64,000 bases of DNA from a virus (Duplodnaviria; Heunggongvirae; Uroviricota; Caudoviricetes). Numbering within the stretch: position 1 is the stretch's first letter; each line of letters opens with the position of its first letter. The DNA lies in the IMG/VR virus record IMGVR_UViG_3300021387_000074; one strand, given 5' to 3'. Of the stretch, positions 1 to 64,000 are shown piece by piece. The translations under genes were made by a program, and so were the position numbers. Under the pieces are notes generated by a model. The model was given only the letters and a program-made list of their open reading frames with translations. It made no database searches and was not told the DNA's origin.

Positions 1-237
1 CATTAATGACTTCTTTATCTTCGTTGCTGTAGCTTTCTAATATATCTAGAATTATCTGGGTGTCTTTATTCTGCCCCTGCATTGAAGTATCCCAAAGTTT
101 TTCAAAGAAATCTCTTATTATTGCATTTTGTATGTCGTAATCTTCATCGCTACACCAAATGTCTTTATCAAAATTTACATTATCAATCATAAATACCTCA
201 AAAAAAGAAGGGGCTATAACTAGCCCCTCCCTTTTAA

Positions 238-1734
238 TTACAAGATCTTACCAAGCTCCAACTTTGTGAAGTTGTCTTCACGAATAAGTCTTGAAAGTGT
301 TGCTTTGAAGACCTTAGTGCTGCTTGGAATTACAACATAAGATTTCTTGCCTTCACCGAACACACCTACGCGGCAAACGTCGCCATTCTTGTCTTTTCCA
401 AGAATTACAGATTTGATAACCTGTGGTGCGAAAGTTCCATAAATATCTTTAGAGAACTTGTTTTCTGTTCCAAGCAAGTTGTTATACATACCTGAACAGC
501 TCTGGTGAATATCTGCGATTATTTCAGCGTTCTGCTGAGAAACCTTTGGAAGAAGAAGAACGATAGAATCCATATCGTTGATGAATTCAGTTGCTTCAGG
601 TACTACCTTATTGCCGCTCTTCTTTGCTGCTTCAACAGCTTTTTCCAGCTTTCTGAATGTTCCAGTCCAATCACCATATTTCTGAGCAATCATATCTACC
701 AAAGCGTTTTCGTATTTAGTAGAACCAAGAGTATTTGTAGACTCAAGTCTTGCGATATACTCATTGATAATATCCGAAAGTTTCTTGTTTGGATCGATTG
801 TGTTATCCATACCGTCATTAACGTTGGCTTCTACAATCTGCTTAACGTGGTCAGCAACCAAGTTGATAAATGCTTCAACCTGATCTTCTGTCTTGAAGTT
901 GTTTGAACCAAGTCCAATCATACCTGCACAGACATTCTTGATAACGATTGGGTCATCAATACCAAGTTTTGCCAAAGCTTTTACGAACTCTTTCAAGTAA
1001 GTAATTGAACGCCAAGAAAGAATGTTGTAAACATTTCCCTTTCTCTTATAGATGTTTGAGATGTCGTGGTTCTGAAGGTCGATATAACCAAGTGAACCAT
1101 CAACGTGAGAATACTTAACGATAAGGTCGTTAATCATCTCGTTATACTGCTTTTCGATTTCGTCTTCATCTACGTCTGAAGCAGCTCTTGTTTTTGGTGT
1201 CTGATGTACAAGACACTCGTGTATAATTTCTGAGTTGTTGTATCCCCAAAGAAGGTTAACGATACAGAAACGGTTAATTGTTGGAGCCATAATATTCATA
1301 AAACTTGGCAAGTTTTCTGAATAGTTAGCTGCTGCAATAATGATACAGTCTTCTGGAAGACATTTACCATTACCAATTCTGCGGTCGAAGATAAGCGAAA
1401 GCAAAGAACCCTGAACCTGTTCAGAACAAGTAGAAATCTCATCACAGAAAAGAAGTGATGGTTTATTATCTTTTGAAGCGTCCATAATACGCTGGAACCA
1501 AATTGGATCCTTCTGAACGAGTGTAGGTGAACCTGGCTCGTTTACCTGATAACCCATAATATCATCAGGGCTAAAACGCGAACCAATCAACTGTTCATAG
1601 TGATAACCTTTTTCTTTTGCCCAATTGGTAAGACTTGTTGTTTTACCATAACCTGGGTTAGAAATCAGCAAGATTGGCTGCTTTGTGATTTTTGACAACT
1701 CAATGTAGTCATAAATGTTTTGTGAAATACTCAT
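238..1734 (-). CDS. AAA+ ATPase, MoxR/CobS-like, with C-terminal extension
   Basis: Walker A 'SNPGYGKTT', Walker B 'LLFCDEI', sensor 'IIAAAN'. Strong SD (AAGGAAGGAAG) upstream of ATG. Confidence 0.8.
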   Translation of the reverse strand: MSISQNIYDYIELSKITKQPILLISNPGYGKTTSLTNWAKEKGYHYEQLIGSRFSPDDIMGYQVNEPGSPTLVQKDPIWFQRIMDASKDNKPSLLFCDEISTCSEQVQGSLLSLIFDRRIGNGKCLPEDCIIIAAANYSENLPSFMNIMAPTINRFCIVNLLWGYNNSEIIHECLVHQTPKTRAASDVDEDEIEKQYNEMINDLIVKYSHVDGSLGYIDLQNHDISNIYKRKGNVYNILSWRSITYLKEFVKALAKLGIDDPIVIKNVCAGMIGLGSNNFKTEDQVEAFINLVADHVKQIVEANVNDGMDNTIDPNKKLSDIINEYIARLESTNTLGSTKYENALVDMIAQKYGDWTGTFRKLEKAVEAAKKSGNKVVPEATEFINDMDSIVLLLPKVSQQNAEIIADIHQSCSGMYNNLLGTENKFSKDIYGTFAPQVIKSVILGKDKNGDVCRVGVFGEGKKSYVVIPSSTKVFKATLSRLIREDNFTKLELGKIL

Positions 1735-1834
1735 AGTTTCTTCCTTCCTTTGTATTTGTTTTCTTTATGTTAATATTTTAACACAAATTTAATTTTTTGT
1801 AAATCTCAGTGACCAGCCTGAAGGCTGGTTTCAA

Positions 1835-3922
1835 TTAGGCGGCTGCTTCTTCAATTTTTTTTTGAGTTTGAAATGAAGGATCTTTTCGACAAAGCTTCAT
1901 ATAATTGAAGAACAATCTAAAGTTTTCGGCGCTATAACCATCAAGATTGCTTTTACACATATTATACAACGGATATGCAGAAAAGTCAATATTATAGCTA
2001 GGAACCTCTTCAACTCCACACATAGTAAATGAACTATGGTACTGAGCGTCGTATACTTCTTTCTTGTACAACTCTCTTAAAAGCTTGAAGTTTTCATCTG
2101 CTTCAAGTTCGTCAAATTCTGGATCATTGATAAGCTCTTCCATCTGCTCACTGTAATAATAACCAGCCGCTCTTGTGATTGCTTCTTTCTTTCTACAGTT
2201 TTCAAGTTCTGTTCTGATTGTGTCAACGTTTGCTTTTACAAGTGTATCAACATAATCTTTAAGAGTTTGGAAACCTTTGTCCTTATATTTCTTAAATACA
2301 GTTTCCTTACAAGGTCTTACAACTACATTGTAATCAAGACCAAGGTCTCTAAGAATTCTGATATAATCAGAAGCTTTTCCTGCTTTCTCTTCTTCAATAA
2401 GAACTCCAACTTCATCGTCAGCCAAATCAGGAGTTCCGCTTCTATAATAACCGTAAGTTGTTCCTTCGTTCTTACCACCAACACACTTGAATGTCATAGT
2501 CTGTTGAGTTTTGAAACCAAGTTTTCTACCAGTTGCCTCTTTCTTTACGTCACAGTAGTCTGCCCATTTAACACATCTTACTTCATCGCCCAAGAACTCT
2601 TTACAAGCCTTTAAGTTGTCGGCATCTTTGTAGTCTTTAGGAAACACAACAACATAGTCATGGTCAGGGTCAAAAGACTTAACTACGTTTGCGAATGAAG
2701 TAGAAGTAAGTTTACCCTTATCATCAAATGTCTGAAGTGATAAGAAGTTATCTACTACACCCTGCTTAACTGTAGATTTAATTCCGTTAAAGTCTACAAA
2801 GATATATTTATTAGGAGTTCCTCTCCAACCAGTGCTATATGATATTGGTCTAGATACATCGAGATGTGCTCCTCTTCCACCACGTCTTACAATTAAAGAC
2901 TTACAGAAGAAAAGATTATTAACCTTATTCTCAATTTTTTCATTTAGCTCAGGGTCATAACTCTGATTTGCGCGAAGTTTAATTGCGTCTGTAAAATGAT
3001 AGTTGTCAAAATTTTGATTGATTTTGTCGTAATATTCTCCGATAACTTTCTTTACACCATTACAAATAAATTCAACTGTTTTATCATCATAGTGTAAAAC
3101 CTCGCGAGAAGGTGTAAGAGATACATCTGACTTACCAGCCATAATATTAATCTTCTCAACGCCTGCAGAACGGAAGTCGCTTCTAATCTCATCTCCACGA
3201 GCTTTCAAGTCGCTAAGGTTAACATTGAAGTTTACACCTGCTACATTAACTGTAATTTCTGGATTGTATCCGCAATTACCAATTTTAATAGAGTCCATAG
3301 AATAGAACTCTCTATCTTTTGCGAAAGATTCCCAATCAAAATTAGGATCTTCGCTAAATGTATTTACTTCTGGAAGAAAAGAAGTCCCCCTGAAAAACTT
3401 TTGAGCTTCTTCATCCCATTCACTATATTCCCAATCTCTGAGCCCCTTCAAATCAAATCTGATTTCAAGACCTGTTGGTTCATTACCAATTGGCTCTTCC
3501 TTTATTTTTTCAACGGTAGGTAAACCGTTTTTCTTTTCCATCTTGTAAGTAATCTTCTTGCCTTCACTGTAAGAAGTTACAAAATATTTATCAACAAGAG
3601 AAAACGGAGTCTTTGAGCCAAGTCCAAAATAACCAGTCTGATCTTCTCTGTCTGATTTTGTAGATGTGAAGTAATTAACGTAAATGTTATAAATCAAATC
3701 TTCAGGGATACCAGTTCCAAAGTCTCGAATATAAAAGAACTGTTCGCTAGGCGTTGGAAGATGCAAAATAAAAGGGTCGTCATCTTTACCCGCATCACGA
3801 TGTGAGTCATAAGCGTTTGTGCTTAACTCACGAATGATTGCTAATTTTGGGTTTGAATACAAATTGCTACTCAAAATCTGAAATGCTTCTGCAGTAGCAG
3901 CCATATTAAATGTTGATTCCAT
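1835..3922 (-). CDS. Hsp90/HtpG-family GHKL ATPase (chaperone homolog)
   Basis: N-terminus 'NLYSNPKLAIIRELSTNAYDS' parallels HtpG '[20 protein letters not shown]'. G1 box 'IRDFGTGI', G2 box 'GYFGLGSKT'. Length 695 aa is similar to HtpG. Confidence 0.75.
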   Translation of the reverse strand: MESTFNMAATAEAFQILSSNLYSNPKLAIIRELSTNAYDSHRDAGKDDDPFILHLPTPSEQFFYIRDFGTGIPEDLIYNIYVNYFTSTKSDREDQTGYFGLGSKTPFSLVDKYFVTSYSEGKKITYKMEKKNGLPTVEKIKEEPIGNEPTGLEIRFDLKGLRDWEYSEWDEEAQKFFRGTSFLPEVNTFSEDPNFDWESFAKDREFYSMDSIKIGNCGYNPEITVNVAGVNFNVNLSDLKARGDEIRSDFRSAGVEKINIMAGKSDVSLTPSREVLHYDDKTVEFICNGVKKVIGEYYDKINQNFDNYHFTDAIKLRANQSYDPELNEKIENKVNNLFFCKSLIVRRGGRGAHLDVSRPISYSTGWRGTPNKYIFVDFNGIKSTVKQGVVDNFLSLQTFDDKGKLTSTSFANVVKSFDPDHDYVVVFPKDYKDADNLKACKEFLGDEVRCVKWADYCDVKKEATGRKLGFKTQQTMTFKCVGGKNEGTTYGYYRSGTPDLADDEVGVLIEEEKAGKASDYIRILRDLGLDYNVVVRPCKETVFKKYKDKGFQTLKDYVDTLVKANVDTIRTELENCRKKEAITRAAGYYYSEQMEELINDPEFDELEADENFKLLRELYKKEVYDAQYHSSFTMCGVEEVPSYNIDFSAYPLYNMCKSNLDGYSAENFRLFFNYMKLCRKDPSFQTQKKIEEAAA

Positions 3923-4016
3923 TTTTTTCTCCGTTTAATTAAATCTTAATTTATTATACCATAAACTCACTTTTTTGTAAATTGCAGAGAGCAGGGTTCG
4001 CCCTGCTCTCGCTATG

Positions 4017-6299
4017 TTAATTGTTTTTAACTAAAATCTTTTCAAACTGTCCACAGAATTCATTGAACTTTGTGCCAGTGTAGTGCTGAATAACATCCAT
4101 ACTACTCCAACATACAAGGTATGCTGTATCAAAATCTTCAACGTTCCAATCTTCAAGTGTATCTTCACAGTCAGATACTACGAAAAGGTTTCCAATATCA
4201 GCTGGCTGCATCTTATCCTTAACGTATCTAATGCCTGAGCCAATATCTGTTCCACCACCTGAAACCGCTTTGATTTCATCCTTTGAATCAAATATTGCAC
4301 GAAGACCAGTATCCCAAAGAACGATCGTACATTTCTTATCAACCATTCTAGATACATTCTTAAAGATATTACAGAATCCCAAAATATTCTTTTCTGAGAT
4401 AGAACCTGAAACGTCGAGAATAACTGTCATCGGAACATCCTCATAACGAGTTTCTTCACGATAACGTGGTGTAAGAACATCACCACAACCACGACCGCGG
4501 TTATAATTATAAAGCAAGTCTCTCTTAGAAGTTGTGATACTACGGTTAATCAAAAGTTCCTTGATTTCTTTTTCAAGTCCTTCGAAGTCAACCCAGTTAG
4601 AACATCCATCTGCAAGAACAGTTCCCTGTCCACCGCCACCACCTTTTGAGTAGCCCTGGAGTTCCTGATTCTGAGCGGCAGACTGTTCAGCCTTTGTTTC
4701 TACCATTTTCTGATAGTCTGTAACAATCTTCTGAACAAAGTTCTTGATCATTTCTTCAAGCTCTTCTTTTGTTGGCTGGTAAGGTTCTTCTACATCTCCA
4801 TCACCATCTTCGCCATCCTCTCCTTCTCCCGAATCCTGCCCATCTCCGCTTTCGCCCAACTGATCTGCATTATCGCCTTCAGCCTCTGATTCTCCGTCAG
4901 AGTTGTTCTCGGATTCATCTCCGTCTCCTGATAAATCTTCTCCGCTTTCACTAGATTCATCAGAACCTCCAGAAGATGCGTCGTTAGAAGCTGTGGATCC
5001 GTCATCTTCAGACTTCTCACCATCTTCTTCACTTCCGCCAGCATTTGAGTTCTGTTCATCTTCGGCTGAGTCTCCTCTATCAGAGCTTCCGCCGCTAGAA
5101 CTAGAATCTCCGTCTCTGTCGTCGGAGTCATTTCCGTCTTTAGATGAACTTCCCCCGTTAGAGGATTCTTTGTCTTCACTGCCTTTTTCTTCATCTGAAG
5201 AACCTCCGCCTACTCCGTCTGATCCGCTTTCAGATTTATCGTCAGATTTACTCTGTCCACTTGAGGCGCCAGCACTTTGTGAATCTCTATCTTCAGTATC
5301 TCCATCCTTGTTGTTAGAAGAAGAACCGCTTTGATTCTGAGAGCCGCTATTTTCATTCTGATTTTTTCCATCTTTCCAATCCTGTGACTGAGTATTTGCG
5401 GCAGCATCCTGGTTCTGTTGGTCTGAGCCCATACCCTGCTGTGGCTGCTGATTCTGCTGTCCGCTCTGAGAACCATTCTGCTGCTGATTGTTCTGTTGCT
5501 GGTTCTGCTGACCGCTCTGCCCATTCTGATTGTTCTGACCATTCTGATTTTGCTGATTGTTTTTCTGCTTTCTCTGTGGCTTATCCTTCTCTTCCTTATT
5601 GTGGTTCATATCAGCTTCATCTGGCTGACCACCACTTGAAGAACCGTCCTGGTTTGTATTACAACCACCCTGAGTACCGTTATTCTGCTGTCTGTTTCTC
5701 TGATTAGCTTGGGCTTGTGCCTGAGCCTGATTCATAAACCACTCTTCAGGGTTCTGCAAAATCAAAAGCAAATACTCGTTTGCTGTTAATCCTGGCGGAT
5801 ATCCAACATCTTGTGGAAGCATGTGATAAACTGGCTTTCCATCAATTATACACTCTTCAGGGTAAAGTGTATCCAAATATCTTACTTCATCTTCTGTGAA
5901 ATACTTTGTAAGACATTCCCAATCGCGCAACATTTTAAAGATATAATCTTCAAAGATGTCGTACATATTATCAACGTCCTGAACTGGATCATCAAATAAT
6001 GGTTTAAGTTTTTCATAAACCGCTCTGATTTTTGGAGCTGAAAACTTGAAGTCCAAACTCTGATGCTTTGCGTAATGCTGCAACTTAATGTGAGCGAACT
6101 CGATAGTTTTCAACCATTCCTTCAGTTCTTCGGGAAGCTGATCATTCAAAGCAATACGATAAACACTACCAGCAAGTCTATTGGAAATACGGTAAGTGTA
6201 ACAAACATTGCTCCAAGATTTGTTAGGAACTATCTGATAAAGTAGTCCTTTAGAAAATTTGTCCATTTCCTTTTTACAAGCTGGCAAGTTCATAGTCAT
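4017..6299 (-). CDS. von Willebrand factor A (VWA) protein with ~330-aa acidic/Q/N/S/G-rich disordered linker (CobT/BchD-like architecture)
   Basis: C-terminal MIDAS motif 'VILDVSGSIS' followed by 'SGGGTDIGSGI'. Central low-complexity region of about residues 190-520. Conserved N-terminal ~190-aa domain. Confidence 0.8.
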   Translation of the reverse strand: MTMNLPACKKEMDKFSKGLLYQIVPNKSWSNVCYTYRISNRLAGSVYRIALNDQLPEELKEWLKTIEFAHIKLQHYAKHQSLDFKFSAPKIRAVYEKLKPLFDDPVQDVDNMYDIFEDYIFKMLRDWECLTKYFTEDEVRYLDTLYPEECIIDGKPVYHMLPQDVGYPPGLTANEYLLLILQNPEEWFMNQAQAQAQANQRNRQQNNGTQGGCNTNQDGSSSGGQPDEADMNHNKEEKDKPQRKQKNNQQNQNGQNNQNGQSGQQNQQQNNQQQNGSQSGQQNQQPQQGMGSDQQNQDAAANTQSQDWKDGKNQNENSGSQNQSGSSSNNKDGDTEDRDSQSAGASSGQSKSDDKSESGSDGVGGGSSDEEKGSEDKESSNGGSSSKDGNDSDDRDGDSSSSGGSSDRGDSAEDEQNSNAGGSEEDGEKSEDDGSTASNDASSGGSDESSESGEDLSGDGDESENNSDGESEAEGDNADQLGESGDGQDSGEGEDGEDGDGDVEEPYQPTKEELEEMIKNFVQKIVTDYQKMVETKAEQSAAQNQELQGYSKGGGGGQGTVLADGCSNWVDFEGLEKEIKELLINRSITTSKRDLLYNYNRGRGCGDVLTPRYREETRYEDVPMTVILDVSGSISEKNILGFCNIFKNVSRMVDKKCTIVLWDTGLRAIFDSKDEIKAVSGGGTDIGSGIRYVKDKMQPADIGNLFVVSDCEDTLEDWNVEDFDTAYLVCWSSMDVIQHYTGTKFNEFCGQFEKILVKNN

Positions 6300-6374
6300 T
6301 ACTCCTAAAATTAAAAACTGTAAGGTCTTCCTTCCTTACAGTTTTATTATATCACGAAAATAAATTTTTGTAAA

Positions 6375-6587
6375 TTATTTCTTCTTCTTTTTCTTGTGCT
6401 TCTTAGCACCATCTGGAACACCATAAAGATTCTTGGCTTCACCCGTAACAACATCTTTCCACATCTTCATTCCACGTGCAAGTTCTGCTGCTTCTTTTGG
6501 ATCGGTGGAACCAAAAAGTATAGATGGATCTGATGGTGAAGGAAAGCCATAAAATTTTATCAGTTTTGGTTTTTCTCTTCCGAACAT
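6375..6587 (-). CDS. small basic hypothetical protein (poly-Lys C-terminus)
   Basis: ORF with upstream promoter-like motif at 6343-6378. No recognisable domain. Confidence 0.35.
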   Translation of the reverse strand: MFGREKPKLIKFYGFPSPSDPSILFGSTDPKEAAELARGMKMWKDVVTGEAKNLYGVPDGAKKHKKKKKK

Positions 6588-6760
6588 TTATTTCTCCTAT
6601 AAGTTCTAACATTTACAACAATACAAATAGCGTTAAGAACAATAAAAATTATTTCCATAACAAAAACGGCAACACTTGTTGTTGTAATTGCACAAAGCAA
6701 ACAAAGAAGTAAAGCAAGTGAGTTAATTGTTATTCCAAATAAGCAAAACATATTGCCTCC

Positions 6761-6985
6761 TTAATTGATTGTAGCAAGAAGTTCTTTGAGTTTCAAAACT
6801 TCTTCTTTTGTAAGAGTCAAACCTTTCTGCATTTTCTTTGAACCATCTTCTTCGGTAGTCCAGTTTCTTAAATCATACTTTGGCTCCGCGCCATTATATG
6901 AAATGATATTTAATTCTTTCGAGTATTTGCCACTCGCAGAAATTGTCCCAAGTTTTTCTTTGATTTCAAATGAGAATTCTGCCAT
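6761..6985 (-). CDS. hypothetical protein (possible YdbC/PC4-like small ssDNA-binding fold)
   Basis: 74-aa ORF with pattern 'ISYNGAEPKYDLRNW...KGLTLTKEE'. Weak resemblance only. Confidence 0.35.
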   Translation of the reverse strand: MAEFSFEIKEKLGTISASGKYSKELNIISYNGAEPKYDLRNWTTEEDGSKKMQKGLTLTKEEVLKLKELLATIN

Positions 6986-7345
6986 TTAGTCCTCCTTTGG
7001 CGGTTCTTCTGAAGTTAGTTGTTTGTAAAGTTCGTCTGCTTTTTGCTTTAAATAATCGTCATTTAATGAATTATTAAATTTATTAATTTTCATAATTACA
7101 GCGTCAATTGGGTTTCTAACACCAATTTCGTGTAAAGACAACGAAGGAATTTCTTCAGCATCTATTACCGCCGCTTTACAAAAATTATAGCATACTCTTC
7201 TTAATCCGTCAAGTTTGGCTAATGCCTCCTTTTCATTTGACCAGCCTTTAATACCATTAGCGGCAGCTGTGAGTATCTCAGCAAGCTCGTATTTGTCCAA
7301 CCTCTTCCTCCAAAGTCTCTTTTGCTTTTCTTTCGCAAAGATCAT
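6986..7345 (-). CDS. hypothetical protein
   Basis: ORF in the minus-strand gene series. The 5' end overlaps the next ORF, so the start is uncertain. Confidence 0.4.
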   Translation of the reverse strand: MIFAKEKQKRLWRKRLDKYELAEILTAAANGIKGWSNEKEALAKLDGLRRVCYNFCKAAVIDAEEIPSLSLHEIGVRNPIDAVIMKINKFNNSLNDDYLKQKADELYKQLTSEEPPKED

Positions 7346-7805
7346 CTAAAAGATTATCAAGCGCCTTGCGGGTATCGTACTTTTCAACTTCAATGGCAAC
7401 CTTCTTTGTAAGCTCTTCATTTATATAAAAGTTGTTATACTTTTCGCCATTAAACTTAAACAAAGGACGACCATTTGTAGGATTGAAATTTGGATAATAA
7501 ACATCTTTACCATGCTTATAGGCATAAGCAATTTCGCGCTTTGCTCCCATAGAATCTTTCCAGTTTGGAAGAAGAGCAACTGCATCACAAGCATCAAGCA
7601 TTGCAAAGTCTACATGCAGCCAATCATCATATGAGAAAGCATTAAATTTCTGCATTGCATATGTAACAGCTGGGTTCATAACAGATTCAATTTTTTCGCC
7701 GACGTGATGTCCATGTTTAACAAGAAAAGTTTCAACTTTTCTAAAATTATCCCAAATCTTTTCTTCTGAAAGACCTGTCATTTTTCCACTAAGATAAACC
7801 TTCAT
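7278..7805 (-). CDS. nucleoside 2-deoxyribosyltransferase-like protein (NDT/DNPH1/DUF4406 fold)
   Basis: N-terminal 'MKVYLSGKMTG' and C-terminal 'CDAVALLPNW...GAKREIAYAYKHGKDVYY' match the NDT-family signature (AxVALLxG...EIGYAxAxGKPV). Confidence 0.5.
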   Translation of the reverse strand: MKVYLSGKMTGLSEEKIWDNFRKVETFLVKHGHHVGEKIESVMNPAVTYAMQKFNAFSYDDWLHVDFAMLDACDAVALLPNWKDSMGAKREIAYAYKHGKDVYYPNFNPTNGRPLFKFNGEKYNNFYINEELTKKVAIEVEKYDTRKALDNLLDDLCERKAKETLEEEVGQIRAC

Positions 7806-7807
7806 AA

Positions 7808-8206
7808 TTAATTCTCCTTCTTTAATTCAAGAACAGATTTGCCGTTTTCTTCAATAGCGCAGTACTCTGCAATTGAAAGAACGATAGCAGCAATACCACA
7901 AGTTATAAACATAAGCCAACCGATGCCACATATAGCCCCGAAAACAGATGGACATTTATTTTCAAATTTAGCGAATGCCCAAATAAGTTTAATAATTGCA
8001 CTTCCAATAGAAGACAAAACAATTAAGCCAACTGAAGAAACAACACCATAAATAGCAAGCATCATTTCTTTTCCAAGGAATGTTAAGTTTTCTGATTCAA
8101 ACAATTCGTCAATTTTAATTTTGAGTTTTTTTAGAAAACCTTCTTTCTGCTTTTTTGCAGGAGTTTCGCCAAAGGCGTCAACAAATACGTCTTTCTTCTT
8201 TCCCAT
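7808..8206 (-). CDS. membrane protein (2-3 TM helices)
   Basis: Hydrophobic segments 'LAIYGVVSSVGLIVLSSIGSAIIKLIWAF' and 'VFGAICGIGWLMFITCGIAAIVLSIA'. Confidence 0.45.
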   Translation of the reverse strand: MGKKKDVFVDAFGETPAKKQKEGFLKKLKIKIDELFESENLTFLGKEMMLAIYGVVSSVGLIVLSSIGSAIIKLIWAFAKFENKCPSVFGAICGIGWLMFITCGIAAIVLSIAEYCAIEENGKSVLELKKEN

Positions 8207-8862
8207 TATACTACCTCGTCAACAAGACCAAATTCAACAAGCTGCTCAGGTGTGTAATAAGTTTCTGTTTTGAACATTGTATCAAGCTGCTCTTCTGTAA
8301 GTTTAGAATGCTCAAGATAAACACCTTTATAGATCTTGTTCCAATTTTTGTTATTTGCAATAGCAATTTCCTGCTCTTCCTGAGTCTTAGGCATTGTATC
8401 TAATGCTCTCATTGGATGAATAAGGCTCATAGCATACTTAGAACAAGTTCTGTGATTTCCAACACAAGCGATAAGAGAAGCACCTGAATCGGCTTCGCCT
8501 TCAATGTGTGTATTTACTTTGATAGGCACTAAAGCATCACCAATTTGGCAAGCCTTTCCGCTCTGAATATCTTTAATTACCTGAACAATCTGCAAAGCGT
8601 CTGAAAGACTTCCACCATTTGAATTGATATGAAGTTCAATGTCTGCAGGTTTGTTACCTGTTTCAATACAAGCGTTTGTAATTGTAAGTGCTACCTCATG
8701 CAAATTTATAATCAAAGATCTTGTTGTGTCAGGATTGATTTCTTCGTTGAAGTAGTAATGATTTCTTACCAAATAATTCTTTGGTTCACCGCCGCCACCA
8801 AGTGCCGACAAGTCTAAAATCTGTCCTTCTCCACAAGAGTCTTTTACTTCTTTTTCTTCCAT
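8206..8862 (-). CDS. ClpP-like serine protease (S14 family)
   Basis: 'INSNGGSLSDALQIV' (ClpP INSPGGSV), 'GEADSGASLIA' catalytic Ser region, 'MSLIHP' (MIHQP His), 'FGLVDEV'. Confidence 0.7.
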   Translation of the reverse strand: MEEKEVKDSCGEGQILDLSALGGGGEPKNYLVRNHYYFNEEINPDTTRSLIINLHEVALTITNACIETGNKPADIELHINSNGGSLSDALQIVQVIKDIQSGKACQIGDALVPIKVNTHIEGEADSGASLIACVGNHRTCSKYAMSLIHPMRALDTMPKTQEEQEIAIANNKNWNKIYKGVYLEHSKLTEEQLDTMFKTETYYTPEQLVEFGLVDEVV

Positions 8863-8953
8863 AGTTTCTCCTTTTTATTTCTTTATGAGATAATTATAAC
8901 ATTTATTTGATTTTTTGTAAACTAAATTGGCTGGGAGATACCCAGCCACTTGA

Positions 8954-9385
8954 TTAGAATTGATTTAATTCTTCTTTTTTCTTTAAGAACTTTAAGTATT
9001 TGAATTTATAGAACCATCGTTTTCTGAAAAAATGTTTTAGCCATCTTTTCATAGCATCTTCTTCATTTTCTATTCCCCAAGGATTATAAACAAGGATAGA
9101 AGTTTTAACTGCTTTCCCTTCTTTTTTCTTATCATGAATTTCGCCGAGATATACTAAAGAATCTTTAAAGGCTTCTTGATAATCTCTGTTTAAAAAAGTA
9201 TCAGAAAAAAGCATATACTTTATATCTATTACTTCGTCAGATACTCCCGATTTCAAAGATATTGGAAGACCACCTTTGTCGTAATCCTTGAATGTTACAG
9301 GAATAATTGAGTAATCCATTTTTGTCTTATTTTTGTCATACTGATAAACTGTTAGTTGTAAAAAATACAAATTGTCATCTTTCAT
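8954..9385 (-). CDS. hypothetical protein
   Basis: 143-aa ORF with its own upstream promoter motif. No domain recognised. Confidence 0.45.
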   Translation of the reverse strand: MKDDNLYFLQLTVYQYDKNKTKMDYSIIPVTFKDYDKGGLPISLKSGVSDEVIDIKYMLFSDTFLNRDYQEAFKDSLVYLGEIHDKKKEGKAVKTSILVYNPWGIENEEDAMKRWLKHFFRKRWFYKFKYLKFLKKKEELNQF

Positions 9386-9402
9386 ACTTTAATTATACAC
9401 TA

Positions 9403-9984
9403 CTATTCTTTTTTTGTCAACGGGAATCTTTTCTGCCACCAAGCAGATTTCATATTAAACAAGCCACTTTCTTCTAGTGTTTCTTTGTAGGCGTCTTTTA
9501 CTTCTTTCATTCCGAGTTCCCATTTGAAAGAGTTATTACACAGATAGTTAATCAATTCACCGCGCCAATCAGAATGAATGTTCTGAGATGCGCCAGTTAA
9601 GAACTCTGTTATTTTTTCTTTTTCGACACCTTTTACTACAATGTTTAATAGCTTCTTGTTAAGAAGTTCTAACTCTGGGAAATTGCCAGTGTTGCCAAGA
9701 ACATGGATTAATTCGTGCATAATATAATCCATTGCCTTGTCTTTTGAAACAGTTGCAAACATTGGTCTGTTAATATAAATCTTAGTGCCTTGTGTATAAG
9801 CCATAACGTTGCTTTTCTGCTTAAAATCTCTAAGCACTAAAGTTACATTAAAAAATCTATTTATTTTCTTTAAAAACATTGGTGAAAAAACTTGTTCCAT
9901 ATATCTATGAAATAAGTTGTCGAGTGCCTTTTCGCCACTATTTATTCTTAAATCTTCTGTAAAAACTGCATCTTCAAAGTTCAT
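9403..9984 (-). CDS. putative zinc metallopeptidase (HExxH)
   Basis: 'DYIMHELIHVLGNTG' HExxH motif. Otherwise unassigned. Confidence 0.4.
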   Translation of the reverse strand: MNFEDAVFTEDLRINSGEKALDNLFHRYMEQVFSPMFLKKINRFFNVTLVLRDFKQKSNVMAYTQGTKIYINRPMFATVSKDKAMDYIMHELIHVLGNTGNFPELELLNKKLLNIVVKGVEKEKITEFLTGASQNIHSDWRGELINYLCNNSFKWELGMKEVKDAYKETLEESGLFNMKSAWWQKRFPLTKKE

Positions 9985-9995
9985 ACTATTAACTT

Positions 9996-11009
9996 TTATT
10001 TTTTATCAACCAGGTGAGAACCGTCTAAACTTATATTATTCTTGCCATTATGTTTAACAAAGAACATATTTTCATCTGACATTTTTACGACTTGTTGCTC
10101 TGTTAAATAATCAGCATTCTGAGCAACGCCAATACTTAAAGTAATTCCAAACTGTTGATAGAATAAATTCTGAATGCTTTTTAGTTTATTAACAGTTTCT
10201 TGTGTATTAAGTCTTGAAAGAATTACAAACTCTTCTCCACCATATCTGTAAACCTTAAATTCATCACTACTTACAAATAAACAAATGTCTGCAAGTTTCT
10301 TTAGACACAAATCTCCAAATTGATGTCCATGCTCGTTATTACAATTATGGAAATCGTCTATATCTATCATAGCAATAAATCTAAAATGTTTTGTTTTTAA
10401 ATCTTCATCAAACTTTCTTCTATTATATAGTTGAGTTAACTCATCATGAAACGTTAAGTTTAGTAATCTTTTATTATAGGTAAAACTTACATTTGAAAAA
10501 AAGTAAGTAAATAAGAATACAAACATATAGCCAACTGAGAAACTCAAGTTGTAAAGAATAATATTTCTATTTTCCATTGTAAAAACATTTTTATCTATAT
10601 AATAAAAGATTGCCAAATACTCTATAAGAGTCAAAATAGGCGCGAACAAGTATCTCTTTTTACTTACCGATATTCCATAAGCAACTGGGGCTATAAACAA
10701 GTAAAAAACAAAAGAGCCCGACAATCCTTTTTTATCTGCTAATAAAATTAGTGGGAATAAAACATTTGTACAACCAGCAGTTAATAATATTGCTGTAATA
10801 GTGTATGGTATTTTTTTTCTAAAAAGCCAAATAATCAATTGAAAGCCTAAACAAATAGCAGTTGGTAAAGCGTTCCCATGATTAGATGCAAAAGTAAGCG
10901 ACAAAATTAAACCAACCGTATTAGATAAAATACCCGCAACCGCCAAGATGTTGACAATTACGGGTTCTATAGGTTTTAATGAATTGTTATTTTTAAATCT
11001 CTTTTTCAT
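9996..11009 (-). CDS. membrane-anchored GGDEF-domain diguanylate cyclase
   Basis: About 5 N-terminal TM helices. C-terminal 'DELTQLYNRRKF', 'DIDDFHNCNNEHGHQFGD', and active-site 'RYGGEEF' (GG[D/E]EF). Confidence 0.75.
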   Translation of the reverse strand: MKKRFKNNNSLKPIEPVIVNILAVAGILSNTVGLILSLTFASNHGNALPTAICLGFQLIIWLFRKKIPYTITAILLTAGCTNVLFPLILLADKKGLSGSFVFYLFIAPVAYGISVSKKRYLFAPILTLIEYLAIFYYIDKNVFTMENRNIILYNLSFSVGYMFVFLFTYFFSNVSFTYNKRLLNLTFHDELTQLYNRRKFDEDLKTKHFRFIAMIDIDDFHNCNNEHGHQFGDLCLKKLADICLFVSSDEFKVYRYGGEEFVILSRLNTQETVNKLKSIQNLFYQQFGITLSIGVAQNADYLTEQQVVKMSDENMFFVKHNGKNNISLDGSHLVDKK

Positions 11010-11014
11010 AGATA

Positions 11015-11503
11015 TTAACTTAAATTTTTAAACTCTTTTTCTGTATCATATTGCAGTTTAATACCATCATACAAACCTTTAACGAATTCATTGTTTTGCT
11101 CTGTGTCAGATACAGAATTTTCAACAGCGGCAGCTTGGGCAGCTCTCTGCTCTAAGAATAAAACATTTTCATAACGATAAAGTGTTAGATTTCTTTCTCT
11201 ATTACTTTTTTTAATAAAATGATGATATTTAAAATTATAAATAAGTGAATAACCAATTCTTATAAAACAAACCGCTAAAACCATAAAAGCAAATGAATTT
11301 ACTGCATTTGGCTTCATAAAAAGTGCAATTAATTCACTTATAAATAAACAAAGCATTAAAGCAAATGATGCTTTATACCATTCCACATTTTCTACATTTT
11401 TATACTTAAAAAGATAAAAACGAAAACGAGCGGAAGCATCATTGTATTCCTTTTTTCTTGTTTCGACAAGCGTTGAAATATCGTCTAAAAGTTTTTCTAT
11501 CAT
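11015..11503 (-). CDS. membrane protein
   Basis: Two hydrophobic helices ('FALMLCLFISELIALF', 'FAFMVLAVCFIRIGYSLIY'). Confidence 0.45.
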   Translation of the reverse strand: MIEKLLDDISTLVETRKKEYNDASARFRFYLFKYKNVENVEWYKASFALMLCLFISELIALFMKPNAVNSFAFMVLAVCFIRIGYSLIYNFKYHHFIKKSNRERNLTLYRYENVLFLEQRAAQAAAVENSVSDTEQNNEFVKGLYDGIKLQYDTEKEFKNLS

Positions 11504-11536
11504 AGTTTACCTCACTACAGAAATTATACCACAAAA

Positions 11537-12247
11537 TTAAAATTTTGTAAATACATCTGTTAATTTAAGAATATCATGATGCTTATCCCAGCAAGCATTA
11601 AAATAATTCTTTAGATCAACTGTCTTTGTAGGATCAGAGATTATTTCAGTATCAATATCGAGATTTGTTTGCTCAGTAATTCCTTCTGCTTTTACTCTTT
11701 CCATCATGGCAAAATTTTCACATTCATGGCAGAAATAATCCTCTGAAATATCAATATCATGAGTATGACCATAAATATTAACAAGATTACTTCCTGGAGC
11801 CAAATACACTGGCTCGTGACTCATTAAGAATTTATCTTCCAAAAGTATTGGAAATGGGAAAACTCTATCAAAACCAAGAGCAATAAATAACTCATATGGG
11901 CTGTTATATTTTCCCTTAAAATCATTTACTCTGAAATGCATTTCTCTGTCGTGATTTCCAAGAACAATCCAAAGTTTTTTGCCATTCTTCTTCATTCTGT
12001 CGATACAAGCCTTTAATGTATCGAAAGTTAAAGAGCTATTAAGAGCAATATCACCAAGGTTTATAATTGTTGAGCCTGCAGGCAATTTGTCGAACTGAGA
12101 AAGAATATCCTCGTTCATCTGCTTAACAGCCTCCCAAGTAAACTCGTAAGGTCTATTGCAATATTTAATTATATTTTTATGAAACAAGTGGCTATCACTT
12201 GTTAAGTAAAATTTATCCAAATTCATCTTTTTCTCCATAAACAACAA
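11537..12247 (-). CDS. calcineurin-like metallophosphoesterase
   Basis: 'INLGDIALNS', 'IVLGNHDRE', 'IYGHTHD' phosphoesterase motifs. Confidence 0.7.
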   Translation of the reverse strand: MLFMEKKMNLDKFYLTSDSHLFHKNIIKYCNRPYEFTWEAVKQMNEDILSQFDKLPAGSTIINLGDIALNSSLTFDTLKACIDRMKKNGKKLWIVLGNHDREMHFRVNDFKGKYNSPYELFIALGFDRVFPFPILLEDKFLMSHEPVYLAPGSNLVNIYGHTHDIDISEDYFCHECENFAMMERVKAEGITEQTNLDIDTEIISDPTKTVDLKNYFNACWDKHHDILKLTDVFTKF

Positions 12248-12270
12248 AAGGCGCCGAAGCGCCTTTATTA

Positions 12271-12711
12271 TTAAACTTCAATTTCGTTATCTTTTAAGAA
12301 CTGTTTATAGCTTTCAAGGTTTGCTTCCATTGCTTTTAGTTCCTGTTTGTAAAGTTCAACGTTTGGCTTTGTAATATCAAAATCTTTGCAGAACTGCTTA
12401 ATGTCTTTAATATCAAAGACTGCACCATTTATTTCAGCACCTTTCTTATAAGTTTCAACTGGGTCTCCCCAATTTTCTGGCTTTACAAAAAATGCGCGTG
12501 CAGCCTCCTGACGATTGCAAATTAAGTTAGCAACCAAACCAGGATAAACAGCCCCTCTTTCTTTTTCGAATGTAAAAGCAGCACCGTCAATCGCTACCTT
12601 CTGTCCATTAAGAACTATTTCACCTTTTGCCAAATAAACAATTCCATCTTTCTTTTCACTCAGGTCGCGAAGTTCTTCTGCATACTTATTAAGTTCTTCT
12701 TTTGTAAGCAT
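12271..12711 (-). CDS. hypothetical protein
   Basis: ORF with a downstream GC hairpin terminator at 12248-12265. Confidence 0.5.
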   Translation of the reverse strand: MLTKEELNKYAEELRDLSEKKDGIVYLAKGEIVLNGQKVAIDGAAFTFEKERGAVYPGLVANLICNRQEAARAFFVKPENWGDPVETYKKGAEINGAVFDIKDIKQFCKDFDITKPNVELYKQELKAMEANLESYKQFLKDNEIEV

Positions 12712-12741
12712 TCAATTCTCCTTTTTTATAAGAAAATTATA

Positions 12742-13596
12742 TCATGCAGTTTCTACTTTGTCAAGTGCTTCTTCACTAAAACTTTGAACGTGTTCAGCCT
12801 CATCGAAAGAATTAACATAGTTATCAATATTAAATTTATATTCCTTTTCAGAAATACGAACAAATCCAAAAGCTTCTTCCAAGAATTTAATATTTGCTCT
12901 TTCTGCGCATTCGACAATCATATCATCAAATGGTTTACCATATAACTGATGGAATCTAAGTGCTTTTTCTTTATTAAAAGCATCTTTGTCTTCTATATTA
13001 TAGAAGCGCCATTGTCCATCTCCATCAAGAAATGCCCCTGAACTATCTTCTGTAAACCATTCGCCAGTTTCTTCTTCTTTATACCAATACTCACCCCAAA
13101 GATCATTAGCCATTTGATAAGCTTCATCTGAATACTGATCAAATTCGTTTAAGTCAAAACTTTGATCTGTGATGTAACCTTCACCACAATACACTGGCCC
13201 CTGTTCTTCTGAGTATTTATATTCAATTCCAATTCCTTTAGGTAATTTACTTACAAGTTTTTCAAGAACTGGAAGTGGTGGAGACCAAGCAGTCTGAAAC
13301 CAAAGTTCATTACCTTCAAACGATACTTCGTAAGCGTTCCATTTTGTTCCCCATTCTTTACACTGAAACTCATACCAATTTAGCCAAGGTCTTTCTTCAT
13401 CTTCTTGTATATGGGCTGCAGCTGGGTTTTCGCAAATATATTCTTGTGGACATTCTTCTTTGGTTTTTGGAAATGGAACAATCCATTCAAACCTAAATCC
13501 GTCTTCTTCTGTCCAACCTGGCTTTAAAGCGTTCATAACTTTTTCAAGACTTTCTCTTGAACTGAACGTTAAAACATTTTGAACATGATTAGGCAT
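12742..13596 (-). CDS. hypothetical protein (Trp/acidic-rich)
   Basis: 284-aa ORF. No motif recognised. Confidence 0.5.
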   Translation of the reverse strand: MPNHVQNVLTFSSRESLEKVMNALKPGWTEEDGFRFEWIVPFPKTKEECPQEYICENPAAAHIQEDEERPWLNWYEFQCKEWGTKWNAYEVSFEGNELWFQTAWSPPLPVLEKLVSKLPKGIGIEYKYSEEQGPVYCGEGYITDQSFDLNEFDQYSDEAYQMANDLWGEYWYKEEETGEWFTEDSSGAFLDGDGQWRFYNIEDKDAFNKEKALRFHQLYGKPFDDMIVECAERANIKFLEEAFGFVRISEKEYKFNIDNYVNSFDEAEHVQSFSEEALDKVETA

Positions 13597-14012
13597 TATT
13601 TCTCCTTCTCTTTAAGTTCATTCAATTTTACAAAGTAATCGTAAGCGTCATCAATAGAGTTGATTTTAAATTCTTCTCCATTAAGACCAATTTCTGTCGG
13701 GAATGTAAAATCATTTTCCCACATCCACCAAGATGCTCCCTCTTCTGATTCGCCACAGTCTATGAGGATTTCTTTAAGCATCTGTCTTACACCATCGAGC
13801 GGCCAGTACAACCAAACAGACCCATCATAGATAGGTTTATCTGTTTCAAAATCTGTATTAAGTAAGTTTTCTAACTTGGTATTAAAATCATCAGTTTTCT
13901 CATCGAACTTTTTATAAAGTTCTATAATTTTCTTAAACGCTTCTCTTCCAATCATTTTGGTTCCTCCGTAAACATTTAATTCCAAGAAATTACTATTTCT
14001 TGCTCTGTCCAA
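13596..14012 (-). CDS. hypothetical protein
   Basis: ORF. Its stop overlaps the next start. Confidence 0.45.
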   Translation of the reverse strand: MDRARNSNFLELNVYGGTKMIGREAFKKIIELYKKFDEKTDDFNTKLENLLNTDFETDKPIYDGSVWLYWPLDGVRQMLKEILIDCGESEEGASWWMWENDFTFPTEIGLNGEEFKINSIDDAYDYFVKLNELKEKEK

Positions 14013-14248
14013 TTAAACTCAACTTCAATTGATTGTTCAGAGCAGAAATCAGCTAATATAATTTCATTTTCAAGTAAATCTTTAAAGAATTTGAAAGTTT
14101 CTTCATCGTTATATACAATGCAATCAGCTCCACCAAGAGCTGCGCCCTTTAATTCATCCATGTGCTCATCAAACCAATCTTTGATTTTCTGCTTGGCATC
14201 TTCTACCGCACCATCTCTGATACCTCTCAATTCTGCACCAATTGTCAT
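13976..14248 (-). CDS. hypothetical protein
   Basis: 90-aa ORF overlapping its neighbours by a few codons. Confidence 0.4.
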   Translation of the reverse strand: MTIGAELRGIRDGAVEDAKQKIKDWFDEHMDELKGAALGGADCIVYNDEETFKFFKDLLENEIILADFCSEQSIEVEFNWTEQEIVISWN

Positions 14249-14574
14249 TATGCTGCCTCCATAAGTTCTTTTAAGTTCTTAGAACCGTGAGAAAGATCTT
14301 GAGAACCAATCCAAGTATATTTTTCGTAATCAATGGAATCTATGTCTACCATTGGTACAATTTTTGGTATAATTAAAGTGAGGCAAGCCTCTGTATCACC
14401 GCAAGGAAAATTAAAGATAGGATCAATTGTGTAATGAACTTTGTGAATTGATACACATTTGTCTTTTGTATATCCCCAAATAGACTTAATAGCCCCTTCG
14501 CCTGAAAAGTCATTGCCATTACCGTCCTGCCAGTGCTGCTGTTCCAAAAACTCTAAAACTTCTGTTTTATTCAT
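14248..14574 (-). CDS. hypothetical protein
   Basis: 108-aa ORF. Confidence 0.45.
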   Translation of the reverse strand: MNKTEVLEFLEQQHWQDGNGNDFSGEGAIKSIWGYTKDKCVSIHKVHYTIDPIFNFPCGDTEACLTLIIPKIVPMVDIDSIDYEKYTWIGSQDLSHGSKNLKELMEAA

Positions 14575-14577
14575 AGT

Positions 14578-14871
14578 TTACTCCTCTTCGTCAAATCTTC
14601 CTTTACATTCTTCGCGACTTGGATTGCTTTTGCTACAAGTGTATTTCTTTGGGCACTCGTCGCAATCAAGTAATTCTTTTTTCTGTGTCGGTTCTTTCCA
14701 AATCTTTTCGCAACCTTTTAATGCAGCAAAATAAAATACCATAAATATCGCAAAAACAAGTAGGAAATTAAGAATTGGATTCTGAACAAAATCTTCTAAA
14801 AGTCTTTGAGTTATATAACCAAATAACATAGCATACCAACCGCCATTAAAATAAACAATTTCTTTTCTCAT
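14578..14871 (-). CDS. small membrane protein with Cys-rich C-terminus
   Basis: TM helix 'ILNFLLVFAIFMVFYFAAL', then a CDECPKKYTCSKSNPSREEC segment. Confidence 0.4.
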   Translation of the reverse strand: MRKEIVYFNGGWYAMLFGYITQRLLEDFVQNPILNFLLVFAIFMVFYFAALKGCEKIWKEPTQKKELLDCDECPKKYTCSKSNPSREECKGRFDEEE

Positions 14872-14942
14872 ATTTTCCTCACTAGAAAAATTATATCATG
14901 AAAACTAAAAAAAGTAAAGCCTGGCGTTTAGCCAGGCTCGTT

Positions 14943-15578
14943 TTATGAATTACATAATAATATGTAGGTTTTTAATACTCTATCTCGATAATCAATAGTA
15001 GATTGCGGAATGTCGCCCGCCACGACTGGCGCGGGTCCAGCGTTATAAGCAGCAATTACTTTCTCAACATCTCCATCGAAATCTTTATAAAGGTCGTTGA
15101 TTAAGTGAAGCGCAACCCAAGTATTATGTTGCCAATTACTCCAATCAAAACTCATATTTGAATCATACTTGTCAAAAGGCCAGTATAAACCAGCGAAGTA
15201 AAGTTGATAAGCAGAATTAAGTTGGAACATTCCATTATCAGTTGTTCCATTTGCATTTACATTAACAGCATAAGGATTTTGCTTTGGATTCTCGTGTAAT
15301 AGAATCGCCACCGCAAGATTGTTATTGCCTTTCATTGGCTTGTTAACTTCTATTATGTAATAAGCAACTTCATCTCTTACTAAATCTTTATAAGGGTTTT
15401 CCCAATTAATAGGAATTTCAATTGTTTTAGAATCTGTAAAAGATGCTTGTCCAATTTTTTTAACTGTGATTATATGTCCTGCAAGGAAAGTTCCTAAGAA
15501 CAAAACAACAACCGCGAGCCAACAAACAATTTGTCTCGCAACAATTTTTTTATTTATATATTTTTCGCAGTAAAGCAT
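14943..15578 (-). CDS. membrane-anchored lysozyme/lytic transglycosylase-like protein
   Basis: N-terminal TM helix. 'LLHENPKQNPYAVNVNANGTTDNGMFQLNS' resembles the catalytic Glu plus 'GLMQ/DYGxFQIN' region of GH23/lysozyme-like enzymes. Confidence 0.5.
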   Translation of the reverse strand: MLYCEKYINKKIVARQIVCWLAVVVLFLGTFLAGHIITVKKIGQASFTDSKTIEIPINWENPYKDLVRDEVAYYIIEVNKPMKGNNNLAVAILLHENPKQNPYAVNVNANGTTDNGMFQLNSAYQLYFAGLYWPFDKYDSNMSFDWSNWQHNTWVALHLINDLYKDFDGDVEKVIAAYNAGPAPVVAGDIPQSTIDYRDRVLKTYILLCNS

Positions 15579-15967
15579 TAATCTGTATCACCATTTTCGT
15601 CACAACATTTGTCTTGTTGCGTATACATATTATTTGCAGTAGAGCTAAACAAATCATTCGCATCATACTTAGCTGTTCCACTAGTTCTATAAAGAACTGG
15701 CTGATTAGGATCATAAACATTATTGTTAGTTGCTACTTGCAAGCTTCCCCACCAAGGCTGTTGAGTAATTGGTTTAATTGGGTCGTTATATATATTTGGT
15801 GTATTATTACCAAAAATAGAATCTCCACTTTTTTCAATTGCTCTTATAATTTTGAGTTTGTCATCTGTTGATAAACTCTCACAATTCATAACTCTTTTTT
15901 CGAGTCCCGTCTTTTCGTCGTCTCCACTTGTGAAGTCTTGAACATACTTTTTTTGTTCGTCTGACAT
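15578..15967 (-). CDS. hypothetical protein
   Basis: 129-aa ORF. Confidence 0.45.
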   Translation of the reverse strand: MSDEQKKYVQDFTSGDDEKTGLEKRVMNCESLSTDDKLKIIRAIEKSGDSIFGNNTPNIYNDPIKPITQQPWWGSLQVATNNNVYDPNQPVLYRTSGTAKYDANDLFSSTANNMYTQQDKCCDENGDTD

Positions 15968-16426
15968 TTAATCTCCTTTATTTATCTTAACAAACTCCTG
16001 CTCAGTGATTTCAGTCCATTCTTTAATATAGTGCTCATCAACAACAAACAATTTCTTTCCATCAGACATAAGCCAATCATTATGAAAAACATAAAGTGTC
16101 TGTTCATAATGCTCGTCGTAAGTTCCATCAGGATTTCTTGAAGAGGTTCCAGCCTGAACAATGATGACTTTCATATTGTCTATCATTTGTTCCATAGAAC
16201 AAAGTTCTCCATTCTCGTTTGTAAACAAAAGTTGAACACCACTTGAGTCTCGGAACTGCTCATGAATAATAACATCTTTTACTAATAAATCACAGAATTC
16301 ATAATTCATTCCGTCAGTGCAGTAATCGTTGTTATAACAAATGCCCTTAAATACTTTATCGCCCCTTTTGAAAAATTTAGTATATGATTCCATATCCTTT
16401 TTCCAATCGTTATAAGCATTGCTCAT
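15968..16426 (-). CDS. hypothetical protein
   Basis: 152-aa ORF. Confidence 0.5.
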   Translation of the reverse strand: MSNAYNDWKKDMESYTKFFKRGDKVFKGICYNNDYCTDGMNYEFCDLLVKDVIIHEQFRDSSGVQLLFTNENGELCSMEQMIDNMKVIIVQAGTSSRNPDGTYDEHYEQTLYVFHNDWLMSDGKKLFVVDEHYIKEWTEITEQEFVKINKGD

Positions 16427-16496
16427 AGTTTTACCTCTGAATGTTAAGATTTATTTTATTATATTATATCAAGAAAGGATTAAAAAGTCAAGAGAA

Positions 16497-16566
16497 AGCC
16501 CGCCACGGAATCGAACCGTGCCTCTTGGTTTTGCAGACCAGCCACTACCCAGCAATGTCGCGAGCG
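16497..16566 (-). tRNA. tRNA-Cys (GCA)
   Basis: Reverse complement folds with T-arm CACGG-TTCGATT-CCGTG, anticodon loop CUGCAAA and D-stem CATT/AGTG. Positions 1 and 72 are mismatched. Confidence 0.55.
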
Positions 16567-16569
16567 TTA

Positions 16570-16639
16570 GCCACATGTAGGAGTCGAACCCACCTCTCTT
16601 GATTACAGGTCAAGCCCTCAACCGATAAGACAATGTGGC
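16570..16639 (-). tRNA. tRNA-Thr (UGU)
   Basis: Acceptor GCCACAT/ATGTGGC, T-loop TTCGACT, anticodon loop CCUGUAA. Position 33 is C rather than U. Confidence 0.55.
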
Positions 16640-16649
16640 ATAAAAAAGT

Positions 16650-16720
16650 CAGCTATATAGGATTTGAACCTACAACATTCACATTAAGAGTGTGCTGCTC
16701 TACCGTTGAGCTAATAGCCG
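16650..16720 (-). tRNA. tRNA-Lys (CUU)
   Basis: D-arm GCTC-AACGGTA-GAGC, anticodon loop CUCUUAA, T-loop TTCAAAT. Acceptor paired, with one G-U. Confidence 0.6.
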
Positions 16721-16725
16721 ATAGT

Positions 16726-16797
16726 GTGTCCAATGGGATTCGAACCCATCCTAAAAGATCCACAATCTTTTGTGCTAACCGCTAACACTATGGATAC
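16726..16797 (-). tRNA. tRNA-His (GUG)
   Basis: Anticodon arm AAAGA-UUGUGGA-UCUUU. T-arm ATGGG-TTCGAAT-CCCAT. Confidence 0.65.
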
Positions 16798-16800
16798 AGT

Positions 16801-16871
16801 CGTTCCCGTAGGACTTGAACCTACAACCTCCGTCTTGTAAGGGCGGCACTCTACCATTGAGTTAGAGAACG
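16801..16871 (-). tRNA. tRNA-Val (UAC)
   Basis: D-arm ACTC-AATGGTA-GAGT, anticodon loop CUUACAA, T-loop TTCAAGT. Confidence 0.6.
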
Positions 16872-16878
16872 AAATTGC

Positions 16879-16950
16879 GTGAGTAGAGAGAATCGAACTC
16901 CCGTTCATTTGGTTCGTAGCCAAAGGCACTATCCATTATACCATACTCAC
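16879..16950 (-). tRNA. tRNA-Arg (ACG)
   Basis: Acceptor GTGAGTA/TACTCAC. Anticodon arm TTTGG-CUACGAA-CCAAA. T-loop TTCGATT. Confidence 0.65.
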
Positions 16951-16954
16951 ATAT

Positions 16955-17024
16955 TCCTCCACAAGGACTCGAACCCTGCCTAAATCATCCAGAGTGATTT
17001 GTGCTACCACTACACTACGGAGAA
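16955..17024 (-). tRNA. tRNA-Gln (CUG)
   Basis: Anticodon arm AATCA-CUCUGGA-TGATT, D-stem GTGT/GCAC, T-loop TTCGAGT. Confidence 0.6.
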
Positions 17025-17034
17025 ATGTATAAAT

Positions 17035-17106
17035 GAGCTCGGCGGGGATCGAACCCACGACCCTAACATTAAAAGTGTTATGCTCTACCAATTGAGCTAC
17101 GAGCCC
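17035..17106 (-). tRNA. tRNA-Lys (UUU)
   Basis: Acceptor GGGCTCG/CGAGCTC. D-arm GCTC-AATTGGTA-GAGC. Anticodon loop CUUUUAA. T-arm GTGGG-TTCGATC-CCCGC. Confidence 0.75.
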
Positions 17107-17252
17107 GTATGCTGAATCTTTGTGCCGACCAAAGTTTCTTCCCTTTATGAGGGGGAATAGGAGCCGTCCTACCACTCAGCAAATTTGGCGAGGTGTATAG
17201 ATACATTAACAGTGTATTGCTTCATCAGCATAGGAACACCTTTTGCCATAGC

Positions 17253-17323
17253 CCAGAGGGTAGGACTCGAACCTACAACCCTCGGATCTTCAATCCACCG
17301 CGCCACCGTTGCGCCACCTCTGG
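17253..17323 (-). tRNA. tRNA-Phe (GAA)
   Basis: Acceptor CCAGAGG/CCTCTGG. D-arm GCGC-AACGGTG-GCGC. Anticodon loop UUGAAGA. T-arm GTAGG-TTCGAGT-CCTAC. Confidence 0.7.
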
Positions 17324-17328
17324 ATAAA

Positions 17329-17360
17329 ATAAAAAAGGCTTAGTATTTCTACTAAGCCTT
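17329..17360 (-). terminator. hairpin plus U-run (minus strand) immediately 5' of tRNA-Phe
   Basis: The minus strand reads AAGGCTTAGTAGAAATACTAAGCCTTTTTTATTTTAT. Confidence 0.5.
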
Positions 17361-17944
17361 CAAAACAAAATACAAGTTTTTCTACATTATCACTTGATAT
17401 TTTCTCCTGAAGACTCAGCAATATGTTTACACATAAAGACTGTGTGCTGTTTATGAGTAGTTTTAGTTGTCTTTGTAAATACTGTTGTAAACATATTCTT
17501 TTCTCCTATAAAATTAACTTGTAAGTGGGCGATAAGAAGTGACTTCTCAATTTTCTCATTCTTGTTTGCTCGCGACGCAAGATTCCATTTGATATGGAAG
17601 GCCCTTAAGCGCATTTCTGCCACGAGAAAACCGAAAAGCCAATTCACTTTTAAGGTCTTCAACCGCCATTTCTAGACAATGACAACCACAATTCACCGCC
17701 TATTCAGGTTGTCATAAGATGTTATACTCAGGGTCTGCTAAAAGACGGCAACCGACTATCCAATAAAAGTCAGATAGCACTTTATTTGTATAACAAATTC
17801 GATAACTTAATCAACTAGCCCTCGGAAATCGGGTCGTAAATCCGAAACGTTAGCCCCTAAGGCTACTGTGTTACTCTTACACCATTTCCTTCTTGTCGGG
17901 AGCCTATCCCCGCAATACTTCTTTACTAAGTTATCTAGCAAGGT

Positions 17945-18020
17945 CTCGGGTGACCGAATCGAACAGTCCCGATGTCCAGCTTATGAGGCTGGTGAGCCAC
18001 AACCAGTGCTCCAACCCGAA
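17945..18020 (-). tRNA. tRNA-Met/Ile2 (CAU)
   Basis: Anticodon arm CCAGC-CUCAUAA-GCTGG. D-stem GAGC/GCTC. T-arm GACTG-TTCGATT-CGGTC. Confidence 0.6.
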
Positions 18021-18107
18021 ACGAATAAATTCTTTATGTAATTATCTTATCATAAAGAATAAAATTTGTCAAGCGATGTGTTTACCCAATCGCTTAATGG
18101 GTTTAGT

Positions 18108-18182
18108 CGAGGTCGCAGGAGTTGAACCTGCCTGAACCAACTACCCTTTCAACACCTTATCAGAGTGAGGGGATACACCTCG
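18108..18182 (-). tRNA. tRNA-like element (anticodon not resolved)
   Basis: T-arm GCAGG-TTCAACT-CCTGC and a 6-bp acceptor pairing. The interior could not be folded canonically by eye. Confidence 0.35.
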
Positions 18183-18481
18183 GAAGGAAAGTCCTGTGTG
18201 GTGAAACTTACAGTATACCTTTATCATTTTCTGGCTTATCCCTTAAGGGTTTGCGTAAGCCTTTATTTAGGTGGCATGAACGTTATCCGCCGACAACTTC
18301 CACCACTACCTTTAATCAGGGTAGCATATTCGTATAATTCATCAACTACTTTAACGCGCGTAATTTTAGTTGATTACTCCGAATAACTTTTGTGTAGGTA
18401 ATTACGCTTTAAGAAAAACTCCTACACGCGTTTTTCTCTGCGTAGCATTTAACCTTGCGTAAGGTGGATTTTCTCCCGATT

Positions 18482-18553
18482 AGTTCTTGCGGGGATCGAA
18501 CCCACTCCTCCACCTTGAAAGGGTGGCGACTCAACCTTTTTGTCCTAAGAACC
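18482..18553 (-). tRNA. tRNA-Glu (UUC)
   Basis: Anticodon arm CCACC-CUUUCAA-GGTGG. T-arm GTGGG-TTCGATC-CCCGC. Acceptor GGTTCTT/AAGAACT. Confidence 0.6.
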
Positions 18554-18648
18554 ATATAGCAGGCAAGTTATGGTTAAAGGTCGCGGGTTTATCACAACCA
18601 ACTTGCCAGGAAACCCATGCTGCATAATACGGACTGTTATTGTCCTTT

Positions 18649-18731
18649 GGATTAGGTCGGACTCGAACCAACATTCCTACGCTTTCCACTGTGGGCTTTA
18701 ACGTAGAGCCTAGCCATTAACTGACTAACCC
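18649..18731 (-). tRNA. type II (long variable arm) tRNA, anticodon undetermined
   Basis: Acceptor GGGTTAG/CTAATCC pairs fully. T-arm GTTGG-TTCGAGT-CCGAC. The 83-nt length implies a long variable arm. Confidence 0.45.
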
Positions 18732-19049
18732 ATAAAAATTTGGCAACTTTACCGAATTGTAATTTGCCGAAGGTCTTGCCTACCTATCGTTAAAGTAGGA
18801 ACGCTAACAGAGATTTGTGCGTTAGCCACTAGAAGCTGAATCGTTTTATAAAATAATGGTTTTACGGTAACCAGCCGCTTACACTGACGTTGGAACAACC
18901 AATTCCTCCGAAGTGTTTCTCGATTACACATAACGCACTGCTTCGCTAGGGCGCGGCTTGCTTTCACCACCTAAACAAGCAAAGGGTTTCTTAGGTTATA
19001 CAACCACAAGTATTTTTGGTTAAAGGAACCTCGTTTTCCTTATGACTTA

Positions 19050-19078
19050 ATTTTACCACGAAAGTAAAATTTTGTCAA
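19050..19078 (-). promoter_or_regulatory. sigma70-type promoter inside the tRNA region (minus strand)
   Basis: The minus strand reads TTGACA, then a 17-nt spacer (aaattttactttcgtgg), then TAAAAT. Confidence 0.5.
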
Positions 19079-19082
19079 TAGC

Positions 19083-19154
19083 AGGCGGTGCCCGATTCGA
19101 ACAGGCGTCCAACGGATTTGGAGTCCGTGATTTTAGCCGCTAAACTAACCACCT
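19083..19154 (-). tRNA. tRNA-Trp (CCA)
   Basis: Anticodon arm ACGGA-CUCCAAA-TCCGT. Acceptor AGGTGGT/ACCGCCT. T-loop TTCGAAT. Confidence 0.7.
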
Positions 19155-19265
19155 ATAATTAACCCAAACCACCGAGTTAGCGCTACCACGGATTTACGGT
19201 TTTGTATGAGCACTGCTATTCATCATAGCTTCCTATAAAGCGCATCTCTCATACTAAGGTTTAGA

Positions 19266-19337
19266 GCACCATCACGGATTCGAACCGAGGCTTTCTGCTT
19301 GGAGGGCAGACGTGCTAGCCGCTAACACTAATGATGC
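19266..19337 (-). tRNA. tRNA-Gly (UCC)
   Basis: Acceptor GCATCAT/ATGGTGC. D-stem GTGT/GCAC. Anticodon arm TCTGC-CCUCCAA-GCAGA, with C at position 33. Confidence 0.55.
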
Positions 19338-19519
19338 ATAATTGGCGGAGTGTATAACTCTTTTTTTCCTAAAAAATTTTAAATAGGAACACTCTTTGCC
19401 ATACGGAAGCGGCGAGTCCCGACCTCGCATTTCCCGAAGGAACCCAACTTAGCAGGCTGGTGGTTTTGCCAATTCACCCACACTTCCAAAAAGTGGGTTA
19501 GCACGTATCCACTTTATTG

Positions 19520-19650
19520 TTGACGTCATTTTAGGACTCGAACCTATTTGTGCTAACCCTAGCATTGTTATGTCTCCTCATAACAAAAGTGGACACAGGC
19601 AGCATCGAACTGCTTCTATTCCGCTGTGCAAGAGCGGCGAGATGCCAAAC
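19520..19650 (-). ncRNA. unresolved tRNA-like region with two T-arm motifs
   Basis: GGTTCGAGTCC and AGTTCGATGCTGC motifs, plus hairpin GTTATG-AGGAGA-CATAAC. No canonical cloverleaf could be assembled. Confidence 0.3.
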
Positions 19651-19837
19651 CTCCCCAGGCCCATAAAAAAGGTGTTCGGGTTTATCGTCGCAGACGTCAT
19701 ACGACTAGTTAGTTTTGTTCCGTTTGCACTCCTCGATGTTATTACTGCCGAGTGTAAACGTATCGGTTCAGTTTGCCCGAAAAGATCTAACATACTTCAT
19801 TAACCAAACGCCCCGAACTGTTACGCTTGGATTTAGT

Positions 19838-19910
19838 GGAGCGGGGGAGCATCGAACTCCCAACCTCATGATTGCAAATCACGTATTCTAGCCAATTGAA
19901 CTACCGTCCC
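19838..19910 (-). tRNA. tRNA-Ala (UGC)
   Basis: Anticodon loop UUUGCAA. G3:U70 identity pair present. T-arm GGGAG-TTCGATG-CTCCC. Confidence 0.7.
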
Positions 19911-20058
19911 ATAAATGGTCGGTGATTTTAAGGGCTCACCTTTTGTCAGCATATAACCTTCTGACGCATCCTCTCGGAAAATACCCAGGCAACGTACCTA
20001 CAGTATATGACTTGTAGGGGTTTTGTTCAACTTACTGAACCTGCCCAATAAAGCTTGC

Positions 20059-20145
20059 GGAGTATGCAAGACTCGAACTTGCGCCACGCTCATCGCATGT
20101 CAACGGTTTTCAAGACCGCCCGTATAGCCGCTAACTCAATACTCC
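20059..20145 (-). tRNA. tRNA-Ser (UGA), type II
   Basis: 87 nt. Acceptor GGAGTAT/ATACTCC. Anticodon loop CUUGAAA. Long variable arm. T-arm GCAAG-TTCGAGT-CTTGC. Confidence 0.65.
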
Positions 20146-20153
20146 ATAAAAGT

Positions 20154-20223
20154 CTGTATGGTAGGACTCGAACCTACGAAGCCTTGTTCCCAAAACAAGT
20201 GGATTAACCGCTCTCCCACACAC
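20154..20223 (-). tRNA. tRNA-Pro (UGG)
   Basis: Anticodon arm CTTGT-UUUGGGA-ACAAG. T-arm GTAGG-TTCGAGT-CCTAC. Confidence 0.65.
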
Positions 20224-20358
20224 AGATAAAAGTTGTTAGATCGCCGCGCAGCACAACCAAAGATTGTACATTAGTGTCCTTGCGGATTACCAATCTTCTT
20301 TATGGATATCTTTCGATAGGTCTTATCTAGGCACCCTTCCATAAATAAACAACTTAGC

Positions 20359-20428
20359 GGGCTAGGCAGGAATTGAACCTGCGTCCACGGATTAACAGTC
20401 CGCTGTATAACCATTTTACTACTAACCC
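20359..20428 (-). tRNA. tRNA-Asn (GUU)
   Basis: Anticodon arm GCGGA-CUGUUAA-TCCGT. T-arm GCAGG-TTCAATT-CCTGC. Confidence 0.6.
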
Positions 20429-20438
20429 AAATTTTAGT

Positions 20439-20522
20439 TGGCAGGGAGGGACTCGAACCCCCAACGTTTCTGATGTCACGGATTTACAGTCCGCTGCCTT
20501 CAGCCATTCGGCACACCTACCA
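20439..20522 (-). tRNA. tRNA-Tyr (GUA), type II
   Basis: 84 nt. D-arm TGCC-GAATGGCTGAA-GGCA. Anticodon loop CUGUAAA. Long variable arm. Confidence 0.65.
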
Positions 20523-20531
20523 ATAAGTAGC

Positions 20532-20603
20532 GGGATATGCGAGAATTGAACCCGCGCTCTCCTGAGTGACAGTCAGGCGTATGCACCATTTTACCAATAT
20601 CCC
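20532..20603 (-). tRNA. tRNA-Asp (GUC)
   Basis: Acceptor GGGATAT/ATATCCC. Anticodon arm CCTGA-CUGUCAC-TCAGG. Confidence 0.65.
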
Positions 20604-20613
20604 AAATGTTAGT

Positions 20614-20693
20614 CGGCTCGGAGAGACTCGAACTCTCACGTCAAAGACACATGATCCTAAGTCATGCGTGGCTGCCAATTACACCACGAGCCG
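20614..20693 (-). tRNA. tRNA-Leu (UAG), type II
   Basis: 80 nt. Acceptor CGGCTCG/CGAGCCG. Anticodon arm CATGA-CUUAGGA-TCATG. 13-nt variable arm. Confidence 0.65.
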
Positions 20694-20702
20694 AAAATAA
20701 AA

Positions 20703-20733
20703 AAGGCTTCTGATTTGTGTCAGAAGCCTTTAT
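20703..20733 (-). terminator. hairpin plus U-run upstream of the tRNA array (minus strand)
   Basis: The minus strand reads AAAGGCTTCTGACACAAATCAGAAGCCTTTTTTATTTTCGG. Confidence 0.5.
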
Positions 20734-20883
20734 ATAATAAACTCAGCTTCCGTCACGTTCTTGGATCATAGGCAGGTTCATACGATACGCCACTATTAAG
20801 TGTTGCAATAATGAGAGAATCTGCACTGTAATTATTCCAAGAATTTTTCATTTTGTTTTCCTTTTAATTTAACTTGTGACTAT

Positions 20884-20912
20884 ATTATAAAACACAAATT
20901 AATTTTTGTCAA
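20884..20912 (-). promoter_or_regulatory. sigma70-type promoter for the 20915..21682 gene
   Basis: The minus strand reads TTGACA, then 17 nt, then TATAAT (from + strand 'attataaaacacaaattaatttttgtcaag'). Confidence 0.55.
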
Positions 20913-20914
20913 GA

Positions 20915-21682
20915 TTACTTTCTTAATAAGAAAGCTCTCATCCATTTTTCAACGATTGTTTCTTCATTTTTTCTGAACCAATCGAGCAACTGTTTTTCGT
21001 TTTTGAAATCAAGCGGAATAATTCTACTTCTAAACAAAAACCCAAACAAATCCCAATTAGAAAGACTAAGAAAATAACTTTTTCGTTTCCACCAATGAGT
21101 TATCTCCCAACCTTCTTCGGGCTTATATTTTGGAGGATAAATCTCAGTAGTTATATACTTCTTTTCTTCTTTGCGTTTACCCGCAAATCCAGAATTCCAA
21201 GGCATATAAAAACCATAGTTTACTTTTTCTATAACTACTCTTTCAAGAACTATTGTATAAAGTGGCTTATCTTCATTATAAACCAAATCAACATAATCCT
21301 TATATTTTTCCCAAAGAGGGCGATGCTTAACACCATATCTATAATCTAGACCAAAAATTTCTTTTTCAAAATTTCTGCGGTATTCATCTTTGCCGCCCCA
21401 ATAGTAATTTCCCCCATCTGATGCCCAACCCCATTTATCAGCAAATCTCAAAGAATAATCAATGTTTTCGTTAATAAACTTTTCTTCAGGCTGAACACCA
21501 TCTTTTGTGCAAAGAAAACAACGATCATCATAAAGAACTTCTTTAATGATAGTACCTTCCATTTCTTTACACAATCTCCTATCCTTCTGTCTGCGTTCTT
21601 TGTGATACTGTTGGCGACACCATTTATCGCCTCTAGATTTGCAAATAGAATGATAAGGTTTTTTCTTAAAGCTTCTACTCAT
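20915..21682 (-). CDS. hypothetical protein (basic, Trp-rich)
   Basis: 255-aa ORF with promoter and RBS upstream. Confidence 0.5.
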   Translation of the reverse strand: MSRSFKKKPYHSICKSRGDKWCRQQYHKERRQKDRRLCKEMEGTIIKEVLYDDRCFLCTKDGVQPEEKFINENIDYSLRFADKWGWASDGGNYYWGGKDEYRRNFEKEIFGLDYRYGVKHRPLWEKYKDYVDLVYNEDKPLYTIVLERVVIEKVNYGFYMPWNSGFAGKRKEEKKYITTEIYPPKYKPEEGWEITHWWKRKSYFLSLSNWDLFGFLFRSRIIPLDFKNEKQLLDWFRKNEETIVEKWMRAFLLRK

Positions 21683-21800
21683 ATTTTTCTCCTAACTAAT
21701 TTAAGTTAGAATATTGTATACTTCATAAGAATCTCCTTTATTCTTTCTAGGAACGTGAAATAATCTTCACGCAAAATTTCCTCTTGCAACCTCGTTCTAC

Positions 21801-21860
21801 AGTCAGGACTCGAACCCGATCCAAAGACCATGCAGGTCTGTGTGCAACCGTTACACCTCT
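21801..21860 (-). ncRNA. degenerate tRNA-like fragment
   Basis: GGGTTCGAGTCC T-arm motif, but no matching 5' acceptor strand within 90 nt. Confidence 0.25.
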
Positions 21861-21866
21861 GAGATT

Positions 21867-21936
21867 TCTTCCGCGAGGACTCGAACCCAGCCTGCAAGAT
21901 CCAAATTCTTGAGTGCGACCGCTACACTACGGAAGA
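21867..21936 (-). tRNA. tRNA-Gln (UUG)
   Basis: Paralog of the Gln(CUG) gene. Acceptor TCTTCCG/CGGAAGA pairs perfectly. Anticodon arm CAAGA-AUUUGGA-TCTTG. Confidence 0.6.
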
Positions 21937-21946
21937 ATAAATTAGT

Positions 21947-22027
21947 CGGCAAGGTGGGATTCGAACCCACACGTCCGAAGACAACTGATTTTGAGCCAGC
22001 CAAGACTACCAATTCCATCACTCACCG
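21947..22027 (-). tRNA. tRNA-Leu (CAA), type II
   Basis: 81 nt. T-arm GTGGG-TTCGAAT-CCCAC. Anticodon loop CUCAAAA. Variable arm GTCTTCGGAC. Confidence 0.55.
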
Positions 22028-22267
22028 AAAAGAAGGGCGTTTAATACGCATTCTCTAATAATGCAGTTGCCCTTCGCCCAAGTATTTATAGTGCGTCGTG
22101 GCGATACACTTGAAAAGATTTTATGTTGTTCTTTTCATCAACATCAAAATTATAACACGAAGTCATAATTTTGTAAAGGGATGGGCTACCACCCAACCTC
22201 CACCACCTAGTTTCATTAATGTTTCTGAGAAGGAAGCTTCAAAAAACTAGGAAACAAATACCTTAGT

Positions 22268-22340
22268 GGAGCATATCGGAATTGAACCGATGTCCAAACA
22301 ACTTCTTATATTAAACACGTCTTTACAAGCTTAAGTCATT
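22268..22340 (-). ncRNA. tRNA 3'-half-like element (T-arm ATCGG-TTCAATT-CCGAT plus acceptor strand), no 5' partner found
   Basis: The + strand carries 'ggagcatatcggaattgaaccgatgtcc'. The 5' acceptor complement is absent from the following 300 nt. Confidence 0.25.
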
Positions 22341-22866
22341 TGCTTTTCGGTAAGTGCAAATAACAAAACTAATAGATTTTAATTTTCGTTGGTAAGCACT
22401 GAATCTCCAAAAGTTCAAACCAACTATCAGATGGTGACACTTAGACCGAAATATCTGAGTCATTCGCTAAGTGCTTACGCAACCATTGCGTAAGAATCTT
22501 CGAAATCTTCGTCGATTATTTTTTTGCTATATTAAGGTTAGCAACCTTTGCTTGATGTTTAATTCTTCCGTTGCTGTCGAAACCAAGAATGCCCCATAAG
22601 AATCATTGTCCATTTACCACTTGCGGACTACAAGGTAGCCAAGCCAGGCTCAACTTAAAGCTCTAATCTTAGGCTTTTGTTTTCGCTTGATGATTTATTA
22701 TACTACTTTTTTAACTTTTTGTCAAGGGTTGTTTTAGCGGTTTGGTAATCATCATAAAACTCATACTGTCCACCGTAGTGATAACAAACCAAATACTTTG
22801 TAGGAGTTCTCCACAATTCCCAAACACCCTTTTGTAATAAAAATTGCCATCCCATAAGATTAACTC

Positions 22867-23436
22867 CTAATCTTGCTCTTCGTGCAGCCACCTTTCATTT
22901 AAATACTGATCGGCTTTCTGAAGTCCTTCCCAAATAGTTTTCAAATCTTCTTCAGGAATTTCTTCAAACATTCTTGAACCGCAAGAGTGAAATTCATATC
23001 CTTCTTTATCTCTTTCCCAAGAGCCAAGCTGAAAACAAGAAGAATTAAAATCATCATAAAACTGAACAAGTTCCAAAGGAACGTATTCAGGTTCTCTACC
23101 TAAATAAGAACAATTACAAATCATATAATTCTTCTTACCCGCAAACTCCCACTTAAAGTGGGAATTGCCTACTTCCGAGCAAATATCCTCAGATGTTTCT
23201 CCAGGCAGCGGGTGAGCATTTATATAATCATCTGTTAGGTCATAACAGATTGTTCCCTTTTTGTCATACTCGTTTTCGATTGCTTTAAGCAAATCTTGTT
23301 TTGTTGTAATTCTTATTTTGTTAGGAGAGTCTTTGAGCCCATCATACGGATCATACCAAACATCGTAATATTTAGAATAAACCATATCTAACAACCTTTT
23401 AAGTTCGGTTGTACCATTTGGATAAATCATTAACAC
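22867..23436 (-). CDS. hypothetical protein
   Basis: 189-aa ORF. Confidence 0.5.
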   Translation of the reverse strand: MLMIYPNGTTELKRLLDMVYSKYYDVWYDPYDGLKDSPNKIRITTKQDLLKAIENEYDKKGTICYDLTDDYINAHPLPGETSEDICSEVGNSHFKWEFAGKKNYMICNCSYLGREPEYVPLELVQFYDDFNSSCFQLGSWERDKEGYEFHSCGSRMFEEIPEEDLKTIWEGLQKADQYLNERWLHEEQD

Positions 23437-23598
23437 CTCCTGCTCCTAATTATTCATTTTCTTTGCAAGATCAACAACAAGTCTGATAACTGCACAAACG
23501 CATACAATGATTCCAAGTGTCAGCACAGCTTTTGCACCACTAGGATGTCCATCCAAACACTGTGAAATAACAATTAAAGCAGCTCCTGTTCCCATATT

Positions 23599-24624
23599 TT
23601 ACTCCTTAAAATAAGTATTATAAACATAATCAGCGATGTCAGGGAAAACTTCTTTAATTTTTATCATTTTCTCTGCCTCTGAATAGTCAGCTCCAAGTCC
23701 GCCAAACACACTTTTAAGATTACCAACCTTCCTATCAAACTGTTTAAGTTTTCTATTAAAGTCAGCAATAGTTAAAGCTGTTGGTGGATTCTGTGTATCG
23801 AACACTTCGAACACATCATGGTTTACAGAATCACAAAGAATAACAATATCTTTGTCTTTGTTTGTAATTGCTTCATAGTCACCCATGCAACAATACTCTG
23901 TATGACCAACTACCTGCTTAGGGAAATAAGGTTCTTTTATTAAACTGTTTGGTCTAATCCATAAACAGAACTGAGAAACCTCATCGCCACTTCCACTAAA
24001 GCAACCATCCCAATCAAGTTTTTCCTCAAACCCATTTGAGAAGTTTTCATCGCCTGGAATATGACTTCTTTCATGCCAACACTTATTAAGTGTTTCAACA
24101 GAGAATAAATTCTGATCCCATTCTACAACATCTTTGTAGAGTTCTTTGAAGTAAGCGTCTGCTTCTTCTTTAGATTCAAACTCTGTTCTATCTGCTTTTG
24201 GATAAACAGTATAAATGTCTCCCATAATTTCTTTCATATAAGAAACGGCAGTCTTTGAAAAACCTGCGTGAGAGAACACCCAGCCATCACATTCAAAAGC
24301 AAGATCGATTATATCCATATTTGCCATAAGTAAGGCGCGGATAACACTTATTTTACTGTTTTGATGTCCACTACAATTTGAGCCATATCTTGAGCCACTA
24401 ACATAACTCCAATCATGGTTACCAATTAAAAGTATTACTTTATTAGGATACTTTCTTTTGAATCTACAGATCGTCTGAAAGTTCTCACCCTGGTCATCCC
24501 ATACATTTTCCCAAGCATCAAAATAGTCACCAAGGAAAACTACAAAATCAACCTCATCAATTTTCTTCTGGGCAATTTCCCAATTATGACTACCATGAAC
24601 ATCGGGAATTATTAAAATTTTCAT
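23599..24624 (-). CDS. calcineurin-like metallophosphoesterase (candidate RNA 2',3'-phosphatase of a repair module)
   Basis: 'IIPDVHG', 'FLGDYFD', 'GNHDW' motifs. The likely start MKIL overlaps the ligase stop as ATGA, with an AAGGA RBS upstream. Confidence 0.65.
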   Translation of the reverse strand: MKILIIPDVHGSHNWEIAQKKIDEVDFVVFLGDYFDAWENVWDDQGENFQTICRFKRKYPNKVILLIGNHDWSYVSGSRYGSNCSGHQNSKISVIRALLMANMDIIDLAFECDGWVFSHAGFSKTAVSYMKEIMGDIYTVYPKADRTEFESKEEADAYFKELYKDVVEWDQNLFSVETLNKCWHERSHIPGDENFSNGFEEKLDWDGCFSGSGDEVSQFCLWIRPNSLIKEPYFPKQVVGHTEYCCMGDYEAITNKDKDIVILCDSVNHDVFEVFDTQNPPTALTIADFNRKLKQFDRKVGNLKSVFGGLGADYSEAEKMIKIKEVFPDIADYVYNTYFKE

Positions 24625-25838
24625 TTTATCAAATCCTTGTATACTGAACAATACATTTCATAACCCTTAGACTTTTCTTTCCAAGAATCCCAAAGTTCAT
24701 TTAAGTATTCATTAGAATCCTTACCGTCTGCAGCCTTGAAATATATTGGTCTCAAAGATGGTGGAACCTGAGAAGTTACCCACAAAGCAAATTCTTTACG
24801 ATTTTTCTTGTAATCATTCTCCCAAACATCTTTTGCATAATCCATTGTAGAAATAAACTCTCTCTTAAAGACTTTAATTTCTGCAACCTGCTTATCTGTC
24901 TTTTCCTTCAACTCAGGGAAATCATCATGGCTTTCAGTAATGCACAAACGCCAAATACCTTCAGGGGTATCGTGGTCGCGAATATACTTCAAAGCCAAGT
25001 AAGAAGGACACTTCATTTTTACACGAGTCCAATTCTCTTCGTCTACTACAACAAAACCTTCCTGGTTTTTTCCGCTGAACTTTTCAAGTGCGGCGAGAAT
25101 ATCTTCCTTCTTCTTCAAGTCGTAATAATGTGGAGTGTCATAAGGCAAACCAAACATTTTTATTACTTCTCTTGGGTCGTGTTCAATACCTTCTGCATCA
25201 CGAGCACCATGGAACCAAAGTTTTGTTTCTGTATATTCGCAAATGATTTTATTCTGTGGCGAAGTAAGTTCAAACATTAAAGTCCAACCATCAGGAATTC
25301 TTGAAACCCAATCCATTTCACAATGGAAGTAGTTCTTATCTGCATCCCAAACAGTTGCGCCTGGAGCATCTTTTGTTAATGCTTTTGTCATCAATTCCTG
25401 ATAACAATGAACATCTTCTGTTTCATAATCAATTGGAGTATAAAGTCCAACACCACCATTTGTTACCCAATAATCTGCCCCTTTATATTTGAACATCTTA
25501 ATAAGCTGTCCATCTATTTTTTCGGGAACAAACAAAAATTTTGAATCCCAATTTATTGTATCAGCATGTCCGTCGTTGATGTCAAAGAATTTCAAATAAG
25601 GAGCACAAATAACATTTACAGTTCCATCTTCAAGAACTTCAACAACTGTTCCGCGGCACTGCTTAACAATTTTATCTGAAAGGTCAGATTCTATAAGATC
25701 ATAAACCAGCATCCACCAATTTGGATTGTTAGGAAACTGTGTTACAGAACGTAAGCAATAAGGCTTCTTCTTTAATTTGTCCTGCCAATTCTTTAGGTTC
25801 TTTCTAATAAAGTTCTCAAGTTCTTCAAAGTTTTTCAT
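24621..25838 (-). CDS. RNA ligase (Rnl1-like nucleotidyltransferase)
   Basis: Motif I 'EKIDGQL' (KxDG), motif IV 'EGFVVV', motif V 'RVKMK'. The likely start MKNFEEL has an AAGGAG RBS 8 nt upstream. Confidence 0.7.
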   Translation of the reverse strand: MKNFEELENFIRKNLKNWQDKLKKKPYCLRSVTQFPNNPNWWMLVYDLIESDLSDKIVKQCRGTVVEVLEDGTVNVICAPYLKFFDINDGHADTINWDSKFLFVPEKIDGQLIKMFKYKGADYWVTNGGVGLYTPIDYETEDVHCYQELMTKALTKDAPGATVWDADKNYFHCEMDWVSRIPDGWTLMFELTSPQNKIICEYTETKLWFHGARDAEGIEHDPREVIKMFGLPYDTPHYYDLKKKEDILAALEKFSGKNQEGFVVVDEENWTRVKMKCPSYLALKYIRDHDTPEGIWRLCITESHDDFPELKEKTDKQVAEIKVFKREFISTMDYAKDVWENDYKKNRKEFALWVTSQVPPSLRPIYFKAADGKDSNEYLNELWDSWKEKSKGYEMYCSVYKDLIK

Positions 25839-25856
25839 TGTTTTGCTCCTTATACT

Positions 25857-25915
25857 AAAATTATACCACGAAAGCAAAAAAAAGTAAAGCCCATCTACTG
25901 TTAGGTGGGCTTATT
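25857..25915 (-). terminator. conserved terminator-promoter cassette (copy 1)
   Basis: + strand reads 'aaaattataccacgaaagc-aaaaaaaagtaaagcccatctactgttaggtgggctt'. On the minus strand this is hairpin, then TTTACTTTTTTT, then TGGTATAAT. Confidence 0.6.
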
Positions 25916-25950
25916 AAATATTTTTTTAATAAATATTATTTTTAAATCCA

Positions 25951-26310
25951 TTACATTGTTGGATCGACTATGTAAGTACAGTCGTTGATAAGACCGTTTA
26001 CCTTTTTGAAAATAAATCCATCTGGATTTTCTTCTTCATCAAAATCCATCATTCCCAAAGCTTCATCTAAAGCTTCTCCAATTGCTTCTTCTACACTCGC
26101 TGCAGTTGTTGTTGGACTAAGTATTGCACTATCGCCATCACCAATATATTCATAAACGCCATAGCGATAGATTGTTTTATCCAGTCCTTCTACATTTACT
26201 TCTTCAATGGCGATATATGCATCACCATTGTCAGAGCCATCTGAAAAACGGAATTCTCCTTCTGTTTCCAAAACTTCTACGATTTTATCTATGAGTTCTT
26301 TTCTGTTCAT
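25951..26310 (-). CDS. hypothetical acidic protein
   Basis: 119-aa ORF. Confidence 0.45.
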   Translation of the reverse strand: MNRKELIDKIVEVLETEGEFRFSDGSDNGDAYIAIEEVNVEGLDKTIYRYGVYEYIGDGDSAILSPTTTAASVEEAIGEALDEALGMMDFDEEENPDGFIFKKVNGLINDCTYIVDPTM

Positions 26311-26318
26311 TTCAACTC

Positions 26319-26828
26319 CTAGATAATGTTACACTGGCAGCACTTCATAACGTCAAGTGCGGCTTTGTGTGTTTCAGGTGAGAGTCCTGCACAAGCATTT
26401 GCGATTACGTTTACTTCTACACCTTCAATCTGTTTAAGAGCGAGTGCGTTTGAAACAACACAAATGTCTGTACAAGTACCACACATTGTTACTTCATCAC
26501 CTGGCTGAACATATTCAGTCCATTTGTCTGAACCGAAATGTTCCTTTGGAAGAACGATTGCTTCATTAGCCAAATCCTGGAGATCTTCAATGATTCTCCA
26601 ACCGTCTGTACCTTCGATACAGTGTTCAACTGGCAGATGCTTTCCTTCTCCCGTTTTCATATAGTCATCGTAATGTGTATCAAGGGTGAAAATCAACTTT
26701 GCCCCATCAGCCAAAGCCTTTTCAGCTGCTTCCTTAATGTTAGGAATAATAGCAACAGCGGCATCGTTTTTTAATGCGCCTGTGAAAAAATCATTTTGAC
26801 AATCCACGATTACAAACCATTTAGTCAT
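26319..26828 (-). CDS. pncA: nicotinamidase/isochorismatase-family hydrolase (PncA-like)
   Basis: 'FVIVDCQNDFFTGAL' vs E. coli PncA 'LLVDLQNDFCAGGAL'. 'HCIEGTDGW' vs 'HCVQNSEGA'. 'TMCGTCTDICVVSNALALKQIEGVEVNVIANACAG' vs 'VMGLATDYCVKFTVLDALQLGYKVNVITDGCRG'. Confidence 0.75.
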   Translation of the reverse strand: MTKWFVIVDCQNDFFTGALKNDAAVAIIPNIKEAAEKALADGAKLIFTLDTHYDDYMKTGEGKHLPVEHCIEGTDGWRIIEDLQDLANEAIVLPKEHFGSDKWTEYVQPGDEVTMCGTCTDICVVSNALALKQIEGVEVNVIANACAGLSPETHKAALDVMKCCQCNII

Positions 26829-27453
26829 GCTTAGCCTCCATCAGACATTGTCTTAAAACAACATCTTTATATTTTTCTTTGTTTCTGTTTTTTCTACCCT
26901 GAAGGGCAGAATATGTTAATGTGTCTCCAACTATTGGATCCACACAAAGTTGCTTTCTTAAATCTTTTAAATTACTTGCTGACTTCTCGCAGTATTTTTT
27001 ATAAGTTTCATTGTTTTTTCTTTTTTTATTATATTCCTTAAAATAAGCAATAGAGTTTTCTCTGTTCTCTAATCTTTTTTGAGCAATTTGCTCTTTATGG
27101 TTTTCTCGATATCTTTTGCTAGTTGCTTTTTTAAGCATCTTTCTTTCCCATTCGCTTCTTACGCGATTTTTATTATAGCAACCACCAAGAGAAATATTAT
27201 AACCAAAATCTCTATCATATGAATGATAAAGTTTAATATAAAACATTTCTCTTTCATTAAGACTTTCCAAGCTGCATTCTTCCAAGACATAAAAAGAAAA
27301 GTTGTCGACTCCATAAGTTTCAAAGTCTTCTTTCAAAAACCTATTAGCATTTCCCCATTTCTCTGCTTGCCATCTTTTAGGAATGTCGTTAGATTGTCCT
27401 ATATAAACTTTACCGCTTACTTTGCTTTGAATACAATAAATACCACTAATCAT
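26821..27453 (-). mobile_element. GIY-YIG homing endonuclease gene (free-standing HEG)
   Basis: 'GIYCIQSKVSGKVYIGQS...R...E' GIY-YIG core with a basic C-terminal DNA-binding tail. Inserted between pncA and nadD. Confidence 0.7.
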
Positions 27454-27483
27454 ACAATTAACTTGTCATTCTGCGTATCAACA

Positions 27484-28077
27484 TTAGTATTTATAATTTT
27501 CAAGTTCATCTTCATAACCTTTACAGAACGAAAGGTCATCCATCATTTCGTCGAAGTCATCATAAATTTCCTTTCTGATTTCTTCGCGAAGCTTTGTTGA
27601 AGAAACATCAAGATCGATATCGCTTACATAATCATAAGCAATATCTTCAGGGAAATTATCTTCAAAACCTGGTCTACGGAAAACAATAAGTTTTGCTCTC
27701 TTGAGAATTTCTTCCCAATCACACCAAGTTTTGAATTTCTGAAAACTGTCAGAACCCATAGCGACGTAGTATTCATAGTCATCGAGAGATGACATAAATT
27801 TACCACTTGAAACTTTTCGCAGAGTATCTACGAAACGCCAACTGTCTCCAACATCTCTTTCAATGTCGGATACTTCTACGTTCTTAAAGCCAGCACAAAG
27901 CTGCTTTACTCTCTCGAACCTTTCGTTGAAGGAGAACATCTGAGTATTCTTCTTGTAATAACGAATGGTTGTAGGAACTACAATTACTTTATCAAACTTC
28001 TCAGACAGACGTTTAATAATTTCGATATGACCCTCATGACAAGGGTCAAAGCTTCCGCCATAGATTGCAATTCTCAT
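27484..28077 (-). CDS. nadD: nicotinate/nicotinamide mononucleotide adenylyltransferase (NadD/NMNAT-like)
   Basis: 'IAIYGGSFDPCHEGHIEI' matches the GGxFxPxHxGH nucleotidyltransferase motif. Size is 197 aa. Confidence 0.7.
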   Translation of the reverse strand: MRIAIYGGSFDPCHEGHIEIIKRLSEKFDKVIVVPTTIRYYKKNTQMFSFNERFERVKQLCAGFKNVEVSDIERDVGDSWRFVDTLRKVSSGKFMSSLDDYEYYVAMGSDSFQKFKTWCDWEEILKRAKLIVFRRPGFEDNFPEDIAYDYVSDIDLDVSSTKLREEIRKEIYDDFDEMMDDLSFCKGYEDELENYKY

Positions 28078-28137
28078 AATTACCCCTTAATCTTCTTGAT
28101 AATACAATTATACTACCAAGAAGAAGATTTGTAAAGA

Positions 28138-28503
28138 TTAGTAATCGCAGTCAAATACTGCTTTAATCTTAGAACTGTGGCAAAGACAGAAAGCGCCGTT
28201 CTCACCATTAGAGATCATCTGACAATCGTAATCATCAATTACAACTTTGTCTCCAATCTTGAATGCTGGGTCTTTTACTTTGTCGCCAATACTCTTAACA
28301 ACAAAATATTTTACGATGAGCTTTCCGCTTTTATTTGGATTGTTTACATTCTGTCCAGTAGCCTTTACTCCTGGCATAATCAAACCACTAGCAGTTTTTT
28401 CTACTTTTGATTCTGCAGGGACAGCTTCGCAAACTACCCATTCACCCATTGCTGTAATGTCTTTAATTGTTTTATCACTCATTGTTTTTTCTCCAATGAG
28501 CAA
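28138..28503 (-). CDS. GroES/Hsp10-like co-chaperonin
   Basis: Mobile-loop-like 'EKTASGLIMPG' and 'FKIGDKVVIDDY' resemble the GroES 'KSAGGIVLTGS' and 'VKVGDIVIF' segments. Confidence 0.45.
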   Translation of the reverse strand: MLIGEKTMSDKTIKDITAMGEWVVCEAVPAESKVEKTASGLIMPGVKATGQNVNNPNKSGKLIVKYFVVKSIGDKVKDPAFKIGDKVVIDDYDCQMISNGENGAFCLCHSSKIKAVFDCDY

Positions 28504-28520
28504 ATTATAACAATAGTATT

Positions 28521-28973
28521 TTAAATGTCAAGTGCTTCAAAGCCATTCTTTACTTCGCTTAAGTTACAGAACGCATTATCGAAGTCTTTTGAAACTGAAT
28601 CAACGATAAGCTGATAATCTGCATTTTCAATAGCGTTATTAAGAGAGTCCTGAACTGTTTCGAATTCGTCTACCACTTCCTTGAGATGTGTTACCATCTT
28701 ATCGACTTTACGAAGTTTGCTATTTGCATCTCCTAAATCGCTTTCGAGATCATCATAATCATTGCAACGACAATAATCATAAGGACAAGAGTTGCAGTCG
28801 ATTTCATCCTGGAGATTACAGTTTTCTACTTTGAGCTCTTTAATCTCTTCTTCAGGAGCAATTTTTGAAGTATTCCAACACTCTTCAAAGAGAGCCTTAT
28901 ATTCGTCGGGAATTTTCTTTTCTGACCTTGCGTTATGAATAGCAAACCACTGTTCAAATGTTGATGGAGCCAT
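28521..28973 (-). CDS. hypothetical protein (Cys-containing, acidic)
   Basis: 150-aa ORF. Confidence 0.45.
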   Translation of the reverse strand: MAPSTFEQWFAIHNARSEKKIPDEYKALFEECWNTSKIAPEEEIKELKVENCNLQDEIDCNSCPYDYCRCNDYDDLESDLGDANSKLRKVDKMVTHLKEVVDEFETVQDSLNNAIENADYQLIVDSVSKDFDNAFCNLSEVKNGFEALDI

Positions 28974-29275
28974 TAGAGCACCTCCCTAAAATCTTTTATA
29001 TACCGATTTTCTGCGGCGTAAATTTCTGTTTTAATTTTTATAGGTTCTTCTTCATTAGGAAACGCAAGAGCTTTTTTTTCTTCTTCACCTAAAATCTTAA
29101 AAACTAAAACCCAAACATTTTTAAATCTTGGGTCTTTAACTACCGCAACTTCAGTAATATGATTTGTATTAAAGCCAACCATGTTTACTTCATTCAGGTC
29201 AAAAGTTTCTGTTTCTTCTTCAAATGAATAAGAAGGTATATCAATAAACATAATTACCCCTGCAAATAATCCCAA
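28973..29275 (-). CDS. hypothetical protein
   Basis: 100-aa ORF. Confidence 0.4.
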   Translation of the reverse strand: MGLFAGVIMFIDIPSYSFEEETETFDLNEVNMVGFNTNHITEVAVVKDPRFKNVWVLVFKILGEEEKKALAFPNEEEPIKIKTEIYAAENRYIKDFREVL

Positions 29276-29490
29276 ATACTCTGACCAAGTTTGTCTTCGT
29301 CGGGAATTTCAATTTTGTCGGAATCAAAATGTTCAATAAGATGCCAAATAGCACTTACTGCGTCATTAAGATCTTCATAATCATTTTTTATTTTTTCAAT
29401 TTCTTTATCAAACTCTCCACGAGTTTCAGAATTGATAAATTCAACTTTAAGGAATTCGCTTTCCCAGCCCCAATCAGAATTACTTGCCAT
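29254..29490 (-). CDS. hypothetical protein
   Basis: 78-aa ORF. Confidence 0.4.
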   Translation of the reverse strand: MASNSDWGWESEFLKVEFINSETRGEFDKEIEKIKNDYEDLNDAVSAIWHLIEHFDSDKIEIPDEDKLGQSIWDYLQG

Positions 29491-29575
29491 TCTGAACCTC
29501 CATAAAAACTAAAATAGCATAAGATTTTCCATCTTACGCTATAATTATATCACGAGGACAAAATTTTGTAAATTA

Positions 29576-30367
29576 TTACAACCCGAAATTTATTTTCTTA
29601 AAATAATTTGGAAGCTCTGGGTCAAAATAAGGGATCTGAATAATTCTTATTTTATAAATTTGTTGATCATGAAGTTTTTTGATTTTATCAAAATGTTCAC
29701 CCTTAACTTCTGCACGAATAAACTCGTTTACTTCGTGATAAGTAAAGCCGAGTTTGTCTTCGTCAGAACTTCCACACATTCCATCAGAAGGTGTCTTATG
29801 GACAAGTTCTTTTGGCAACTCAAGATAATCACCAATAGCAATAACTTCTTCAGTTGTGAGTTTGCTGATTGGAGCAAAGTCGCCAGCAGAATCACCATAG
29901 AATGTAGAGAAGCCTACCATATCTTCAGAAAGATTACAAGTGTTTGCTACGCGGCAGTTGCCGATTGTTGCGGCTACACCATAGAGTGTGACCATTCTTA
30001 AACGAGCTGGGGTATTTGTCTTGTATTGATAAGTAGGGAACTCTTTTCCGTTCTCAGAAACAACGCGCATCTGTTCTGTGAGTCCTGAGTAAGCATTGCA
30101 AATGTTAATGCAATAACTCTTAATTCCAAGATGTTTAATAACAGCATCAGAGTCAGCAATATCTGACTGAACACCGTTAGGCATCTGAACACCGATAACA
30201 CGATCTTTGCCAAGTGCTTCAACGCAGAGTGCGGCTACAACAGATGAATCCTTTCCACCTGAAATACCAATTACCGCTTTTGTATTTTCATCACCGTTCA
30301 AAGAGAACCAGTTACGAATCCAATCAATACAATTCTGTGTGTGTTTAACAACATTAAAACCGCTCAT
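29576..30367 (-). CDS. nadE: NH3-dependent NAD+ synthetase
   Basis: PP-loop 'GISGGKDSS'. 'ARLRMVTLY'. 'GFSTFYGDSAGDFAPISKLTTEEV...HKTPSDGM', typical of NadE. Confidence 0.85.
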   Translation of the reverse strand: MSGFNVVKHTQNCIDWIRNWFSLNGDENTKAVIGISGGKDSSVVAALCVEALGKDRVIGVQMPNGVQSDIADSDAVIKHLGIKSYCINICNAYSGLTEQMRVVSENGKEFPTYQYKTNTPARLRMVTLYGVAATIGNCRVANTCNLSEDMVGFSTFYGDSAGDFAPISKLTTEEVIAIGDYLELPKELVHKTPSDGMCGSSDEDKLGFTYHEVNEFIRAEVKGEHFDKIKKLHDQQIYKIRIIQIPYFDPELPNYFKKINFGL

Positions 30368-30606
30368 TATATTTCCTCCAACTCAAAGTTATAAAGTGAT
30401 TTTCTGATATTACCAACATACCCGCTAAATTCAAATTTGTGTCCATCATCTTCATAAGAGATGTTAAGACCGTTCCAAGGATGCATTTGAATTGTGAGTA
30501 TATCTCCTTCGTTAAGTCTTTCAAAGTTTCCCGAAATCTTTGCTTTCTTTCGTTCAACTACTCTGTACTTCTTTATGAAATTGTCTAAAACCTCATCTCC
30601 ACTCAT
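30367..30606 (-). CDS. hypothetical protein
   Basis: 79-aa ORF. Confidence 0.4.
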   Translation of the reverse strand: MSGDEVLDNFIKKYRVVERKKAKISGNFERLNEGDILTIQMHPWNGLNISYEDDGHKFEFSGYVGNIRKSLYNFELEEI

Positions 30607-31193
30607 TAAATACCTCCGAGGTTTAATAATTTACTTTTGTATTCTGCCCAAGCATGCTTCATCATAATAGAAGTGTCGGAAGAACTCATTATGTTTTCAA
30701 CCTGAGAGTCTGAACGATAGCGTACTTCAATAAATTCATTTTCATCGAGTTTCTGCTGCTGCCTACAAGAGCCTTCTACTTCTATATAATAACAAGTCAT
30801 TTTATTATCCATAAAAGCAGGGTTAGGATTTGATTCATAAAGTTTTCTTATTTGAAGGATTTTATTTTTATCCAGCCCAATCTCTTCTTCGCATTCGCGA
30901 AGAATAGCATCAAGTGGGCTTTCACCTTCTTCAACCATTCCGCAAGGAAATTCTTCCATTACTTTATCTACACCGTGGCGATACTGAGCAGTCATTACAA
31001 ACCTTTCGTTGTAATCTGCGCAAGTTCTTGTAACAATTGCAGATACCCAGTTTGGTGCTTTTATTTTTACATAAGTACCATTCTTTCCATTTGGTGCTTT
31101 TTTATTTTCATTCACAACATCAAAGATTGGTGTGTGCAGCATTGTCTGAGGATCGTTCCAAGATTCAAATTTTAATTTACTATCGTCTGCCAT
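30606..31193 (-). CDS. Nudix hydrolase (candidate ADP-ribose/NAD-related pyrophosphatase)
   Basis: Nudix box 'GMVEEGESPLDAILRECEEEIGL' (GX5EX7REUXEEXGU). Confidence 0.75.
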   Translation of the reverse strand: MADDSKLKFESWNDPQTMLHTPIFDVVNENKKAPNGKNGTYVKIKAPNWVSAIVTRTCADYNERFVMTAQYRHGVDKVMEEFPCGMVEEGESPLDAILRECEEEIGLDKNKILQIRKLYESNPNPAFMDNKMTCYYIEVEGSCRQQQKLDENEFIEVRYRSDSQVENIMSSSDTSIMMKHAWAEYKSKLLNLGGI

Positions 31194-31201
31194 ATTTTCT
31201 C

Positions 31202-31621
31202 CTAAAAATGATCTACATATTGCGGATTTATTTCTCCAAGTCTTTTGTTTATTTCTTTTATAAATTTATCAATAAATTCTTCATCTTCATTTTCGTTTTT
31301 AATGCTAAATGCATAAGGGTTCTCGTCGTTGATAAACCAAACATGGACTTTTATTCTGTCATTTTCTGTTGCGTAGTCGACTTTCACTATTGTTTCTATG
31401 TTTATATAAATTTTAGTGTGATCACCACTTAATCCAAGAAATTGCTTAGTATTCTCATTCTCAAATAAAGCTATAAGTTCATCTCTTGAGATAAAATCAA
31501 AATCGACATAACTTAATTCTTTACTACCTATTGTGGTATAATCGAATTCTTTTTCTTCTATACTTATATAAGCAACATTTTTAATATTTAAGTAAGTGTC
31601 TTCTTTAATTTTTACTAGCAT
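31202..31621 (-). CDS. hypothetical protein
   Basis: 139-aa ORF. Confidence 0.45.
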   Translation of the reverse strand: MLVKIKEDTYLNIKNVAYISIEEKEFDYTTIGSKELSYVDFDFISRDELIALFENENTKQFLGLSGDHTKIYINIETIVKVDYATENDRIKVHVWFINDENPYAFSIKNENEDEEFIDKFIKEINKRLGEINPQYVDHF

Positions 31622-31637
31622 TTCTTACCCCACGCAA

Positions 31638-31695
31638 AAATTATACCATAAAAGCGAAAAAAAGTAAAGCCCACCAAATAGGTGGGCTGTTAAAG
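31638..31695 (-). terminator. conserved terminator-promoter cassette (copy 2)
   Basis: + strand reads 'aaaaattataccataaaagcgaaaaaaagtaaagcccaccaaataggtgggct'. Confidence 0.6.
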
Positions 31696-31706
31696 CAGCT
31701 GCTTAA

Positions 31707-32867
31707 TTAAACAGTTGCTCCATATTTTCTTGCAAATTTAGCACTGTCTCTACTCTTGATTTCAGCACCAATGATTTCCATATCTTCTTCATGGAGGTCG
31801 TCATCAAAGTTTTGTTCTTCTGCAGTTATTTCATCTGCGGTAAGATTATTTGTAAGATAGCTGCTGATTTCAGCATCTTCGTCAATACTGTATCTGAAGT
31901 GCTCAGGTACACCGAGATTCATCAAACGTTCTCTTTCTTCTGACTTCTTACACTTGAGAGAAGCCCATCTACCATCAATCATACAATCTCGCTGACAACA
32001 ATCGTGATAAACGATAGTTTCACTATTCTTAAACTTGATGAAGATGCTTACATTAAAGTTTTCTTCTTCTTCGGCTTCAACATTGAAGTAAGTGATTGCT
32101 TCACTTGGAGTCATATCTGGGAAGTTGTTAAGTTCTTCAACGAATGAAGAAAGAATATCCATAGATACGAACTTCTTACTACCAAGAGTTTTTACAATAT
32201 CTTCTGTGAGTTCTTTTCTTACGAGATTATCAGCGCAGTATGCTCTTACAACATTTGCATTTTCTGAAGTAAATTTGTAGTGATAGCGAATACGTCCTGG
32301 TCTTGATTTCAAGTTTTCATCAAGCTTCCAAACGTTATTTACTGTGAGCAAGAACAAGTTGCCAGCGCAGCCGCTGTTTCCATCCAATACAGAGAGAAGT
32401 GTTTCCTGCTTTGTCTGGTCATCTTCATTATCGCCACCATTGGCATTACCGCCCATAAACTTTTCAAATTCATCCATAAAGATGACACAATCTTTTATGT
32501 TCATAAGGAAGTCAGGCAGTCCTGGCAAAAATTCAGAAACAACAACAATTGGCTTCTTTCCGTTAAGCTGCTCCATTACAAGACGAGCAGTAAGTGTCTT
32601 TCCAAGTCCTTTGTCACCTGACAAAAGAACACCAAGGTTTTTGTCGGCTTTGTTCTTGCCATAAGCTTCTACAATATGGCTTGCAACATTTTGAGAATTT
32701 CCATAAATCTTTCCGTGAGAAAGTTTTACTTCTGTTTCTTCCAAATAACAGCCGATGAATTTGTTAAAACAAACCTTCCAAGTTCCCATCGGGACTTCTT
32801 TTCCAAATGTCAAATCAGATTCTTCTGCGTCAAAGAATCTAACCATGTTTTCAGTTCTTAACCACAT
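31707..32867 (-). CDS. AAA-family ATPase of unknown function
   Basis: Walker A 'GDKGLGKT', Walker B 'VIFMDEFEKF'. Confidence 0.6.
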   Translation of the reverse strand: MWLRTENMVRFFDAEESDLTFGKEVPMGTWKVCFNKFIGCYLEETEVKLSHGKIYGNSQNVASHIVEAYGKNKADKNLGVLLSGDKGLGKTLTARLVMEQLNGKKPIVVVSEFLPGLPDFLMNIKDCVIFMDEFEKFMGGNANGGDNEDDQTKQETLLSVLDGNSGCAGNLFLLTVNNVWKLDENLKSRPGRIRYHYKFTSENANVVRAYCADNLVRKELTEDIVKTLGSKKFVSMDILSSFVEELNNFPDMTPSEAITYFNVEAEEEENFNVSIFIKFKNSETIVYHDCCQRDCMIDGRWASLKCKKSEERERLMNLGVPEHFRYSIDEDAEISSYLTNNLTADEITAEEQNFDDDLHEEDMEIIGAEIKSRDSAKFARKYGATV

Positions 32868-32880
32868 ATCTTTTTACCTC

Positions 32881-32940
32881 ACTACAAAAATTATAACATG
32901 TTTCCATAAAAAAGTAAAGCCCACCAAATTGATGGGCTGT
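32881..32940 (-). terminator. conserved terminator-promoter cassette (copy 3)
   Basis: + strand reads 'aaaaattataacatgtttccataaaaaagtaaagcccaccaaattgatgggct'. Confidence 0.55.
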
Positions 32941-32943
32941 TGA

Positions 32944-33237
32944 TTATTTATTAAAACTTTCTACAAAGACGGGATGCGTTATAATCTGTTCAATTACTGC
33001 ATCTCTATCTTCCTTTTTTGGAAAATAATAAACCTCAAGGCTTGTATCATTACCGTCAAATCTTTCGATACCTAAGCAATAATACTCAGTGCGTTCATCC
33101 ATATAAAAGTTATTATCTTCATCTTCTTTGTAAGAAGACATTTTTACAATGCTTTTGATTGGAATATAATATTCCATATCTCCGAACTTATAACTGTTAT
33201 CTTCATCTTCCAAACAATTAGTTAATTTTATAAACAT
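32944..33237 (-). CDS. hypothetical protein
   Basis: 97-aa ORF. Confidence 0.4.
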   Translation of the reverse strand: MFIKLTNCLEDEDNSYKFGDMEYYIPIKSIVKMSSYKEDEDNNFYMDERTEYYCLGIERFDGNDTSLEVYYFPKKEDRDAVIEQIITHPVFVESFNK

Positions 33238-33238
33238 A

Positions 33239-34480
33239 TTATTTTCCTGACTGAATTCTCCAATTGAGAGTTCTGCGGAGGAAGTCTACAAACTGCTGGC
33301 TGCGGCTCATTGTCTTGCTTGCATCGTCTGAAAGTTTTGCAACATCCAAACCATTTACAAGAACAACTTTTGCTACAATGTTAAGCGGTTTGATTGTCTG
33401 TGGACCACTCCACCAAGTTCCAATACCAAAGGCTGGCTTAGCGCCGAGTTCTTTTGTATACTTACACAAATCACCCCAAAGTTTGAAGCTGTCGATAGAA
33501 TTACTAAACAACAGTGTCTTTGTATGTGGGTCAATCTTGAGAGATTTATAATGTTCTACCCAATTCTTTGCCCATTCAAATGGATCACCTGAGTCGTTTC
33601 TTACTCCACCAAACAAAGTAGCGTAAGTGAGTGTCATATCTCTGCGGCAGAGTTCATCACCGATTGTATCGGTAAGCCAAATGCCGTTCAAGATACCATA
33701 TTCCTTAATCCAAGCATCCATAGCAATCTTGTTAGAGTAAGCAGGGTTATACATAAGGTTACCCTGTCCAACAGATTCAATAAATTCGTGAGCACAAGTT
33801 CCAACTGGTGTGAGACCATACTTCATAGCAAGCAGAACATTTGATGTTCCAATAAAACCTGCAAATCTGCTCTGAGTCTTTTTGCATTCTGCAAAGCGAC
33901 TGATAAGCCAATCCTGTGCTTCAAAAGACAAGCGGCGACGAGCACCAAATTCTGACCAAACACCTGTGTCAAAATCACCATAAATAACTTCATGGATTTT
34001 CTTTTCATTTTCTTCCTTGAAACCTTTCAAGAGTTCATCATAATCGTAGTGATTACGATAATAAACTTCTGCACAAATTTCAAGAACTGGAATTTCGTAA
34101 TAACTTACATATTCCTGGACTCCGCCAAAAGAAATACTCAAGCCACTTTCTGCATCATTTGAGATTGTGAAATCTTCAAATACTGGATGCCAAAAACGCA
34201 AGAAGTTAATGTAATCATTGTGAATCCAAGGACACTTAGTTCTGAGATAATTAAGTTCCTCTTCTGTGAATCTTAAATTACAGTAAGACTTAATCTGTGC
34301 TGTAATTTCCAAAATATCTTCTTTGGTGTAAGGCTCGTGGTCTTTCTCGATACCAACATTTCGGGCGCGGAAATCCCAAGTTGCCTTCATGTTTCCAAAC
34401 TGATGATGATAACACTGACCCATACTGAACTTGTATAAGTCAGTATCTAACAAAGATTTTACAATCGGCTCATATTTCAT
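33239..34480 (-). CDS. pncB: nicotinate phosphoribosyltransferase
   Basis: 'SLLDTDLYKFSM', 'GARRRLSF', 'IGTSNV', 'GTCAHEF', 'RNDSGDP', 'AFGIGT', 'KPLNIVAKVVLVNGLDVAKLSD' all parallel the E. coli PncB blocks. Confidence 0.85.
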   Translation of the reverse strand: MKYEPIVKSLLDTDLYKFSMGQCYHHQFGNMKATWDFRARNVGIEKDHEPYTKEDILEITAQIKSYCNLRFTEEELNYLRTKCPWIHNDYINFLRFWHPVFEDFTISNDAESGLSISFGGVQEYVSYYEIPVLEICAEVYYRNHYDYDELLKGFKEENEKKIHEVIYGDFDTGVWSEFGARRRLSFEAQDWLISRFAECKKTQSRFAGFIGTSNVLLAMKYGLTPVGTCAHEFIESVGQGNLMYNPAYSNKIAMDAWIKEYGILNGIWLTDTIGDELCRRDMTLTYATLFGGVRNDSGDPFEWAKNWVEHYKSLKIDPHTKTLLFSNSIDSFKLWGDLCKYTKELGAKPAFGIGTWWSGPQTIKPLNIVAKVVLVNGLDVAKLSDDASKTMSRSQQFVDFLRRTLNWRIQSGK

Positions 34481-34539
34481 AAAAAAATACTCCTTTGTTT
34501 TGTTTTCTTAATTATAAACCAAAAACGATTTTTTGTAAA

Positions 34540-34860
34540 CTATTCCTCTTTAAAAGAATCAACGTAATGCGGAGCACGCTCTAACCAGCACGCAATAAAA
34601 CTCCAATTATTTGTATTTACAAGTTTGTAATTGCCATCATTACACACTCTTTCAATTACAGTTTCTTTTCCACAAAACTTAAGCATTGAATGCACAAAAG
34701 AATTATGTGCTGTAATTACATTACCAAATTCATCAGTGTCTTCACAACTTCCAACTATCTCTTCTTCTTCATTATCTACTTTTTCTATTTGATGACAAGG
34801 TAGTTTTTTAATTTCTTCAAATGGTTTTATAACCACTTCATCTCCAACTTTAAATTTCAT
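34540..34860 (-). CDS. member of tandem paralog family (MKFKVGDxV N-terminus)
   Basis: N-terminus 'MKFKVGDEVVIKPFEEIKK' is shared with five downstream ORFs. Confidence 0.5.
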   Translation of the reverse strand: MKFKVGDEVVIKPFEEIKKLPCHQIEKVDNEEEEIVGSCEDTDEFGNVITAHNSFVHSMLKFCGKETVIERVCNDGNYKLVNTNNWSFIACWLERAPHYVDSFKEE

Positions 34861-34913
34861 AAAATCCCTACTTGTTACTTAGTATTATGCATAGTGGACA
34901 TCTGTGTCGTGAC

Positions 34914-35504
34914 TCACGACAAATTTGTCCACTCGGTGCGTTCTTTATTTATACATATATCTCGAATCTGCTCTACAAGAGCATTCCACATTTGAGATTT
35001 ATAACTTTCATCTGTGAACTTTGTTAAAGTATTAAATGAATGATTGAACATAGAGCAATCCATATCAAATTTGTCTAAATCTTTGTAAGTAAAATTATAG
35101 TCGTGTGTGGCTACGTCTACTAAACGAGCATATACAAATTTATAAGGGAAATGTCTAGTATGGATACAGATAGGACTTACTGTATCATTCTTAAAATTAA
35201 ATGGAACTTTCCAACAATAATTAGCGGCATAAATTATATTTTCTTTTTTGAAAAGATCGAGAATGTTTATTAAGTCTTTTGGGTCAGGCGGATCTTTCCT
35301 ATATTCCTCGGCAAACTTATGATATTCAGCGAGCAAATCGTTATAGTCTCTTACAAAGTTAGAAGAATCCTTATTCCAAACTTCACGATTGAATAAATAT
35401 GTTCTTGAACCATAATTCAAATCAAGATCATTTGCCATAAATAAATCATAATCAGTCGCAATCGTTTCAAACTGATTAAGTTTGTCTTGAGGATAATAAA
35501 TCAT
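34914..35504 (-). CDS. hypothetical protein
   Basis: 196-aa ORF. Confidence 0.45.
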   Translation of the reverse strand: MIYYPQDKLNQFETIATDYDLFMANDLDLNYGSRTYLFNREVWNKDSSNFVRDYNDLLAEYHKFAEEYRKDPPDPKDLINILDLFKKENIIYAANYCWKVPFNFKNDTVSPICIHTRHFPYKFVYARLVDVATHDYNFTYKDLDKFDMDCSMFNHSFNTLTKFTDESYKSQMWNALVEQIRDICINKERTEWTNLS

Positions 35505-35537
35505 AAAAGCCCCCGTGTAATAGGTTCACCACCGCAA

Positions 35538-35771
35538 TTAAGCAGACGTTATAAATATAAGTAAAAGTTTAATAAGGCTAAAAGCCGTGCCAAATCCTAA
35601 AATGGCAGTTGTCCAAAACTTTGCCATAAAGCGTAAGAAATCATTACTGATTTTATCATCCAAGATAGATAACCAGGAATCACATTTTTCATAATTATGG
35701 TAAAGATAGCCAAGCACCGATACAAAACAAAGCAATAAAAATAAATACAACATCCACATTATTTCCAACAA
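35538..35771 (-). CDS. small membrane protein
   Basis: Two hydrophobic helices. Confidence 0.35.
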   Translation of the reverse strand: MLEIMWMLYLFLLLCFVSVLGYLYHNYEKCDSWLSILDDKISNDFLRFMAKFWTTAILGFGTAFSLIKLLLIFITSA

Positions 35772-36019
35772 CTCCTAATTACTTCTACCAAAACTACAAG
35801 TAGTTTCCAACACAGCCAAAGGCATCCAGCGTATAAAGGAATTTCCCACCAGTGCATAAGCCCTCCTATGCCATTTGAATGACTGTAATTTTATAATCTT
35901 TTGGAAGATTACCATTAGCTGCAGAAGTTGACCTTAAATACATCATAAATGCTTCATTTGTATTATGGGCGTTTATGATTGTCGATGGAGATTCCTTTCC
36001 ATCTATTCTACAACTTACT

Positions 36020-36457
36020 TTATAAACGTTCAGCTTTTCCATTTTCATAACCTCTATTATAAACTTCTCTAAACATTTCTTCAAGTCTAGGGAGAAGTTC
36101 ATTAAATATTTCACCGACTGTATCGGGCTTGCCACTGAAGTCTGCAACATAACCTTTTTCCTCAGCATTCTCAACTTTCTCAAGCCAACTTTCAATGAAT
36201 TGGTAGTTGCTTATCGCACTTACCCCTCCTAAATAATAATGTCCTTTGTTTTCGTCATAATCTTCTATTACGCATTCTTCACCGCAAAATTCAAACATTT
36301 CTGTGATAAAATATATACCATCAGTTATATCTCTACAAAATTCTGGATCATAATATGTATATTTAGTAAGATAATCACCATCACAGTCCCTGGTAGAAAT
36401 AGCTGCAATTTCTTTAAGAGATTTGATACGAACTTTATCGCCAACCTTGAATTTCAT
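36020..36457 (-). CDS. paralog family member (MKFKVGDKVRIKSLKEI ... SDFSG)
   Basis: Shares N-terminal and C-terminal blocks with 36828..37232, 37582..38151 and 38968..39414. Confidence 0.55.
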   Translation of the reverse strand: MKFKVGDKVRIKSLKEIAAISTRDCDGDYLTKYTYYDPEFCRDITDGIYFITEMFEFCGEECVIEDYDENKGHYYLGGVSAISNYQFIESWLEKVENAEEKGYVADFSGKPDTVGEIFNELLPRLEEMFREVYNRGYENGKAERL

Positions 36458-36847
36458 TTAAGCCTCTGTCATAAAACCGTAATCTACGTTATAAATATCT
36501 GCTTCAAGTTTTGTAAGTTTCCATTCAGAAACTACACCAAATTTCATAAGAAGTTCAACGTGATCTTTAAGCATAGAAGAACAGCCTTTTCCAAACTCCT
36601 TGAGTTCATCAAAATGAACTTCAATAAATCCTTTACCGAAGAAGTTTGAAACTGCATTGTTATACACAGCAACTTCATCTGCGTTATCATATTCGCCCAT
36701 CATAAAGCAATCACAAAGACGAGCGGCATTTTCAATCAAAGCTTTATAACTATCGGCGTATCTGTCAGGAAATTCAAGTTTGTAAGTGCCATCATCGCAA
36801 GTTCCGACTTCATCATCTTCAAAATAACTACGAATTATTTTTTCCAT
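36458..36847 (-). CDS. hypothetical protein
   Basis: 129-aa ORF interposed in the paralog array. Confidence 0.45.
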   Translation of the reverse strand: MEKIIRSYFEDDEVGTCDDGTYKLEFPDRYADSYKALIENAARLCDCFMMGEYDNADEVAVYNNAVSNFFGKGFIEVHFDELKEFGKGCSSMLKDHVELLMKFGVVSEWKLTKLEADIYNVDYGFMTEA

Positions 36848-37232
36848 CTTCTACTCCTTTGTTATAAGCATTAATTACTATTTCTTTGATTTGCGGCATG
36901 ATTTGTTCCCAATATATTTCAGCAGGTGTCATTTCTTCAATGGTTCCGCCAAAATCTGATACATACGCAACTGACGTTGGTTTGTCTTTATTAAACCAAC
37001 AAAGACACCAATTCCAGTGATCATCTTCTTCTATGGTATAAACGTCGTACCCTTTGCATTCTTTAATTGTTACTAGTTTATCGCAATACTTATACATTTC
37101 GGGTATAAAATCATATCCAAGAACTCGGAATATATATCGTTTAGCGCCGCTTTCTGCTACCGAGTTTTCAGCAATCTCTTCTATTTCTTTAAGCGACTTA
37201 ACCCAAACTTTGTCGCCAGGTTTAAGACTCAT
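36828..37232 (-). CDS. paralog family member (MSLKPGDKVWVKSLKEIEEI ... SDFGG)
   Basis: Conserved family blocks. Confidence 0.55.
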   Translation of the reverse strand: MSLKPGDKVWVKSLKEIEEIAENSVAESGAKRYIFRVLGYDFIPEMYKYCDKLVTIKECKGYDVYTIEEDDHWNWCLCWFNKDKPTSVAYVSDFGGTIEEMTPAEIYWEQIMPQIKEIVINAYNKGVEDGKNNS

Positions 37233-37589
37233 TTACGCCTCCCTTTCGTCAGGTGTTCCACTAAAGTCTGACACAAACTCTTGCTCTGGACTTAACCATT
37301 TTTCATTCCAAACATAATTTTGAATTTCTCTAGTATCTTCATATCTATGTTCAGTCATTTTACTTGCAATGTTAAGTCGATATGATGGTTCTTCCTCGTC
37401 AACAATATAAGCCACAAAGAAAGTTTTTCCGCAAAAAGGTGGCATGTAACCTTTATTAAAGATAGTATGAGAATAATCAAATTTAATATAGTCTTCTGAA
37501 ATAGAAGTATGATATGTACCGCTATTTAAGATCTCTTCAAACGATTTAATAGTTACTTTATCGCCAACCTTGAATTTCATCTTACTCAC
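37233..37589 (-). CDS. paralog family member, C-terminally shorter
   Basis: 'MSKMKFKVGDKVTIKSFEEIL...FVSDFSGTPDEREA' lacks the C-terminal helical block found in siblings. Confidence 0.5.
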   Translation of the reverse strand: MSKMKFKVGDKVTIKSFEEILNSGTYHTSISEDYIKFDYSHTIFNKGYMPPFCGKTFFVAYIVDEEEPSYRLNIASKMTEHRYEDTREIQNYVWNEKWLSPEQEFVSDFSGTPDEREA

Positions 37590-38151
37590 CTCGGCTTTTC
37601 ATTTCTTCATTATAAGCATTTACCACAACTTCCTTTAGCTGTGGTAAAATACTATAAAAAAACTTTTCTGCATCTGATAGATTTTCTTCTGAACCACCAA
37701 AATCTGAAACAAACATTGGTTCTTCTTCATCTTCAAACTGTTCGGAAGATGCTGCTGGGTCTACATTTGTCAGCCAGCCACCATACCAATAAAATTGTTC
37801 GGAATCTTCGCGAATGCGAAAAACGTATTCACCGCCATCAGTCTTTTCTTCAATTTTGGTAGGCGTTACTTTCTTGCCGCAAAACTTCATCATATCTTCA
37901 AGAAAAGTATAATGGCAATCACCATCAAAAGAAAAAGTTTTATCTTCTATGTGCTTTGCCATATCAGCCAAAACTGCATATGGCTTAACCCAAATCTTTT
38001 CATCGTCGAACTTAACCTTAGTGGCAGTAATATCAGTCTTTTTCTTCCGCATTGAAATCGTCCTTGTTGATAATAGTAGGAATAAAACTTCCATACATCC
38101 AAGTTCCAGGTACTGGAACAAAGCACTGATCTTGAACACGCTTTTCACCAA
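37582..38151 (-). CDS. divergent paralog family member
   Basis: C-terminal 'FVSDFGGSEENLSDAEKFFYSILPQLKEVVVNAYNEE' matches the family C-block. Confidence 0.5.
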   Translation of the reverse strand: MVKSVFKISALFQYLELGCMEVLFLLLSTRTISMRKKKTDITATKVKFDDEKIWVKPYAVLADMAKHIEDKTFSFDGDCHYTFLEDMMKFCGKKVTPTKIEEKTDGGEYVFRIREDSEQFYWYGGWLTNVDPAASSEQFEDEEEPMFVSDFGGSEENLSDAEKFFYSILPQLKEVVVNAYNEEMKSRGE

Positions 38152-38971
38152 CTGTTAAAGCATAATCAAGATTTGCATCAACATAATCAGCAAAACCGTG
38201 AACTGGGTCGTTCTTACCAAGTTTCTTAAAGAAAGCAGCTGCATCACCAAGACAAGTTCTTTTAACTAACGTATGATAGCCACCATTAGTTTTGATAATA
38301 AAGTAATTGCCTTTACCGAAAGCCTTTTCGTGAAGGTCTCGCAAAATCTTTTCTGCGAACTCTCTGTTTTCTTTTTCTTTATATGTTTCATTCAAATCAA
38401 AATCATAATGAATGAATACTTTTTCTGTGCTTTGTGCATAAATAGATTTTGATTTCTTTGCAATACCAGCCATTTTTTCAAGCTGTCCTTTGATACCATT
38501 AGTGTTACCAAAGTTTATTGTTCTTTCACAGGCTTCAACTGTCTGAGAAACAATTTCGTGTGCATACTTAATAAGTTCGTTTGCAACTTTTACTTCATCA
38601 GAAGGTTCGGCATAAATCATAACTGCCAAACTTTTATCAGGATAAGCGTAGCCATTCTTTGTAATCATACCACGTTTAGGACATTCATATTTGTAGATAT
38701 GTGTAAGGAATTCTTCAAAAGACCAAATGCGATCTTTGCCACGAGGAGAAATAATCTCTTCTCGCATCATAACACCATCAGAACCTGAAATACCAAAAGT
38801 TTCTCTTTCTTCTTTGTTAAGTTTCTTTGGTCTTGTAGCGATACACATAAGATAAGATTTTCTTATGTTTTCTTTTGACAAATCTCTTAATACATTTTCA
38901 AAGAACCAAGCCAACTCTGATGGGTCGGCAACAAATTTATAATTACCTTCAAGTGATTCTGATTTAGTCAT
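38033..38971 (-). CDS. hypothetical protein (312 aa)
   Basis: Long ORF. No motif recognised. Confidence 0.5.
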   Translation of the reverse strand: MTKSESLEGNYKFVADPSELAWFFENVLRDLSKENIRKSYLMCIATRPKKLNKEERETFGISGSDGVMMREEIISPRGKDRIWSFEEFLTHIYKYECPKRGMITKNGYAYPDKSLAVMIYAEPSDEVKVANELIKYAHEIVSQTVEACERTINFGNTNGIKGQLEKMAGIAKKSKSIYAQSTEKVFIHYDFDLNETYKEKENREFAEKILRDLHEKAFGKGNYFIIKTNGGYHTLVKRTCLGDAAAFFKKLGKNDPVHGFADYVDANLDYALTVGEKRVQDQCFVPVPGTWMYGSFIPTIINKDDFNAEEKD

Positions 38972-39414
38972 TTTTTTATCCCCCTATATTCCTTTATAGC
39001 ATGTATTAAATCGTAAAATATACATTCATTTCTACTGCATTCTGAGCATTCTGTATCCAAGCAAGTTTTTGCATCTCCTTCTAAGGCAAGAATCTTATTT
39101 ATAAAAACTCTTTCTCGCGGAGCATCTGTGAAAGAAGAAACGTAGCAATGCTCCTCACTAGTTTCTACTAGTTCTAACCATCTCTCTATAAAGTTCCATT
39201 CTCTTGAGTCGCCAACAAATCTGTAACTACCATTGTCACAAACTTCTTTTATTACATATTCCTTTCCGCAAAAAGAATACATGCTGGAAGCAAAGCGCAT
39301 TTCACTATATGTACCATTGTCGCAATAATACTCAGCATTATCGAAATCATTTAAAGTTTCTCTTATTTCTTCAGCTGATTTTACACGAACTTTATCACCA
39401 ACCTTAAAATTCAC
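38968..39414 (-). CDS. paralog family member (MNFKVGDKVRVKSAEEIRE)
   Basis: N-terminal family block, plus a Cys-rich C-terminus. Confidence 0.55.
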   Translation of the reverse strand: MNFKVGDKVRVKSAEEIRETLNDFDNAEYYCDNGTYSEMRFASSMYSFCGKEYVIKEVCDNGSYRFVGDSREWNFIERWLELVETSEEHCYVSSFTDAPRERVFINKILALEGDAKTCLDTECSECSRNECIFYDLIHAIKEYRGIKK

Positions 39415-39420
39415 CTTTTG

Positions 39421-39485
39421 CCTCCGTATGCTAAAATTATACCATAAAAGTGAAAAAAAGTAAAGCCCACCGATTTGGTGGGCTT
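39421..39485 (-). terminator. conserved terminator-promoter cassette (copy 4)
   Basis: + strand reads 'ctaaaattataccataaaagtgaaaaaaagtaaagcccaccgatttggtgggctt'. Confidence 0.6.
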
Positions 39486-39503
39486 ATTTAATAGGAGGTA
39501 ATT

Positions 39504-40334
39504 CTAAATATGACAATCAACCAACGTGATATAATAATCAGGGTGGTCTTTGACGTACTGTATAAACCAATCTTCATACTTACGCTGGTCTTCGGAGCTT
39601 TCAGAAGAGCTGAACCAATGCATTTCGCCTGGTGCAACCCATTCACCGTCAGGTGTTACCACCGCGTAAGGACAAGTGCGTGTAGAACGTAAGATATAAT
39701 CATCTCTTGATTCATAACGATCTGTATAATATTCTTTTTTATAAAAAGAAAATCCAAAATGATTTTCCTTTTCTTCTTCAGTTTGCTCAGCACCTTCAAC
39801 AACGATATCCCAAAAACGTGCTGCGGCGTCGAGTTCTTCTTTGGTTCCTTCCCATTGAATTTCATCGAGCTTTGCAGAGTTTACTGTTTTTGTAGGATCT
39901 TCTTTGAGTTTGAAATATCCATCCCAACGACCGCCAATAGTATACCAGTCCCATTTTGATTTTGGGTTATAAGTTGAGAGTTCATTACCATTCTCATCAT
40001 AACGGTCATCATCGTCGCCATCACGATACCACTGATAAATCTCTTCATCAGTTTTTTCATACAATTCCAAACGTTCTTTGACGTAATCAGTTAATTCATC
40101 ACTGTCTTCTTTAAGCCAATAAGTACGATATTTCTCAGTGTCGTAAGTTCCATTGGCGTAAGCTTCCATATCTTTCTTTAAACTCTCAACGCTTTCGCGG
40201 AAGCTTTTGATAATTTCTTCCTTTGTTTGGTAGATATATGGCTCTACTTCAATGTTTTCGTCAAACGGAGCGAGGAGTTCATCAATAGCAGATTCACCAC
40301 CTTCTTTTGTAATTACAGCAACTGTATAATGCAT
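39504..40334 (-). CDS. hypothetical acidic protein
   Basis: 276-aa ORF. Confidence 0.5.
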   Translation of the reverse strand: MHYTVAVITKEGGESAIDELLAPFDENIEVEPYIYQTKEEIIKSFRESVESLKKDMEAYANGTYDTEKYRTYWLKEDSDELTDYVKERLELYEKTDEEIYQWYRDGDDDDRYDENGNELSTYNPKSKWDWYTIGGRWDGYFKLKEDPTKTVNSAKLDEIQWEGTKEELDAAARFWDIVVEGAEQTEEEKENHFGFSFYKKEYYTDRYESRDDYILRSTRTCPYAVVTPDGEWVAPGEMHWFSSSESSEDQRKYEDWFIQYVKDHPDYYITLVDCHI

Positions 40335-40510
40335 AGGCTACTCCTTATCAAGTTTATTGAGCTCTTCAACAGTCTGAGAATCCTTACGCTTGAAAGCACC
40401 AAAAACCTTATCTACAAAATTTGCTACTTTATCTCCAACACTTGGGAACTTTGTTGAGATAGCCCAATAACCAACAGCAAAAACTGCTACAATTCCAATA
40501 ATAGCAAATA

Positions 40511-40954
40511 CTACCATATATCCTCCACTTTGTCTAATGCATTTATAATGTTATCAATGAAAACCTGATCAATTTCAACGTTTTCATTCCAAATGTCTCT
40601 TTTGAATTTATCATAGGCTATATTGAAAGCCGCACCAAAACACTGATTAACAGCATTAATCATCATTCGACACTGAACAGACTCAATATCATGATGATAG
40701 TCGTTAGGCTCAAACTCGAACCATTCTGGCTCACCAAAGTTGCAGCGATACCAGCTCTGATATTCTTCAAAATCTTCAAAGAACTTTTTTATAAATTCTT
40801 TCGCCTCATAACGAGAGCAAAACCAAGAGCCATTAGCATTTTCATTTTCTGTAAGAGTGTAACCTAAATCGCAAGGATAATGATGTTGTCCAAGCCAATT
40901 AGGAAGTCTTTCTTTTACTTCTTGTTTTACCAAGTCTATAAAATCTTTACTCAT
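40511..40954 (-). CDS. hypothetical protein
   Basis: 147-aa ORF. Confidence 0.45.
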   Translation of the reverse strand: MSKDFIDLVKQEVKERLPNWLGQHHYPCDLGYTLTENENANGSWFCSRYEAKEFIKKFFEDFEEYQSWYRCNFGEPEWFEFEPNDYHHDIESVQCRMMINAVNQCFGAAFNIAYDKFKRDIWNENVEIDQVFIDNIINALDKVEDIW

Positions 40955-41178
40955 TGCCCTACCTCCCTCCAGCCACGCTGTTTTATTACGTCTTTAACCG
41001 CATCAATTGCGGCATTTAATTTTGCCTTCATCTCTTTAAGATCTGAGGCACCAACTTCAATTCCGTAATAGCATAAACCGCTAGTGTTTCTATGAAATTC
41101 TACTCGATAGTTAATCTCGTTTGGAACATCGCTGAAGCTTTCAACTTCTTGTGGAGCAGATTGAACCTTCCCTCTCAT
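40951..41178 (-). CDS. hypothetical protein
   Basis: 75-aa ORF whose stop overlaps the next start. Confidence 0.4.
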   Translation of the reverse strand: MRGKVQSAPQEVESFSDVPNEINYRVEFHRNTSGLCYYGIEVGASDLKEMKAKLNAAIDAVKDVIKQRGWREVGQ

Positions 41179-41678
41179 TAAACCTCCTTTACGGAGATAG
41201 TAATGTTAGGAAATTCTTTTGCCCAGCCCTTGCGGTATTCTTCAAGATTGCTCATAAGTGCTTTGAAGTTTTCAAGCATATTATCTGAAACTTCAGCTGG
41301 AACATTCGAACGGTCTACACCATTTTCAATATCCGCTTTAATTCTTCCCTTACACAAATCATTGTCGTAACTATCTTTGAAGATAAGGATTGTTACATCC
41401 TGCTTATACAAAGCAGCAATTTCAAGAACGGCGCGGATTGATGAGTTATGGAGTGATGTAGCATCAAACCAAATCTCTTCTCTTTCTTCTGAGCAGAATT
41501 CTCTCAAAGAAGCATACGCCATTTCCCAAACTTTTTTATTTCTTGATTGATCGTTTACGTTTCCGCAAATCTGTTTCCTGATTGTGTCAGGGTTTATATA
41601 AAACGGAGTCTCTCCGCAATTATTTTTGTAATAAGTTGATTTACCTGAACCAGGCACCCCTACAGTTAATCTAACCAT
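41178..41678 (-). CDS. P-loop kinase (nucleotide/nucleoside-kinase family; polynucleotide 5'-kinase-like)
   Basis: 'GVPGSGKST' P-loop and 'INPDTIR' parallel the T4 Pnkp kinase 'GCPGSGKST' and 'INRDDYR'. Size is 166 aa. Confidence 0.65.
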   Translation of the reverse strand: MVRLTVGVPGSGKSTYYKNNCGETPFYINPDTIRKQICGNVNDQSRNKKVWEMAYASLREFCSEEREEIWFDATSLHNSSIRAVLEIAALYKQDVTILIFKDSYDNDLCKGRIKADIENGVDRSNVPAEVSDNMLENFKALMSNLEEYRKGWAKEFPNITISVKEV

Positions 41679-41850
41679 TGCACTCTCCCACTATTTTATC
41701 TGTTAAGGCAATTATGTCTTTGCCAGCCATATTAGGATACTTCTTGTTGAAATACCAAATGACAGCAATTTTGTCTTTCTTTTCTTTGAAAATCTTTTTT
41801 GCTTTACGCAAGATTAAAACATCTTTTACGCTCATCATTTGCCTCCTTTT

Positions 41851-41910
41851 CTATAAAAATTATACCACAAGTCTATAAAAAAGTAAAGCCCACCAATTTG
41901 GTGGGCTTAT
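41851..41910 (-). terminator. conserved terminator-promoter cassette (copy 5)
   Basis: + strand reads 'ctataaaaattataccacaagtctataaaaaagtaaagcccaccaatttggtgggctt'. Confidence 0.6.
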
Positions 41911-42371
41911 AAGTTTCGCAAATTACTAAGGCGAGCTCTCGCTATATTACCTGCTTGCCTGGATGCGGCTCTGTTCGAGAGTTAATCCTAAGTCAGTACG
42001 TTTATTCCCAACTTGTATAATTCGTTCCCGAATGTATTAAGAACCTTGCTCCACCATTTTCCATAATCTGTTGATCTTATAACTGCTTTTCACTTGGCTG
42101 TGATTCACGCAGAAAGCAATCAAGCGTTTTTTACTTTTCCATATTGTAATACATATAAATCAGGTGCTTACTTTTCTAAAAGAGTAAAAGAACTTTTAGT
42201 TAGTTTAAGCAATTTCCCCATTCAGAGTGGTTGCCACACCAACAACAAACACTAACTTCTCTGAATAATCTCCATCAGTATTTGTTTCTCCTATGGTTTT
42301 TCCTTTAGTCATCTTCTTCTCTCATGGAGAAGCTTTCTACCTTAATGGAACGCCCAAAAAGGCTGACAAGT

Positions 42372-42452
42372 CGGCTCGGAGGGATTTGAACCCTCAATCC
42401 TTTCGGCGTCTGGGCTTAAACCAGATGTGAATTCCAGTTCCACCACGAGCCG
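42372..42452 (-). tRNA. tRNA-Leu (UAA), type II
   Basis: 81 nt. Acceptor CGGCTCG/CGAGCCG. Anticodon arm TCTGG-UUUAAGC-CCAGA. T-arm GAGGG-TTCAAAT-CCCTC. Confidence 0.6.
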
Positions 42453-42459
42453 AAATAGT

Positions 42460-42500
42460 CGGTCGGCAGGGATTCGAACCCCACTTTCTTCTTTATTCTC
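42460..42500 (-). ncRNA. tRNA 3'-half/minihelix-like element
   Basis: GGGG-TTCGAAT-CCCTG T-arm plus acceptor strand. The nearest 5' complement is about 150 nt away, across a hairpin-rich spacer. Confidence 0.3.
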
Positions 42501-42698
42501 ATGAATACTTTTGATTGAACTTTAAGGAAGTTCATAGCATCCCTTAATTCTTTACCTATCCTTTTCACTACCTTCAGAACTCCATACACTAAGCACTATG
42601 AATGCATCATGTCGACCGTTAAAATTGGGCGAGGTGTATAACCAAGTCCCGTGTGTTTACCAATTTCACCACACCCCTCACGGATTGCTATCCTTTAG

Positions 42699-42750
42699 AG
42701 AGATGGCAGGGCTCGAACCTGCAGTGTCGGGATTTTACCATTTGCTTTAA
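42699..42750 (-). ncRNA. tRNA 3'-half-like element enclosed by the bipartite box motif
   Basis: GCAGG-TTCGAGC-CCTGC T-arm. Only about 28 nt lie 5' of it before the TGTTCCTAT motif. Confidence 0.3.
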
Positions 42751-42780
42751 AAAATAGGAACACCCTTTGCCTAAAATAGT

Positions 42781-42830
42781 AGGAATGGAGGGAGTCGAAC
42801 CCCCATTTGCAAAATTGCTTTTGCGGAGCT
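42781..42830 (-). ncRNA. tRNA 3'-half-like element
   Basis: GGGGG-TTCGACT-CCCTC T-arm. No 5' acceptor partner within 100 nt. Confidence 0.3.
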
Positions 42831-42968
42831 GAACCTTCGGTAATTTACGTTATAACTTTCAGATTCAGTGAGTGTCTTGCATCACTCTTCATACTCTCAC
42901 GACATACAGCTGATACTTCGCTACCCTTTGAGCCTTTGGCTTTCCAACGCTGCCAACATTCCCATTTA

Positions 42969-43049
42969 GGAGAGGTGGGAGTTGAACCCACATCCACCAA
43001 TTACAAGCATTATACTGGACGGTTTATAAGACCGCGCTGATACTCTCCT
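42969..43049 (-). tRNA. noncanonical tRNA-like gene (possible anticodon loop CUUAUAA)
   Basis: Perfect acceptor AGGAGAG/CTCTCCT and T-arm GTGGG-TTCAACT-CCCAC. The D-arm and anticodon-arm spacing is not canonical. Confidence 0.4.
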
Positions 43050-43073
43050 ATATTTGCCCTTTCGGGCAAATCG

Positions 43074-45005
43074 TTAAGCAAACAACTTAATCAAATCATC
43101 TTTCGATGGGTTTGACAAGTCGATAAGCTCAATGTCATCTTCTGTCAACGGAATCATTTTGGTTTCGTCGTCAGGATCTGGAACCATTAAAGGTTCGTAG
43201 ATGACGTTAGCCCCTGCTTTCTCTAAGAGAGGCTTCAAGTCCACATAGGACTCAACTTTATTCCTCATCTGCTGCTGAATAATATCAGCGGCTGTACTTG
43301 TGGAAACTCTCTGTGCTCCTGCGGCAAGGTCAGCAAGAACAATCTTGTTGTTTGTTACAACACCAATCTTCTTCAAGCCACCGTCCTTAAACTCGAGCTC
43401 TGTTTCAAACACGATGTCGTTAGGATCTACCATATAGGCTTTACCACTTGAGCTCCAACCATGATGGTTGCAGAACTTAGACTTATCAATATCCTCGTTA
43501 GCAACGAGAATCTTGAATTTACACTTACCATTACCACTGTAAACGTTTACACCGATGTTTCCATCAACAGCTTCCTTGCCCACATAGAACAATTCAGTTG
43601 CTTCTGGGTCGGCATTTGTCATATCACCTGAGAAAACAAGTGTATGATTTTCGTCGTAGTAATCAGAACACCAACCATAGCGGTTGCCATTCTTATCAGT
43701 GTACCACAAGTCGAGGTCTCTCGCTCCCCATTCGTTTCTCCAATAGATGCCAAATATGTTATGGTCACCCTTCATAGGAACGTAAGAACCGAATGGTAAG
43801 TTACCAATAAAGTTTTTCTCTGAGGTAGGGCAAGAGAGTTCAACACCCTTTGGCAACATTACATTGTAGCCACTTACCTTTCCAGCCAAAGACTTAACAA
43901 CAGATTCTTCAATAAGATTGTACAACTTTACGAGGTAATCTGTATTGCAAGTTGCGATGTAATCATCACGAACAAACATTTTACCATTTCTGATAATGAA
44001 CATTTTACCTTCGCGGTCTTTACCGAGCAGACGTTCCTTGATTGACTGCATCAGCTGAATCTTACGATAGTTGTTAAGATTTTCTACTTCTTTTGACGCC
44101 TTGTACAAAGAAAGTTTTTCATTTCCCTGAGCTGCAGGTGTCAAACAAGTTTCCCAAAATCCCTTTACCAATGGCTTATGGTAAGCATCGGCATATTTAC
44201 GGATTTTGTTTACTGCCTTGTTGTTGGCAGCAGTTCCCTTCATAGCAAGGAAGATTGGCTTGTATCTGTGGAAGATTCTTGAAAGGATCTTCAACTGATT
44301 GTCTTTCAGAGTAGAGAGGTCGAAACTTCCCCTCTGATTGTACTGAAAACCGTTCTTTCCCTTGATTGTATAAAGGGTGTTCGCATCCTTAATGAGAGTA
44401 GCGGCACCTGTGTAGCGATAAACGATACAACGAAGCATTCCGAACTCATCTCTTGGAAGAATTCCAAGTTTCTCAGAAAGGATAGCCTGGGCTTCTTTAT
44501 TGCTGACTTCATCAAGATTCACATCTTTAATGAACCCATACTCAGTGAAGTATTCAACAATAACATCAATGGTTTCAGGCTTGAGTGCGATGCCACTTTT
44601 AAGCATTCCCATACATTTGTCAAAGATTTCCTTTGGTTCAGCGGGAGTGATAACTTTGAAATGGTCGTAAGGAATTACGACTGGTTCATCGTTTGGAACA
44701 TAACCATTTCCAAGAGCGAAGTCTGTTCCATAAGTTGTGGCGTAATGGAGGATCTGATCGACAAGCAACTCGAAACGATTCTTTGTTGTGATGTCGCTCC
44801 ATTCTTTATAAAATGTTGAGTTCGGATTGAAAGACTGCTCCTTCAACCAAGCAACAACATCTTTTGTGCAGCATTCAGGATGGATAATATACCCATACTT
44901 CATTGACTGCTCATTTACTTTAGCAAAGTTCTTTTCAGCACCTGGTTCTCTTAAAGCCAAGTGAAACATCGAAATAAGTTTAGTATTCATAACGATTTCC
45001 CCCAA
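43074..45005 (-). CDS. large hypothetical protein (643 aa)
   Basis: Long uninterrupted ORF flanked on both sides by tRNA/ncRNA clusters. No motif recognised by eye. Confidence 0.55.
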   Translation of the reverse strand: MGEIVMNTKLISMFHLALREPGAEKNFAKVNEQSMKYGYIIHPECCTKDVVAWLKEQSFNPNSTFYKEWSDITTKNRFELLVDQILHYATTYGTDFALGNGYVPNDEPVVIPYDHFKVITPAEPKEIFDKCMGMLKSGIALKPETIDVIVEYFTEYGFIKDVNLDEVSNKEAQAILSEKLGILPRDEFGMLRCIVYRYTGAATLIKDANTLYTIKGKNGFQYNQRGSFDLSTLKDNQLKILSRIFHRYKPIFLAMKGTAANNKAVNKIRKYADAYHKPLVKGFWETCLTPAAQGNEKLSLYKASKEVENLNNYRKIQLMQSIKERLLGKDREGKMFIIRNGKMFVRDDYIATCNTDYLVKLYNLIEESVVKSLAGKVSGYNVMLPKGVELSCPTSEKNFIGNLPFGSYVPMKGDHNIFGIYWRNEWGARDLDLWYTDKNGNRYGWCSDYYDENHTLVFSGDMTNADPEATELFYVGKEAVDGNIGVNVYSGNGKCKFKILVANEDIDKSKFCNHHGWSSSGKAYMVDPNDIVFETELEFKDGGLKKIGVVTNNKIVLADLAAGAQRVSTSTAADIIQQQMRNKVESYVDLKPLLEKAGANVIYEPLMVPDPDDETKMIPLTEDDIELIDLSNPSKDDLIKLFA

Positions 45006-45073
45006 TTATGAAAAAAGGCGAGGTGTATAATTCTTCATAAACGCTGAAATAAATAGGAACACCTTGTGCCATT

Positions 45074-45102
45074 TAATAATCTAATTATAACACGAAAATA
45101 AA
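45074..45102 (-). promoter_or_regulatory. consensus sigma70-type promoter with extended -10
   Basis: The minus strand reads cTTGACAaatttttattttcgTGtTATAAT, with a 17-nt spacer. Confidence 0.6.
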
Positions 45103-45108
45103 AATTTG

Positions 45109-45507
45109 TCAAGCAACTGAGTAACTAAGTTCCCAATCGCAAGGATCCCAGCCATAGTTGGCATCAACATATTCTCGCAATCTTGTGTCGTATTCATTGA
45201 TTGCCAGATCGAGATTTTTGGCAACGAAAGAATCTCGGCATCTTATACTGAGATTGTCTCGCATCCAATTATGCTGGTAATTATTAAAATTACCACCATT
45301 AAGAGTAATAACGACAACACAGAAATCTTTAATAATGAACTTAGTTGTGTAACTAAAGCATTCACTACTATCGTGATAATACCAAACCTTAGTAGTTATA
45401 TTGATTTCGACATCACCATTGAGAGTTTTAGTAGCAGCACTTTCAAAGCTCTCTACTTCTTTGTATGCAAGCAAAGACATACAACTTCTAAGTTCATCTA
45501 ACTTCAT
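45109..45507 (-). CDS. hypothetical protein
   Basis: 132-aa ORF. Confidence 0.45.
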   Translation of the reverse strand: MKLDELRSCMSLLAYKEVESFESAATKTLNGDVEINITTKVWYYHDSSECFSYTTKFIIKDFCVVVITLNGGNFNNYQHNWMRDNLSIRCRDSFVAKNLDLAINEYDTRLREYVDANYGWDPCDWELSYSVA

Positions 45508-45535
45508 TGTGAAGCCCCCAAAGATAAAATTTTAT

Positions 45536-45607
45536 TTCGCTTATTGGACTCGAACCAATGACCTGCGGATTAATCGTCCGCCGCTCTGCCACCTGAGCTA
45601 AAGCGAT
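45536..45607 (-). tRNA. tRNA-like gene with A1·A72 mismatch and anticodon loop CGAUUAA
   Basis: D-arm GCTC-AGGTGGCA-GAGC. Anticodon stem GCGGA/TCCGC. T-arm ATTGG-TTCGAGT-CCAAT. The anticodon-loop register is unusual (G at position 33). Confidence 0.45.
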
Positions 45608-46038
45608 TCCTAGCACTCGGGAATGTACGCGCGTCTTACCGTCATCATGCTAAACTCTAAATAAATTAATTATACTCTTGCAACCAAGTAGCCTGTCCTA
45701 GCCCTAACGTGTATCATTTACGGTTGCTTTCGTCTCGCAAGCATATTACTTATTTTCGTCGCTGAGACCCTCAAGGTACTTTTACACAGTTCATAGAAAA
45801 TCCTTAAAGACGCCTACTCGCCTTCTTTTCAGAAGGATGCCAAACTCACTTTCTTACTCACCTTCGGTCTATGAGATCAACACTCTTCACTCACTAAATA
45901 AATATGGAACAATTATTTATCTCAACGTAAGTGAAATTAAATTTTTTTGATAAGATTGTACATATCATTGTGCCTCGTCAGTATTGGCTTTACCGCAAAC
46001 ACCCTTTCCTCAGAGCCAAAGATGGGAAAGAACATCTC

Positions 46039-46109
46039 ATTCCTAGCAGGAGTTGAACCTACGTTTTCAGGGTGAGAACCTGATGAACTAACCACTATTC
46101 GATAGGAAC
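46039..46109 (-). tRNA. tRNA-Glu (CUC)
   Basis: Acceptor GTTCCTA/TAGGAAT. D-stem GAAT/GTTC. Anticodon arm TCAGG-UUCUCAC-CCTGA. The 5' end coincides with the TGTTCCTAT box motif. Confidence 0.6.
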
Positions 46110-46522
46110 ATAAAAGGAGTGTTTAAGCACACACTCCGAAAGTGCAGAACTTTTTTGGTTAACTGACGGCTTTTCTTGCCTTTACGCGACCTACTTACGT
46201 TAACCAAGGTGAAGACAACCTTTGGGCGGCTTTAACTTTGCACTGTAAAGCCTTTAAGATCTTGCGTCATACTATATCACATACACTTTCCCGTACTCCA
46301 TAGCAATTTAAGTATGAGCATTGCTACTTCTTAGGGAAGGCTGAAGGAATAGTTGATTAGTCTATCCTTGCCACGCACTACGCTGCGATATGGCGGTTGA
46401 TTTAAACCTACTACCAACAAGTGTCTTTCGACAAGATTCAAGAACCATACAAAACCAAAAACCTTTTGGCGATTCTAATCTCTTTGGTTTTTGAGTTTGT
46501 ACTCCCAATAACCAACAAAAGT

Positions 46523-46595
46523 AGGACTGAGAGGGCTCGAACCTCCCACAACCTGATTAGAAGTCAGGTGCTCTATCCTGATGAGCTACAGTCCC
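46523..46595 (-). tRNA. tRNA-Arg (UCU)
   Basis: Acceptor GGGACTG. D-arm GCTC-ATCAGGATA-GAGC. Anticodon arm CCTGA-CUUCUAA-TCAGG. T-loop TTCGAGC. Confidence 0.65.
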
Positions 46596-47521
46596 AAGTT
46601 TAGAAAAAGTTGTCTAGGAAAAAACAAATATAGGTTTTTGTTCGCCTTATTACTCACTTCGGCTCGTTATTACGCTACAGAGATGATACGGGCTGAGTCA
46701 CAGTGAGCGACACCTGACTTCCATACCACTTTCTAGCTCTGGCAGGAATGATTACCTACAAGTTTCACGTTTCTTCAGCTAAATTATACAAATCATACAA
46801 TTATGCTTTTTTGTCTTACGCTACTTCTTAGTTTTTTGCATACCTTATACTCCGAATTTCTTCGGGATCACGACAGAATGGCTTGTTTAGCATTTCGTCG
46901 GTTTCCCCAAGTGCTACCTTGAAGACCTATCCGATTCTTCTCTCCCTAAGAGAGCGTCTATTACGCCACCGATATACGTCTAACGCTACAAGTCAAAAGT
47001 AAGCAACACGAATCCTTTGCTGTTGGATATTTGAATTATCCTTCTCCTCATTTCTCACGATTTGAAGATAGCCCCATATAACAAGTATCCTTGTTATAAC
47101 CATAACTAAGACTTCAGACTCTCTCGGAGTGGCTGAAAAACCACCTTTGCACCGAGTTATATTTGCTTTTTCTTAGACAACCTTCCCTAAAAATGTTTAC
47201 TTGATGTGCTTCCTTCAGTACCTTCTACCAAAGACAGATAGCCCGTTGCTTTTACAAGCAAATCTTTAGATGCTTTCGCAAATAGATGTCGGAGGTGCAA
47301 GTTCCGAATACCTTTTTAGTCTTCCAACAAGTCCCACCTGACAAAATTTTTTATTTAAGGGGGCAAAAAAGAAAAGTGTCAGGTGGCACCCCAAACTGCC
47401 GCTAATAAAAGCCGCAAACGAAAATCAAACGGGGTGTGGCGTCCTTCAGATAACCACAAAACAGACGCTCGCGTTCTTGTTGTACTGTCTTGCGACAGTA
47501 AGTGGTTTTACGCGTCAAATG

Positions 47522-47971
47522 CTATTTAAGTTCTGATGCTAAAGTTTCAAGAGCACCGTGAATAGTGCCTAAAGCCTTAGCATAAGCGGTTCTTTGCCTT
47601 CGCAAATCCGTTGCTTCATTATACAATGTTTTTCGCTGTTTGTCAAGTTCTTCGACATTGGCGTTTTTCGCTTTCTCATCACGCAACATTGTATTGACTT
47701 TATCAAAGTCCTCAAGAAGTTTCTGAGCTGCTTTACGCAGCTTGTCATTCTCTTCTCTAAGAGTTTTATTTTCTTCTACGAGCTGGCTTTTATAAGCCTC
47801 TACGGCTTTATACTGTGCCTCAAGTCGCTCATAAGACAACTGCTCGCCAGTTATTACTTTTGCTTCAGCTTTTGCAGACACTTGTGGGTTAGATGCTGCG
47901 GTAGGATCAAACTTTACACCCATAGTTGCTGCAGCTTCACCAATTTCTTTCAGAATATCATCTAATTCCAT
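47522..47971 (-). CDS. coiled-coil protein
   Basis: Heptad-rich, K/E/L/A-rich 149-aa ORF. Confidence 0.45.
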   Translation of the reverse strand: MELDDILKEIGEAAATMGVKFDPTAASNPQVSAKAEAKVITGEQLSYERLEAQYKAVEAYKSQLVEENKTLREENDKLRKAAQKLLEDFDKVNTMLRDEKAKNANVEELDKQRKTLYNEATDLRRQRTAYAKALGTIHGALETLASELK

Positions 47972-48081
47972 ATTTCTTTCCTTCTAATAACTAAATGAAT
48001 CCAAATAACGCAAGATTTCATCTTTGGTTATTTCCAAATTTTATATTTCTATTATTATTGCCCCAAAAGATAAGATTTATT

Positions 48082-48150
48082 GCCTTAGAAGGAATTGAAC
48101 CTTCTTACCGCTAGCATCGTAGTCAGTTTAACACAGACAAGGCATCCTTC
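48082..48150 (-). tRNA. noncanonical tRNA-like element
   Basis: Acceptor TGCCTTG/TAAGGCA and T-arm GAAGG-TTCAATT-CCTTC. The interior is about 8 nt too short for a canonical cloverleaf. Confidence 0.35.
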
Positions 48151-48363
48151 CCCGTTCCGCTCTTAAAGAGCATTACTAGGGGAATAAATAGTAGGGTTAA
48201 TTAGTCTTGCAGATTATCGGCTTCTGAATTGCCAACCCCATAAAGCTCACGGACTTTAACCGCACCCACGCTATCGTCATCCGCTATTGTCGGCTGGTGT
48301 CTGGTAAATCCAGGTCATACCTATCGTTGCAGACTATTGTCGCCACCGATTAAGATGTAATAC

Positions 48364-48434
48364 AAGGCTATGGAGGCTCGAACTCCAACTCCCACTCTTA
48401 CGAGTAGGGTGCTAACCATTAACACTATAGCCTT
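48364..48434 (-). tRNA. tRNA-like gene with atypical anticodon arm
   Basis: Acceptor AAGGCTA/TAGCCTT, D-arm GTGT-TAATGGTTA-GCAC, T-arm TGGAG-TTCGAGC-CTCCA. The anticodon region forms a 7-bp stem with a GTAA tetraloop. Confidence 0.4.
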
Positions 48435-48840
48435 TACCAAAGATAAGCTCTCTCGAACTCTCTCCAAAAAATTCTATTGCACATAAGCAAAAATGTCAAC
48501 AGAAGAAATAGGGAACACAACTCATTTCCCACATTCACGAACTAACCCCGTGGTCGGGCTTATCGCTTATTGCCCCTTACTTGCCTAACTCAGAGTTTAA
48601 TACCTCACTCCTCCTAGTTGTCGCTTGGCTTTATTCTCTGAACGGTTTTCACGAGCCGAGTTGTTAAGTTTTAGGCGAACAATATACCCACTAAAATGTT
48701 AGTCCGAAGACTAACATGAAGTTGCGTCCAATATCTTTATAAGAATAGGAATTGTATATGCCTTTGCTTATTTATAATCAATTCAGTTGTGTCCAGCCAA
48801 CTGAATTACCATACCAAATTAGGCGAGTTGTATGCCTGGC

Positions 48841-48913
48841 TCGCGAGGAAGGACTTGAACCTTCAACCTTCGGGTTTGTCGCCCGACGCTCTAGCCAATT
48901 GAGCTACTCTCGA
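48841..48913 (-). tRNA. tRNA with anticodon loop CGACAAA (anticodon ACA?), 3' CCA encoded
   Basis: D-arm AGCTC-AATTGGCTA-GAGC. Anticodon stem TCGGG/CCCGA. T-arm GAAGG-TTCAAGT-CCTTC. GCCA follows the acceptor. Confidence 0.5.
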
Positions 48914-48962
48914 AAAAATGGTTGATAGGAACAACTTGTGCCTTAATTTATCTTGTGCTATA

Positions 48963-48991
48963 ATTATAACACGAAAATAATTTTTTGTCAA
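48963..48991 (-). promoter_or_regulatory. consensus sigma70-type promoter
   Basis: The minus strand reads TTGACA, then 17 nt, then TgTTATAAT (from + strand 'attataacacgaaaataattttttgtcaag'). Confidence 0.55.
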
Positions 48992-49737
48992 GTACCGAAT
49001 ATATAAGCAACCACCTTAGTTCCATACTCTTTCGAGTAGAAATCTAAGATATTTGCCATACTTACAGCAGCCTCGTATTTACAACGATACTCTGTAATGT
49101 CCTCATCAAGACACTCATACTCGTCGCCTACGTTCATTTTTTCTTCTTCGGAAAGTTTCTGATAATCAAGAGATTTTCTAGTTCTTTCCCAATCTGCTTT
49201 TTCAATAAGCAGCTTTTCAAGATGATCAAACATCTTTGAAGAATAATCGTAGAACGAACGAGCATCATAGAAACCACCATCGTATCCACGAGGATTGATT
49301 CTCTTTTTGTAGATAGAAAGATATTCACTATCTCTCTTATCAGCTACTGCATTGATGTACTCAACTGAATCAACATCATACTTCTTAGCAATAGCTTCAG
49401 ACTTTTCATCTTCTACATAGAAGTGAACCATATTTGTTTCTTCGTGGTGAGCTGTGCGATATTTGAAATCGCTTTCAGCAACAACGTTTTTCCAACTATC
49501 CTTATGGATAGTGGCAACAAGAACATCTTCGACTTCGTCGTATTGATGCTCAAGTTGTTCAAGTTCCTTGCGGTCTTCGTCGCTTAAAGTAGCGGGGTTA
49601 ATCATTGAGTCTAAAGTTCCTCTGTTTTCACAAAGGTTCTTTGCCATAAGCCAATAGTTAGAAACCATTTCGGGTTTCCAAGATTCGCTTTCTTTCTTGG
49701 TGTAGATGTCTACACCAATATACCAACTCATAATCAC
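48988..49737 (-). CDS. hypothetical protein
   Basis: 249-aa ORF. Confidence 0.5.
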   Translation of the reverse strand: MIMSWYIGVDIYTKKESESWKPEMVSNYWLMAKNLCENRGTLDSMINPATLSDEDRKELEQLEHQYDEVEDVLVATIHKDSWKNVVAESDFKYRTAHHEETNMVHFYVEDEKSEAIAKKYDVDSVEYINAVADKRDSEYLSIYKKRINPRGYDGGFYDARSFYDYSSKMFDHLEKLLIEKADWERTRKSLDYQKLSEEEKMNVGDEYECLDEDITEYRCKYEAAVSMANILDFYSKEYGTKVVAYIFGT

Positions 49738-49740
49738 CTC

Positions 49741-50043
49741 CTACTTCTTTTCATTAGCCACGTCCTGATAATTCATTTCGATCTGAGTATTAACCTCAGT
49801 TGTGCGAGTGTAGTTAATGTTCTTCATCGCAACAGCGAAGTTTACATCATAGCACTTTTGACAATTGTGAGCAGCAATCAAAACGCCACTAGCTGCGATT
49901 ACGCAAATAATCAATCCACCTAACGCACCTTTCCAATCAATGTCGCCATCCATTGCTTTGAAACCCATAGAACACAAAATGAATATAATAGGTAATCCAA
50001 AACAAACTGCCACAAATACCCAAAGACAAGCAGCACCCGTCAT
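49741..50043 (-). CDS. small membrane protein
   Basis: Two to three hydrophobic helices. Confidence 0.4.
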   Translation of the reverse strand: MTGAACLWVFVAVCFGLPIIFILCSMGFKAMDGDIDWKGALGGLIICVIAASGVLIAAHNCQKCYDVNFAVAMKNINYTRTTEVNTQIEMNYQDVANEKK

Positions 50044-50151
50044 ATCAAAACTCCTTAATCAAGTGATGAACAAAACACTCTCTAAGAAAATGCTTAATTC
50101 ATCACTTGATGATATAATTATACCACCAAGTGATTTGAAAGTCAACTATCT

Positions 50152-51273
50152 CTATCTGTTAGGGCTAGTTGCTTCTTGAATCAGACTATCCAAGCCAAGC
50201 ACCTTCAAGTCATTAGAAGTAATAACTTTAGGGAATACGATATTATCCAAAGCCTTTGAGCGATTGATAATAGCCTGGGCTTCTGCTTCACCTTTAAGTT
50301 TAAGGTTAGCAATTTCCTGCTCTCGCTGCTTACGAGAAAGCTCAATGTTAGATGTCTGTGCCAAAATCTGCTGAGTTTCTACTGTTTTACGAGCTTCTGC
50401 CTTAGCGTTTTCAGTTTCGGCTTTAATTCGCTCCTTTTCAAGAGCAAGCAGTTCAATTTCGTTCTGTTTCTTCTGCTTTTCAGCATCCTGTCGTTTCTTT
50501 TCAGTTTCAACCTGAGCGGCAAGTTTAGCCTGCTCGTTCATAGAATCCTGCAATGTAGTATCGTCAGGAATCAATCCTTCAAATACCGCAAGGTTATCAA
50601 TAGTAATTCCAAGATCGTTTGCCCATTCATTTACACGCTCTACAGCGGCATCGACGATTACGTCACGATTAGGTAGAACATCTTTGTATTCATACTTATG
50701 GAACTCTTTTGACAATTCAGCAGCAACCTGGTTCTTAAACTGAACGTCGGCGACGCTTTCAACAGACGTCATCTTTTTTGAAAGAAGTTTTCCATTTTCG
50801 TCTTTTACCTGCAAGTTCGCAGGGAAATTACGCAAGAATTTTTCTGAGTTTTCAGGTTTAACACGAATACCGTACTTCATCGGAACAGTAAATCCCTGAG
50901 AACCCTTAGTTTCAACTTTAATGTCATCTTTCCAAGTGCCCGTTACTGGCGAGTTAGAAACTGCAATAACAATTTCAGCTGCGATATACTTACCTGTTCC
51001 AGGCATACGTCCTGTCTTTACCCAGTGATGGTTAATCCGAGTTAGTTTGGAATTAACTGTCTTGTAATCCTGATTAGCATTGATCTTTGCCTGATCGTTA
51101 TCAGTTCCAAGCTGGTTAATAAGGAACGCTGTTTCATTGGTTCCAATAGAAACATACTCTGGTTTGTCATAAGGTCTAATGAACAAACAAGAAGTACACA
51201 TAAATGACATTGCCATTACGGCAAGAAGTAAAACAAAAAATTTCTTCATAGGGCTATTCTTTCTCCTTCCCAT
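50152..51273 (-). CDS. lipoprotein with SPFH/band-7-like domain and coiled-coil tail
   Basis: Signal/lipobox-like 'LLLAVMAMSFMCTSC'. Central region and a long K/E/A/Q coiled-coil resemble stomatin/prohibitin-type proteins. Confidence 0.45.
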   Translation of the reverse strand: MGRRKNSPMKKFFVLLLAVMAMSFMCTSCLFIRPYDKPEYVSIGTNETAFLINQLGTDNDQAKINANQDYKTVNSKLTRINHHWVKTGRMPGTGKYIAAEIVIAVSNSPVTGTWKDDIKVETKGSQGFTVPMKYGIRVKPENSEKFLRNFPANLQVKDENGKLLSKKMTSVESVADVQFKNQVAAELSKEFHKYEYKDVLPNRDVIVDAAVERVNEWANDLGITIDNLAVFEGLIPDDTTLQDSMNEQAKLAAQVETEKKRQDAEKQKKQNEIELLALEKERIKAETENAKAEARKTVETQQILAQTSNIELSRKQREQEIANLKLKGEAEAQAIINRSKALDNIVFPKVITSNDLKVLGLDSLIQEATSPNR

Positions 51274-51571
51274 TTTTGATCAAGTTTATAATTTTATTTC
51301 CATCCTTAAACAAGATGAATATAGCCAAAAGCCACAGCAGAAAACTAATAAAGGTAAAAATCGCTGTAAAACTGCCTTGATGATTTATTACAAAATTAGC
51401 AAAGGCATACGATACTTCACCCTTCATTCGTTCAATTTCAATGTTACTAGCCGCCTGATTTGCGACCGTAGCAAAGAAACTCTGTGCAAGCAGCACAATT
51501 CTTATTGCCAAGAACAGAAAAGCTTCCTTAATAACCAAGCCAATTGACTTGCTTACAATTTCTTTTTTCAC
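51254..51571 (-). CDS. membrane protein
   Basis: 105-aa ORF with two TM helices. Confidence 0.4.
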   Translation of the reverse strand: MKKEIVSKSIGLVIKEAFLFLAIRIVLLAQSFFATVANQAASNIEIERMKGEVSYAFANFVINHQGSFTAIFTFISFLLWLLAIFILFKDGNKIINLIKNGKEKE

Positions 51572-51770
51572 TTTTCCTCCTTAATAATTTCAAAGGTATC
51601 ATTTTCAGGTTGTATTGCACAACCGCCCCACGAGCCATGCAGCTGACCAATGTCATCGACAGATTTAACAACACCAGTCTTACCACTATACTGCGGCTCG
51701 CCTTCCATGTTTATAATCTTAACAGTCTTACCTACATAAGTCTGTCGCAATTCTTCAATTCTTTTCATAA

Positions 51771-51995
51771 TTACTTCTTAGAATTAAAATTTATTTTGAG
51801 CGTTGAAAGCATGCCAATAACCAATGAGGCGTTAGCATAATTTACAAAGCTGCCCTCTGCTACACCAAGAGATGCGGCAATGGTATGAATAAACCAACAA
51901 TGACGAATTGCCAAAGTAAGAATTATTCCACCAAGCAACCAAGCGAGCAGCCAAACAATGATGGCTCCAATTAACCAACCAAGAAAATTTTTCAT
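51771..51995 (-). CDS. small membrane protein (holin-size)
   Basis: 74 aa with two TM helices. The assignment is speculative. Confidence 0.3.
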   Translation of the reverse strand: MKNFLGWLIGAIIVWLLAWLLGGIILTLAIRHCWFIHTIAASLGVAEGSFVNYANASLVIGMLSTLKINFNSKK

Positions 51996-52003
51996 AGTTT
52001 CTC

Positions 52004-52477
52004 CTAAGGGTTAGATTTTGGATTAGGATCGAAGTCGAAGTCATTCAAACATTCTGTCCAACTTTCCCAATCTTTAGCGATTGTTTCATCGACTGTTATG
52101 CGACCATCAGAACGATCCTGACATATTGGCAGAGAACTGTTCTTATTGAAAGCTTCCTGCTCGTCAGAGTGGTAAGGGGTATCAATAGGAGTATCACCTT
52201 TCCAAGTAGTAAAGATAACATCCGCAGATACAAGACCGTGCTTTGGTTTATAGTTTGGATCGCAAACAGAATTGTTGTATTTTGTAAGCATTTCAAAAAG
52301 AATTTGAACTGCTTCTTCTTTCGTTCTTACATGGTCATCATCAAAGAACCCGTGTTCAACAATAGTTTCATCAAGAATATCTTCAAGCATTTCCCAATTA
52401 CCAGCCGCCCATTGTTGATAAGACGCTGCAAAGAATTGCCCATTATAAGCAATCCTTGAAACTAAACGGTCACCCAT
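52004..52477 (-). CDS. hypothetical protein
   Basis: 157-aa ORF. Confidence 0.45.
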   Translation of the reverse strand: MGDRLVSRIAYNGQFFAASYQQWAAGNWEMLEDILDETIVEHGFFDDDHVRTKEEAVQILFEMLTKYNNSVCDPNYKPKHGLVSADVIFTTWKGDTPIDTPYHSDEQEAFNKNSSLPICQDRSDGRITVDETIAKDWESWTECLNDFDFDPNPKSNP

Positions 52478-52918
52478 TATTGCCTCCTGACACTATAATT
52501 ATAACACGGAAATAAAATTTTGTAAATTAAATTAACCAAAAGATGATAACGAAAACGAACGGAAAAATATCTGCGATAATAAATTTCTTCTTCCATTCGT
52601 GAAGACTTACACGACGTTCAATGTCGTTGCTTAAATATTCGGCTACAGCACAAACCATAAAGCCGACTGTAAAAAAGGTTGCACAAAAAATTACTGTCCA
52701 AAAAATAATTGCAGCCATACTACCTCACTCGATAACAGATGTCAGCTCCGTCATCTTCAAAATACTCTTTTACGTAATCGCGAACAGTATCACCGATTTG
52801 ATCTAAGGAGCTAAGATAATACTTAGTCCCCGTAGATCCCTCGTGGGAGATATAACAGAAAAGTTTTCCTATCATATCTCCATCACTTTCGCGTCCTATC
52901 TCAACGCTTATTGGCATA

Positions 52919-53365
52919 TTAACCTACTTTCTTTGCGAGAATATCAGCCAATACGTCGCGTGCTGATGCAGCTGAAGGATTTGGGTTTGGTGTTGGCTTT
53001 GAGCAAGAGCAAGCGTCGCAATCGCAGCCTTCATCTTCTTCGTCGTCATCGTCTGACATCAAATCTTCCATAATCTGCATTGTGGTAGCGACAGCACCAT
53101 AGATAACAAAGTCGAGCATTTCTTCTTTTGGAAGTCCTTTTGCTTTGCAGAACATAGCTGCTTTTTCAACTACATCATCTTTAATATGATCTGTGATTTC
53201 TTTTGTAAGCATTGCTCTTTTAGCAATGTTTGCAAAGCCACCAATAGCGTTCATAAAATCAGGATCTTCCTTAGCCTCTGCTTCAGAAAATGTCTTAACT
53301 TCTGCATCACCATTTGATACTGCAGCAGCAAGTCCTGCCAATAACTGTTTCAATTCCTCTGGCAT
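52919..53365 (-). CDS. hypothetical protein with C-terminal Cys cluster
   Basis: 'EGCDCDACSCSKPTPNP' tail. Confidence 0.45.
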   Translation of the reverse strand: MPEELKQLLAGLAAAVSNGDAEVKTFSEAEAKEDPDFMNAIGGFANIAKRAMLTKEITDHIKDDVVEKAAMFCKAKGLPKEEMLDFVIYGAVATTMQIMEDLMSDDDDEEDEGCDCDACSCSKPTPNPNPSAASARDVLADILAKKVG

Positions 53366-53375
53366 ATTCGCCCTC

Positions 53376-53705
53376 CTATTCTATTTTTATATACAAATGA
53401 CCTTGTTCGGGGTCATTGAATTTTTCAAATTCTTCCTCTGTCATAACGCAGAACTGAAAATCTTTTTCACCACTACGTTTATAGACGTCATAATGGCGGT
53501 CTAAATTATAAACATTCTGACACAACCAATTAAGATTGTCACGGTCTTTCCTTGCTTCTTCTACTTTTTTGTGGATACTACCCGTGCAAGAATTATCAAG
53601 CATTTCCTGGAAATCTAAAAGATTAAACCCAAGAACTTCTGAAAGTTTTGAAAGTGCTTCTTCCATTTGAAGCTCCTTAGCGTGTGTCCCAATCAGATAC
53701 AACAA
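53376..53705 (-). CDS. hypothetical protein
   Basis: 109-aa ORF. Confidence 0.4.
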   Translation of the reverse strand: MLYLIGTHAKELQMEEALSKLSEVLGFNLLDFQEMLDNSCTGSIHKKVEEARKDRDNLNWLCQNVYNLDRHYDVYKRSGEKDFQFCVMTEEEFEKFNDPEQGHLYIKIE

Positions 53706-53985
53706 ACTTCAAACTGAAGTCTATATCGCCCGTATCTTTATCGTAATAAGAATTGGCTTCAAAGCCACCAGTGCCTACAATCCAATCTTCTTTCTTTTCT
53801 TCTGTGTGCTCAAGGCACTCAAGGAGCAGTTCTGTTGCCTGCTCTCTAAGGTCTACTTCTTTTGGAATATGGGGATAAGGAACACTAGCCCACTTCCATT
53901 TGAGTTTCTTCATAGTTTTTAAGACTCTTTTGAAATCAAAGTTATTAAGACACTCAAAGATTTTTTTTGTGTTTTTGTGAGCCAT
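53677..53985 (-). CDS. hypothetical protein
   Basis: 102-aa ORF. Confidence 0.4.
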   Translation of the reverse strand: MAHKNTKKIFECLNNFDFKRVLKTMKKLKWKWASVPYPHIPKEVDLREQATELLLECLEHTEEKKEDWIVGTGGFEANSYYDKDTGDIDFSLKFVVSDWDTR

Positions 53986-54005
53986 TCCTTGCCTCCATAC
54001 AAAAA

Positions 54006-54533
54006 TTATACCACGCCTTCAGATTTTTGTAAAGTACGAGCATCTGCCCATTCTTTCCAAACCTTGTAGTTAACGTGAACATAGATTCTATCTTCAGTGC
54101 GGCGATCTGACAGCACCAAGGCTTTATATTCAACTCCACCATAAGATTTGTTCACAATATCATCATCCATGCAAATTCCGATAGGAATGTATTCGTGATC
54201 GAGCATATCGAGCAAGCGTTCAAGCTGCTCACTTGGATTACCTGCAGAAATAAAAGTGTTGTCGAGATAATGGTCGCCAATAGTCATCGGATTGATCCTT
54301 TCGTACATAAACGAAAAATCATCTTTATACTGAAGCTCAGACTCTAAAGATTCCACTGTTGGAAAATCTTCGTAGTCTAAATCTTCACGGACTTCCATTA
54401 CTATATCAGACTTGGTATGAATACACCAGCCGCCATTACAATTGTAAATCTTGCAGCCTATTTCAAGTTTGTTTTCTTCAGGGCGATACCAAATAGGAGT
54501 CCCATTTTCACCATGTCTGAGTTTTACAAGCAT
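54006..54533 (-). CDS. hypothetical protein
   Basis: 175-aa ORF with a promoter motif upstream at about 54000. Confidence 0.45.
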   Translation of the reverse strand: MLVKLRHGENGTPIWYRPEENKLEIGCKIYNCNGGWCIHTKSDIVMEVREDLDYEDFPTVESLESELQYKDDFSFMYERINPMTIGDHYLDNTFISAGNPSEQLERLLDMLDHEYIPIGICMDDDIVNKSYGGVEYKALVLSDRRTEDRIYVHVNYKVWKEWADARTLQKSEGVV

Positions 54534-54811
54534 TAGTCACACTCCAAAATTCTTTTCATATAATTAATCCAACTATACTTTCGTCTGCGATAAGTAAGTG
54601 CCCAAAACAAAGTGCCATAAAACACTATGATAATTTGAACAACCAAAAGTAAAACCCACAAAAAAGAGTAAAGGATAAGCCAGCCAAGATGATCCCAGCT
54701 GTCTTCTGTAAACCAATTTATAGCTGCCCAATGTCCTACGCCAATAAACAAGTAAAGTAAAATATAAATAAAAATCATACTAAGCCACCTTGTGAGATTC
54801 AAGATAAGCAT
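54533..54811 (-). CDS. membrane protein
   Basis: 92 aa with two TM helices. Confidence 0.4.
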   Translation of the reverse strand: MLILNLTRWLSMIFIYILLYLFIGVGHWAAINWFTEDSWDHLGWLILYSFLWVLLLVVQIIIVFYGTLFWALTYRRRKYSWINYMKRILECD

Positions 54812-55268
54812 TGATTACTTCCCAATCGCTTGGCTTGAGTAAATCATTCAAAGCACCTTTGTAGATTTTATTTTTATTTGTAACAGTGTAGCCAAACATA
54901 GCAGCATAAATCTGGATTGCCTGAATATACTGTTTTTCTGTCGCATTAATAAATGTAGTATCCCAATCTCTTTTACAAGAGCAAATCAGCATGCCGTCAT
55001 GCTCAATTCCTTTGAAGTCTGTATAATTATGGGACTTAAAACGCCCGCCAACATTACGAGATTTTCCACCATACAGTAAATGTTCGCTTTCCGATTGAAG
55101 ACAATAAATGCCATTTTGTTCGAATGATTTTGGCTGTTTAATTTCTCCATTAAGAACTTTGGCGACTCTTACTACAGCCTCCCCCATCGATGGAATTTGT
55201 CTTGTAAGCATTGCGGTGCTTCTTCTTACTTTTTTAGTTCCGCAACTTACTTTTGTGCAGTTTGTCAT
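54780..55268 (-). CDS. GIY-YIG domain nuclease
   Basis: 'NGIYCLQSESEHLLYGGKSRNVGGRFKSH' GIY-(10)-YGG with the conserved Arg. Confidence 0.5.
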   Translation of the reverse strand: MTNCTKVSCGTKKVRRSTAMLTRQIPSMGEAVVRVAKVLNGEIKQPKSFEQNGIYCLQSESEHLLYGGKSRNVGGRFKSHNYTDFKGIEHDGMLICSCKRDWDTTFINATEKQYIQAIQIYAAMFGYTVTNKNKIYKGALNDLLKPSDWEVINAYLESHKVA

Positions 55269-55278
55269 ACCTGCCCCC

Positions 55279-56172
55279 CTAGAATATCAGTGAGCCTTTG
55301 TCATCCCACTTAGAATAAAGTTTGCAGTTAGGTCTCAAAATGAGATATTTAACTGCGTCTTTGTTGATACGCTTAGACATACAATCCTCGTCTATTACGA
55401 CCGAGATTCCATCATACGAATAACGGTCAGAACCATATTCGAGCGTATCGAGATAATTTCCGTTTTCCTTTACTTCATTATACAACAAAGGGAAAAAATT
55501 GTCAATTATGTTCTTTGACACGTTCTCTTCGAGCCACTTATCCTGTTCAGAGTCAGTTCCCGATGAATACATCTTGCGGAATGTCACCTGGTCTGCACCA
55601 AGTTCTTTGCAACGTTCAAAGATCTTCTGAATCATTCCTGAGGTACAGCCATCAAGAATGTTGTCAGTAATGTTAAGGCTCAATCGGAGATTAAAGTCAT
55701 AGCGTTTGATTTCAGAACAAAGTTTTTCAAGGTTGAAGTCTTTGTCTTTCATTCCAATGATTTCCATATTCTTTGCATCATTATTGAGGCAAGAAACAGA
55801 AACGGAAATAGTAGTAATGCCTACCTGATTTCTGAAAAAGCGGAGTTTTTCGTCACCAATGAAAGCACCCGTAGTCTGCATTTCAATATTACGGAATGGG
55901 TGTTCCAAATCGCGATTCATGTCGCCAAACGCTTTCAAGAACGGAATGTTCTGCTGTGGCTCCACATCGCCAGTAAGCATACAAGTATTACAGCCATTAT
56001 CGCGAGCAAACTCCATGCGTTTCATAAAGTCATAGCGATAAAGGTCGTAAAACCTTAAATTATCTGTTATCTGATCTGGGTAAGCAGATTCAGACATTTT
56101 TACACAACAAAATTTACAGTCGTTAATGCATTTCTTTGCAGGCACGCAAACAGAGAGAGATTGAATTTTCAT
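55279..56172 (-). CDS. radical SAM enzyme
   Basis: 'CINDCKFCC' CxxxCxxC cluster near the N-terminus. 'LTGDVEP' glycine-rich SAM motif. Confidence 0.7.
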   Translation of the reverse strand: MKIQSLSVCVPAKKCINDCKFCCVKMSESAYPDQITDNLRFYDLYRYDFMKRMEFARDNGCNTCMLTGDVEPQQNIPFLKAFGDMNRDLEHPFRNIEMQTTGAFIGDEKLRFFRNQVGITTISVSVSCLNNDAKNMEIIGMKDKDFNLEKLCSEIKRYDFNLRLSLNITDNILDGCTSGMIQKIFERCKELGADQVTFRKMYSSGTDSEQDKWLEENVSKNIIDNFFPLLYNEVKENGNYLDTLEYGSDRYSYDGISVVIDEDCMSKRINKDAVKYLILRPNCKLYSKWDDKGSLIF

Positions 56173-56175
56173 AGA

Positions 56176-56793
56176 CTACTCCTTGCTGTCTAATTCCATT
56201 TCGGAAATTTTTGCTTCAAGCCCTTTGATATTCTTTTTCAATTTGTTTCTTTTTTCACGGAGTTCTTTAATTGTTTTTTCGTGACAAAGAGCAGAGTTTT
56301 TGCATTCAACAAGTTCTTTAGCAAGTTTTAATATAGAAGTTGGTTCTCTCTGCATTCTAGGATGCATCATTTCTTTTTCCAACTCTATCATTTTTTCATG
56401 ATAACGAGAAGCTGCTACAGAGCCTCTGCGTTTTATTTGATGCAGTTCTTCGCAAACATTGTCATAACGACGATAAAGAGTCCAGCGTGCTTTCATAAGT
56501 TCGATCTGCTTTTCAAGCGGACCTTTCAATTCTTCTATGTCATGATTAGAGAAAGCAATCGGGAAAGAAAAAGCATTACCATTTGCACCCATAAACTTTG
56601 CAGTAATAATGAAAGTTTTATCCCAGCCAATTCGTGTATCTGGAGCATCTGAATAAAGTTTGCAAACGATAGTTTCAGTATCAATGTTGTTGTAGAGGGC
56701 TTTAATATGTTCTAAAAGATCTTCATAACTTAATGGCTCAAAAACTGTTGCCATAGATTCGGCTAAACCGCCTTTGTGAAAACGTACTTTCAT
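56176..56793 (-). CDS. hypothetical protein
   Basis: 205-aa ORF directly downstream of the radical SAM gene. Confidence 0.45.
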   Translation of the reverse strand: MKVRFHKGGLAESMATVFEPLSYEDLLEHIKALYNNIDTETIVCKLYSDAPDTRIGWDKTFIITAKFMGANGNAFSFPIAFSNHDIEELKGPLEKQIELMKARWTLYRRYDNVCEELHQIKRRGSVAASRYHEKMIELEKEMMHPRMQREPTSILKLAKELVECKNSALCHEKTIKELREKRNKLKKNIKGLEAKISEMELDSKE

Positions 56794-56796
56794 GCA

Positions 56797-57327
56797 TTAC
56801 TCCTTATTGTGACATTCTAAAAAATCTCTTGTTATATTGACAGTGTTAATAGTGTAGCCATCACCATCATAATCAACATTTATACCGCATTTTTTGCAGT
56901 GCCAGTGCACGCCGCCATCTTTATTATAGGTTTTTACAAAATCGTGCGGAGTTGGTCTTCCTTCTACCATAGCACCTAAAAGGTCATCTAACCCCATACG
57001 ATCTAAAGGTTTTTCTTCTTTATAAAGATTATTTTTTCTTAAAACGGCATCGCAAGGATGATTTCCATGTTCACCACTTATAGTGTTTTTAATGATTGTC
57101 ATCCAAGCACCGCATTTATCGCAGCTCCAATATTCAACACCATCTTTTTTATAATGGGTACAAGTAGGATGATAATGCTGAAATTCTGCCCTAGTGGCTT
57201 TTGCCACTAATCTTTTTTCGGGAGTATAGTATTTAGCATTTGCCATAAAATACGCTGCAGGAATTGCAATAGCAGCACAAGCAATAACAGTTATAAGAAC
57301 TCTTCTAAGAATTACATAAAATTTCAT
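56797..57327 (-). CDS. membrane-anchored Cys/His-rich protein
   Basis: N-terminal TM helix. 'CTHYKKDGVEYWSCDKCGAW' and 'HWHCKKCGINVDYDGDG' suggest two CxxC-type metal sites. Confidence 0.45.
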   Translation of the reverse strand: MKFYVILRRVLITVIACAAIAIPAAYFMANAKYYTPEKRLVAKATRAEFQHYHPTCTHYKKDGVEYWSCDKCGAWMTIIKNTISGEHGNHPCDAVLRKNNLYKEEKPLDRMGLDDLLGAMVEGRPTPHDFVKTYNKDGGVHWHCKKCGINVDYDGDGYTINTVNITRDFLECHNKE

Positions 57328-57550
57328 TGGTCTTCCTCCAACTCATCAAGTTCTTCGTCGGTTACATCGTCCCAATACTCTTCTTCAAATTCATCTTCGT
57401 CGATGACACCTTTTGCTACTAAACGCCTTACCCTTCTGTGTCTGTCATATTTTTTATCTGATTTGTTAACTGCAGCAATAGCACAAGAGCCAATAGCAAG
57501 CACAAGCAAACAGGCAAGCAAACAACAAAAAACTGCAAATCCTATAATCA

Positions 57551-57967
57551 CTAACATTGGCAATCTACCTCCGAGCGTGCAACTTCAATAACGTGAGCGT
57601 CATCTTTAAGCAGCTCTTCCATTGTTTCAACTTTGACTTCTTTGAAACCATCGGCTTCAAGGTTGTCGAGAAAAGCAATTTCAAATCTAAAGTTTTTATA
57701 AGATACAACGTCGCCAGGCTTCAAAATCAATTGGTATAAATAACCATGATTGTGTGGATCGCTAATGTGCCACCAAGCAACCTCGTTTTCATACCAGCCA
57801 TTCTTTTTGGCTTGTTCTTCATCTTCAGGGCGTGTGTTAACTGCTTCAAATCTTCCGCCATATCTTTCGATAAAATCGGAAACAGCCTGAATATCTTCAA
57901 TGCCATTAAACTTAATCGTAGGAACAGTCTGCGTTATGACTCTTGCTAAAATTCTTACTTCTGCCAT
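57551..57967 (-). CDS. hypothetical protein
   Basis: 138-aa ORF. Confidence 0.45.
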   Translation of the reverse strand: MAEVRILARVITQTVPTIKFNGIEDIQAVSDFIERYGGRFEAVNTRPEDEEQAKKNGWYENEVAWWHISDPHNHGYLYQLILKPGDVVSYKNFRFEIAFLDNLEADGFKEVKVETMEELLKDDAHVIEVARSEVDCQC

Positions 57968-57976
57968 AAACCCCTC

Positions 57977-58558
57977 CTACAAATTGTCTGTAAGATTCGA
58001 AAAATCAATATAACTGTTATCAATGTTGCCATTGATTAAATCGCCCCAAACTTCCCATTTAGGTGCCTGAATTTCCTGGATTTTGCCAAATTGTTCTTCT
58101 GATAATTCCTGAAAACTTTCAATGTTAATATCATCGCCGAGCAGTTCTTTAGCAATAAGACGCTCAAAAGCATAGCCCTCGATACGATAGCAATACTCTC
58201 GAACTTCTTCTTTGCCCATAAAAGTAACTGTTTCTTTTTGTGGCATAAGTCCCAGCTGAAGAAGACTCATTGTGAAAGTTTTTGCTGCATCAATATATTC
58301 TCTTCTTAAATGTGCACGAGCTTCACAAGCCTCTTGTGAGAAATCATTTTCAGGTGGCATTGTAGGATTATCAAAATAAAAGATGTTGTTTAATTTTTTT
58401 TCATATTTGAGATCTTCGAATGTGCATCCATACCAGCATGGCTTGTTTTCATTATTTACGCCAAGAAAGCAAGGATACTGCCATTTTTCCCAAAAGTCAG
58501 CATTATCTGCTGCACTTATATTTTTTTCATATCTAACGACTGTTTTGAAAAACTTCAT
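57977..58558 (-). CDS. hypothetical protein
   Basis: 193-aa ORF. Confidence 0.45.
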   Translation of the reverse strand: MKFFKTVVRYEKNISAADNADFWEKWQYPCFLGVNNENKPCWYGCTFEDLKYEKKLNNIFYFDNPTMPPENDFSQEACEARAHLRREYIDAAKTFTMSLLQLGLMPQKETVTFMGKEEVREYCYRIEGYAFERLIAKELLGDDINIESFQELSEEQFGKIQEIQAPKWEVWGDLINGNIDNSYIDFSNLTDNL

Positions 58559-58825
58559 ATTTGCCCCCGCAAAAAAATAGTTTTATTTTCGTTTTGAAAA
58601 ATTATAACATTAAAACTTTTTTTTGTAAATCACAGCGGTTTGAATCGAAAAAGCTGCAGCAAAAAATCAACGCCTTGTCCCGAAAATTATACAGTTTTGG
58701 GGACAAAATACGTTTTTGTAAAGTTCAAGAGCTGCTGCAGAATTGACGTAATGTTTCCACCCACGCACCTTGACAAGAAGTGCGAGTAATGTTTCCAACC
58801 CCGCAAAACAAAAAAAAGAGCAGGT

Positions 58826-58862
58826 GCCCAGGCTTATCGCCTTACTAACCTGCTCTTTTTGC
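58826..58862. terminator. bidirectional intrinsic terminator hairpin
   Basis: 'aaaaaaaagagcaggtgcccaggcttatcgccttactaacctgctctttttgcc' is a GC stem flanked by A-run and T-run. Confidence 0.5.
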
Positions 58863-59395
58863 CAAGTGCCCGAACTTCTCAGTCCTACTAACTTGTCAGC
58901 GGTAACAGCCCCCGTCGGGGCGAATACCGCTTAAATTAAAATGTCAAAACTCTGCTACATTGTCACAGAGGGGAGTTTTGTGGTTTGTCTAATACCCTAG
59001 AGTCGTGCCAATCTTATCCCATATAGCACACTACGTTATACCTTTTTGCGTCCTCCGCTCATCTGAATCCCTAGCGGGATGGTCTATAACGCCCGACCAA
59101 CTCATATCTAGCAGGCTGACAAAATCCTGCCACTTTTGAGGTTTTTGTTTTTTAGAGCAACCGTTCAACTATGATAAACCTATCCGCCTAATAAGTCCTC
59201 AAGGAGTGTTTTGATTATTTGATAACTCAACAACATAAAACACCCAAACTAAAAACAGTGACCGAAGTCAATCCCACGCTATACCTCGCCTCGCGATGCG
59301 AAAAATAGCGTGTAAAGTGAATATGCATCTTCACTTTTAGGAGCCTACAGATTACCGAAAACAGCCCCTGCGTTTTGACTTCAAAAAAATCGGTT

Positions 59396-60430
59396 TTACG
59401 CAATATCAAATCCGCCAAGTCCTACAAACTTAGTAATAGCGGAAAATTCATGTGCAATTCTTTTTGAGCGTTCAGCATTCAAAGAATCTTCCAATAAGGT
59501 CAAGCCGTGCTTGAGGCTCAACAAAGTCATACAGCCGCTCAAATCAGTTTGAATCAAAATATTTCTAACCTTTTCGAGATTAGAATTATTTCCATTTGCA
59601 AAAGACAAAATGATTTTGTCAGTTTCCCCATTTTCAACCGCCTCTTTTGCAATTACACGCATTTTGTATTTAAGGTCGTCAGTTGATTTACTCTTATCAG
59701 CAAGAGTTTTCAATTCAAAAACAAGTGAACCATTCACTGCTTTTATAGTGTCATCGTTAGGGTTATAACCGCCCGAAGAGCCATATAGTTCATCATTCAC
59801 GTTTCCCATACGTGCCATCAGCCCCTTCTCACTACTTGACAGTAATGCCCTATAACACTGCTTGTGCATTTCGCTTATCTGCTTATAAAGTTCCTGATAC
59901 TTTACCAAAAGAACATTATAGTGCTCATCATCATAAGCATCTAAACAATCATCTAACAATTCAGAAGCACCCTGTGATAAAATGGCGGGCAGTATTCTTT
60001 TGACTTCAATATCATCAGAATCGACGAGGGCTGAGAAGTAGTCCAGCATCTTTTTGATTGTTTCCTTCAGTGAAGTTCCAGCGGACATTATATCATAGAA
60101 TGATTTATTTCCCACAATTATAGATTTTGTAAGAATCAATTCTAAAACAGAGTCCACGATTTTATAACCTTCAATGGTCGGCTCTTCATAATCGAACGCC
60201 TTCCCGAAGGTCTTAATAAGGTCTTCAAAATCATCATAGGTTTTGAAGTTATTGAAAAGCATCATCTGCTCTTCTATTAAAGCAAGAGAGTTATCTTGAA
60301 GTCGAAAACCATTTTGAAACAAGAAATAGAGCTGGTCTCCGTACTTCTTAATAGCATCTTGCGGATAAAGTTTATTACAACGCTGAACAGTATAAGGGAA
60401 TACCACATAATTTTTATAGTTTATATTCAT
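59396..60430 (-). CDS. hypothetical protein (344 aa)
   Basis: Long ORF. Confidence 0.5.
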   Translation of the reverse strand: MNINYKNYVVFPYTVQRCNKLYPQDAIKKYGDQLYFLFQNGFRLQDNSLALIEEQMMLFNNFKTYDDFEDLIKTFGKAFDYEEPTIEGYKIVDSVLELILTKSIIVGNKSFYDIMSAGTSLKETIKKMLDYFSALVDSDDIEVKRILPAILSQGASELLDDCLDAYDDEHYNVLLVKYQELYKQISEMHKQCYRALLSSSEKGLMARMGNVNDELYGSSGGYNPNDDTIKAVNGSLVFELKTLADKSKSTDDLKYKMRVIAKEAVENGETDKIILSFANGNNSNLEKVRNILIQTDLSGCMTLLSLKHGLTLLEDSLNAERSKRIAHEFSAITKFVGLGGFDIA

Positions 60431-60501
60431 TTTGTCCTTCTTGCTATTTGTTTAGAGATAAAAAAAGACGTTGTGAAAAAATCACAACGCCTTCCAATTT
60501 A

Positions 60502-60523
60502 AGCCCCTACTATGTAGGGGCGG
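60502..60523 (-). terminator. hairpin terminator downstream of 60527..61162
   Basis: 'gcccctactatgtaggggc'. Confidence 0.45.
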
Positions 60524-60526
60524 TGG

Positions 60527-61162
60527 TTAGGCTACTGCCTCTTCTGATGTTTCGTCAGAAGTGAGTGCTACTGCTACACCGTTGCGAGTAAGGTTCTGAA
60601 CCTTTCCGAAAGGAACAGATTTCTTACCGAGTTTGAAGCCTGCAACTTCGCCTGCTTTTACTTCCTTGCCCTTGAACAGTACAAGAGAGTCTGCAGTTAC
60701 GTCGATGCGTGCTGACTTGTCAGTCACCTTGATGACTGTTGCCTGGAGGATGGTTACCTTAGAAGTAGACATATAGTAGTCCAGCTTGTCGCCTTCCTTG
60801 ATGATTTTTTCATCGGCGATTTTCTGAGCAAGAATCTTCTGCTCATCCTTAGCCTTTTCCTTGCGTTCCTTTTCCTTAGCCTTTTCAGCCTCACGTGCAG
60901 ATTTCTTTTCTGCGTTGAGTTTGTCGAGGATACCAAGCAACATATCGAGTTTTACTCCGTCATCGTCGCTGATTGAACCGATAACACCTGCAACGATTTC
61001 GTCTACAGATGCCTGAGCCTCTTCTGAAAGCTCCTTATATTTAGCCAATGGGTCGCGTTTTGTTGTAGCAGGTGTTTCTGCTGGTGCTTCATCTGCAACC
61101 TGAGCCTGAGCTCCGTCTGCAACCTGAGATTCAACAACTTCGTTTTCCATAATCTGTGCCAT
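60527..61162 (-). CDS. hypothetical protein with acidic N-terminus and K/E-rich middle
   Basis: 211-aa ORF. Confidence 0.5.
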   Translation of the reverse strand: MAQIMENEVVESQVADGAQAQVADEAPAETPATTKRDPLAKYKELSEEAQASVDEIVAGVIGSISDDDGVKLDMLLGILDKLNAEKKSAREAEKAKEKERKEKAKDEQKILAQKIADEKIIKEGDKLDYYMSTSKVTILQATVIKVTDKSARIDVTADSLVLFKGKEVKAGEVAGFKLGKKSVPFGKVQNLTRNGVAVALTSDETSEEAVA

Positions 61163-61339
61163 AGTATTTTTACTCCCGACCGTTTCCTAATACGGTCTCG
61201 TTATCAAATTGTGTTTTTGGTATGATACACTAACATATTGCTTTAATTATGCACTACGGTCATTAACAATGCCGATTTACATGCCCACGTTTTGCCCTAG
61301 TTTGTTTTCTCTCAAACTATGACTGCCGAACTTGCTATA

Positions 61340-61368
61340 ATTTTAACACAAGTGATATTTTTTGTCAA
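61340..61368 (-). promoter_or_regulatory. sigma70-type promoter
   Basis: The minus strand reads TTGACA, then 17 nt, then TAAAAT. Confidence 0.5.
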
Positions 61369-61568
61369 TCATCACTCATACCAACAGTATACAACGCTTT
61401 TGCTTTTGAATATGCACTAGCGTGCCTTCGTTCTTTATCACAAACAATAGAACAATCTGAAGCCTTAAACTTCTTATTCCCATTTTTTGTGCTGACCATA
61501 ACAAAATCCATATCATCGGCAAAATCAATAAAAGTGCCGACAACCTTACCATTGCTTACGACTTCCAC
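61365..61568 (-). CDS. small hypothetical protein
   Basis: 67-aa ORF. Confidence 0.35.
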   Translation of the reverse strand: MEVVSNGKVVGTFIDFADDMDFVMVSTKNGNKKFKASDCSIVCDKERRHASAYSKAKALYTVGMSDD

Positions 61569-61600
61569 AATTTTACCTCCAACGCAGATTTTTGTAAATA

Positions 61601-61670
61601 GGAGTAGGTCGGATTTGAACCGACAAAATATACTATTGAAAGTATCGTTCTACCGTTGAACTACTACTCC
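61601..61670 (-). tRNA. isolated tRNA-like gene with 6-nt anticodon loop (UUCAAU)
   Basis: Acceptor GGAGTAG/CTACTCC, D-arm GTTC-AACGGTA-GAAC and T-arm GTCGG-TTCAAAT-CCGAC are all well paired. The anticodon loop is 1 nt short. Confidence 0.45.
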
Positions 61671-61701
61671 ATTATAACACCAAGCGAAAATCAATTATGC
61701 A

Positions 61702-62058
61702 CTAACTGACTAACGGAGTGTCCATCATAGAAGGCTCAATGTGATAACTACCGTTACCCGAATTGACGCCCCATTTACGATTGACCAATTTAAGAAGGTC
61801 GTCGGAGATGTTGCGGGATAAATACTCCCCTTCAGAGTCACCATCTGCAAACCAAATCTTAGTACACTTATCGGTTATCTGATAACCAAGCCGAGCCTCA
61901 CCCAAGCGAGCAAAATCTTCCCCAGCAATTACTTTTACTGCCTTTTCGATTTCCTGCTTGTGAGGCTTGTCGAACTTATGATGGAATGAAACATTCCAAC
62001 AACGATTAAAACCAACATCATCCAAGTGTTCGTTACTGTAGATTTTAATGAATGCCAT
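61702..62058 (-). CDS. hypothetical protein
   Basis: 118 aa. AGGGGG RBS 9 nt upstream. TAGTGCATAAT motif upstream. Confidence 0.45.
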   Translation of the reverse strand: MAFIKIYSNEHLDDVGFNRCWNVSFHHKFDKPHKQEIEKAVKVIAGEDFARLGEARLGYQITDKCTKIWFADGDSEGEYLSRNISDDLLKLVNRKWGVNSGNGSYHIEPSMMDTPLVS

Positions 62059-62112
62059 ATTGCTAAGCCCCCTATGCTTAATATTATATGCGGAATTAAA
62101 ATTGATTATGCA

Positions 62113-62352
62113 CTAAGATAAATCCAAGTGCTCAGCGGAAATATAGACCTGTCTGCCATTACGCTCCAGGCTACCAACAATGCGGACATTAAGTGGTTTT
62201 TTCTTAATGATTGAATCTGCCATTTTTTGAGATTTTACAACAACAGCCATTTTTTGTCCATTATTGTCCACAATGAATGCCAAAGGCATTGACCCTTTTT
62301 TAGAAGTGAAGTGTGCAAACTTTCCTTCAAAGATTACTGAATTAAGTGCCAT
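62113..62352 (-). CDS. small hypothetical protein (possible OB-fold)
   Basis: 79-aa ORF. The OB-fold suggestion is only a weak impression. Confidence 0.4.
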   Translation of the reverse strand: MALNSVIFEGKFAHFTSKKGSMPLAFIVDNNGQKMAVVVKSQKMADSIIKKKPLNVRIVGSLERNGRQVYISAEHLDLS

Positions 62353-62353
62353 T

Positions 62354-62605
62354 TTACACCTTCCATATTTTTTTACCGTTTACAATGGTCGGCTTACCAT
62401 ATTTTGATTCAAGGACTTCGCTCTGAGTTCTGAGCTGACGAGGAGGCAGTTTTGTCATATTCTGCTGGTCGTCAATTCCCTTTCCCGTTTTGGCTTCGAG
62501 AACATCTCGGAGTCTTAAATTGCCATACTTAGCCTTCCAAGCCTGCGGATTTTTTGCGAGGTTGATAAGACCATCCAACTCATTAGCATTTATTGTGTTT
62601 CTCAT
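62354..62605 (-). CDS. small hypothetical protein
   Basis: 83 aa. Preceded by the 37-bp promoter/RBS cassette. Confidence 0.4.
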   Translation of the reverse strand: MRNTINANELDGLINLAKNPQAWKAKYGNLRLRDVLEAKTGKGIDDQQNMTKLPPRQLRTQSEVLESKYGKPTIVNGKKIWKV

Positions 62606-62641
62606 ATTGTGTCCCCCTTATGAGATATAGTATACCACAAA
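62605..62641 (-). repeat. 37-bp promoter/RBS cassette, copy 1
   Basis: 'attgtgtcccccttatgagatatagtataccacaaaa' is identical at 63279-63315. The minus strand reads TGGTATACT...AAGGGGGACACAAT-ATG. Confidence 0.7.
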
Positions 62642-62659
62642 ACCAAAAACGATTATGCA

Positions 62660-62851
62660 CTAAGCCCGTATTATTTGGTCATAGCGAATGCCGACCACTT
62701 TGTCCCCTTCGGGAACATACGCAGATTTTTTTGTTACCTTAGTAACTCTGCGTGTTTTGATTCCATTGTGATTATAAACAATACGGTCACCAACTTTTAC
62801 AAGTTTAGTGAGGTCAAAATCTCTTAGAGAATTAAATGCAATTCCAACCAT
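62660..62851 (-). CDS. small hypothetical protein
   Basis: 63 aa. Confidence 0.35.
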   Translation of the reverse strand: MVGIAFNSLRDFDLTKLVKVGDRIVYNHNGIKTRRVTKVTKKSAYVPEGDKVVGIRYDQIIRA

Positions 62852-63031
62852 AAAGTGCCTCCTATAATACGCACATGAGAATTATTAAAAATGGGAACAT
62901 TGATCCACCAATAAAGGTGTAACCCCATTCCGTCAAGTTTTGCTTTTCTTTTTCAGTCCGAGCGGTCTTGCTAACACCTAAGTATGCAAGACCGATGAAC
63001 ATACAAGCGACCATTAATGCAAGAAGGACTA

Positions 63032-63280
63032 CTAACATTTAGCATCCCCCTTCACATCATTCAGAATAACCCAAGTGCCACCACTAGAGAGGTAACGCTT
63101 ACGTTTTGGATTTGTTGCAGTGCCCCACTTCACGTAGAAGGCTCCCTTTTCAGACTGATGCAGAATGCGTTTCTGAGTGCTAAGTCCAACGGTTACCTTC
63201 CTTCCTTCGTGAAGAGCCTCGAAAATAGGGCAATCAAGATTTTCTGCCCTGACCAAGTGCAATACTGATTTTCCCATAAT
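63032..63280 (-). CDS. small hypothetical protein (start at MGKSV)
   Basis: AAGGGGGA RBS 8 nt before the ATG at 63278-63280. The track ORF extends further 5' but lacks an RBS. Confidence 0.4.
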   Translation of the reverse strand: MMGKSVLHLVRAENLDCPIFEALHEGRKVTVGLSTQKRILHQSEKGAFYVKWGTATNPKRKRYLSSGGTWVILNDVKGDAKC

Positions 63281-63315
63281 TGTGTCCCCCTTATGAGATA
63301 TAGTATACCACAAAA
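63279..63315 (-). repeat. 37-bp promoter/RBS cassette, copy 2
   Basis: Identical to 62605-62641. Confidence 0.7.
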
Positions 63316-63478
63316 AGTAGTGCAATTATGCACTACTTCCAACCAAGAGCCTGCGGATAGTCTACAATCCTATCTGCAGCACCATTTATTGCCGATTCTA
63401 AATCATACGTGCCACTTTTGATGGCACTTTTGATTTTACGGACTTTTTCGGATTTTGGAGTGCGGAGTTTTGGCTTTT

Positions 63479-63787
63479 TCATATCTGCATAACTCCCAAG
63501 TGAACAGCCCCAGCCTCGCGGACTGCTAGCCCTTTTGCGTCGCTGACTTTTGCTCGATAAACAAGTGCCTGCAGTCCTTCTGTTTTGTTACTTGTTGCCA
63601 TCAACTGTAAGGTCTTTTCCATAGAATAGCGTTTATCTGATTTTACAGCGTTATGGAATGCCCTTCTAGTTGTGTCCACTTCAATACGCACTAAGCGGTC
63701 TTTTTTAGCCCAAATGTTAGCACCAACTCTGATAGAGCCTCTACAGTCCTGAAGCCCTATGTCCTTTTCAAATTGTGTAAGTTCCAT
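63479..63787 (-). CDS. hypothetical protein
   Basis: 102-aa ORF. Confidence 0.4.
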   Translation of the reverse strand: MELTQFEKDIGLQDCRGSIRVGANIWAKKDRLVRIEVDTTRRAFHNAVKSDKRYSMEKTLQLMATSNKTEGLQALVYRAKVSDAKGLAVREAGAVHLGVMQI

Positions 63788-63850
63788 ATTAAGCCCCCTA
63801 TGCTTAAAATGTTTAAGTTTTATATATAAGTGATTAAATCACTTGATATA

Positions 63851-64000
63851 CTTAATTATACAACTACTTAAAAAGTAATTATGCACTAAGTGATTACTAG
63901 GTGCGAAAAAACTAATTAAATAATTTATGACTTAATTATACAACTACTTAAAAAGTAATTATGCACTAAGTGATTACTAGGTGCGAAAAAACTAATTAAA
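63851..64000. repeat. tandem direct repeat, 2 x 70 bp separated by 10 bp
   Basis: 'cttaattatacaactacttaaaaagtaattatgcactaagtgattactaggtgcgaaaaaactaattaaa' occurs at 63851-63920 and 63931-64000. Confidence 0.8.

Follow-up and report, generated by a model that had tools for sequence, protein, structure and literature searches.

Large phages carry many multigene families without known role, and the locus described here, at which six related small genes lie together in the genome of a large rumen phage (~230 kb), raises the question of what the members of such a family share and what they could do. We addressed this question in a stretch of 64,000 nt from this genome, referred to as the window. 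The original prediction of six paralogous ORFs was borne out, all of them being present on the minus strand with mutual similarity far above chance. In single-pass phmmer comparisons of each of the six proteins with all 675 six-frame ORFs in the window, the five best non-self matches of every paralog were the other five members (E 3e-15 to 0.47), with p4–p5 as the weakest pair. No further member was found in the window, where a family HMM and jackhmmer recovered exactly six proteins (next ORF E = 0.45).

Read along the minus strand, p6 (38968–39414, 148 aa) comes first, with a GTG start preceded by a GGAGG Shine-Dalgarno sequence. It combines an SH3-like barrel, the motif YVSSFTD (nt 39124–39144), a Cys-rich insert (CLDTECSECSRNEC), whose four Cys are conserved across the p6-type proteins of the related genomes L014, L003 and L004, and a C-terminal helix following this insert (C-terminal HMM E = 1e-9). 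p5 (37582–38052, 156 aa) starts with a basic extension ahead of a barrel that has diverged; a long linker of acidic character follows, then FVSDFGG (nt 37693–37713) as the motif and a helix ending in NAYN. Its start is the ATG of 'MRKKK', which gene callers also picked in the near-identical contig L001; a 189-aa form from a TTG start, listed among the ORFs, would have a 119-nt overlap with the upstream gene. p4 (37233–37580) comprises 115 aa from its ATG, or 118 aa from an alternative GTG at 37589, and its barrel, which carries an insertion, is followed by FVSDFSG (nt 37257–37277) but not by the helix. In p3 (36828–37232, 134 aa) the barrel spans residues 1–82 (nt 36987–37232), followed by YVSDFGG (nt 36945–36965) and a helix of residues 103–133 (nt 36834–36926). 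p2 (36020–36457, 145 aa) is built from a barrel, YVADFSG (nt 36131–36151) and a C-terminal helix, while the barrel of p1 (34540–34860, 106 aa) includes a long acidic hairpin, and its motif, YVDSFKEE (nt 34546–34566), is located at the extreme C-terminus.

Conservation is not limited to a low-complexity start, but spans the whole barrel (M..FCGK, Y.L, W.F..WL) and continues into the later motif, with D7, K12, M46, C50, W79 and F94 invariant among 61 homologues. An N-terminal block had been ascribed to all six proteins, and while the family is real, the match of p5 to this block is weak (KVKFDDEKIWVKPY). From the C-terminal block ascribed to four members, SDF(S/G)G is found in p2–p5, but NAYN is confined to p3 and p5, p2 reading EVYN instead. 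p4 had been singled out as the C-terminally shorter member and indeed does not carry the helix, but neither does p1. The genes form one array, which is however not strictly tandem as initially described, because five unrelated genes are interleaved on the same strand: g312 (38033–38971, 312 aa), g129 (36458–36847, 129 aa), g58 (35868–36044, 58 aa), g77 (35538–35771, 77 aa, with two hydrophobic helices) and g196 (34914–35504, 196 aa), the last four giving no match to the family HMM. The paralogs are old, sharing 25–40% identity with each other versus 50–95% with their own orthologues; those of p1 account for 63 among the 120 metagenome matches listed.

Structure prediction, which had been suggested as a check on the family, yielded for p3 an AlphaFold2 model (m128c9a7ba77e) with a mean pLDDT of 85 and values >90 for the barrel (residues 1–82). 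The motif region is disordered in this model (pLDDT <50) and residues 103–133 form a long helix at a pLDDT of about 79–92; the model of p1 reached a pLDDT of 71. Top geometric matches of the p3 model in Foldseek were 4xi6, 4xi7 and 4tse (probability 0.6–0.87), the structures nearest to the modelled SH3-like barrel being the REP repeats of Mib1, and viral proteins annotated as 'Mind bomb SH3 repeat domain' were among the top matches in BFVD. None of the six proteins reaches the 24-bit gathering score of Pfam SH3_15 (PF18346) directly, p6 alone matching at 12.9 bits (E = 0.14). A link is nevertheless provided by intermediate homologues: the family profile retrieves 1681 cluster representatives at E ≤ 1e-3, 42 of the 140 best relatives match PF18346 (best E = 1.7e-13), and single relatives score above the cut-off (P0133 with 32.1 bits, P0180 with 25.9 bits). 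Judged from model and profiles, each member contains a single SH3-like barrel that belongs to the Mind bomb-repeat (SH3_15) type, with a hairpin and loops that vary strongly from member to member. SH3_15 domains serve as substrate-recognition modules in the Mib1 E3 ligase (PMC11701565). In contrast to the tandem repeats of Mib1 in their RING/ankyrin E3 context, which is absent here, each gene of the family encodes a single barrel without further Pfam domains, and adds two elements outside the SH3_15 description, an acidic-aromatic motif specific to the clade and a helix at the C-terminus. In some distant relatives, 2–15 repeats are found within a single protein. The same boundary is visible in PHROGs, where phrog_7488, for which no function is given, matches p1 (1.9e-5), p2 (9e-5), p3 (9.7e-5), p6 (1.1e-4), p5 (0.0068) and p4 (0.053) over the N-terminal barrel, corresponding to about the first 50–77 of 144 profile positions, with the motif-plus-helix module lying outside.

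The motif, with the consensus Y-V-[ES]-[DSF]-F-[DGS]-[GE], ends a disordered acidic linker. Of 161 family proteins, 160 carry its [YF]-[VIF]-x-x-F core, 66 of them at ≤4 residues from the C-terminus; the core contains F94, which is invariant across 61 sequences. Four of the six members (p2, p3, p5 and p6) continue into an amphipathic C-terminal helix of ~30 residues. Short acidic-aromatic motifs on flexible linkers, often at the very C-terminus, act as a common docking handle in E. coli SSB and T7 gp2.5, although these tails read DDDIPF compared to YVxDF[DG][GE] here, and the family proteins contain no OB fold. Alternatively, the motif could have a structural role within an oligomer, invisible to monomer prediction.

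Our best inference is therefore that the family consists of protein-binding adaptors or inhibitors sharing one docking handle. In its full form, a cassette family in which an SH3-like barrel is combined with a common docking motif and an optional helix, and whose members act as protein-binding modulators or inhibitors, this is the explanation we favour, tentatively and at somewhat less than even odds. The barrels would recognise proteins or peptides, with targets that differ between members, the motif would be the handle docking all members onto one conserved partner of host or phage origin, and the helix may contribute to dimerisation or partner binding. The proteins probably act within the infected cell, where they would modulate or inhibit host proteins in the course of host takeover or counter-defence.

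The best surviving alternative, which we nonetheless regard as unlikely, is that the proteins are KOW/Tudor-like nucleic-acid-binding regulators (NusG/Spt5-like or OapB-like) acting on transcripts of the phage or on the numerous RNAs that it encodes nearby. KOW domains of ribosomal protein L24 and NusG/Spt5 are basic, whereas the family is acidic and has no known link to ribosome or RNA polymerase: all 41 family proteins compared have a pI of 4.2–5.4, so that by this proxy for surface charge no basic surface suited to nucleic acid or ribosome is found, and protein binding is favoured over nucleic-acid binding. KOW (PF00467) is matched in Pfam by none of the six and only weakly by one of 140 relatives (E = 0.0023). 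Furthermore, the top structural and sequence links lead to the peptide-binding Mib repeat, and the acidic and aromatic character of the motif that defines the family is typical for protein docking.

One candidate for the conserved partner to be docked is g312. This gene is located inside the array or immediately upstream of it in all eight related genomes, and its product is unusually conserved, with 92–98% identity in seven of the eight and 73% in L004, compared to about 70% for the g643 protein and 55–73% for other backbone proteins. The family members could then be interchangeable adaptors of g312, the motif docking onto it and the variable barrels bringing different substrates, and for a docking motif that does not vary, one would indeed expect a partner that does not vary either. 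However, distant homologues of g312 (44–47% identity) are encoded in two other large phage contigs with no family member within 8 kb, which argues that g312 works without the family, and we consider such an arrangement improbable, slightly more so than nucleic-acid binding. Searches of Pfam, NCBIfam and PDB, profile search included, gave no match for g312.

Returning to the favoured protein-binding modulators, the genomic setting gives some indication of when and with what they would be produced. Directly upstream of p6, a putative terminator and promoter cassette (39436–39485, minus strand) consists of a hairpin (AAGCCCACC-loop-GGTGGGCTT) with a T-run, overlapping an extended −10 promoter (TTTACT-17-TGGTATAAT), and is likely the start of the transcription unit of the array. 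TGGTATAAT is found 11 times in the window (0.49 expected), with 9 copies on the coding strand; downstream of the promoter of the array, the next copy lies at 31648. No strong terminator was found inside the array, and Shine-Dalgarno-like sequences precede all six family genes. A second copy of the terminator-promoter cassette is located at about 41859–41905. From the promoter consensus alone, we infer early expression of the array. The array lies directly upstream of a NAD-salvage cluster with genes for NAPRTase, NUDIX, NAD synthase, NMNAT-like and nicotinamidase-like proteins, with which it would be co-transcribed from the host-type extended −10 promoter; a functional tie between the two is suggested by this adjacency, as guilt by association. 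The same setting makes a role in the virion, as decoration or neck-type small barrels or as injected cargo with the motif as packaging signal, about as doubtful as the proposed pairing with g312, since no recognisable structural genes are found near the array, whose neighbours are metabolic or without assigned role, the promoter is host-type, and a copy number of 4–7 is unusual among structural components.

Beyond this adjacency, a comparison can be drawn with Nip of Bacillus phage phi3T (phi3T_120), which contains SH3-like domains and a dimerisation domain and binds and inhibits a NAD-degrading defence protein (PMC11984713). The family resembles Nip, which counters the NADase SpbK and carries its dimerisation element C-terminally, in comprising small SH3-like phage proteins, and its array lies beside NAD-salvage genes. 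In contrast to the family, Nip is a single gene whose product pairs two barrels with an HU-like dimerisation domain. When the family alignment A2 was compared by hhalign with Nip, the sole SH3-like counter-defence protein compared, no homology was detected (probability 0.6%, E = 0.093, 26 columns in the tail only). PADLOC returned no matches.

How the family diversifies was assessed from eight related metagenomic phage genomes, in which the locus harbours 4–7 members belonging to at least 11 subtypes. Gene content thus turns over at a fixed locus between close relatives: in L014, flanking genes are 88–98% identical to those of the window, while p1 shares 38%, p6 52% and p5 54%. Even in L001, a 98.7% identical contig, p1 (91.5%) and p6 (90.5%) are mismatch hotspots and the least conserved of 19 genes compared, most neighbours being 96–100% and g97 92.8% identical. 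The description of the family as rapidly diversifying holds insofar as it evolves faster than the neighbouring enzymes, varies in copy number from 4 to 7 and replaces subtypes on a conserved backbone, but the paralogs are old and dN/dS stays below 1. Within orthologous groups, to which the Nei-Gojobori estimates refer as between-paralog comparisons are saturated, the dN/dS check gave values of 0.09–0.90 for all groups and regions and none above 1. Constraint is strongest on the motif with the tail and on the first 18 residues (mostly 0.1–0.35) and more relaxed in the hairpin and remaining barrel (0.33–0.90); some segments, and likewise the closest of the p1 comparisons, reach 0.8–0.9. An arms race is therefore not demonstrated, and diversification is ascribed to cassette turnover and relaxed loops rather than to demonstrable positive selection; the repertoire would change by gain, loss and replacement of cassettes and not by point mutation. 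That the genes are for the most part duplicates which the phage could do without, drifting under weak selection and sharing no specific mechanism, as the high turnover, the dN/dS of up to 0.8–0.9 in places and a 51-aa in-frame deletion form in L005 (7449–7601) might suggest, is the least probable of the alternatives, given intact ORFs and Shine-Dalgarno sites for all members in the eight genomes, six positions invariant in 61 sequences, a motif kept in 160 of 161 and a dN/dS below 1 in every group, at about 0.1–0.35 in motif and tail. Were they dispensable, the locus would still illustrate cleanly how accessory genes come and go between conserved anchor genes in jumbo phages of the rumen.

Because related phages exchange these genes like cassettes, the protein-binding modulators proposed here are, as far as sequence comparison goes, reasonable candidates for host-manipulation or counter-defence factors. 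A bolder version, to which we assign a low probability, is a modular counter-defence toolkit, in which the barrels would be decoys or inhibitors of different host immune proteins, for example NAD-depleting effectors since NAD-salvage genes adjoin, YVxDF would tether all members to one conserved hub (for instance a phage protein or, on the host side, a protease, chaperone or polymerase), and swapping cassettes would change the repertoire. The family lends itself unusually well to dissection, since its fold is predicted with confidence, its short docking motif hardly varies and its cassettes clearly turn over at one fixed locus beside NAD-salvage genes. Should the motif prove to bind one partner shared by all members, and the barrels distinct host proteins, the family would be a compact case of modular host manipulation and a source of new protein binders. 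It would also provide functional context for prokaryotic and phage Mind bomb-type SH3 domains, for which, to our knowledge, there is none at present.

Two of the interleaved genes deserve a further remark. g196 was considered as a carrier of the C-terminal module on account of a weak match, and was rejected as a C-terminal-only HMM did not reproduce it (E = 1.8). g129 shares a stretch of 20 out of 21 nt with p1 (36775–36795 and 34620–34640, respectively), a match for which 400 shuffles gave no counterpart.

Six related genes on the minus strand make up the array: p1 (34540–34860), p2 (36020–36457), p3 (36828–37232), p4 (37233–37580), p5 (37582–38052) and p6 (38968–39414), where the p5 start at 38052 is that chosen by gene callers in L001, a 233.6-kb metagenomic contig 98.7% identical to the window over 16.9 kb. 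The original prediction had thus placed all six ORFs correctly within 34540–39414. When each member was run in a single-pass phmmer search against the full set of 675 six-frame ORFs from the window, its five top non-self matches were the other five, with E-values among the paralogs between 3e-15 and 0.47, and a family HMM as well as jackhmmer recovered exactly p1 to p6, the next window ORF following at E = 0.45. Judged from these comparisons, the relationship lies well beyond chance. Aligning the family with 55 metagenomic homologues revealed six invariant residues (D7, K12, M46, C50, W79 and F94), and conserved positions span the N-terminal domain and a later motif, so that the similarity is not confined to the start of the proteins. 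While the paralogy expected for the array could be confirmed, the arrangement is not strictly tandem, since five genes without relation to the family, encoding 312, 129, 58, 77 and 196 aa, are interleaved between the members. Array genes are tightly packed or overlapping, and all six family genes carry Shine-Dalgarno-like sequences.

The structural characteristics of the family were explored with an AlphaFold2 model of p3, built from a 61-sequence alignment. This model was used for all fold searches, since the p1 model was only moderate (pLDDT 71). Residues 1–82 of p3 are predicted to form a beta-rich barrel (pLDDT > 90), followed by a disordered stretch at residues 83–100, with pLDDT < 50 around the conserved YVSDFGG, and by one long helix at residues 103–133. 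Foldseek searches with the barrel gave geometric agreement at non-significant E-values, and phage proteins labelled 'Mind bomb SH3 repeat domain' were among the best matches in predicted viral structures. The N-terminal block 'MKFKVGDKVxVKS' forms the first strand and helix of the p3 model and is hence a structural element, not merely a low-complexity start. Since M1, G6 and V9 are almost invariant across 140 diverse superfamily sequences, sequence comparison identifies this block as a trait of the whole barrel superfamily, and it is the part after the barrel that is specific to this phage clade. There, 160 of the 161 family proteins examined carry [YF]-[VIF]-x-x-F after an acidic linker (consensus Y-V-[ES]-[DSF]-F-[DGS]-[GE]-[ET]), the sole exception being a 51-aa deletion form. 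In 66 proteins, of the p1 type, the motif lies at most 4 residues from the C-terminus. An amphipathic helix follows it in p2, p3, p5 and p6, while p1 and p4 end after the motif without helix. Between motif and helix, p6 contains a four-Cys insert (C-x4-C-x2-C-x4-C; CLDTECSECSRNEC; 39040–39085, minus strand), which is kept in the related loci L014, L003 and L004 and may form a small zinc-binding knuckle. Every member is acidic, with pI 4.2–5.4.

Neither direct scans of p1 to p6 against Pfam, NCBIfam and PADLOC nor a search of PDB sequences with the family profile returned a significant match; the best direct Pfam score, SH3_15 for p6 (E = 0.14), was under threshold. The family matches phrog_7488, a PHROGs family without assigned function. 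An exhaustive family-profile search yielded 1681 cluster representatives, many of them single barrels of 85–100 aa or proteins with 2–15 repeats, and 42 of the 140 top matches hit Pfam SH3_15 (PF18346), down to E = 1.7e-13. These sequence links place the barrel, as a diverged member, among SH3-like domains of the Mind bomb-repeat type, and this assignment, together with the p3 model, supports the SH3-like fold that had been guessed originally. In its eukaryotic setting, the Mind bomb-repeat SH3-like domain is a substrate-recognition module (PMC11701565). The present family is a new, clade-specific form of the phage SH3_15-like domain, which is widespread and functionally uncharacterised; it consists of barrel and putative docking motif with or without helix.

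Neither megablast of window 34000–40000 nor tblastn of p2 and p6 found a match in the annotated phage collection, where a 760-aa window protein was likewise without match, so that this phage clade is absent from that collection; tblastn of p1 gave only a marginal match to Enterococcus phage SAP6 (E = 0.4). Nothing was found with p3 in IMG/VR, while the p1 alignment as query returned one locus, L005. A scan of genome contigs for the family found nothing, and a metagenome scan returned only short, distant loci, its output being swamped by the generic MKFKVGD pattern. At 7449–7601 of L005 (IMGVR_UViG_3300032030_000136), the p3-type gene is a short but intact ORF of 51 aa, in which the first 17 residues are fused to the C-terminal helix and barrel and motif are lost in frame.

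The same locus is present in eight distinct related genomes, with a 640-aa gene and a kinase region on one side and NAPRTase on the other. It holds 4, 5, 5, 6, 6, 6 or 7 members, one locus being incomplete, and the members of these loci fall into at least 11 subtypes. Paralogs share 25–40% identity, while each is roughly 50–95% identical to its own metagenomic orthologues. Between L014 and the window, flanking genes are 88–98% identical, while the proteins at the p1, p6 and p5 positions reach only 38%, 52% and 54%. Mismatches to the nearly identical L001 also concentrate in p1 and p6, which, at 91.5% and 90.5%, are the two least conserved of 19 compared gene products, most neighbours being 96–100% identical (92.8% for the neighbouring g97); dN/dS of p1 in this comparison is 0.86. 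Nei-Gojobori estimates, pairwise and region-wise, are below 1 in every orthologous group and give no support to positive selection on the family. The first 18 residues, the motif and the tail are most constrained (dN/dS mostly 0.1–0.35), hairpin and second half of the barrel least (0.33–0.90), and evolution is slower in the neighbouring enzymes (0.05–0.25) than in the members. The predicted rapid diversification therefore holds for gene content, where membership varies and members are replaced, but not at the level of dN/dS: with variable membership and all dN/dS below 1, the family diversifies mainly as cassettes are gained, lost or replaced, and through relaxed loops. We additionally observed two short patches of identity, for which 400 shuffles gave no comparable match. 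The first ~26 nt are the same in p2 and p4, synonymous sites included (36431–36459 and 37554–37582), and 20 of 21 nt agree between p1 at 34620–34640 ('DGNYKL') and the embedded 129-aa gene at 36775–36795 ('DGTYKL'). Short gene conversion or constraint at the nucleotide level are possible origins.

The window is part of a large phage, encodes an RNA ligase, a GGDEF diguanylate-cyclase domain protein (9996–11009, minus strand, Pfam E = 7.9e-23) and AAA+ ATPases, and carries all long ORFs on a single strand. With 11 copies, the extended −10 element TGGTATAAT exceeds the 0.49 expected; 9 of them lie on the coding (minus) strand, at 3961, 11531, 16943, 25868, 31648, 39444, 41867, 50125 and 54013. 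This over-representation and the strong Shine-Dalgarno sites suggest a host of Gram-positive type. Among the samples that contain the locus, SRR873610 comes from sheep rumen (PMC4158751). Contig L012 (GCA_019973165.1, JAIFIH010000696.1) is the same as the phage locus L011 up to an AAA+ gene and continues after 11278 with TonB-dependent receptor and SusD genes of Bacteroidota type; given the strong Shine-Dalgarno sites of the phage, it is probably a chimeric assembly, and would otherwise be a hint at the host.

Directly upstream of p6, a terminator hairpin is fused to an extended −10 promoter (39436–39485, minus strand). A second cassette of the same type lies at ~41859–41905 (minus strand), and this recurring element probably marks the transcription units of the phage. 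Downstream of the p6 promoter, the next same-strand copy of TGGTATAAT is that at 31648, and no strong terminator was found in between, so the array is probably transcribed as one unit, possibly including the downstream NAD genes; a weaker consensus promoter lies directly after p1 (34511–34539). The NAD genes, all on the minus strand between ~26800 and 34480, form a complete-looking set for NAD salvage and rebuilding that is retained in related contigs: NAPRTase (33239–34480, directly downstream of the array), NUDIX (30606–31193), NAD synthase (29576–30367), an NMNAT-type nucleotidyl-transferase (27484–28077) and an isochorismatase/nicotinamidase-type enzyme (~26821–27475). The set may counter NAD-depleting defences, and its position beside the array is a hint at the function of the family that is suggestive only.

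From the barrel of peptide-recognition type with its variable loops, the near-invariant, acidic and aromatic motif borne by a disordered linker, the optional amphipathic helix, the acidity, the probable co-transcription from a host-type promoter and the turnover of cassettes, we infer that the members could be intracellular protein-binding adaptors or inhibitors whose targets differ between members. The shared motif would tether all of them to one conserved partner, and the helix might serve dimerisation or partner binding in some. Such proteins would most plausibly act in host takeover or counter-defence. Nip, a counter-defence protein of phage phi3T that blocks an NAD-degrading defence, joins SH3-like domains to a dimerisation domain (PMC11984713); this precedent is suggestive only, homology of the family to Nip having been ruled out by profile comparison. 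Alternatively, the structural similarity of the barrel and the RNA-rich surroundings would fit nucleic-acid-binding, KOW-like regulators, but the members are acidic, lack a KOW signature and are linked more closely to Mind bomb repeats. They could also be adaptors of the embedded 312-aa protein, g312 (38033–38971, minus strand), which is always adjacent. Seven of the eight relatives encode g312 at 92–98% identity and the eighth, L004, at 73%, although the g643 and AAA_33-kinase proteins reach only 54–73% in these comparisons. Distant g312 homologues, however, exist without the family nearby, which weakens g312 as an obligatory partner. Virion or packaged proteins and drifting, dispensable duplicates both fit the genomic context and the pattern of constraint poorly. 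The family, being clearly delimited, is a good candidate to screen for interactions and anti-defence activity.

For g312 itself, searches of Pfam, NCBIfam and PDB, profile search included, gave no match. Its invariant residues are H188-x-D190-F-D192 and G230-G231-x-H233; that these mark a primase-polymerase-like or other nucleotidyl-transferase fold is no more than a guess. Family remnants considered at the N-termini of g312 ('GNYKF') and the 129-aa protein ('DGTYKL') found no HMM support, and a C-terminal module considered in the 196-aa protein was rejected, the full-profile match being weak and a C-terminal-only HMM giving E = 1.8. The 77-aa ORF within the array (35538–35771, minus strand) encodes two hydrophobic helices, is conserved in L001, L014 and L003 and probably specifies a small membrane protein. 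Outside the array, a 284-aa ORF (12742–13596, minus strand) carries a look-alike of the family motif, 'YVNSFDEAE', close to its C-terminus; the likeness may be coincidental, since we estimate ~1.6 chance occurrences of the loose pattern in the window.

The RNA genes of the window comprise ~30 tRNA genes and a tmRNA, located at 16569–22595 (minus strand) and scattered in 42370–48913 and 61600–61670. The tmRNA (22264–22595, minus strand) scores 101.5 bits in Rfam, with the ARAGORN tag peptide DEDFEDSYAMVA. A full-length ROOL RNA (46612–47180, minus strand; RF03087, 270 bits, positions 1–574 of 574) is placed among tRNA genes. ARAGORN additionally reports odd anticodon loops in two tRNAs, with a 4-base anticodon at 48363–48434 and a 2-base anticodon at 61600–61670, the latter being confirmed as a tRNA by Rfam (59.5 bits).

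Follow-up and report, generated by a model that had tools for sequence, protein, structure and literature searches.

Gene content and boundaries of the module

The window analysed here, a 64,000-nt stretch of DNA, comes from a ~233-kb contig of an uncultured phage, the locus of which is designated L001. Its distal part holds a module of ~5.4 kb with small genes, to which one class of promoter-like sites is limited. A tandem promoter array lies at the start of the module, followed by a promoter-like site before each small operon, often beginning on the preceding stop codon. The first module gene (102 aa; 63479..63787, minus strand) is located directly downstream of the array and is conserved in most of the related lineages compared; its product gave a confident alpha+beta structure model that matched no known fold. 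The product of a 49-aa gene (63333..63482, minus strand) exhibits a weak, sub-threshold likeness to the C-terminal helix of the anti-sigma factor FlgM (Pfam E-value of 3e-4, 21.3 bits with a cut-off of 25), and three libraries pointed to FlgM, each with a score under threshold. An essential role of this FlgM-like protein was considered and rejected, as the gene is absent in lineages L021, L024 and L267, which keep the promoter class. A tRNA-like gene with a 6-nt anticodon loop (61600..61670, minus strand; Rfam tRNA, 59.5 bits) is also found inside the module, and the Rfam search over 56-64 kb returned nothing besides this tRNA. The same odd anticodon loop is seen in the tRNA-like gene of lineages L269, L022 and L267.

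The module genes encode small proteins of unknown function and no structural genes are present among them. Judged by this content they are presumably of the early or host-takeover type, in disagreement with the middle/late genes proposed in a first-pass annotation of this DNA. The gene content differs among lineages, with an HNH gene, for example, in L024 and L274.

Two copies of a 19-mer, GTAATGTTTCCAACCCCGC (58748..58804, plus strand), form the right module boundary. They are inverted relative to the left pair, which lies just upstream of the array at L001 positions 9512 and 9542, outside the window. In the lineages where both ends are present, the module likewise sits between inverted conserved 19-mers.

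Distribution of the motif in the window

The minus (gene) strand carries TTAGTGCATAAT or a near copy eight times within 61.2-64.0 kb and not once elsewhere in the 64 kb. A sequence scan of the minus strand placed exact copies of TTAGTGCATAAT at 61694-61705, 62105-62116, 62652-62663, 63878-63889 and 63958-63969, the variant GTAGTGCATAAT at 63325-63336 and 61246-61257, and a degenerate form, CTAGTGCATATT, at 61409-61420. At one mismatch or fewer, TAGTGCATAAT was observed 10 times in the source-contig locus L001, compared with 0.55 expected by chance. A loose two-part scan of the 64 kb, which called for GT[GT]CA, a gap of 25-27 nt and a TAnnnT hexamer with at least a 5/6 match to TATAAT, returned precisely the eight motif sites and no extra ones. 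The change to another upstream motif from about 61.6 kb, reported in the first-pass annotation, is thus borne out by the restriction of the motif to 61.2-64.0 kb. The six copies listed there are all present, and those at 61246 and 61409 had been overlooked. Placement of the motif before every short gene does not hold; several genes are the second or third in small operons.

Anatomy of the promoter-like sites

Every TTAGTGCATAAT-type copy ends 16-18 nt upstream of TATAAT, TATACT or TATCAT (8/8 window sites), so that the motif covers roughly positions -41 to -30 of a promoter-like site. In the source contig, all nine readable copies have, 25-27 nt away from the core G, a hexamer matching TATAAT in at least five of six positions; the background rate for such a hexamer is 2% and the binomial P is 5e-16, a value in which the array copies are duplicates rather than independent sites. 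The spacers between motif and hexamer vary in sequence while their length is constant. All motif copies are co-oriented with the genes, and the -10 hexamers are followed, after ~20-30 nt, by strong ribosome-binding sites (AGGGGG/AGGAGG) and start codons.

A consensus scan detected no TTGACA-like hexamer 16-18 nt from the motif-associated -10 hexamers, and the -35 position is occupied by CATAAT. The possibility that this CATAAT is itself a -10 hexamer with its own upstream -35 was discarded, as, outside the array units, TTCGCA-18-CATAAT is found at 61275 alone. The window contains nine perfect TTGACA-N16-18-TATAAT sites, every one of them on the gene strand and below 55.6 kb. The loss of the TTGACA cassette from ~61.6 kb, as first described, therefore stands for the motif sites, which have no -35, but not for the region as a whole, in which a sigma-70/sigmaA-type site, TTGACA-17-TAAAAT (61340-61368, minus strand), is situated within the module, ahead of the leader that precedes the 211-aa gene. 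A TGn extended -10 is present in three of the seven distinct window sites (63307, 62634 and 61676) and missing at the array units, 62088, 61391 and 61227. At the sites that have it, TGn may possibly confer a basal, factor-independent activity.

The individual sites, all on the minus strand, differ in their surroundings. The site at 63302..63336 comprises GTAGTGCATAAT (63325-63336), 17 nt and TGG-TATACT (63302-63307), and the TAG within it ends the 49-aa gene. Here the motif is also the 5' arm of a hairpin, GTAGTGCA-taat-TGCACTAC, that is followed by TTTTT (-21.1 kcal/mol). At 62629..62663, TTAGTGCATAAT, 17 nt and TGG-TATACT include the stop codon (TAG) of the 63-aa gene and would drive the 83-aa and 79-aa genes; at 62083..62116, TTAGTGCATAAT, 16 nt and TATAAT include the stop codon (TAG) of the 79-aa gene and would drive the 118-aa gene. 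The site at 61671..61705 (TTAGTGCATAAT, 17 nt, TGT-TATAAT) includes in turn the TAG stop codon of the 118-aa gene, and its -10 hexamer adjoins the 5' end of the tRNA-like gene. A degenerate promoter-like site at 61386..61420 (CTAGTGCATATT, 17 nt, TATACT) lies within the 3' end of a 67-aa ORF; its ortholog in L269 has GGGTGCACTAA. The last site (61222..61257; GTAGTGCATAAT, 18 nt, TATCAT), which lies in the structured, conserved leader preceding the 211-aa gene, is doubtful; the relatives lack their own motif at that position. The identical 37-bp leader noted earlier for two genes was confirmed: 62606..62642 equals 63279..63315 (minus strand), each comprising the -10 hexamer and the AAGGGGGA ribosome-binding site. 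A second leader pair is found at 62064-62084 and 63790-63810.

The tandem array of promoter-like sites

The array (63850..64000, minus strand) consists of 1.9 units of 80 bp that are 100% identical and ends at the window end. Each unit contains TTAGTGCATAAT (63958-63969; 63878-63889), 17 nt and TATAAT (63935-63940; 63855-63860). The terminal repeat is thus a tandem set of promoter-like sites, each made of the motif and a -10 hexamer. Its unit length of 70 bp, as originally given, has to be revised, since the true period is 80 nt and the second copy stops after 71 nt at the window end. The question raised at the same time, whether more units continue past that end, is answered by the source contig, with at least 4-5 array units spaced 77-80 bp in L001 and contig L004. 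The sister phage L269 contains five ungapped units, and a tandem promoter array precedes the first module gene also in L021, L164, L267, L269 and L274.

The same design with different words in related lineages

Nine related lineages share the design, namely a core at 26±1 nt from the -10 hexamer, on a single strand, at high density, in a module of 5-8 kb. Each lineage has its own motif word in this two-block arrangement: TAGGTGCACTT in L022, L164, L267 and L269, AGGTGCTGTTTTC in L024, GGGTTCACY in L021, AGGTACTT in L274, AAGGTGCAGRA in L025 and GGTTACTT in L277. A -10 hexamer at 25-27 nt accompanies 10/10, 7/8, 11/11, 9/10, 8/9, 13/18 and 18/26 of the sites in the relatives, and in L269 the 26-nt register is kept by all ten sites. 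L025 has 31 motif copies, many of them intragenic and without a good -10 hexamer (a match of at least 5/6 is found for 6/31), so that the L025 word may have an additional or a different role.

The closest comparison is with L269. Its DNA is 96-97% identical to that of the window phage in the flanks and 91-94% identical in the module, and 31 of the 39 compared proteins are 93-100% identical. At the orthologous sites L269 has TAGGTGCACTTC; the neighbouring spacers are partly retained and only a block of ~12 nt is replaced. This switch of the word at orthologous sites in a sister phage argues for a co-evolving specificity factor, and its concerted nature points to selection for an altered recognition specificity.

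Database searches for further relatives were also carried out. GenBank phage records gave no DNA or protein match, and IMG/VR gave no relatives by exact 38-mer, 344-aa protein or 19-mer; 16 IMG/VR matches to the two-part pattern were set aside as single chance matches. A search of the genome_contigs and metagenome_contigs collections with a 16-base degenerate form of the 19-mer returned mostly chance matches, and the true relatives among the matches listed are L164 and L176.

Search for a recognition factor

Pfam, PHROGs and NCBIfam searches of the 64-kb window and 9 kb upstream of it, ~74 kb of the 233-kb genome in all, yielded no sigma factor, no HTH protein and nothing like MotA or AsiA. 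The two modelled proteins showed no match to a DNA-binding fold and none to a MotA/AsiA fold either. The earlier proposal that the motif is recognised by a phage-encoded sigma or transcription factor is plausible: the concerted switch in the ~96%-identical L269 strongly suggests a co-evolving factor, but no such protein was found in the part searched.

One gene was considered as the specificity factor. A 193-aa gene (57977..58558, minus strand), located just outside the right boundary and preceded by its own promoter, TTTACA-17-TATAAT (58629-58601), is the only replaced one of the 39 compared between the window phage and L269 (47.6% identity). The protein has no Pfam match, and its model (pLDDT 74) has no fold match. 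Its family is tiny, with 18 matches among 1.84 billion representatives, and was not found in the L021, L024 and L025 loci. The L277 allele is 88% identical, yet the L277 motif differs (GGTTACTT), and the gene was demoted to a weak lead.

Proposed mechanism and alternative explanations

We consider it probable that TTAGTGCATAAT constitutes the upstream half of a factor-dependent, two-part promoter class in an early-gene module. The idea of a distinct promoter class, already put forward in the first-pass annotation, is upheld by the fixed distance to a -10-like hexamer, the replacement of TTGACA and the conservation of the design in relatives. In the proposed mechanism, the first transcription would start from ordinary TTGACA-type promoters, which serve the rest of the window and are also located just upstream of the module. 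At the module sites, the -10 hexamer (TATAAT/TATACT), being of the ordinary sigmaA/sigma-70 type, would be read by the host RNA polymerase holoenzyme, and the upstream element (~-41 to -30) would stand in for the TTGACA -35. This element would probably be read by a co-evolving, sequence-specific partner, either an activator or a substitute for sigma region 4. The partner could be of phage or host origin and is most likely phage-encoded.

Alternatively, the sites may be self-sufficient -10 or extended -10 promoters, the motif over the -35 being an operator for a phage repressor that shuts the module off, in the way that host-takeover genes of other large phages are shut off. Operators are common in the -35 region, which the motif overlaps, TGn is present in 3/7 distinct sites, and the concerted switch suits a repressor-operator pair as well as an activator; the many L025 copies without a -10 hexamer are also what would be expected of simple binding sites. 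However, most sites have neither a -35 nor a proper TGn and would be weak alone, the rigid 26-nt register (10/10 in L269) is more suited to an element that contacts the polymerase, and no repressor-like HTH protein was found. We therefore regard an operator as doubtful.

The elements might also be cassettes spread by recombination, like the PeSLs discussed below, and kept uniform within a genome by gene conversion rather than by a changed factor specificity. Identical leaders are common to non-adjacent genes, the module gene content varies by lineage, and at some sites a promoter is joined to a hairpin and T-tract. In the comparison of the window phage with L269, however, only the ~12-nt block was swapped, whereas conversion tracts would have taken the flanks along, and most sites are without a stem-loop. 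This explanation, which is compatible with promoter function and hence not a true alternative to it, is unlikely as the source of the uniformity.

As an origin of replication, which the first-pass annotation had also proposed, the 80-bp array would consist of iterons that bind a replication initiator, and the -10-like hexamers would be chance features of AT-rich DNA. The repeats are in tandem, rich in AT (GC of 0.265 in L001 9-10 kb) and conserved in position across the relatives, and several assemblies break at the array, but such breaks are normal at any tandem repeat. Across 2.7 kb the same two-part element also precedes individual operons, as far from their ribosome-binding sites as a promoter would be, and all copies are co-oriented with the genes. 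Moreover, the cumulative GC skew runs monotonically across the array, with no switch in strand composition, and no replication initiator was recognised nearby. Replication-origin iterons are disfavoured by these features and are quite unlikely.

Least probable, to the point that we give it hardly any weight, is a signal acting in the transcript after stop codons, as a terminator arm or an RNase processing site: the motif often begins on the upstream stop codon with T-rich sequence next to it, a strong hairpin and T-run occur at window 63325 and upstream of the 344-aa gene in L022, L024, L021, L267 and L164, and the partner hairpin arm matches each lineage's own word, but most copies have no hairpin that includes the motif, only one of the eight window copies (63325) qualifies as an intrinsic terminator, and the fixed 26-nt distance to a TATAAT hexamer would be unneeded.

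Relation to known phage promoters

Middle promoters of phage T4 contain a MotA box, (a/t)(a/t)(a/t)TGCTTtA, centred at -30 and 12±1 bp from the -10 (PMC2988021). They are used through sigma appropriation by AsiA and MotA, and about half carry TGn (PMC2988021; PMC6755090). The sites described here resemble them in having a host-type -10 and, at a rigid distance from it, a phage-specific element in place of the -35, and in coexisting with strong ordinary early promoters. In contrast to the MotA box, the word described here resembles (T)AGGTGCA, stops 16-18 bp short of the -10 and occupies roughly -41 to -30, and no MotA-like or AsiA-like protein was found in ~74 kb. The class is also confined to one 5-kb module, whereas T4 middle promoters are genome-wide, and its word differs between near-identical phages. 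By this comparison, the factor-dependent promoter class is best read as analogous to the T4 middle promoters rather than as a member of them.

A second likeness is to the PeSLs of T4-like phages, composite cassettes of an early promoter and a stem-loop terminator (PMC4122927; PMC2839356). Both are short conserved cassettes that separate small ORFs of a variable region, with identical leaders on different genes, and some copies here combine a stem-loop and a promoter. Unlike in the PeSLs, the -35 is replaced by a private word and the stem-loop is present at a minority of sites. Clusters of strong consensus host promoters also characterise T7 (A1-A3) and the host-takeover or pre-early terminal-repeat regions of SPO1 and T5. 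These resemble the module in that co-oriented promoters occur both before and among a run of very small genes without known function, and in the provision of a promoter and a strong ribosome-binding site for each small operon. Here, however, the consensus host promoters are outside the module and the module promoters have no -35.

Factor-dependent promoters in which the -35 is replaced are a classic route by which large lytic phages reprogramme the host RNA polymerase. To our knowledge, very few such systems have been described, all from a handful of model phages. The present class was seen by sequence comparison alone, in a clade of uncultured gut and rumen phages with genomes of ~230 kb, and should guide the annotation of transcription units in this phage group. 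The window phage and L269 represent a natural specificity swap, in which 96%-identical genomes differ in the word at every orthologous site, and a comparison of their full contigs, ena:ERZ28612940 scaffold_35 for the window phage and ena:ERZ12302822 NODE_28 for L269, should expose the putative factor. The pair may also offer orthogonal promoter-factor pairs for Gram-positive hosts.

A further reading is possible, though we hold it with little confidence. The module might be a self-contained transcription island with a private code, in which dozens of co-oriented promoters, one per 250-500 bp, are served by an unrecognisable phage specificity protein that redirects the host RNA polymerase. Such a code would diversify fast, like immunity specificities, and bar co-infecting relatives from each other's early programme; if so, a private promoter code would separate the early programmes of sister phages. 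The 19-mers at the module boundaries, which are inverted and co-vary, could mark a physical unit, such as a long direct terminal repeat or the first-entering DNA, and a cut or nick could then be made on opposite strands at the two ends.

Organization of the motif sites

Read on the gene (minus) strand, the motif TTAGTGCATAAT occurs as five exact copies, at 61694, 62105, 62652, 63878 and 63958, and as three variants, GTAGTGCATAAT at 63325 and 61246 and CTAGTGCATATT at 61409. The upstream motif that the first-pass annotation described in the distal region is thus real, as is the duplicated 37-nt leader (62606-62642 is identical to 63279-63315); a second gene pair has TAAGCCCCCTATGCTTAA in common. 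In L001, the locus around the window within its source contig, whose + strand is the window minus strand, the 11-mer with at most one mismatch was observed 10 times versus 0.55 expected. The terminal tandem repeat also exists, but with a period of 80 nt rather than the 70 bp first given, and it is interrupted by the window end. More units do follow past that end: motif copies lie at 9565, 9643, 9720 and 9800 in the L001 array before a scaffold gap, and the ungapped contig L004 carries four array copies with 77-80-nt spacing.

TATAAT, TATACT or TATCAT starts 16-18 nt past the last motif base at every copy, the intervening spacers varying in sequence and remaining constant in length. Given this distance and an assumed start site ~7 nt after the hexamer, the motif would be located at about -41 to -30. 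The usual -35 position is occupied by CATAAT, not TTGACA, and TGn is present at 3 of 7 distinct sites. The -10 hexamers are found roughly 20-30 nt upstream of the ribosome-binding sites and start codons, and four times the TAG of the motif doubles as the stop codon of the gene before it. A loose two-part scan of the 64 kb returned these 8 sites and no others. The nine perfect TTGACA-N16-18-TATAAT sites all lie below 55.6 kb.

This arrangement suggests the following transcription units. The array would serve the 102-aa and 49-aa genes; one site each would serve the 81-aa, 58-aa and 63-aa genes, the 83-aa and 79-aa genes, the 118-aa gene, and a tRNA-like gene with a 67-aa gene; and three sites, one being the ordinary TTGACA-17-TAAAAT promoter, lie ahead of the 211-aa gene. 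The 61246 copy may fall outside the class because it is embedded in a conserved structured leader where the relatives lack their own word. The two ordinary TTGACA-type promoters that direct transcription into or inside the module are each followed by CTAGGGCAAAA(C)GTGGGCAT (L001 9465-9483; window ~61283-61302, minus strand), which may be a shared regulatory site.

Lineage-specific words in a common register

Searching with the neighbouring 344-aa protein (homologues at 41-97% identity) and with the 102-aa protein led to relatives; one further contig, L164, came from a metagenome scan. TAGTGCATAAT was absent from all of them outside the window phage's own strain. Instead, every relative carries its own word in the same place: TAGGTGCACTT in L022/L023, L164, L267/L268 and L269-L271, AGGTGCTGTTTTC in L024, GGGTTCACY in L021, AGGTACTT in L274, AAGGTGCAGRA in L025/L026 and GGTTACTT in L277. 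The words have a core GT(G/T/A)C in common, the G of which is 26 nt (range 25-27) upstream of the -10 hexamer. All sites are in register in L001 (9/9), as are 7/8, 11/11, 9/10, 8/9, 13/18 and 18/26 in other lineages, against a background of 1-3%; the binomial P values of 1e-12 to 1e-18 in the lineages tested overstate independence because array copies are duplicates and the relatives share ancestry. L025 is weaker, with 6 of 31 sites at the 5-of-6 threshold, -10 hexamers of the TAGNNT type and many intragenic copies. Across the relatives the copies are almost exclusively on the gene strand, and tandem site arrays lie upstream of the first gene in L021, L164, L267, L269 and L274.

In the two most distant lineages the core words show extreme density and strand specificity: 8.5 kb of L025/L026 (3052-11536) hold 31 copies of GGTGCAG, and 5.3 kb of L274 (1-5400) hold 26 of GGTACT, with 1-2 copies on the opposite strand. 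Many of these copies are in coding sequence and lack a good -10 hexamer, and promoter function alone is an insufficient explanation for them.

Concerted word replacement between sister genomes

The window phage has sister genomes in L269, L270 and L271. Their DNA identity to it is 96.2-97.4% in the flanking sequence and 91.5-94.3% within the module; 31 of 39 compared proteins are 93-100% identical. At all orthologous sites the sister has TAGGTGCACTTC in place of TTAGTGCATAAT, with the -10 hexamer at offset 26 in 10/10 sites of L269 and the spacer sequence partly kept (window cgtttttggttttgtgg, L269 tgttgttggttttgtgg). Neither drift nor gene-conversion tracts readily account for so exact an exchange of ~12 nt at each site. 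Such an exchange would be expected if the protein reading the word had changed specificity and the sites had followed.

We infer function from sequence throughout, and on this basis the sites are best described as putative factor-dependent two-part phage promoters. A repressor for which the motif is the operator would account for the concerted switch equally well. The distinct promoter class first proposed is supported by the fixed register and by the conserved two-part layout with its lineage-specific words. The rigid register with the -10 hexamer, and the lack of a -35 element and TGn at most sites, favour a polymerase-contacting element. A signal acting at the RNA level holds for a minority of the copies. 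The motif at window 63325 supplies one arm of a strong hairpin that leads into a T-run, the same structure lies upstream of the 344-aa gene in five relatives, and the partner arm matches each lineage's own word. Most sites lack such a hairpin, and those that bear one look like overlapping terminator-promoters. In T4-like phages, the PeSL cassettes offer a parallel to the common leaders and the variable gene content, and shuffling of cassettes would be a property additional to promoter function rather than an alternative to it. The earlier suggestion of replication-origin iterons is unlikely, as the repeated element is scattered ahead of genes in the same orientation as the genes, with no skew switch.

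In functional terms the T4 middle promoter comes nearest: there a sigma-70 -10 hexamer is combined with a phage-specific box in place of the -35 element, and MotA reads this box on AsiA-remodelled sigma (PMC2988021). The present sites share the replacement of the -35 element but differ in the word and in the distance, 16-18 bp versus 12±1 bp in T4, and no MotA/AsiA homologue was seen in the window and upstream ORFs; they belong outside the T4 class. Unusually, the sites are confined to a single bounded module and packed into it at very high promoter density, include a conserved tandem array and use words that differ even between sisters.

Search for a putative specificity factor

Pfam, PHROGs and NCBIfam searches of 10 module proteins, another 70 ORFs of the window and 19 ORFs upstream, covering about 74 kb of the 233-kb genome, yielded no sigma factor, HTH protein, MotA or AsiA. 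The 193-aa gene just beyond the right boundary (window 57977-58558) stands out, with 47.6% identity between L001 and L269, compared with 97% for the 344-aa protein of the same phages. Its alleles are 59-68% identical among the three TAGGTGCACTT lineages, all of whose alleles share 42-50% identity with that of the window, a pattern that made the gene a candidate. Yet L277, whose 343-aa protein is 59% identical to that of the window, has an 88% identical allele and the word GGTTACTT; no family member was found at the L021, L024 or L025 loci, and the predicted model (pLDDT 74) matched no known fold. The gene was therefore demoted to a weak lead.

Within the 49-aa protein (window 63333-63482, minus strand), KVRKIKSAIKSGTYD is similar to the C-terminal helix conserved in FlgM, the anti-sigma-28 factor. 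Matches to FlgM came up in Pfam, NCBIfam and PDB, all of them scoring below threshold, and the gene is found in only some lineages. The product may be a polymerase- or sigma-binding takeover protein.

Module boundaries

In all relatives with contigs long enough to show it, the sites fall within a segment of 5-8 kb. Wherever both ends are covered (L001, L269-L271, L021, L025/L026 and L267), this segment has a conserved 19-mer, GTAATGTTTCCAACCCCGC, on either side in inverted orientation. It occurs at 9512 and 9542 (+) and 14984 and 15022 (-) in L001, the latter two corresponding to window 58786-58804 and 58748-58766 (+); at 6911 and 6981 (+) and 12087 (-) in L021; at 3727 (+) and 11389 (-) in L025; and at 9562 (+) and 14845 (-) in L267, with L269 arranged as L001. 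In L022, L024, L164 and L274 the contig ends in or near the array, and the downstream 19-mers alone are visible. Lineage-specific substitutions are common to left and right copies (TTTGCAAC in L267, TTAATG...ACACC in L025), and conservation of the 19-mer far exceeds that of the promoter word. Possible roles include a boundary for protein binding, nicking or terminase sites of a terminal repeat, and recombination sites.

The left 19-mers are directly preceded by a terminator together with a promoter of the TTGACA or TTTACA type; a terminator precedes the right ones, and ordinary promoters resume after them. The GC content is 0.39-0.42 in the module (L001 10001-15000) versus 0.31-0.36 in the 9 kb upstream (1-9337). 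This step, together with the sister genomes diverging most within the module, suggests that the module has its own recombination history. Past the 344-aa gene, no convincing ORF occupies ~560 nt (window 58830-59396, minus strand), a stretch closed by a terminator immediately ahead of the 19-mers; an 83-aa gene fills part of the equivalent space in L022, and the stretch could contain an unannotated RNA or a decayed gene.

RNA elements and phage context

The leader of the 211-aa gene (window 61163-61345, minus strand) is conserved across lineages with only 45-68% protein identity. An invariant GATAACG lies within it, along with hairpins that have undergone compensatory changes (double changes in 15 of 21 predicted pairs). 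The leader had no match in Rfam and is a candidate cis-regulatory RNA. The anticodon loop of the tRNA-like gene (window 61600-61670, minus strand; Rfam tRNA, 59.5 bits) is 6 nt long, TTCAAT, and ARAGORN assigns a 2-nt 'anticodon', ca. As the same abnormal loop is retained in L269, L022 and L267, the gene is probably functional and not an ordinary decoder.

By exact protein matching, the window was located in a metagenomic contig of 233,198 bp (ena:ERZ28612940 scaffold_35). The related contigs are recorded as 'gut metagenome', and searches of GenBank phage records and IMG/VR returned no sequence similar to the window. From these results the window comes from an uncultured phage with a genome of about 233 kb, whose host relies on promoters of the TTGACA/TATAAT type and on strong AGGAGG/AGGGGG ribosome-binding sites. 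All window genes are on the minus strand. The auxiliary genes of window 1-56000 encode NAPRTase and NAD synthase for NAD salvage, a NUDIX protein, a GGDEF diguanylate cyclase, Clp protease, Cpn10 (Cpn60 is just outside the window), radical SAM proteins, a T4-type RNA ligase and a PC4-like protein. Among the 30 tRNA genes are one with a 4-base anticodon (gtaa; 48363-48434), tRNA-Asn(att) (45535-45607) and tRNA-Cys(aca) (48837-48913), the last two with A at the wobble position. The phage also carries a tmRNA gene (22266-22595, minus strand) with the tag DEDFEDSYAMVA.
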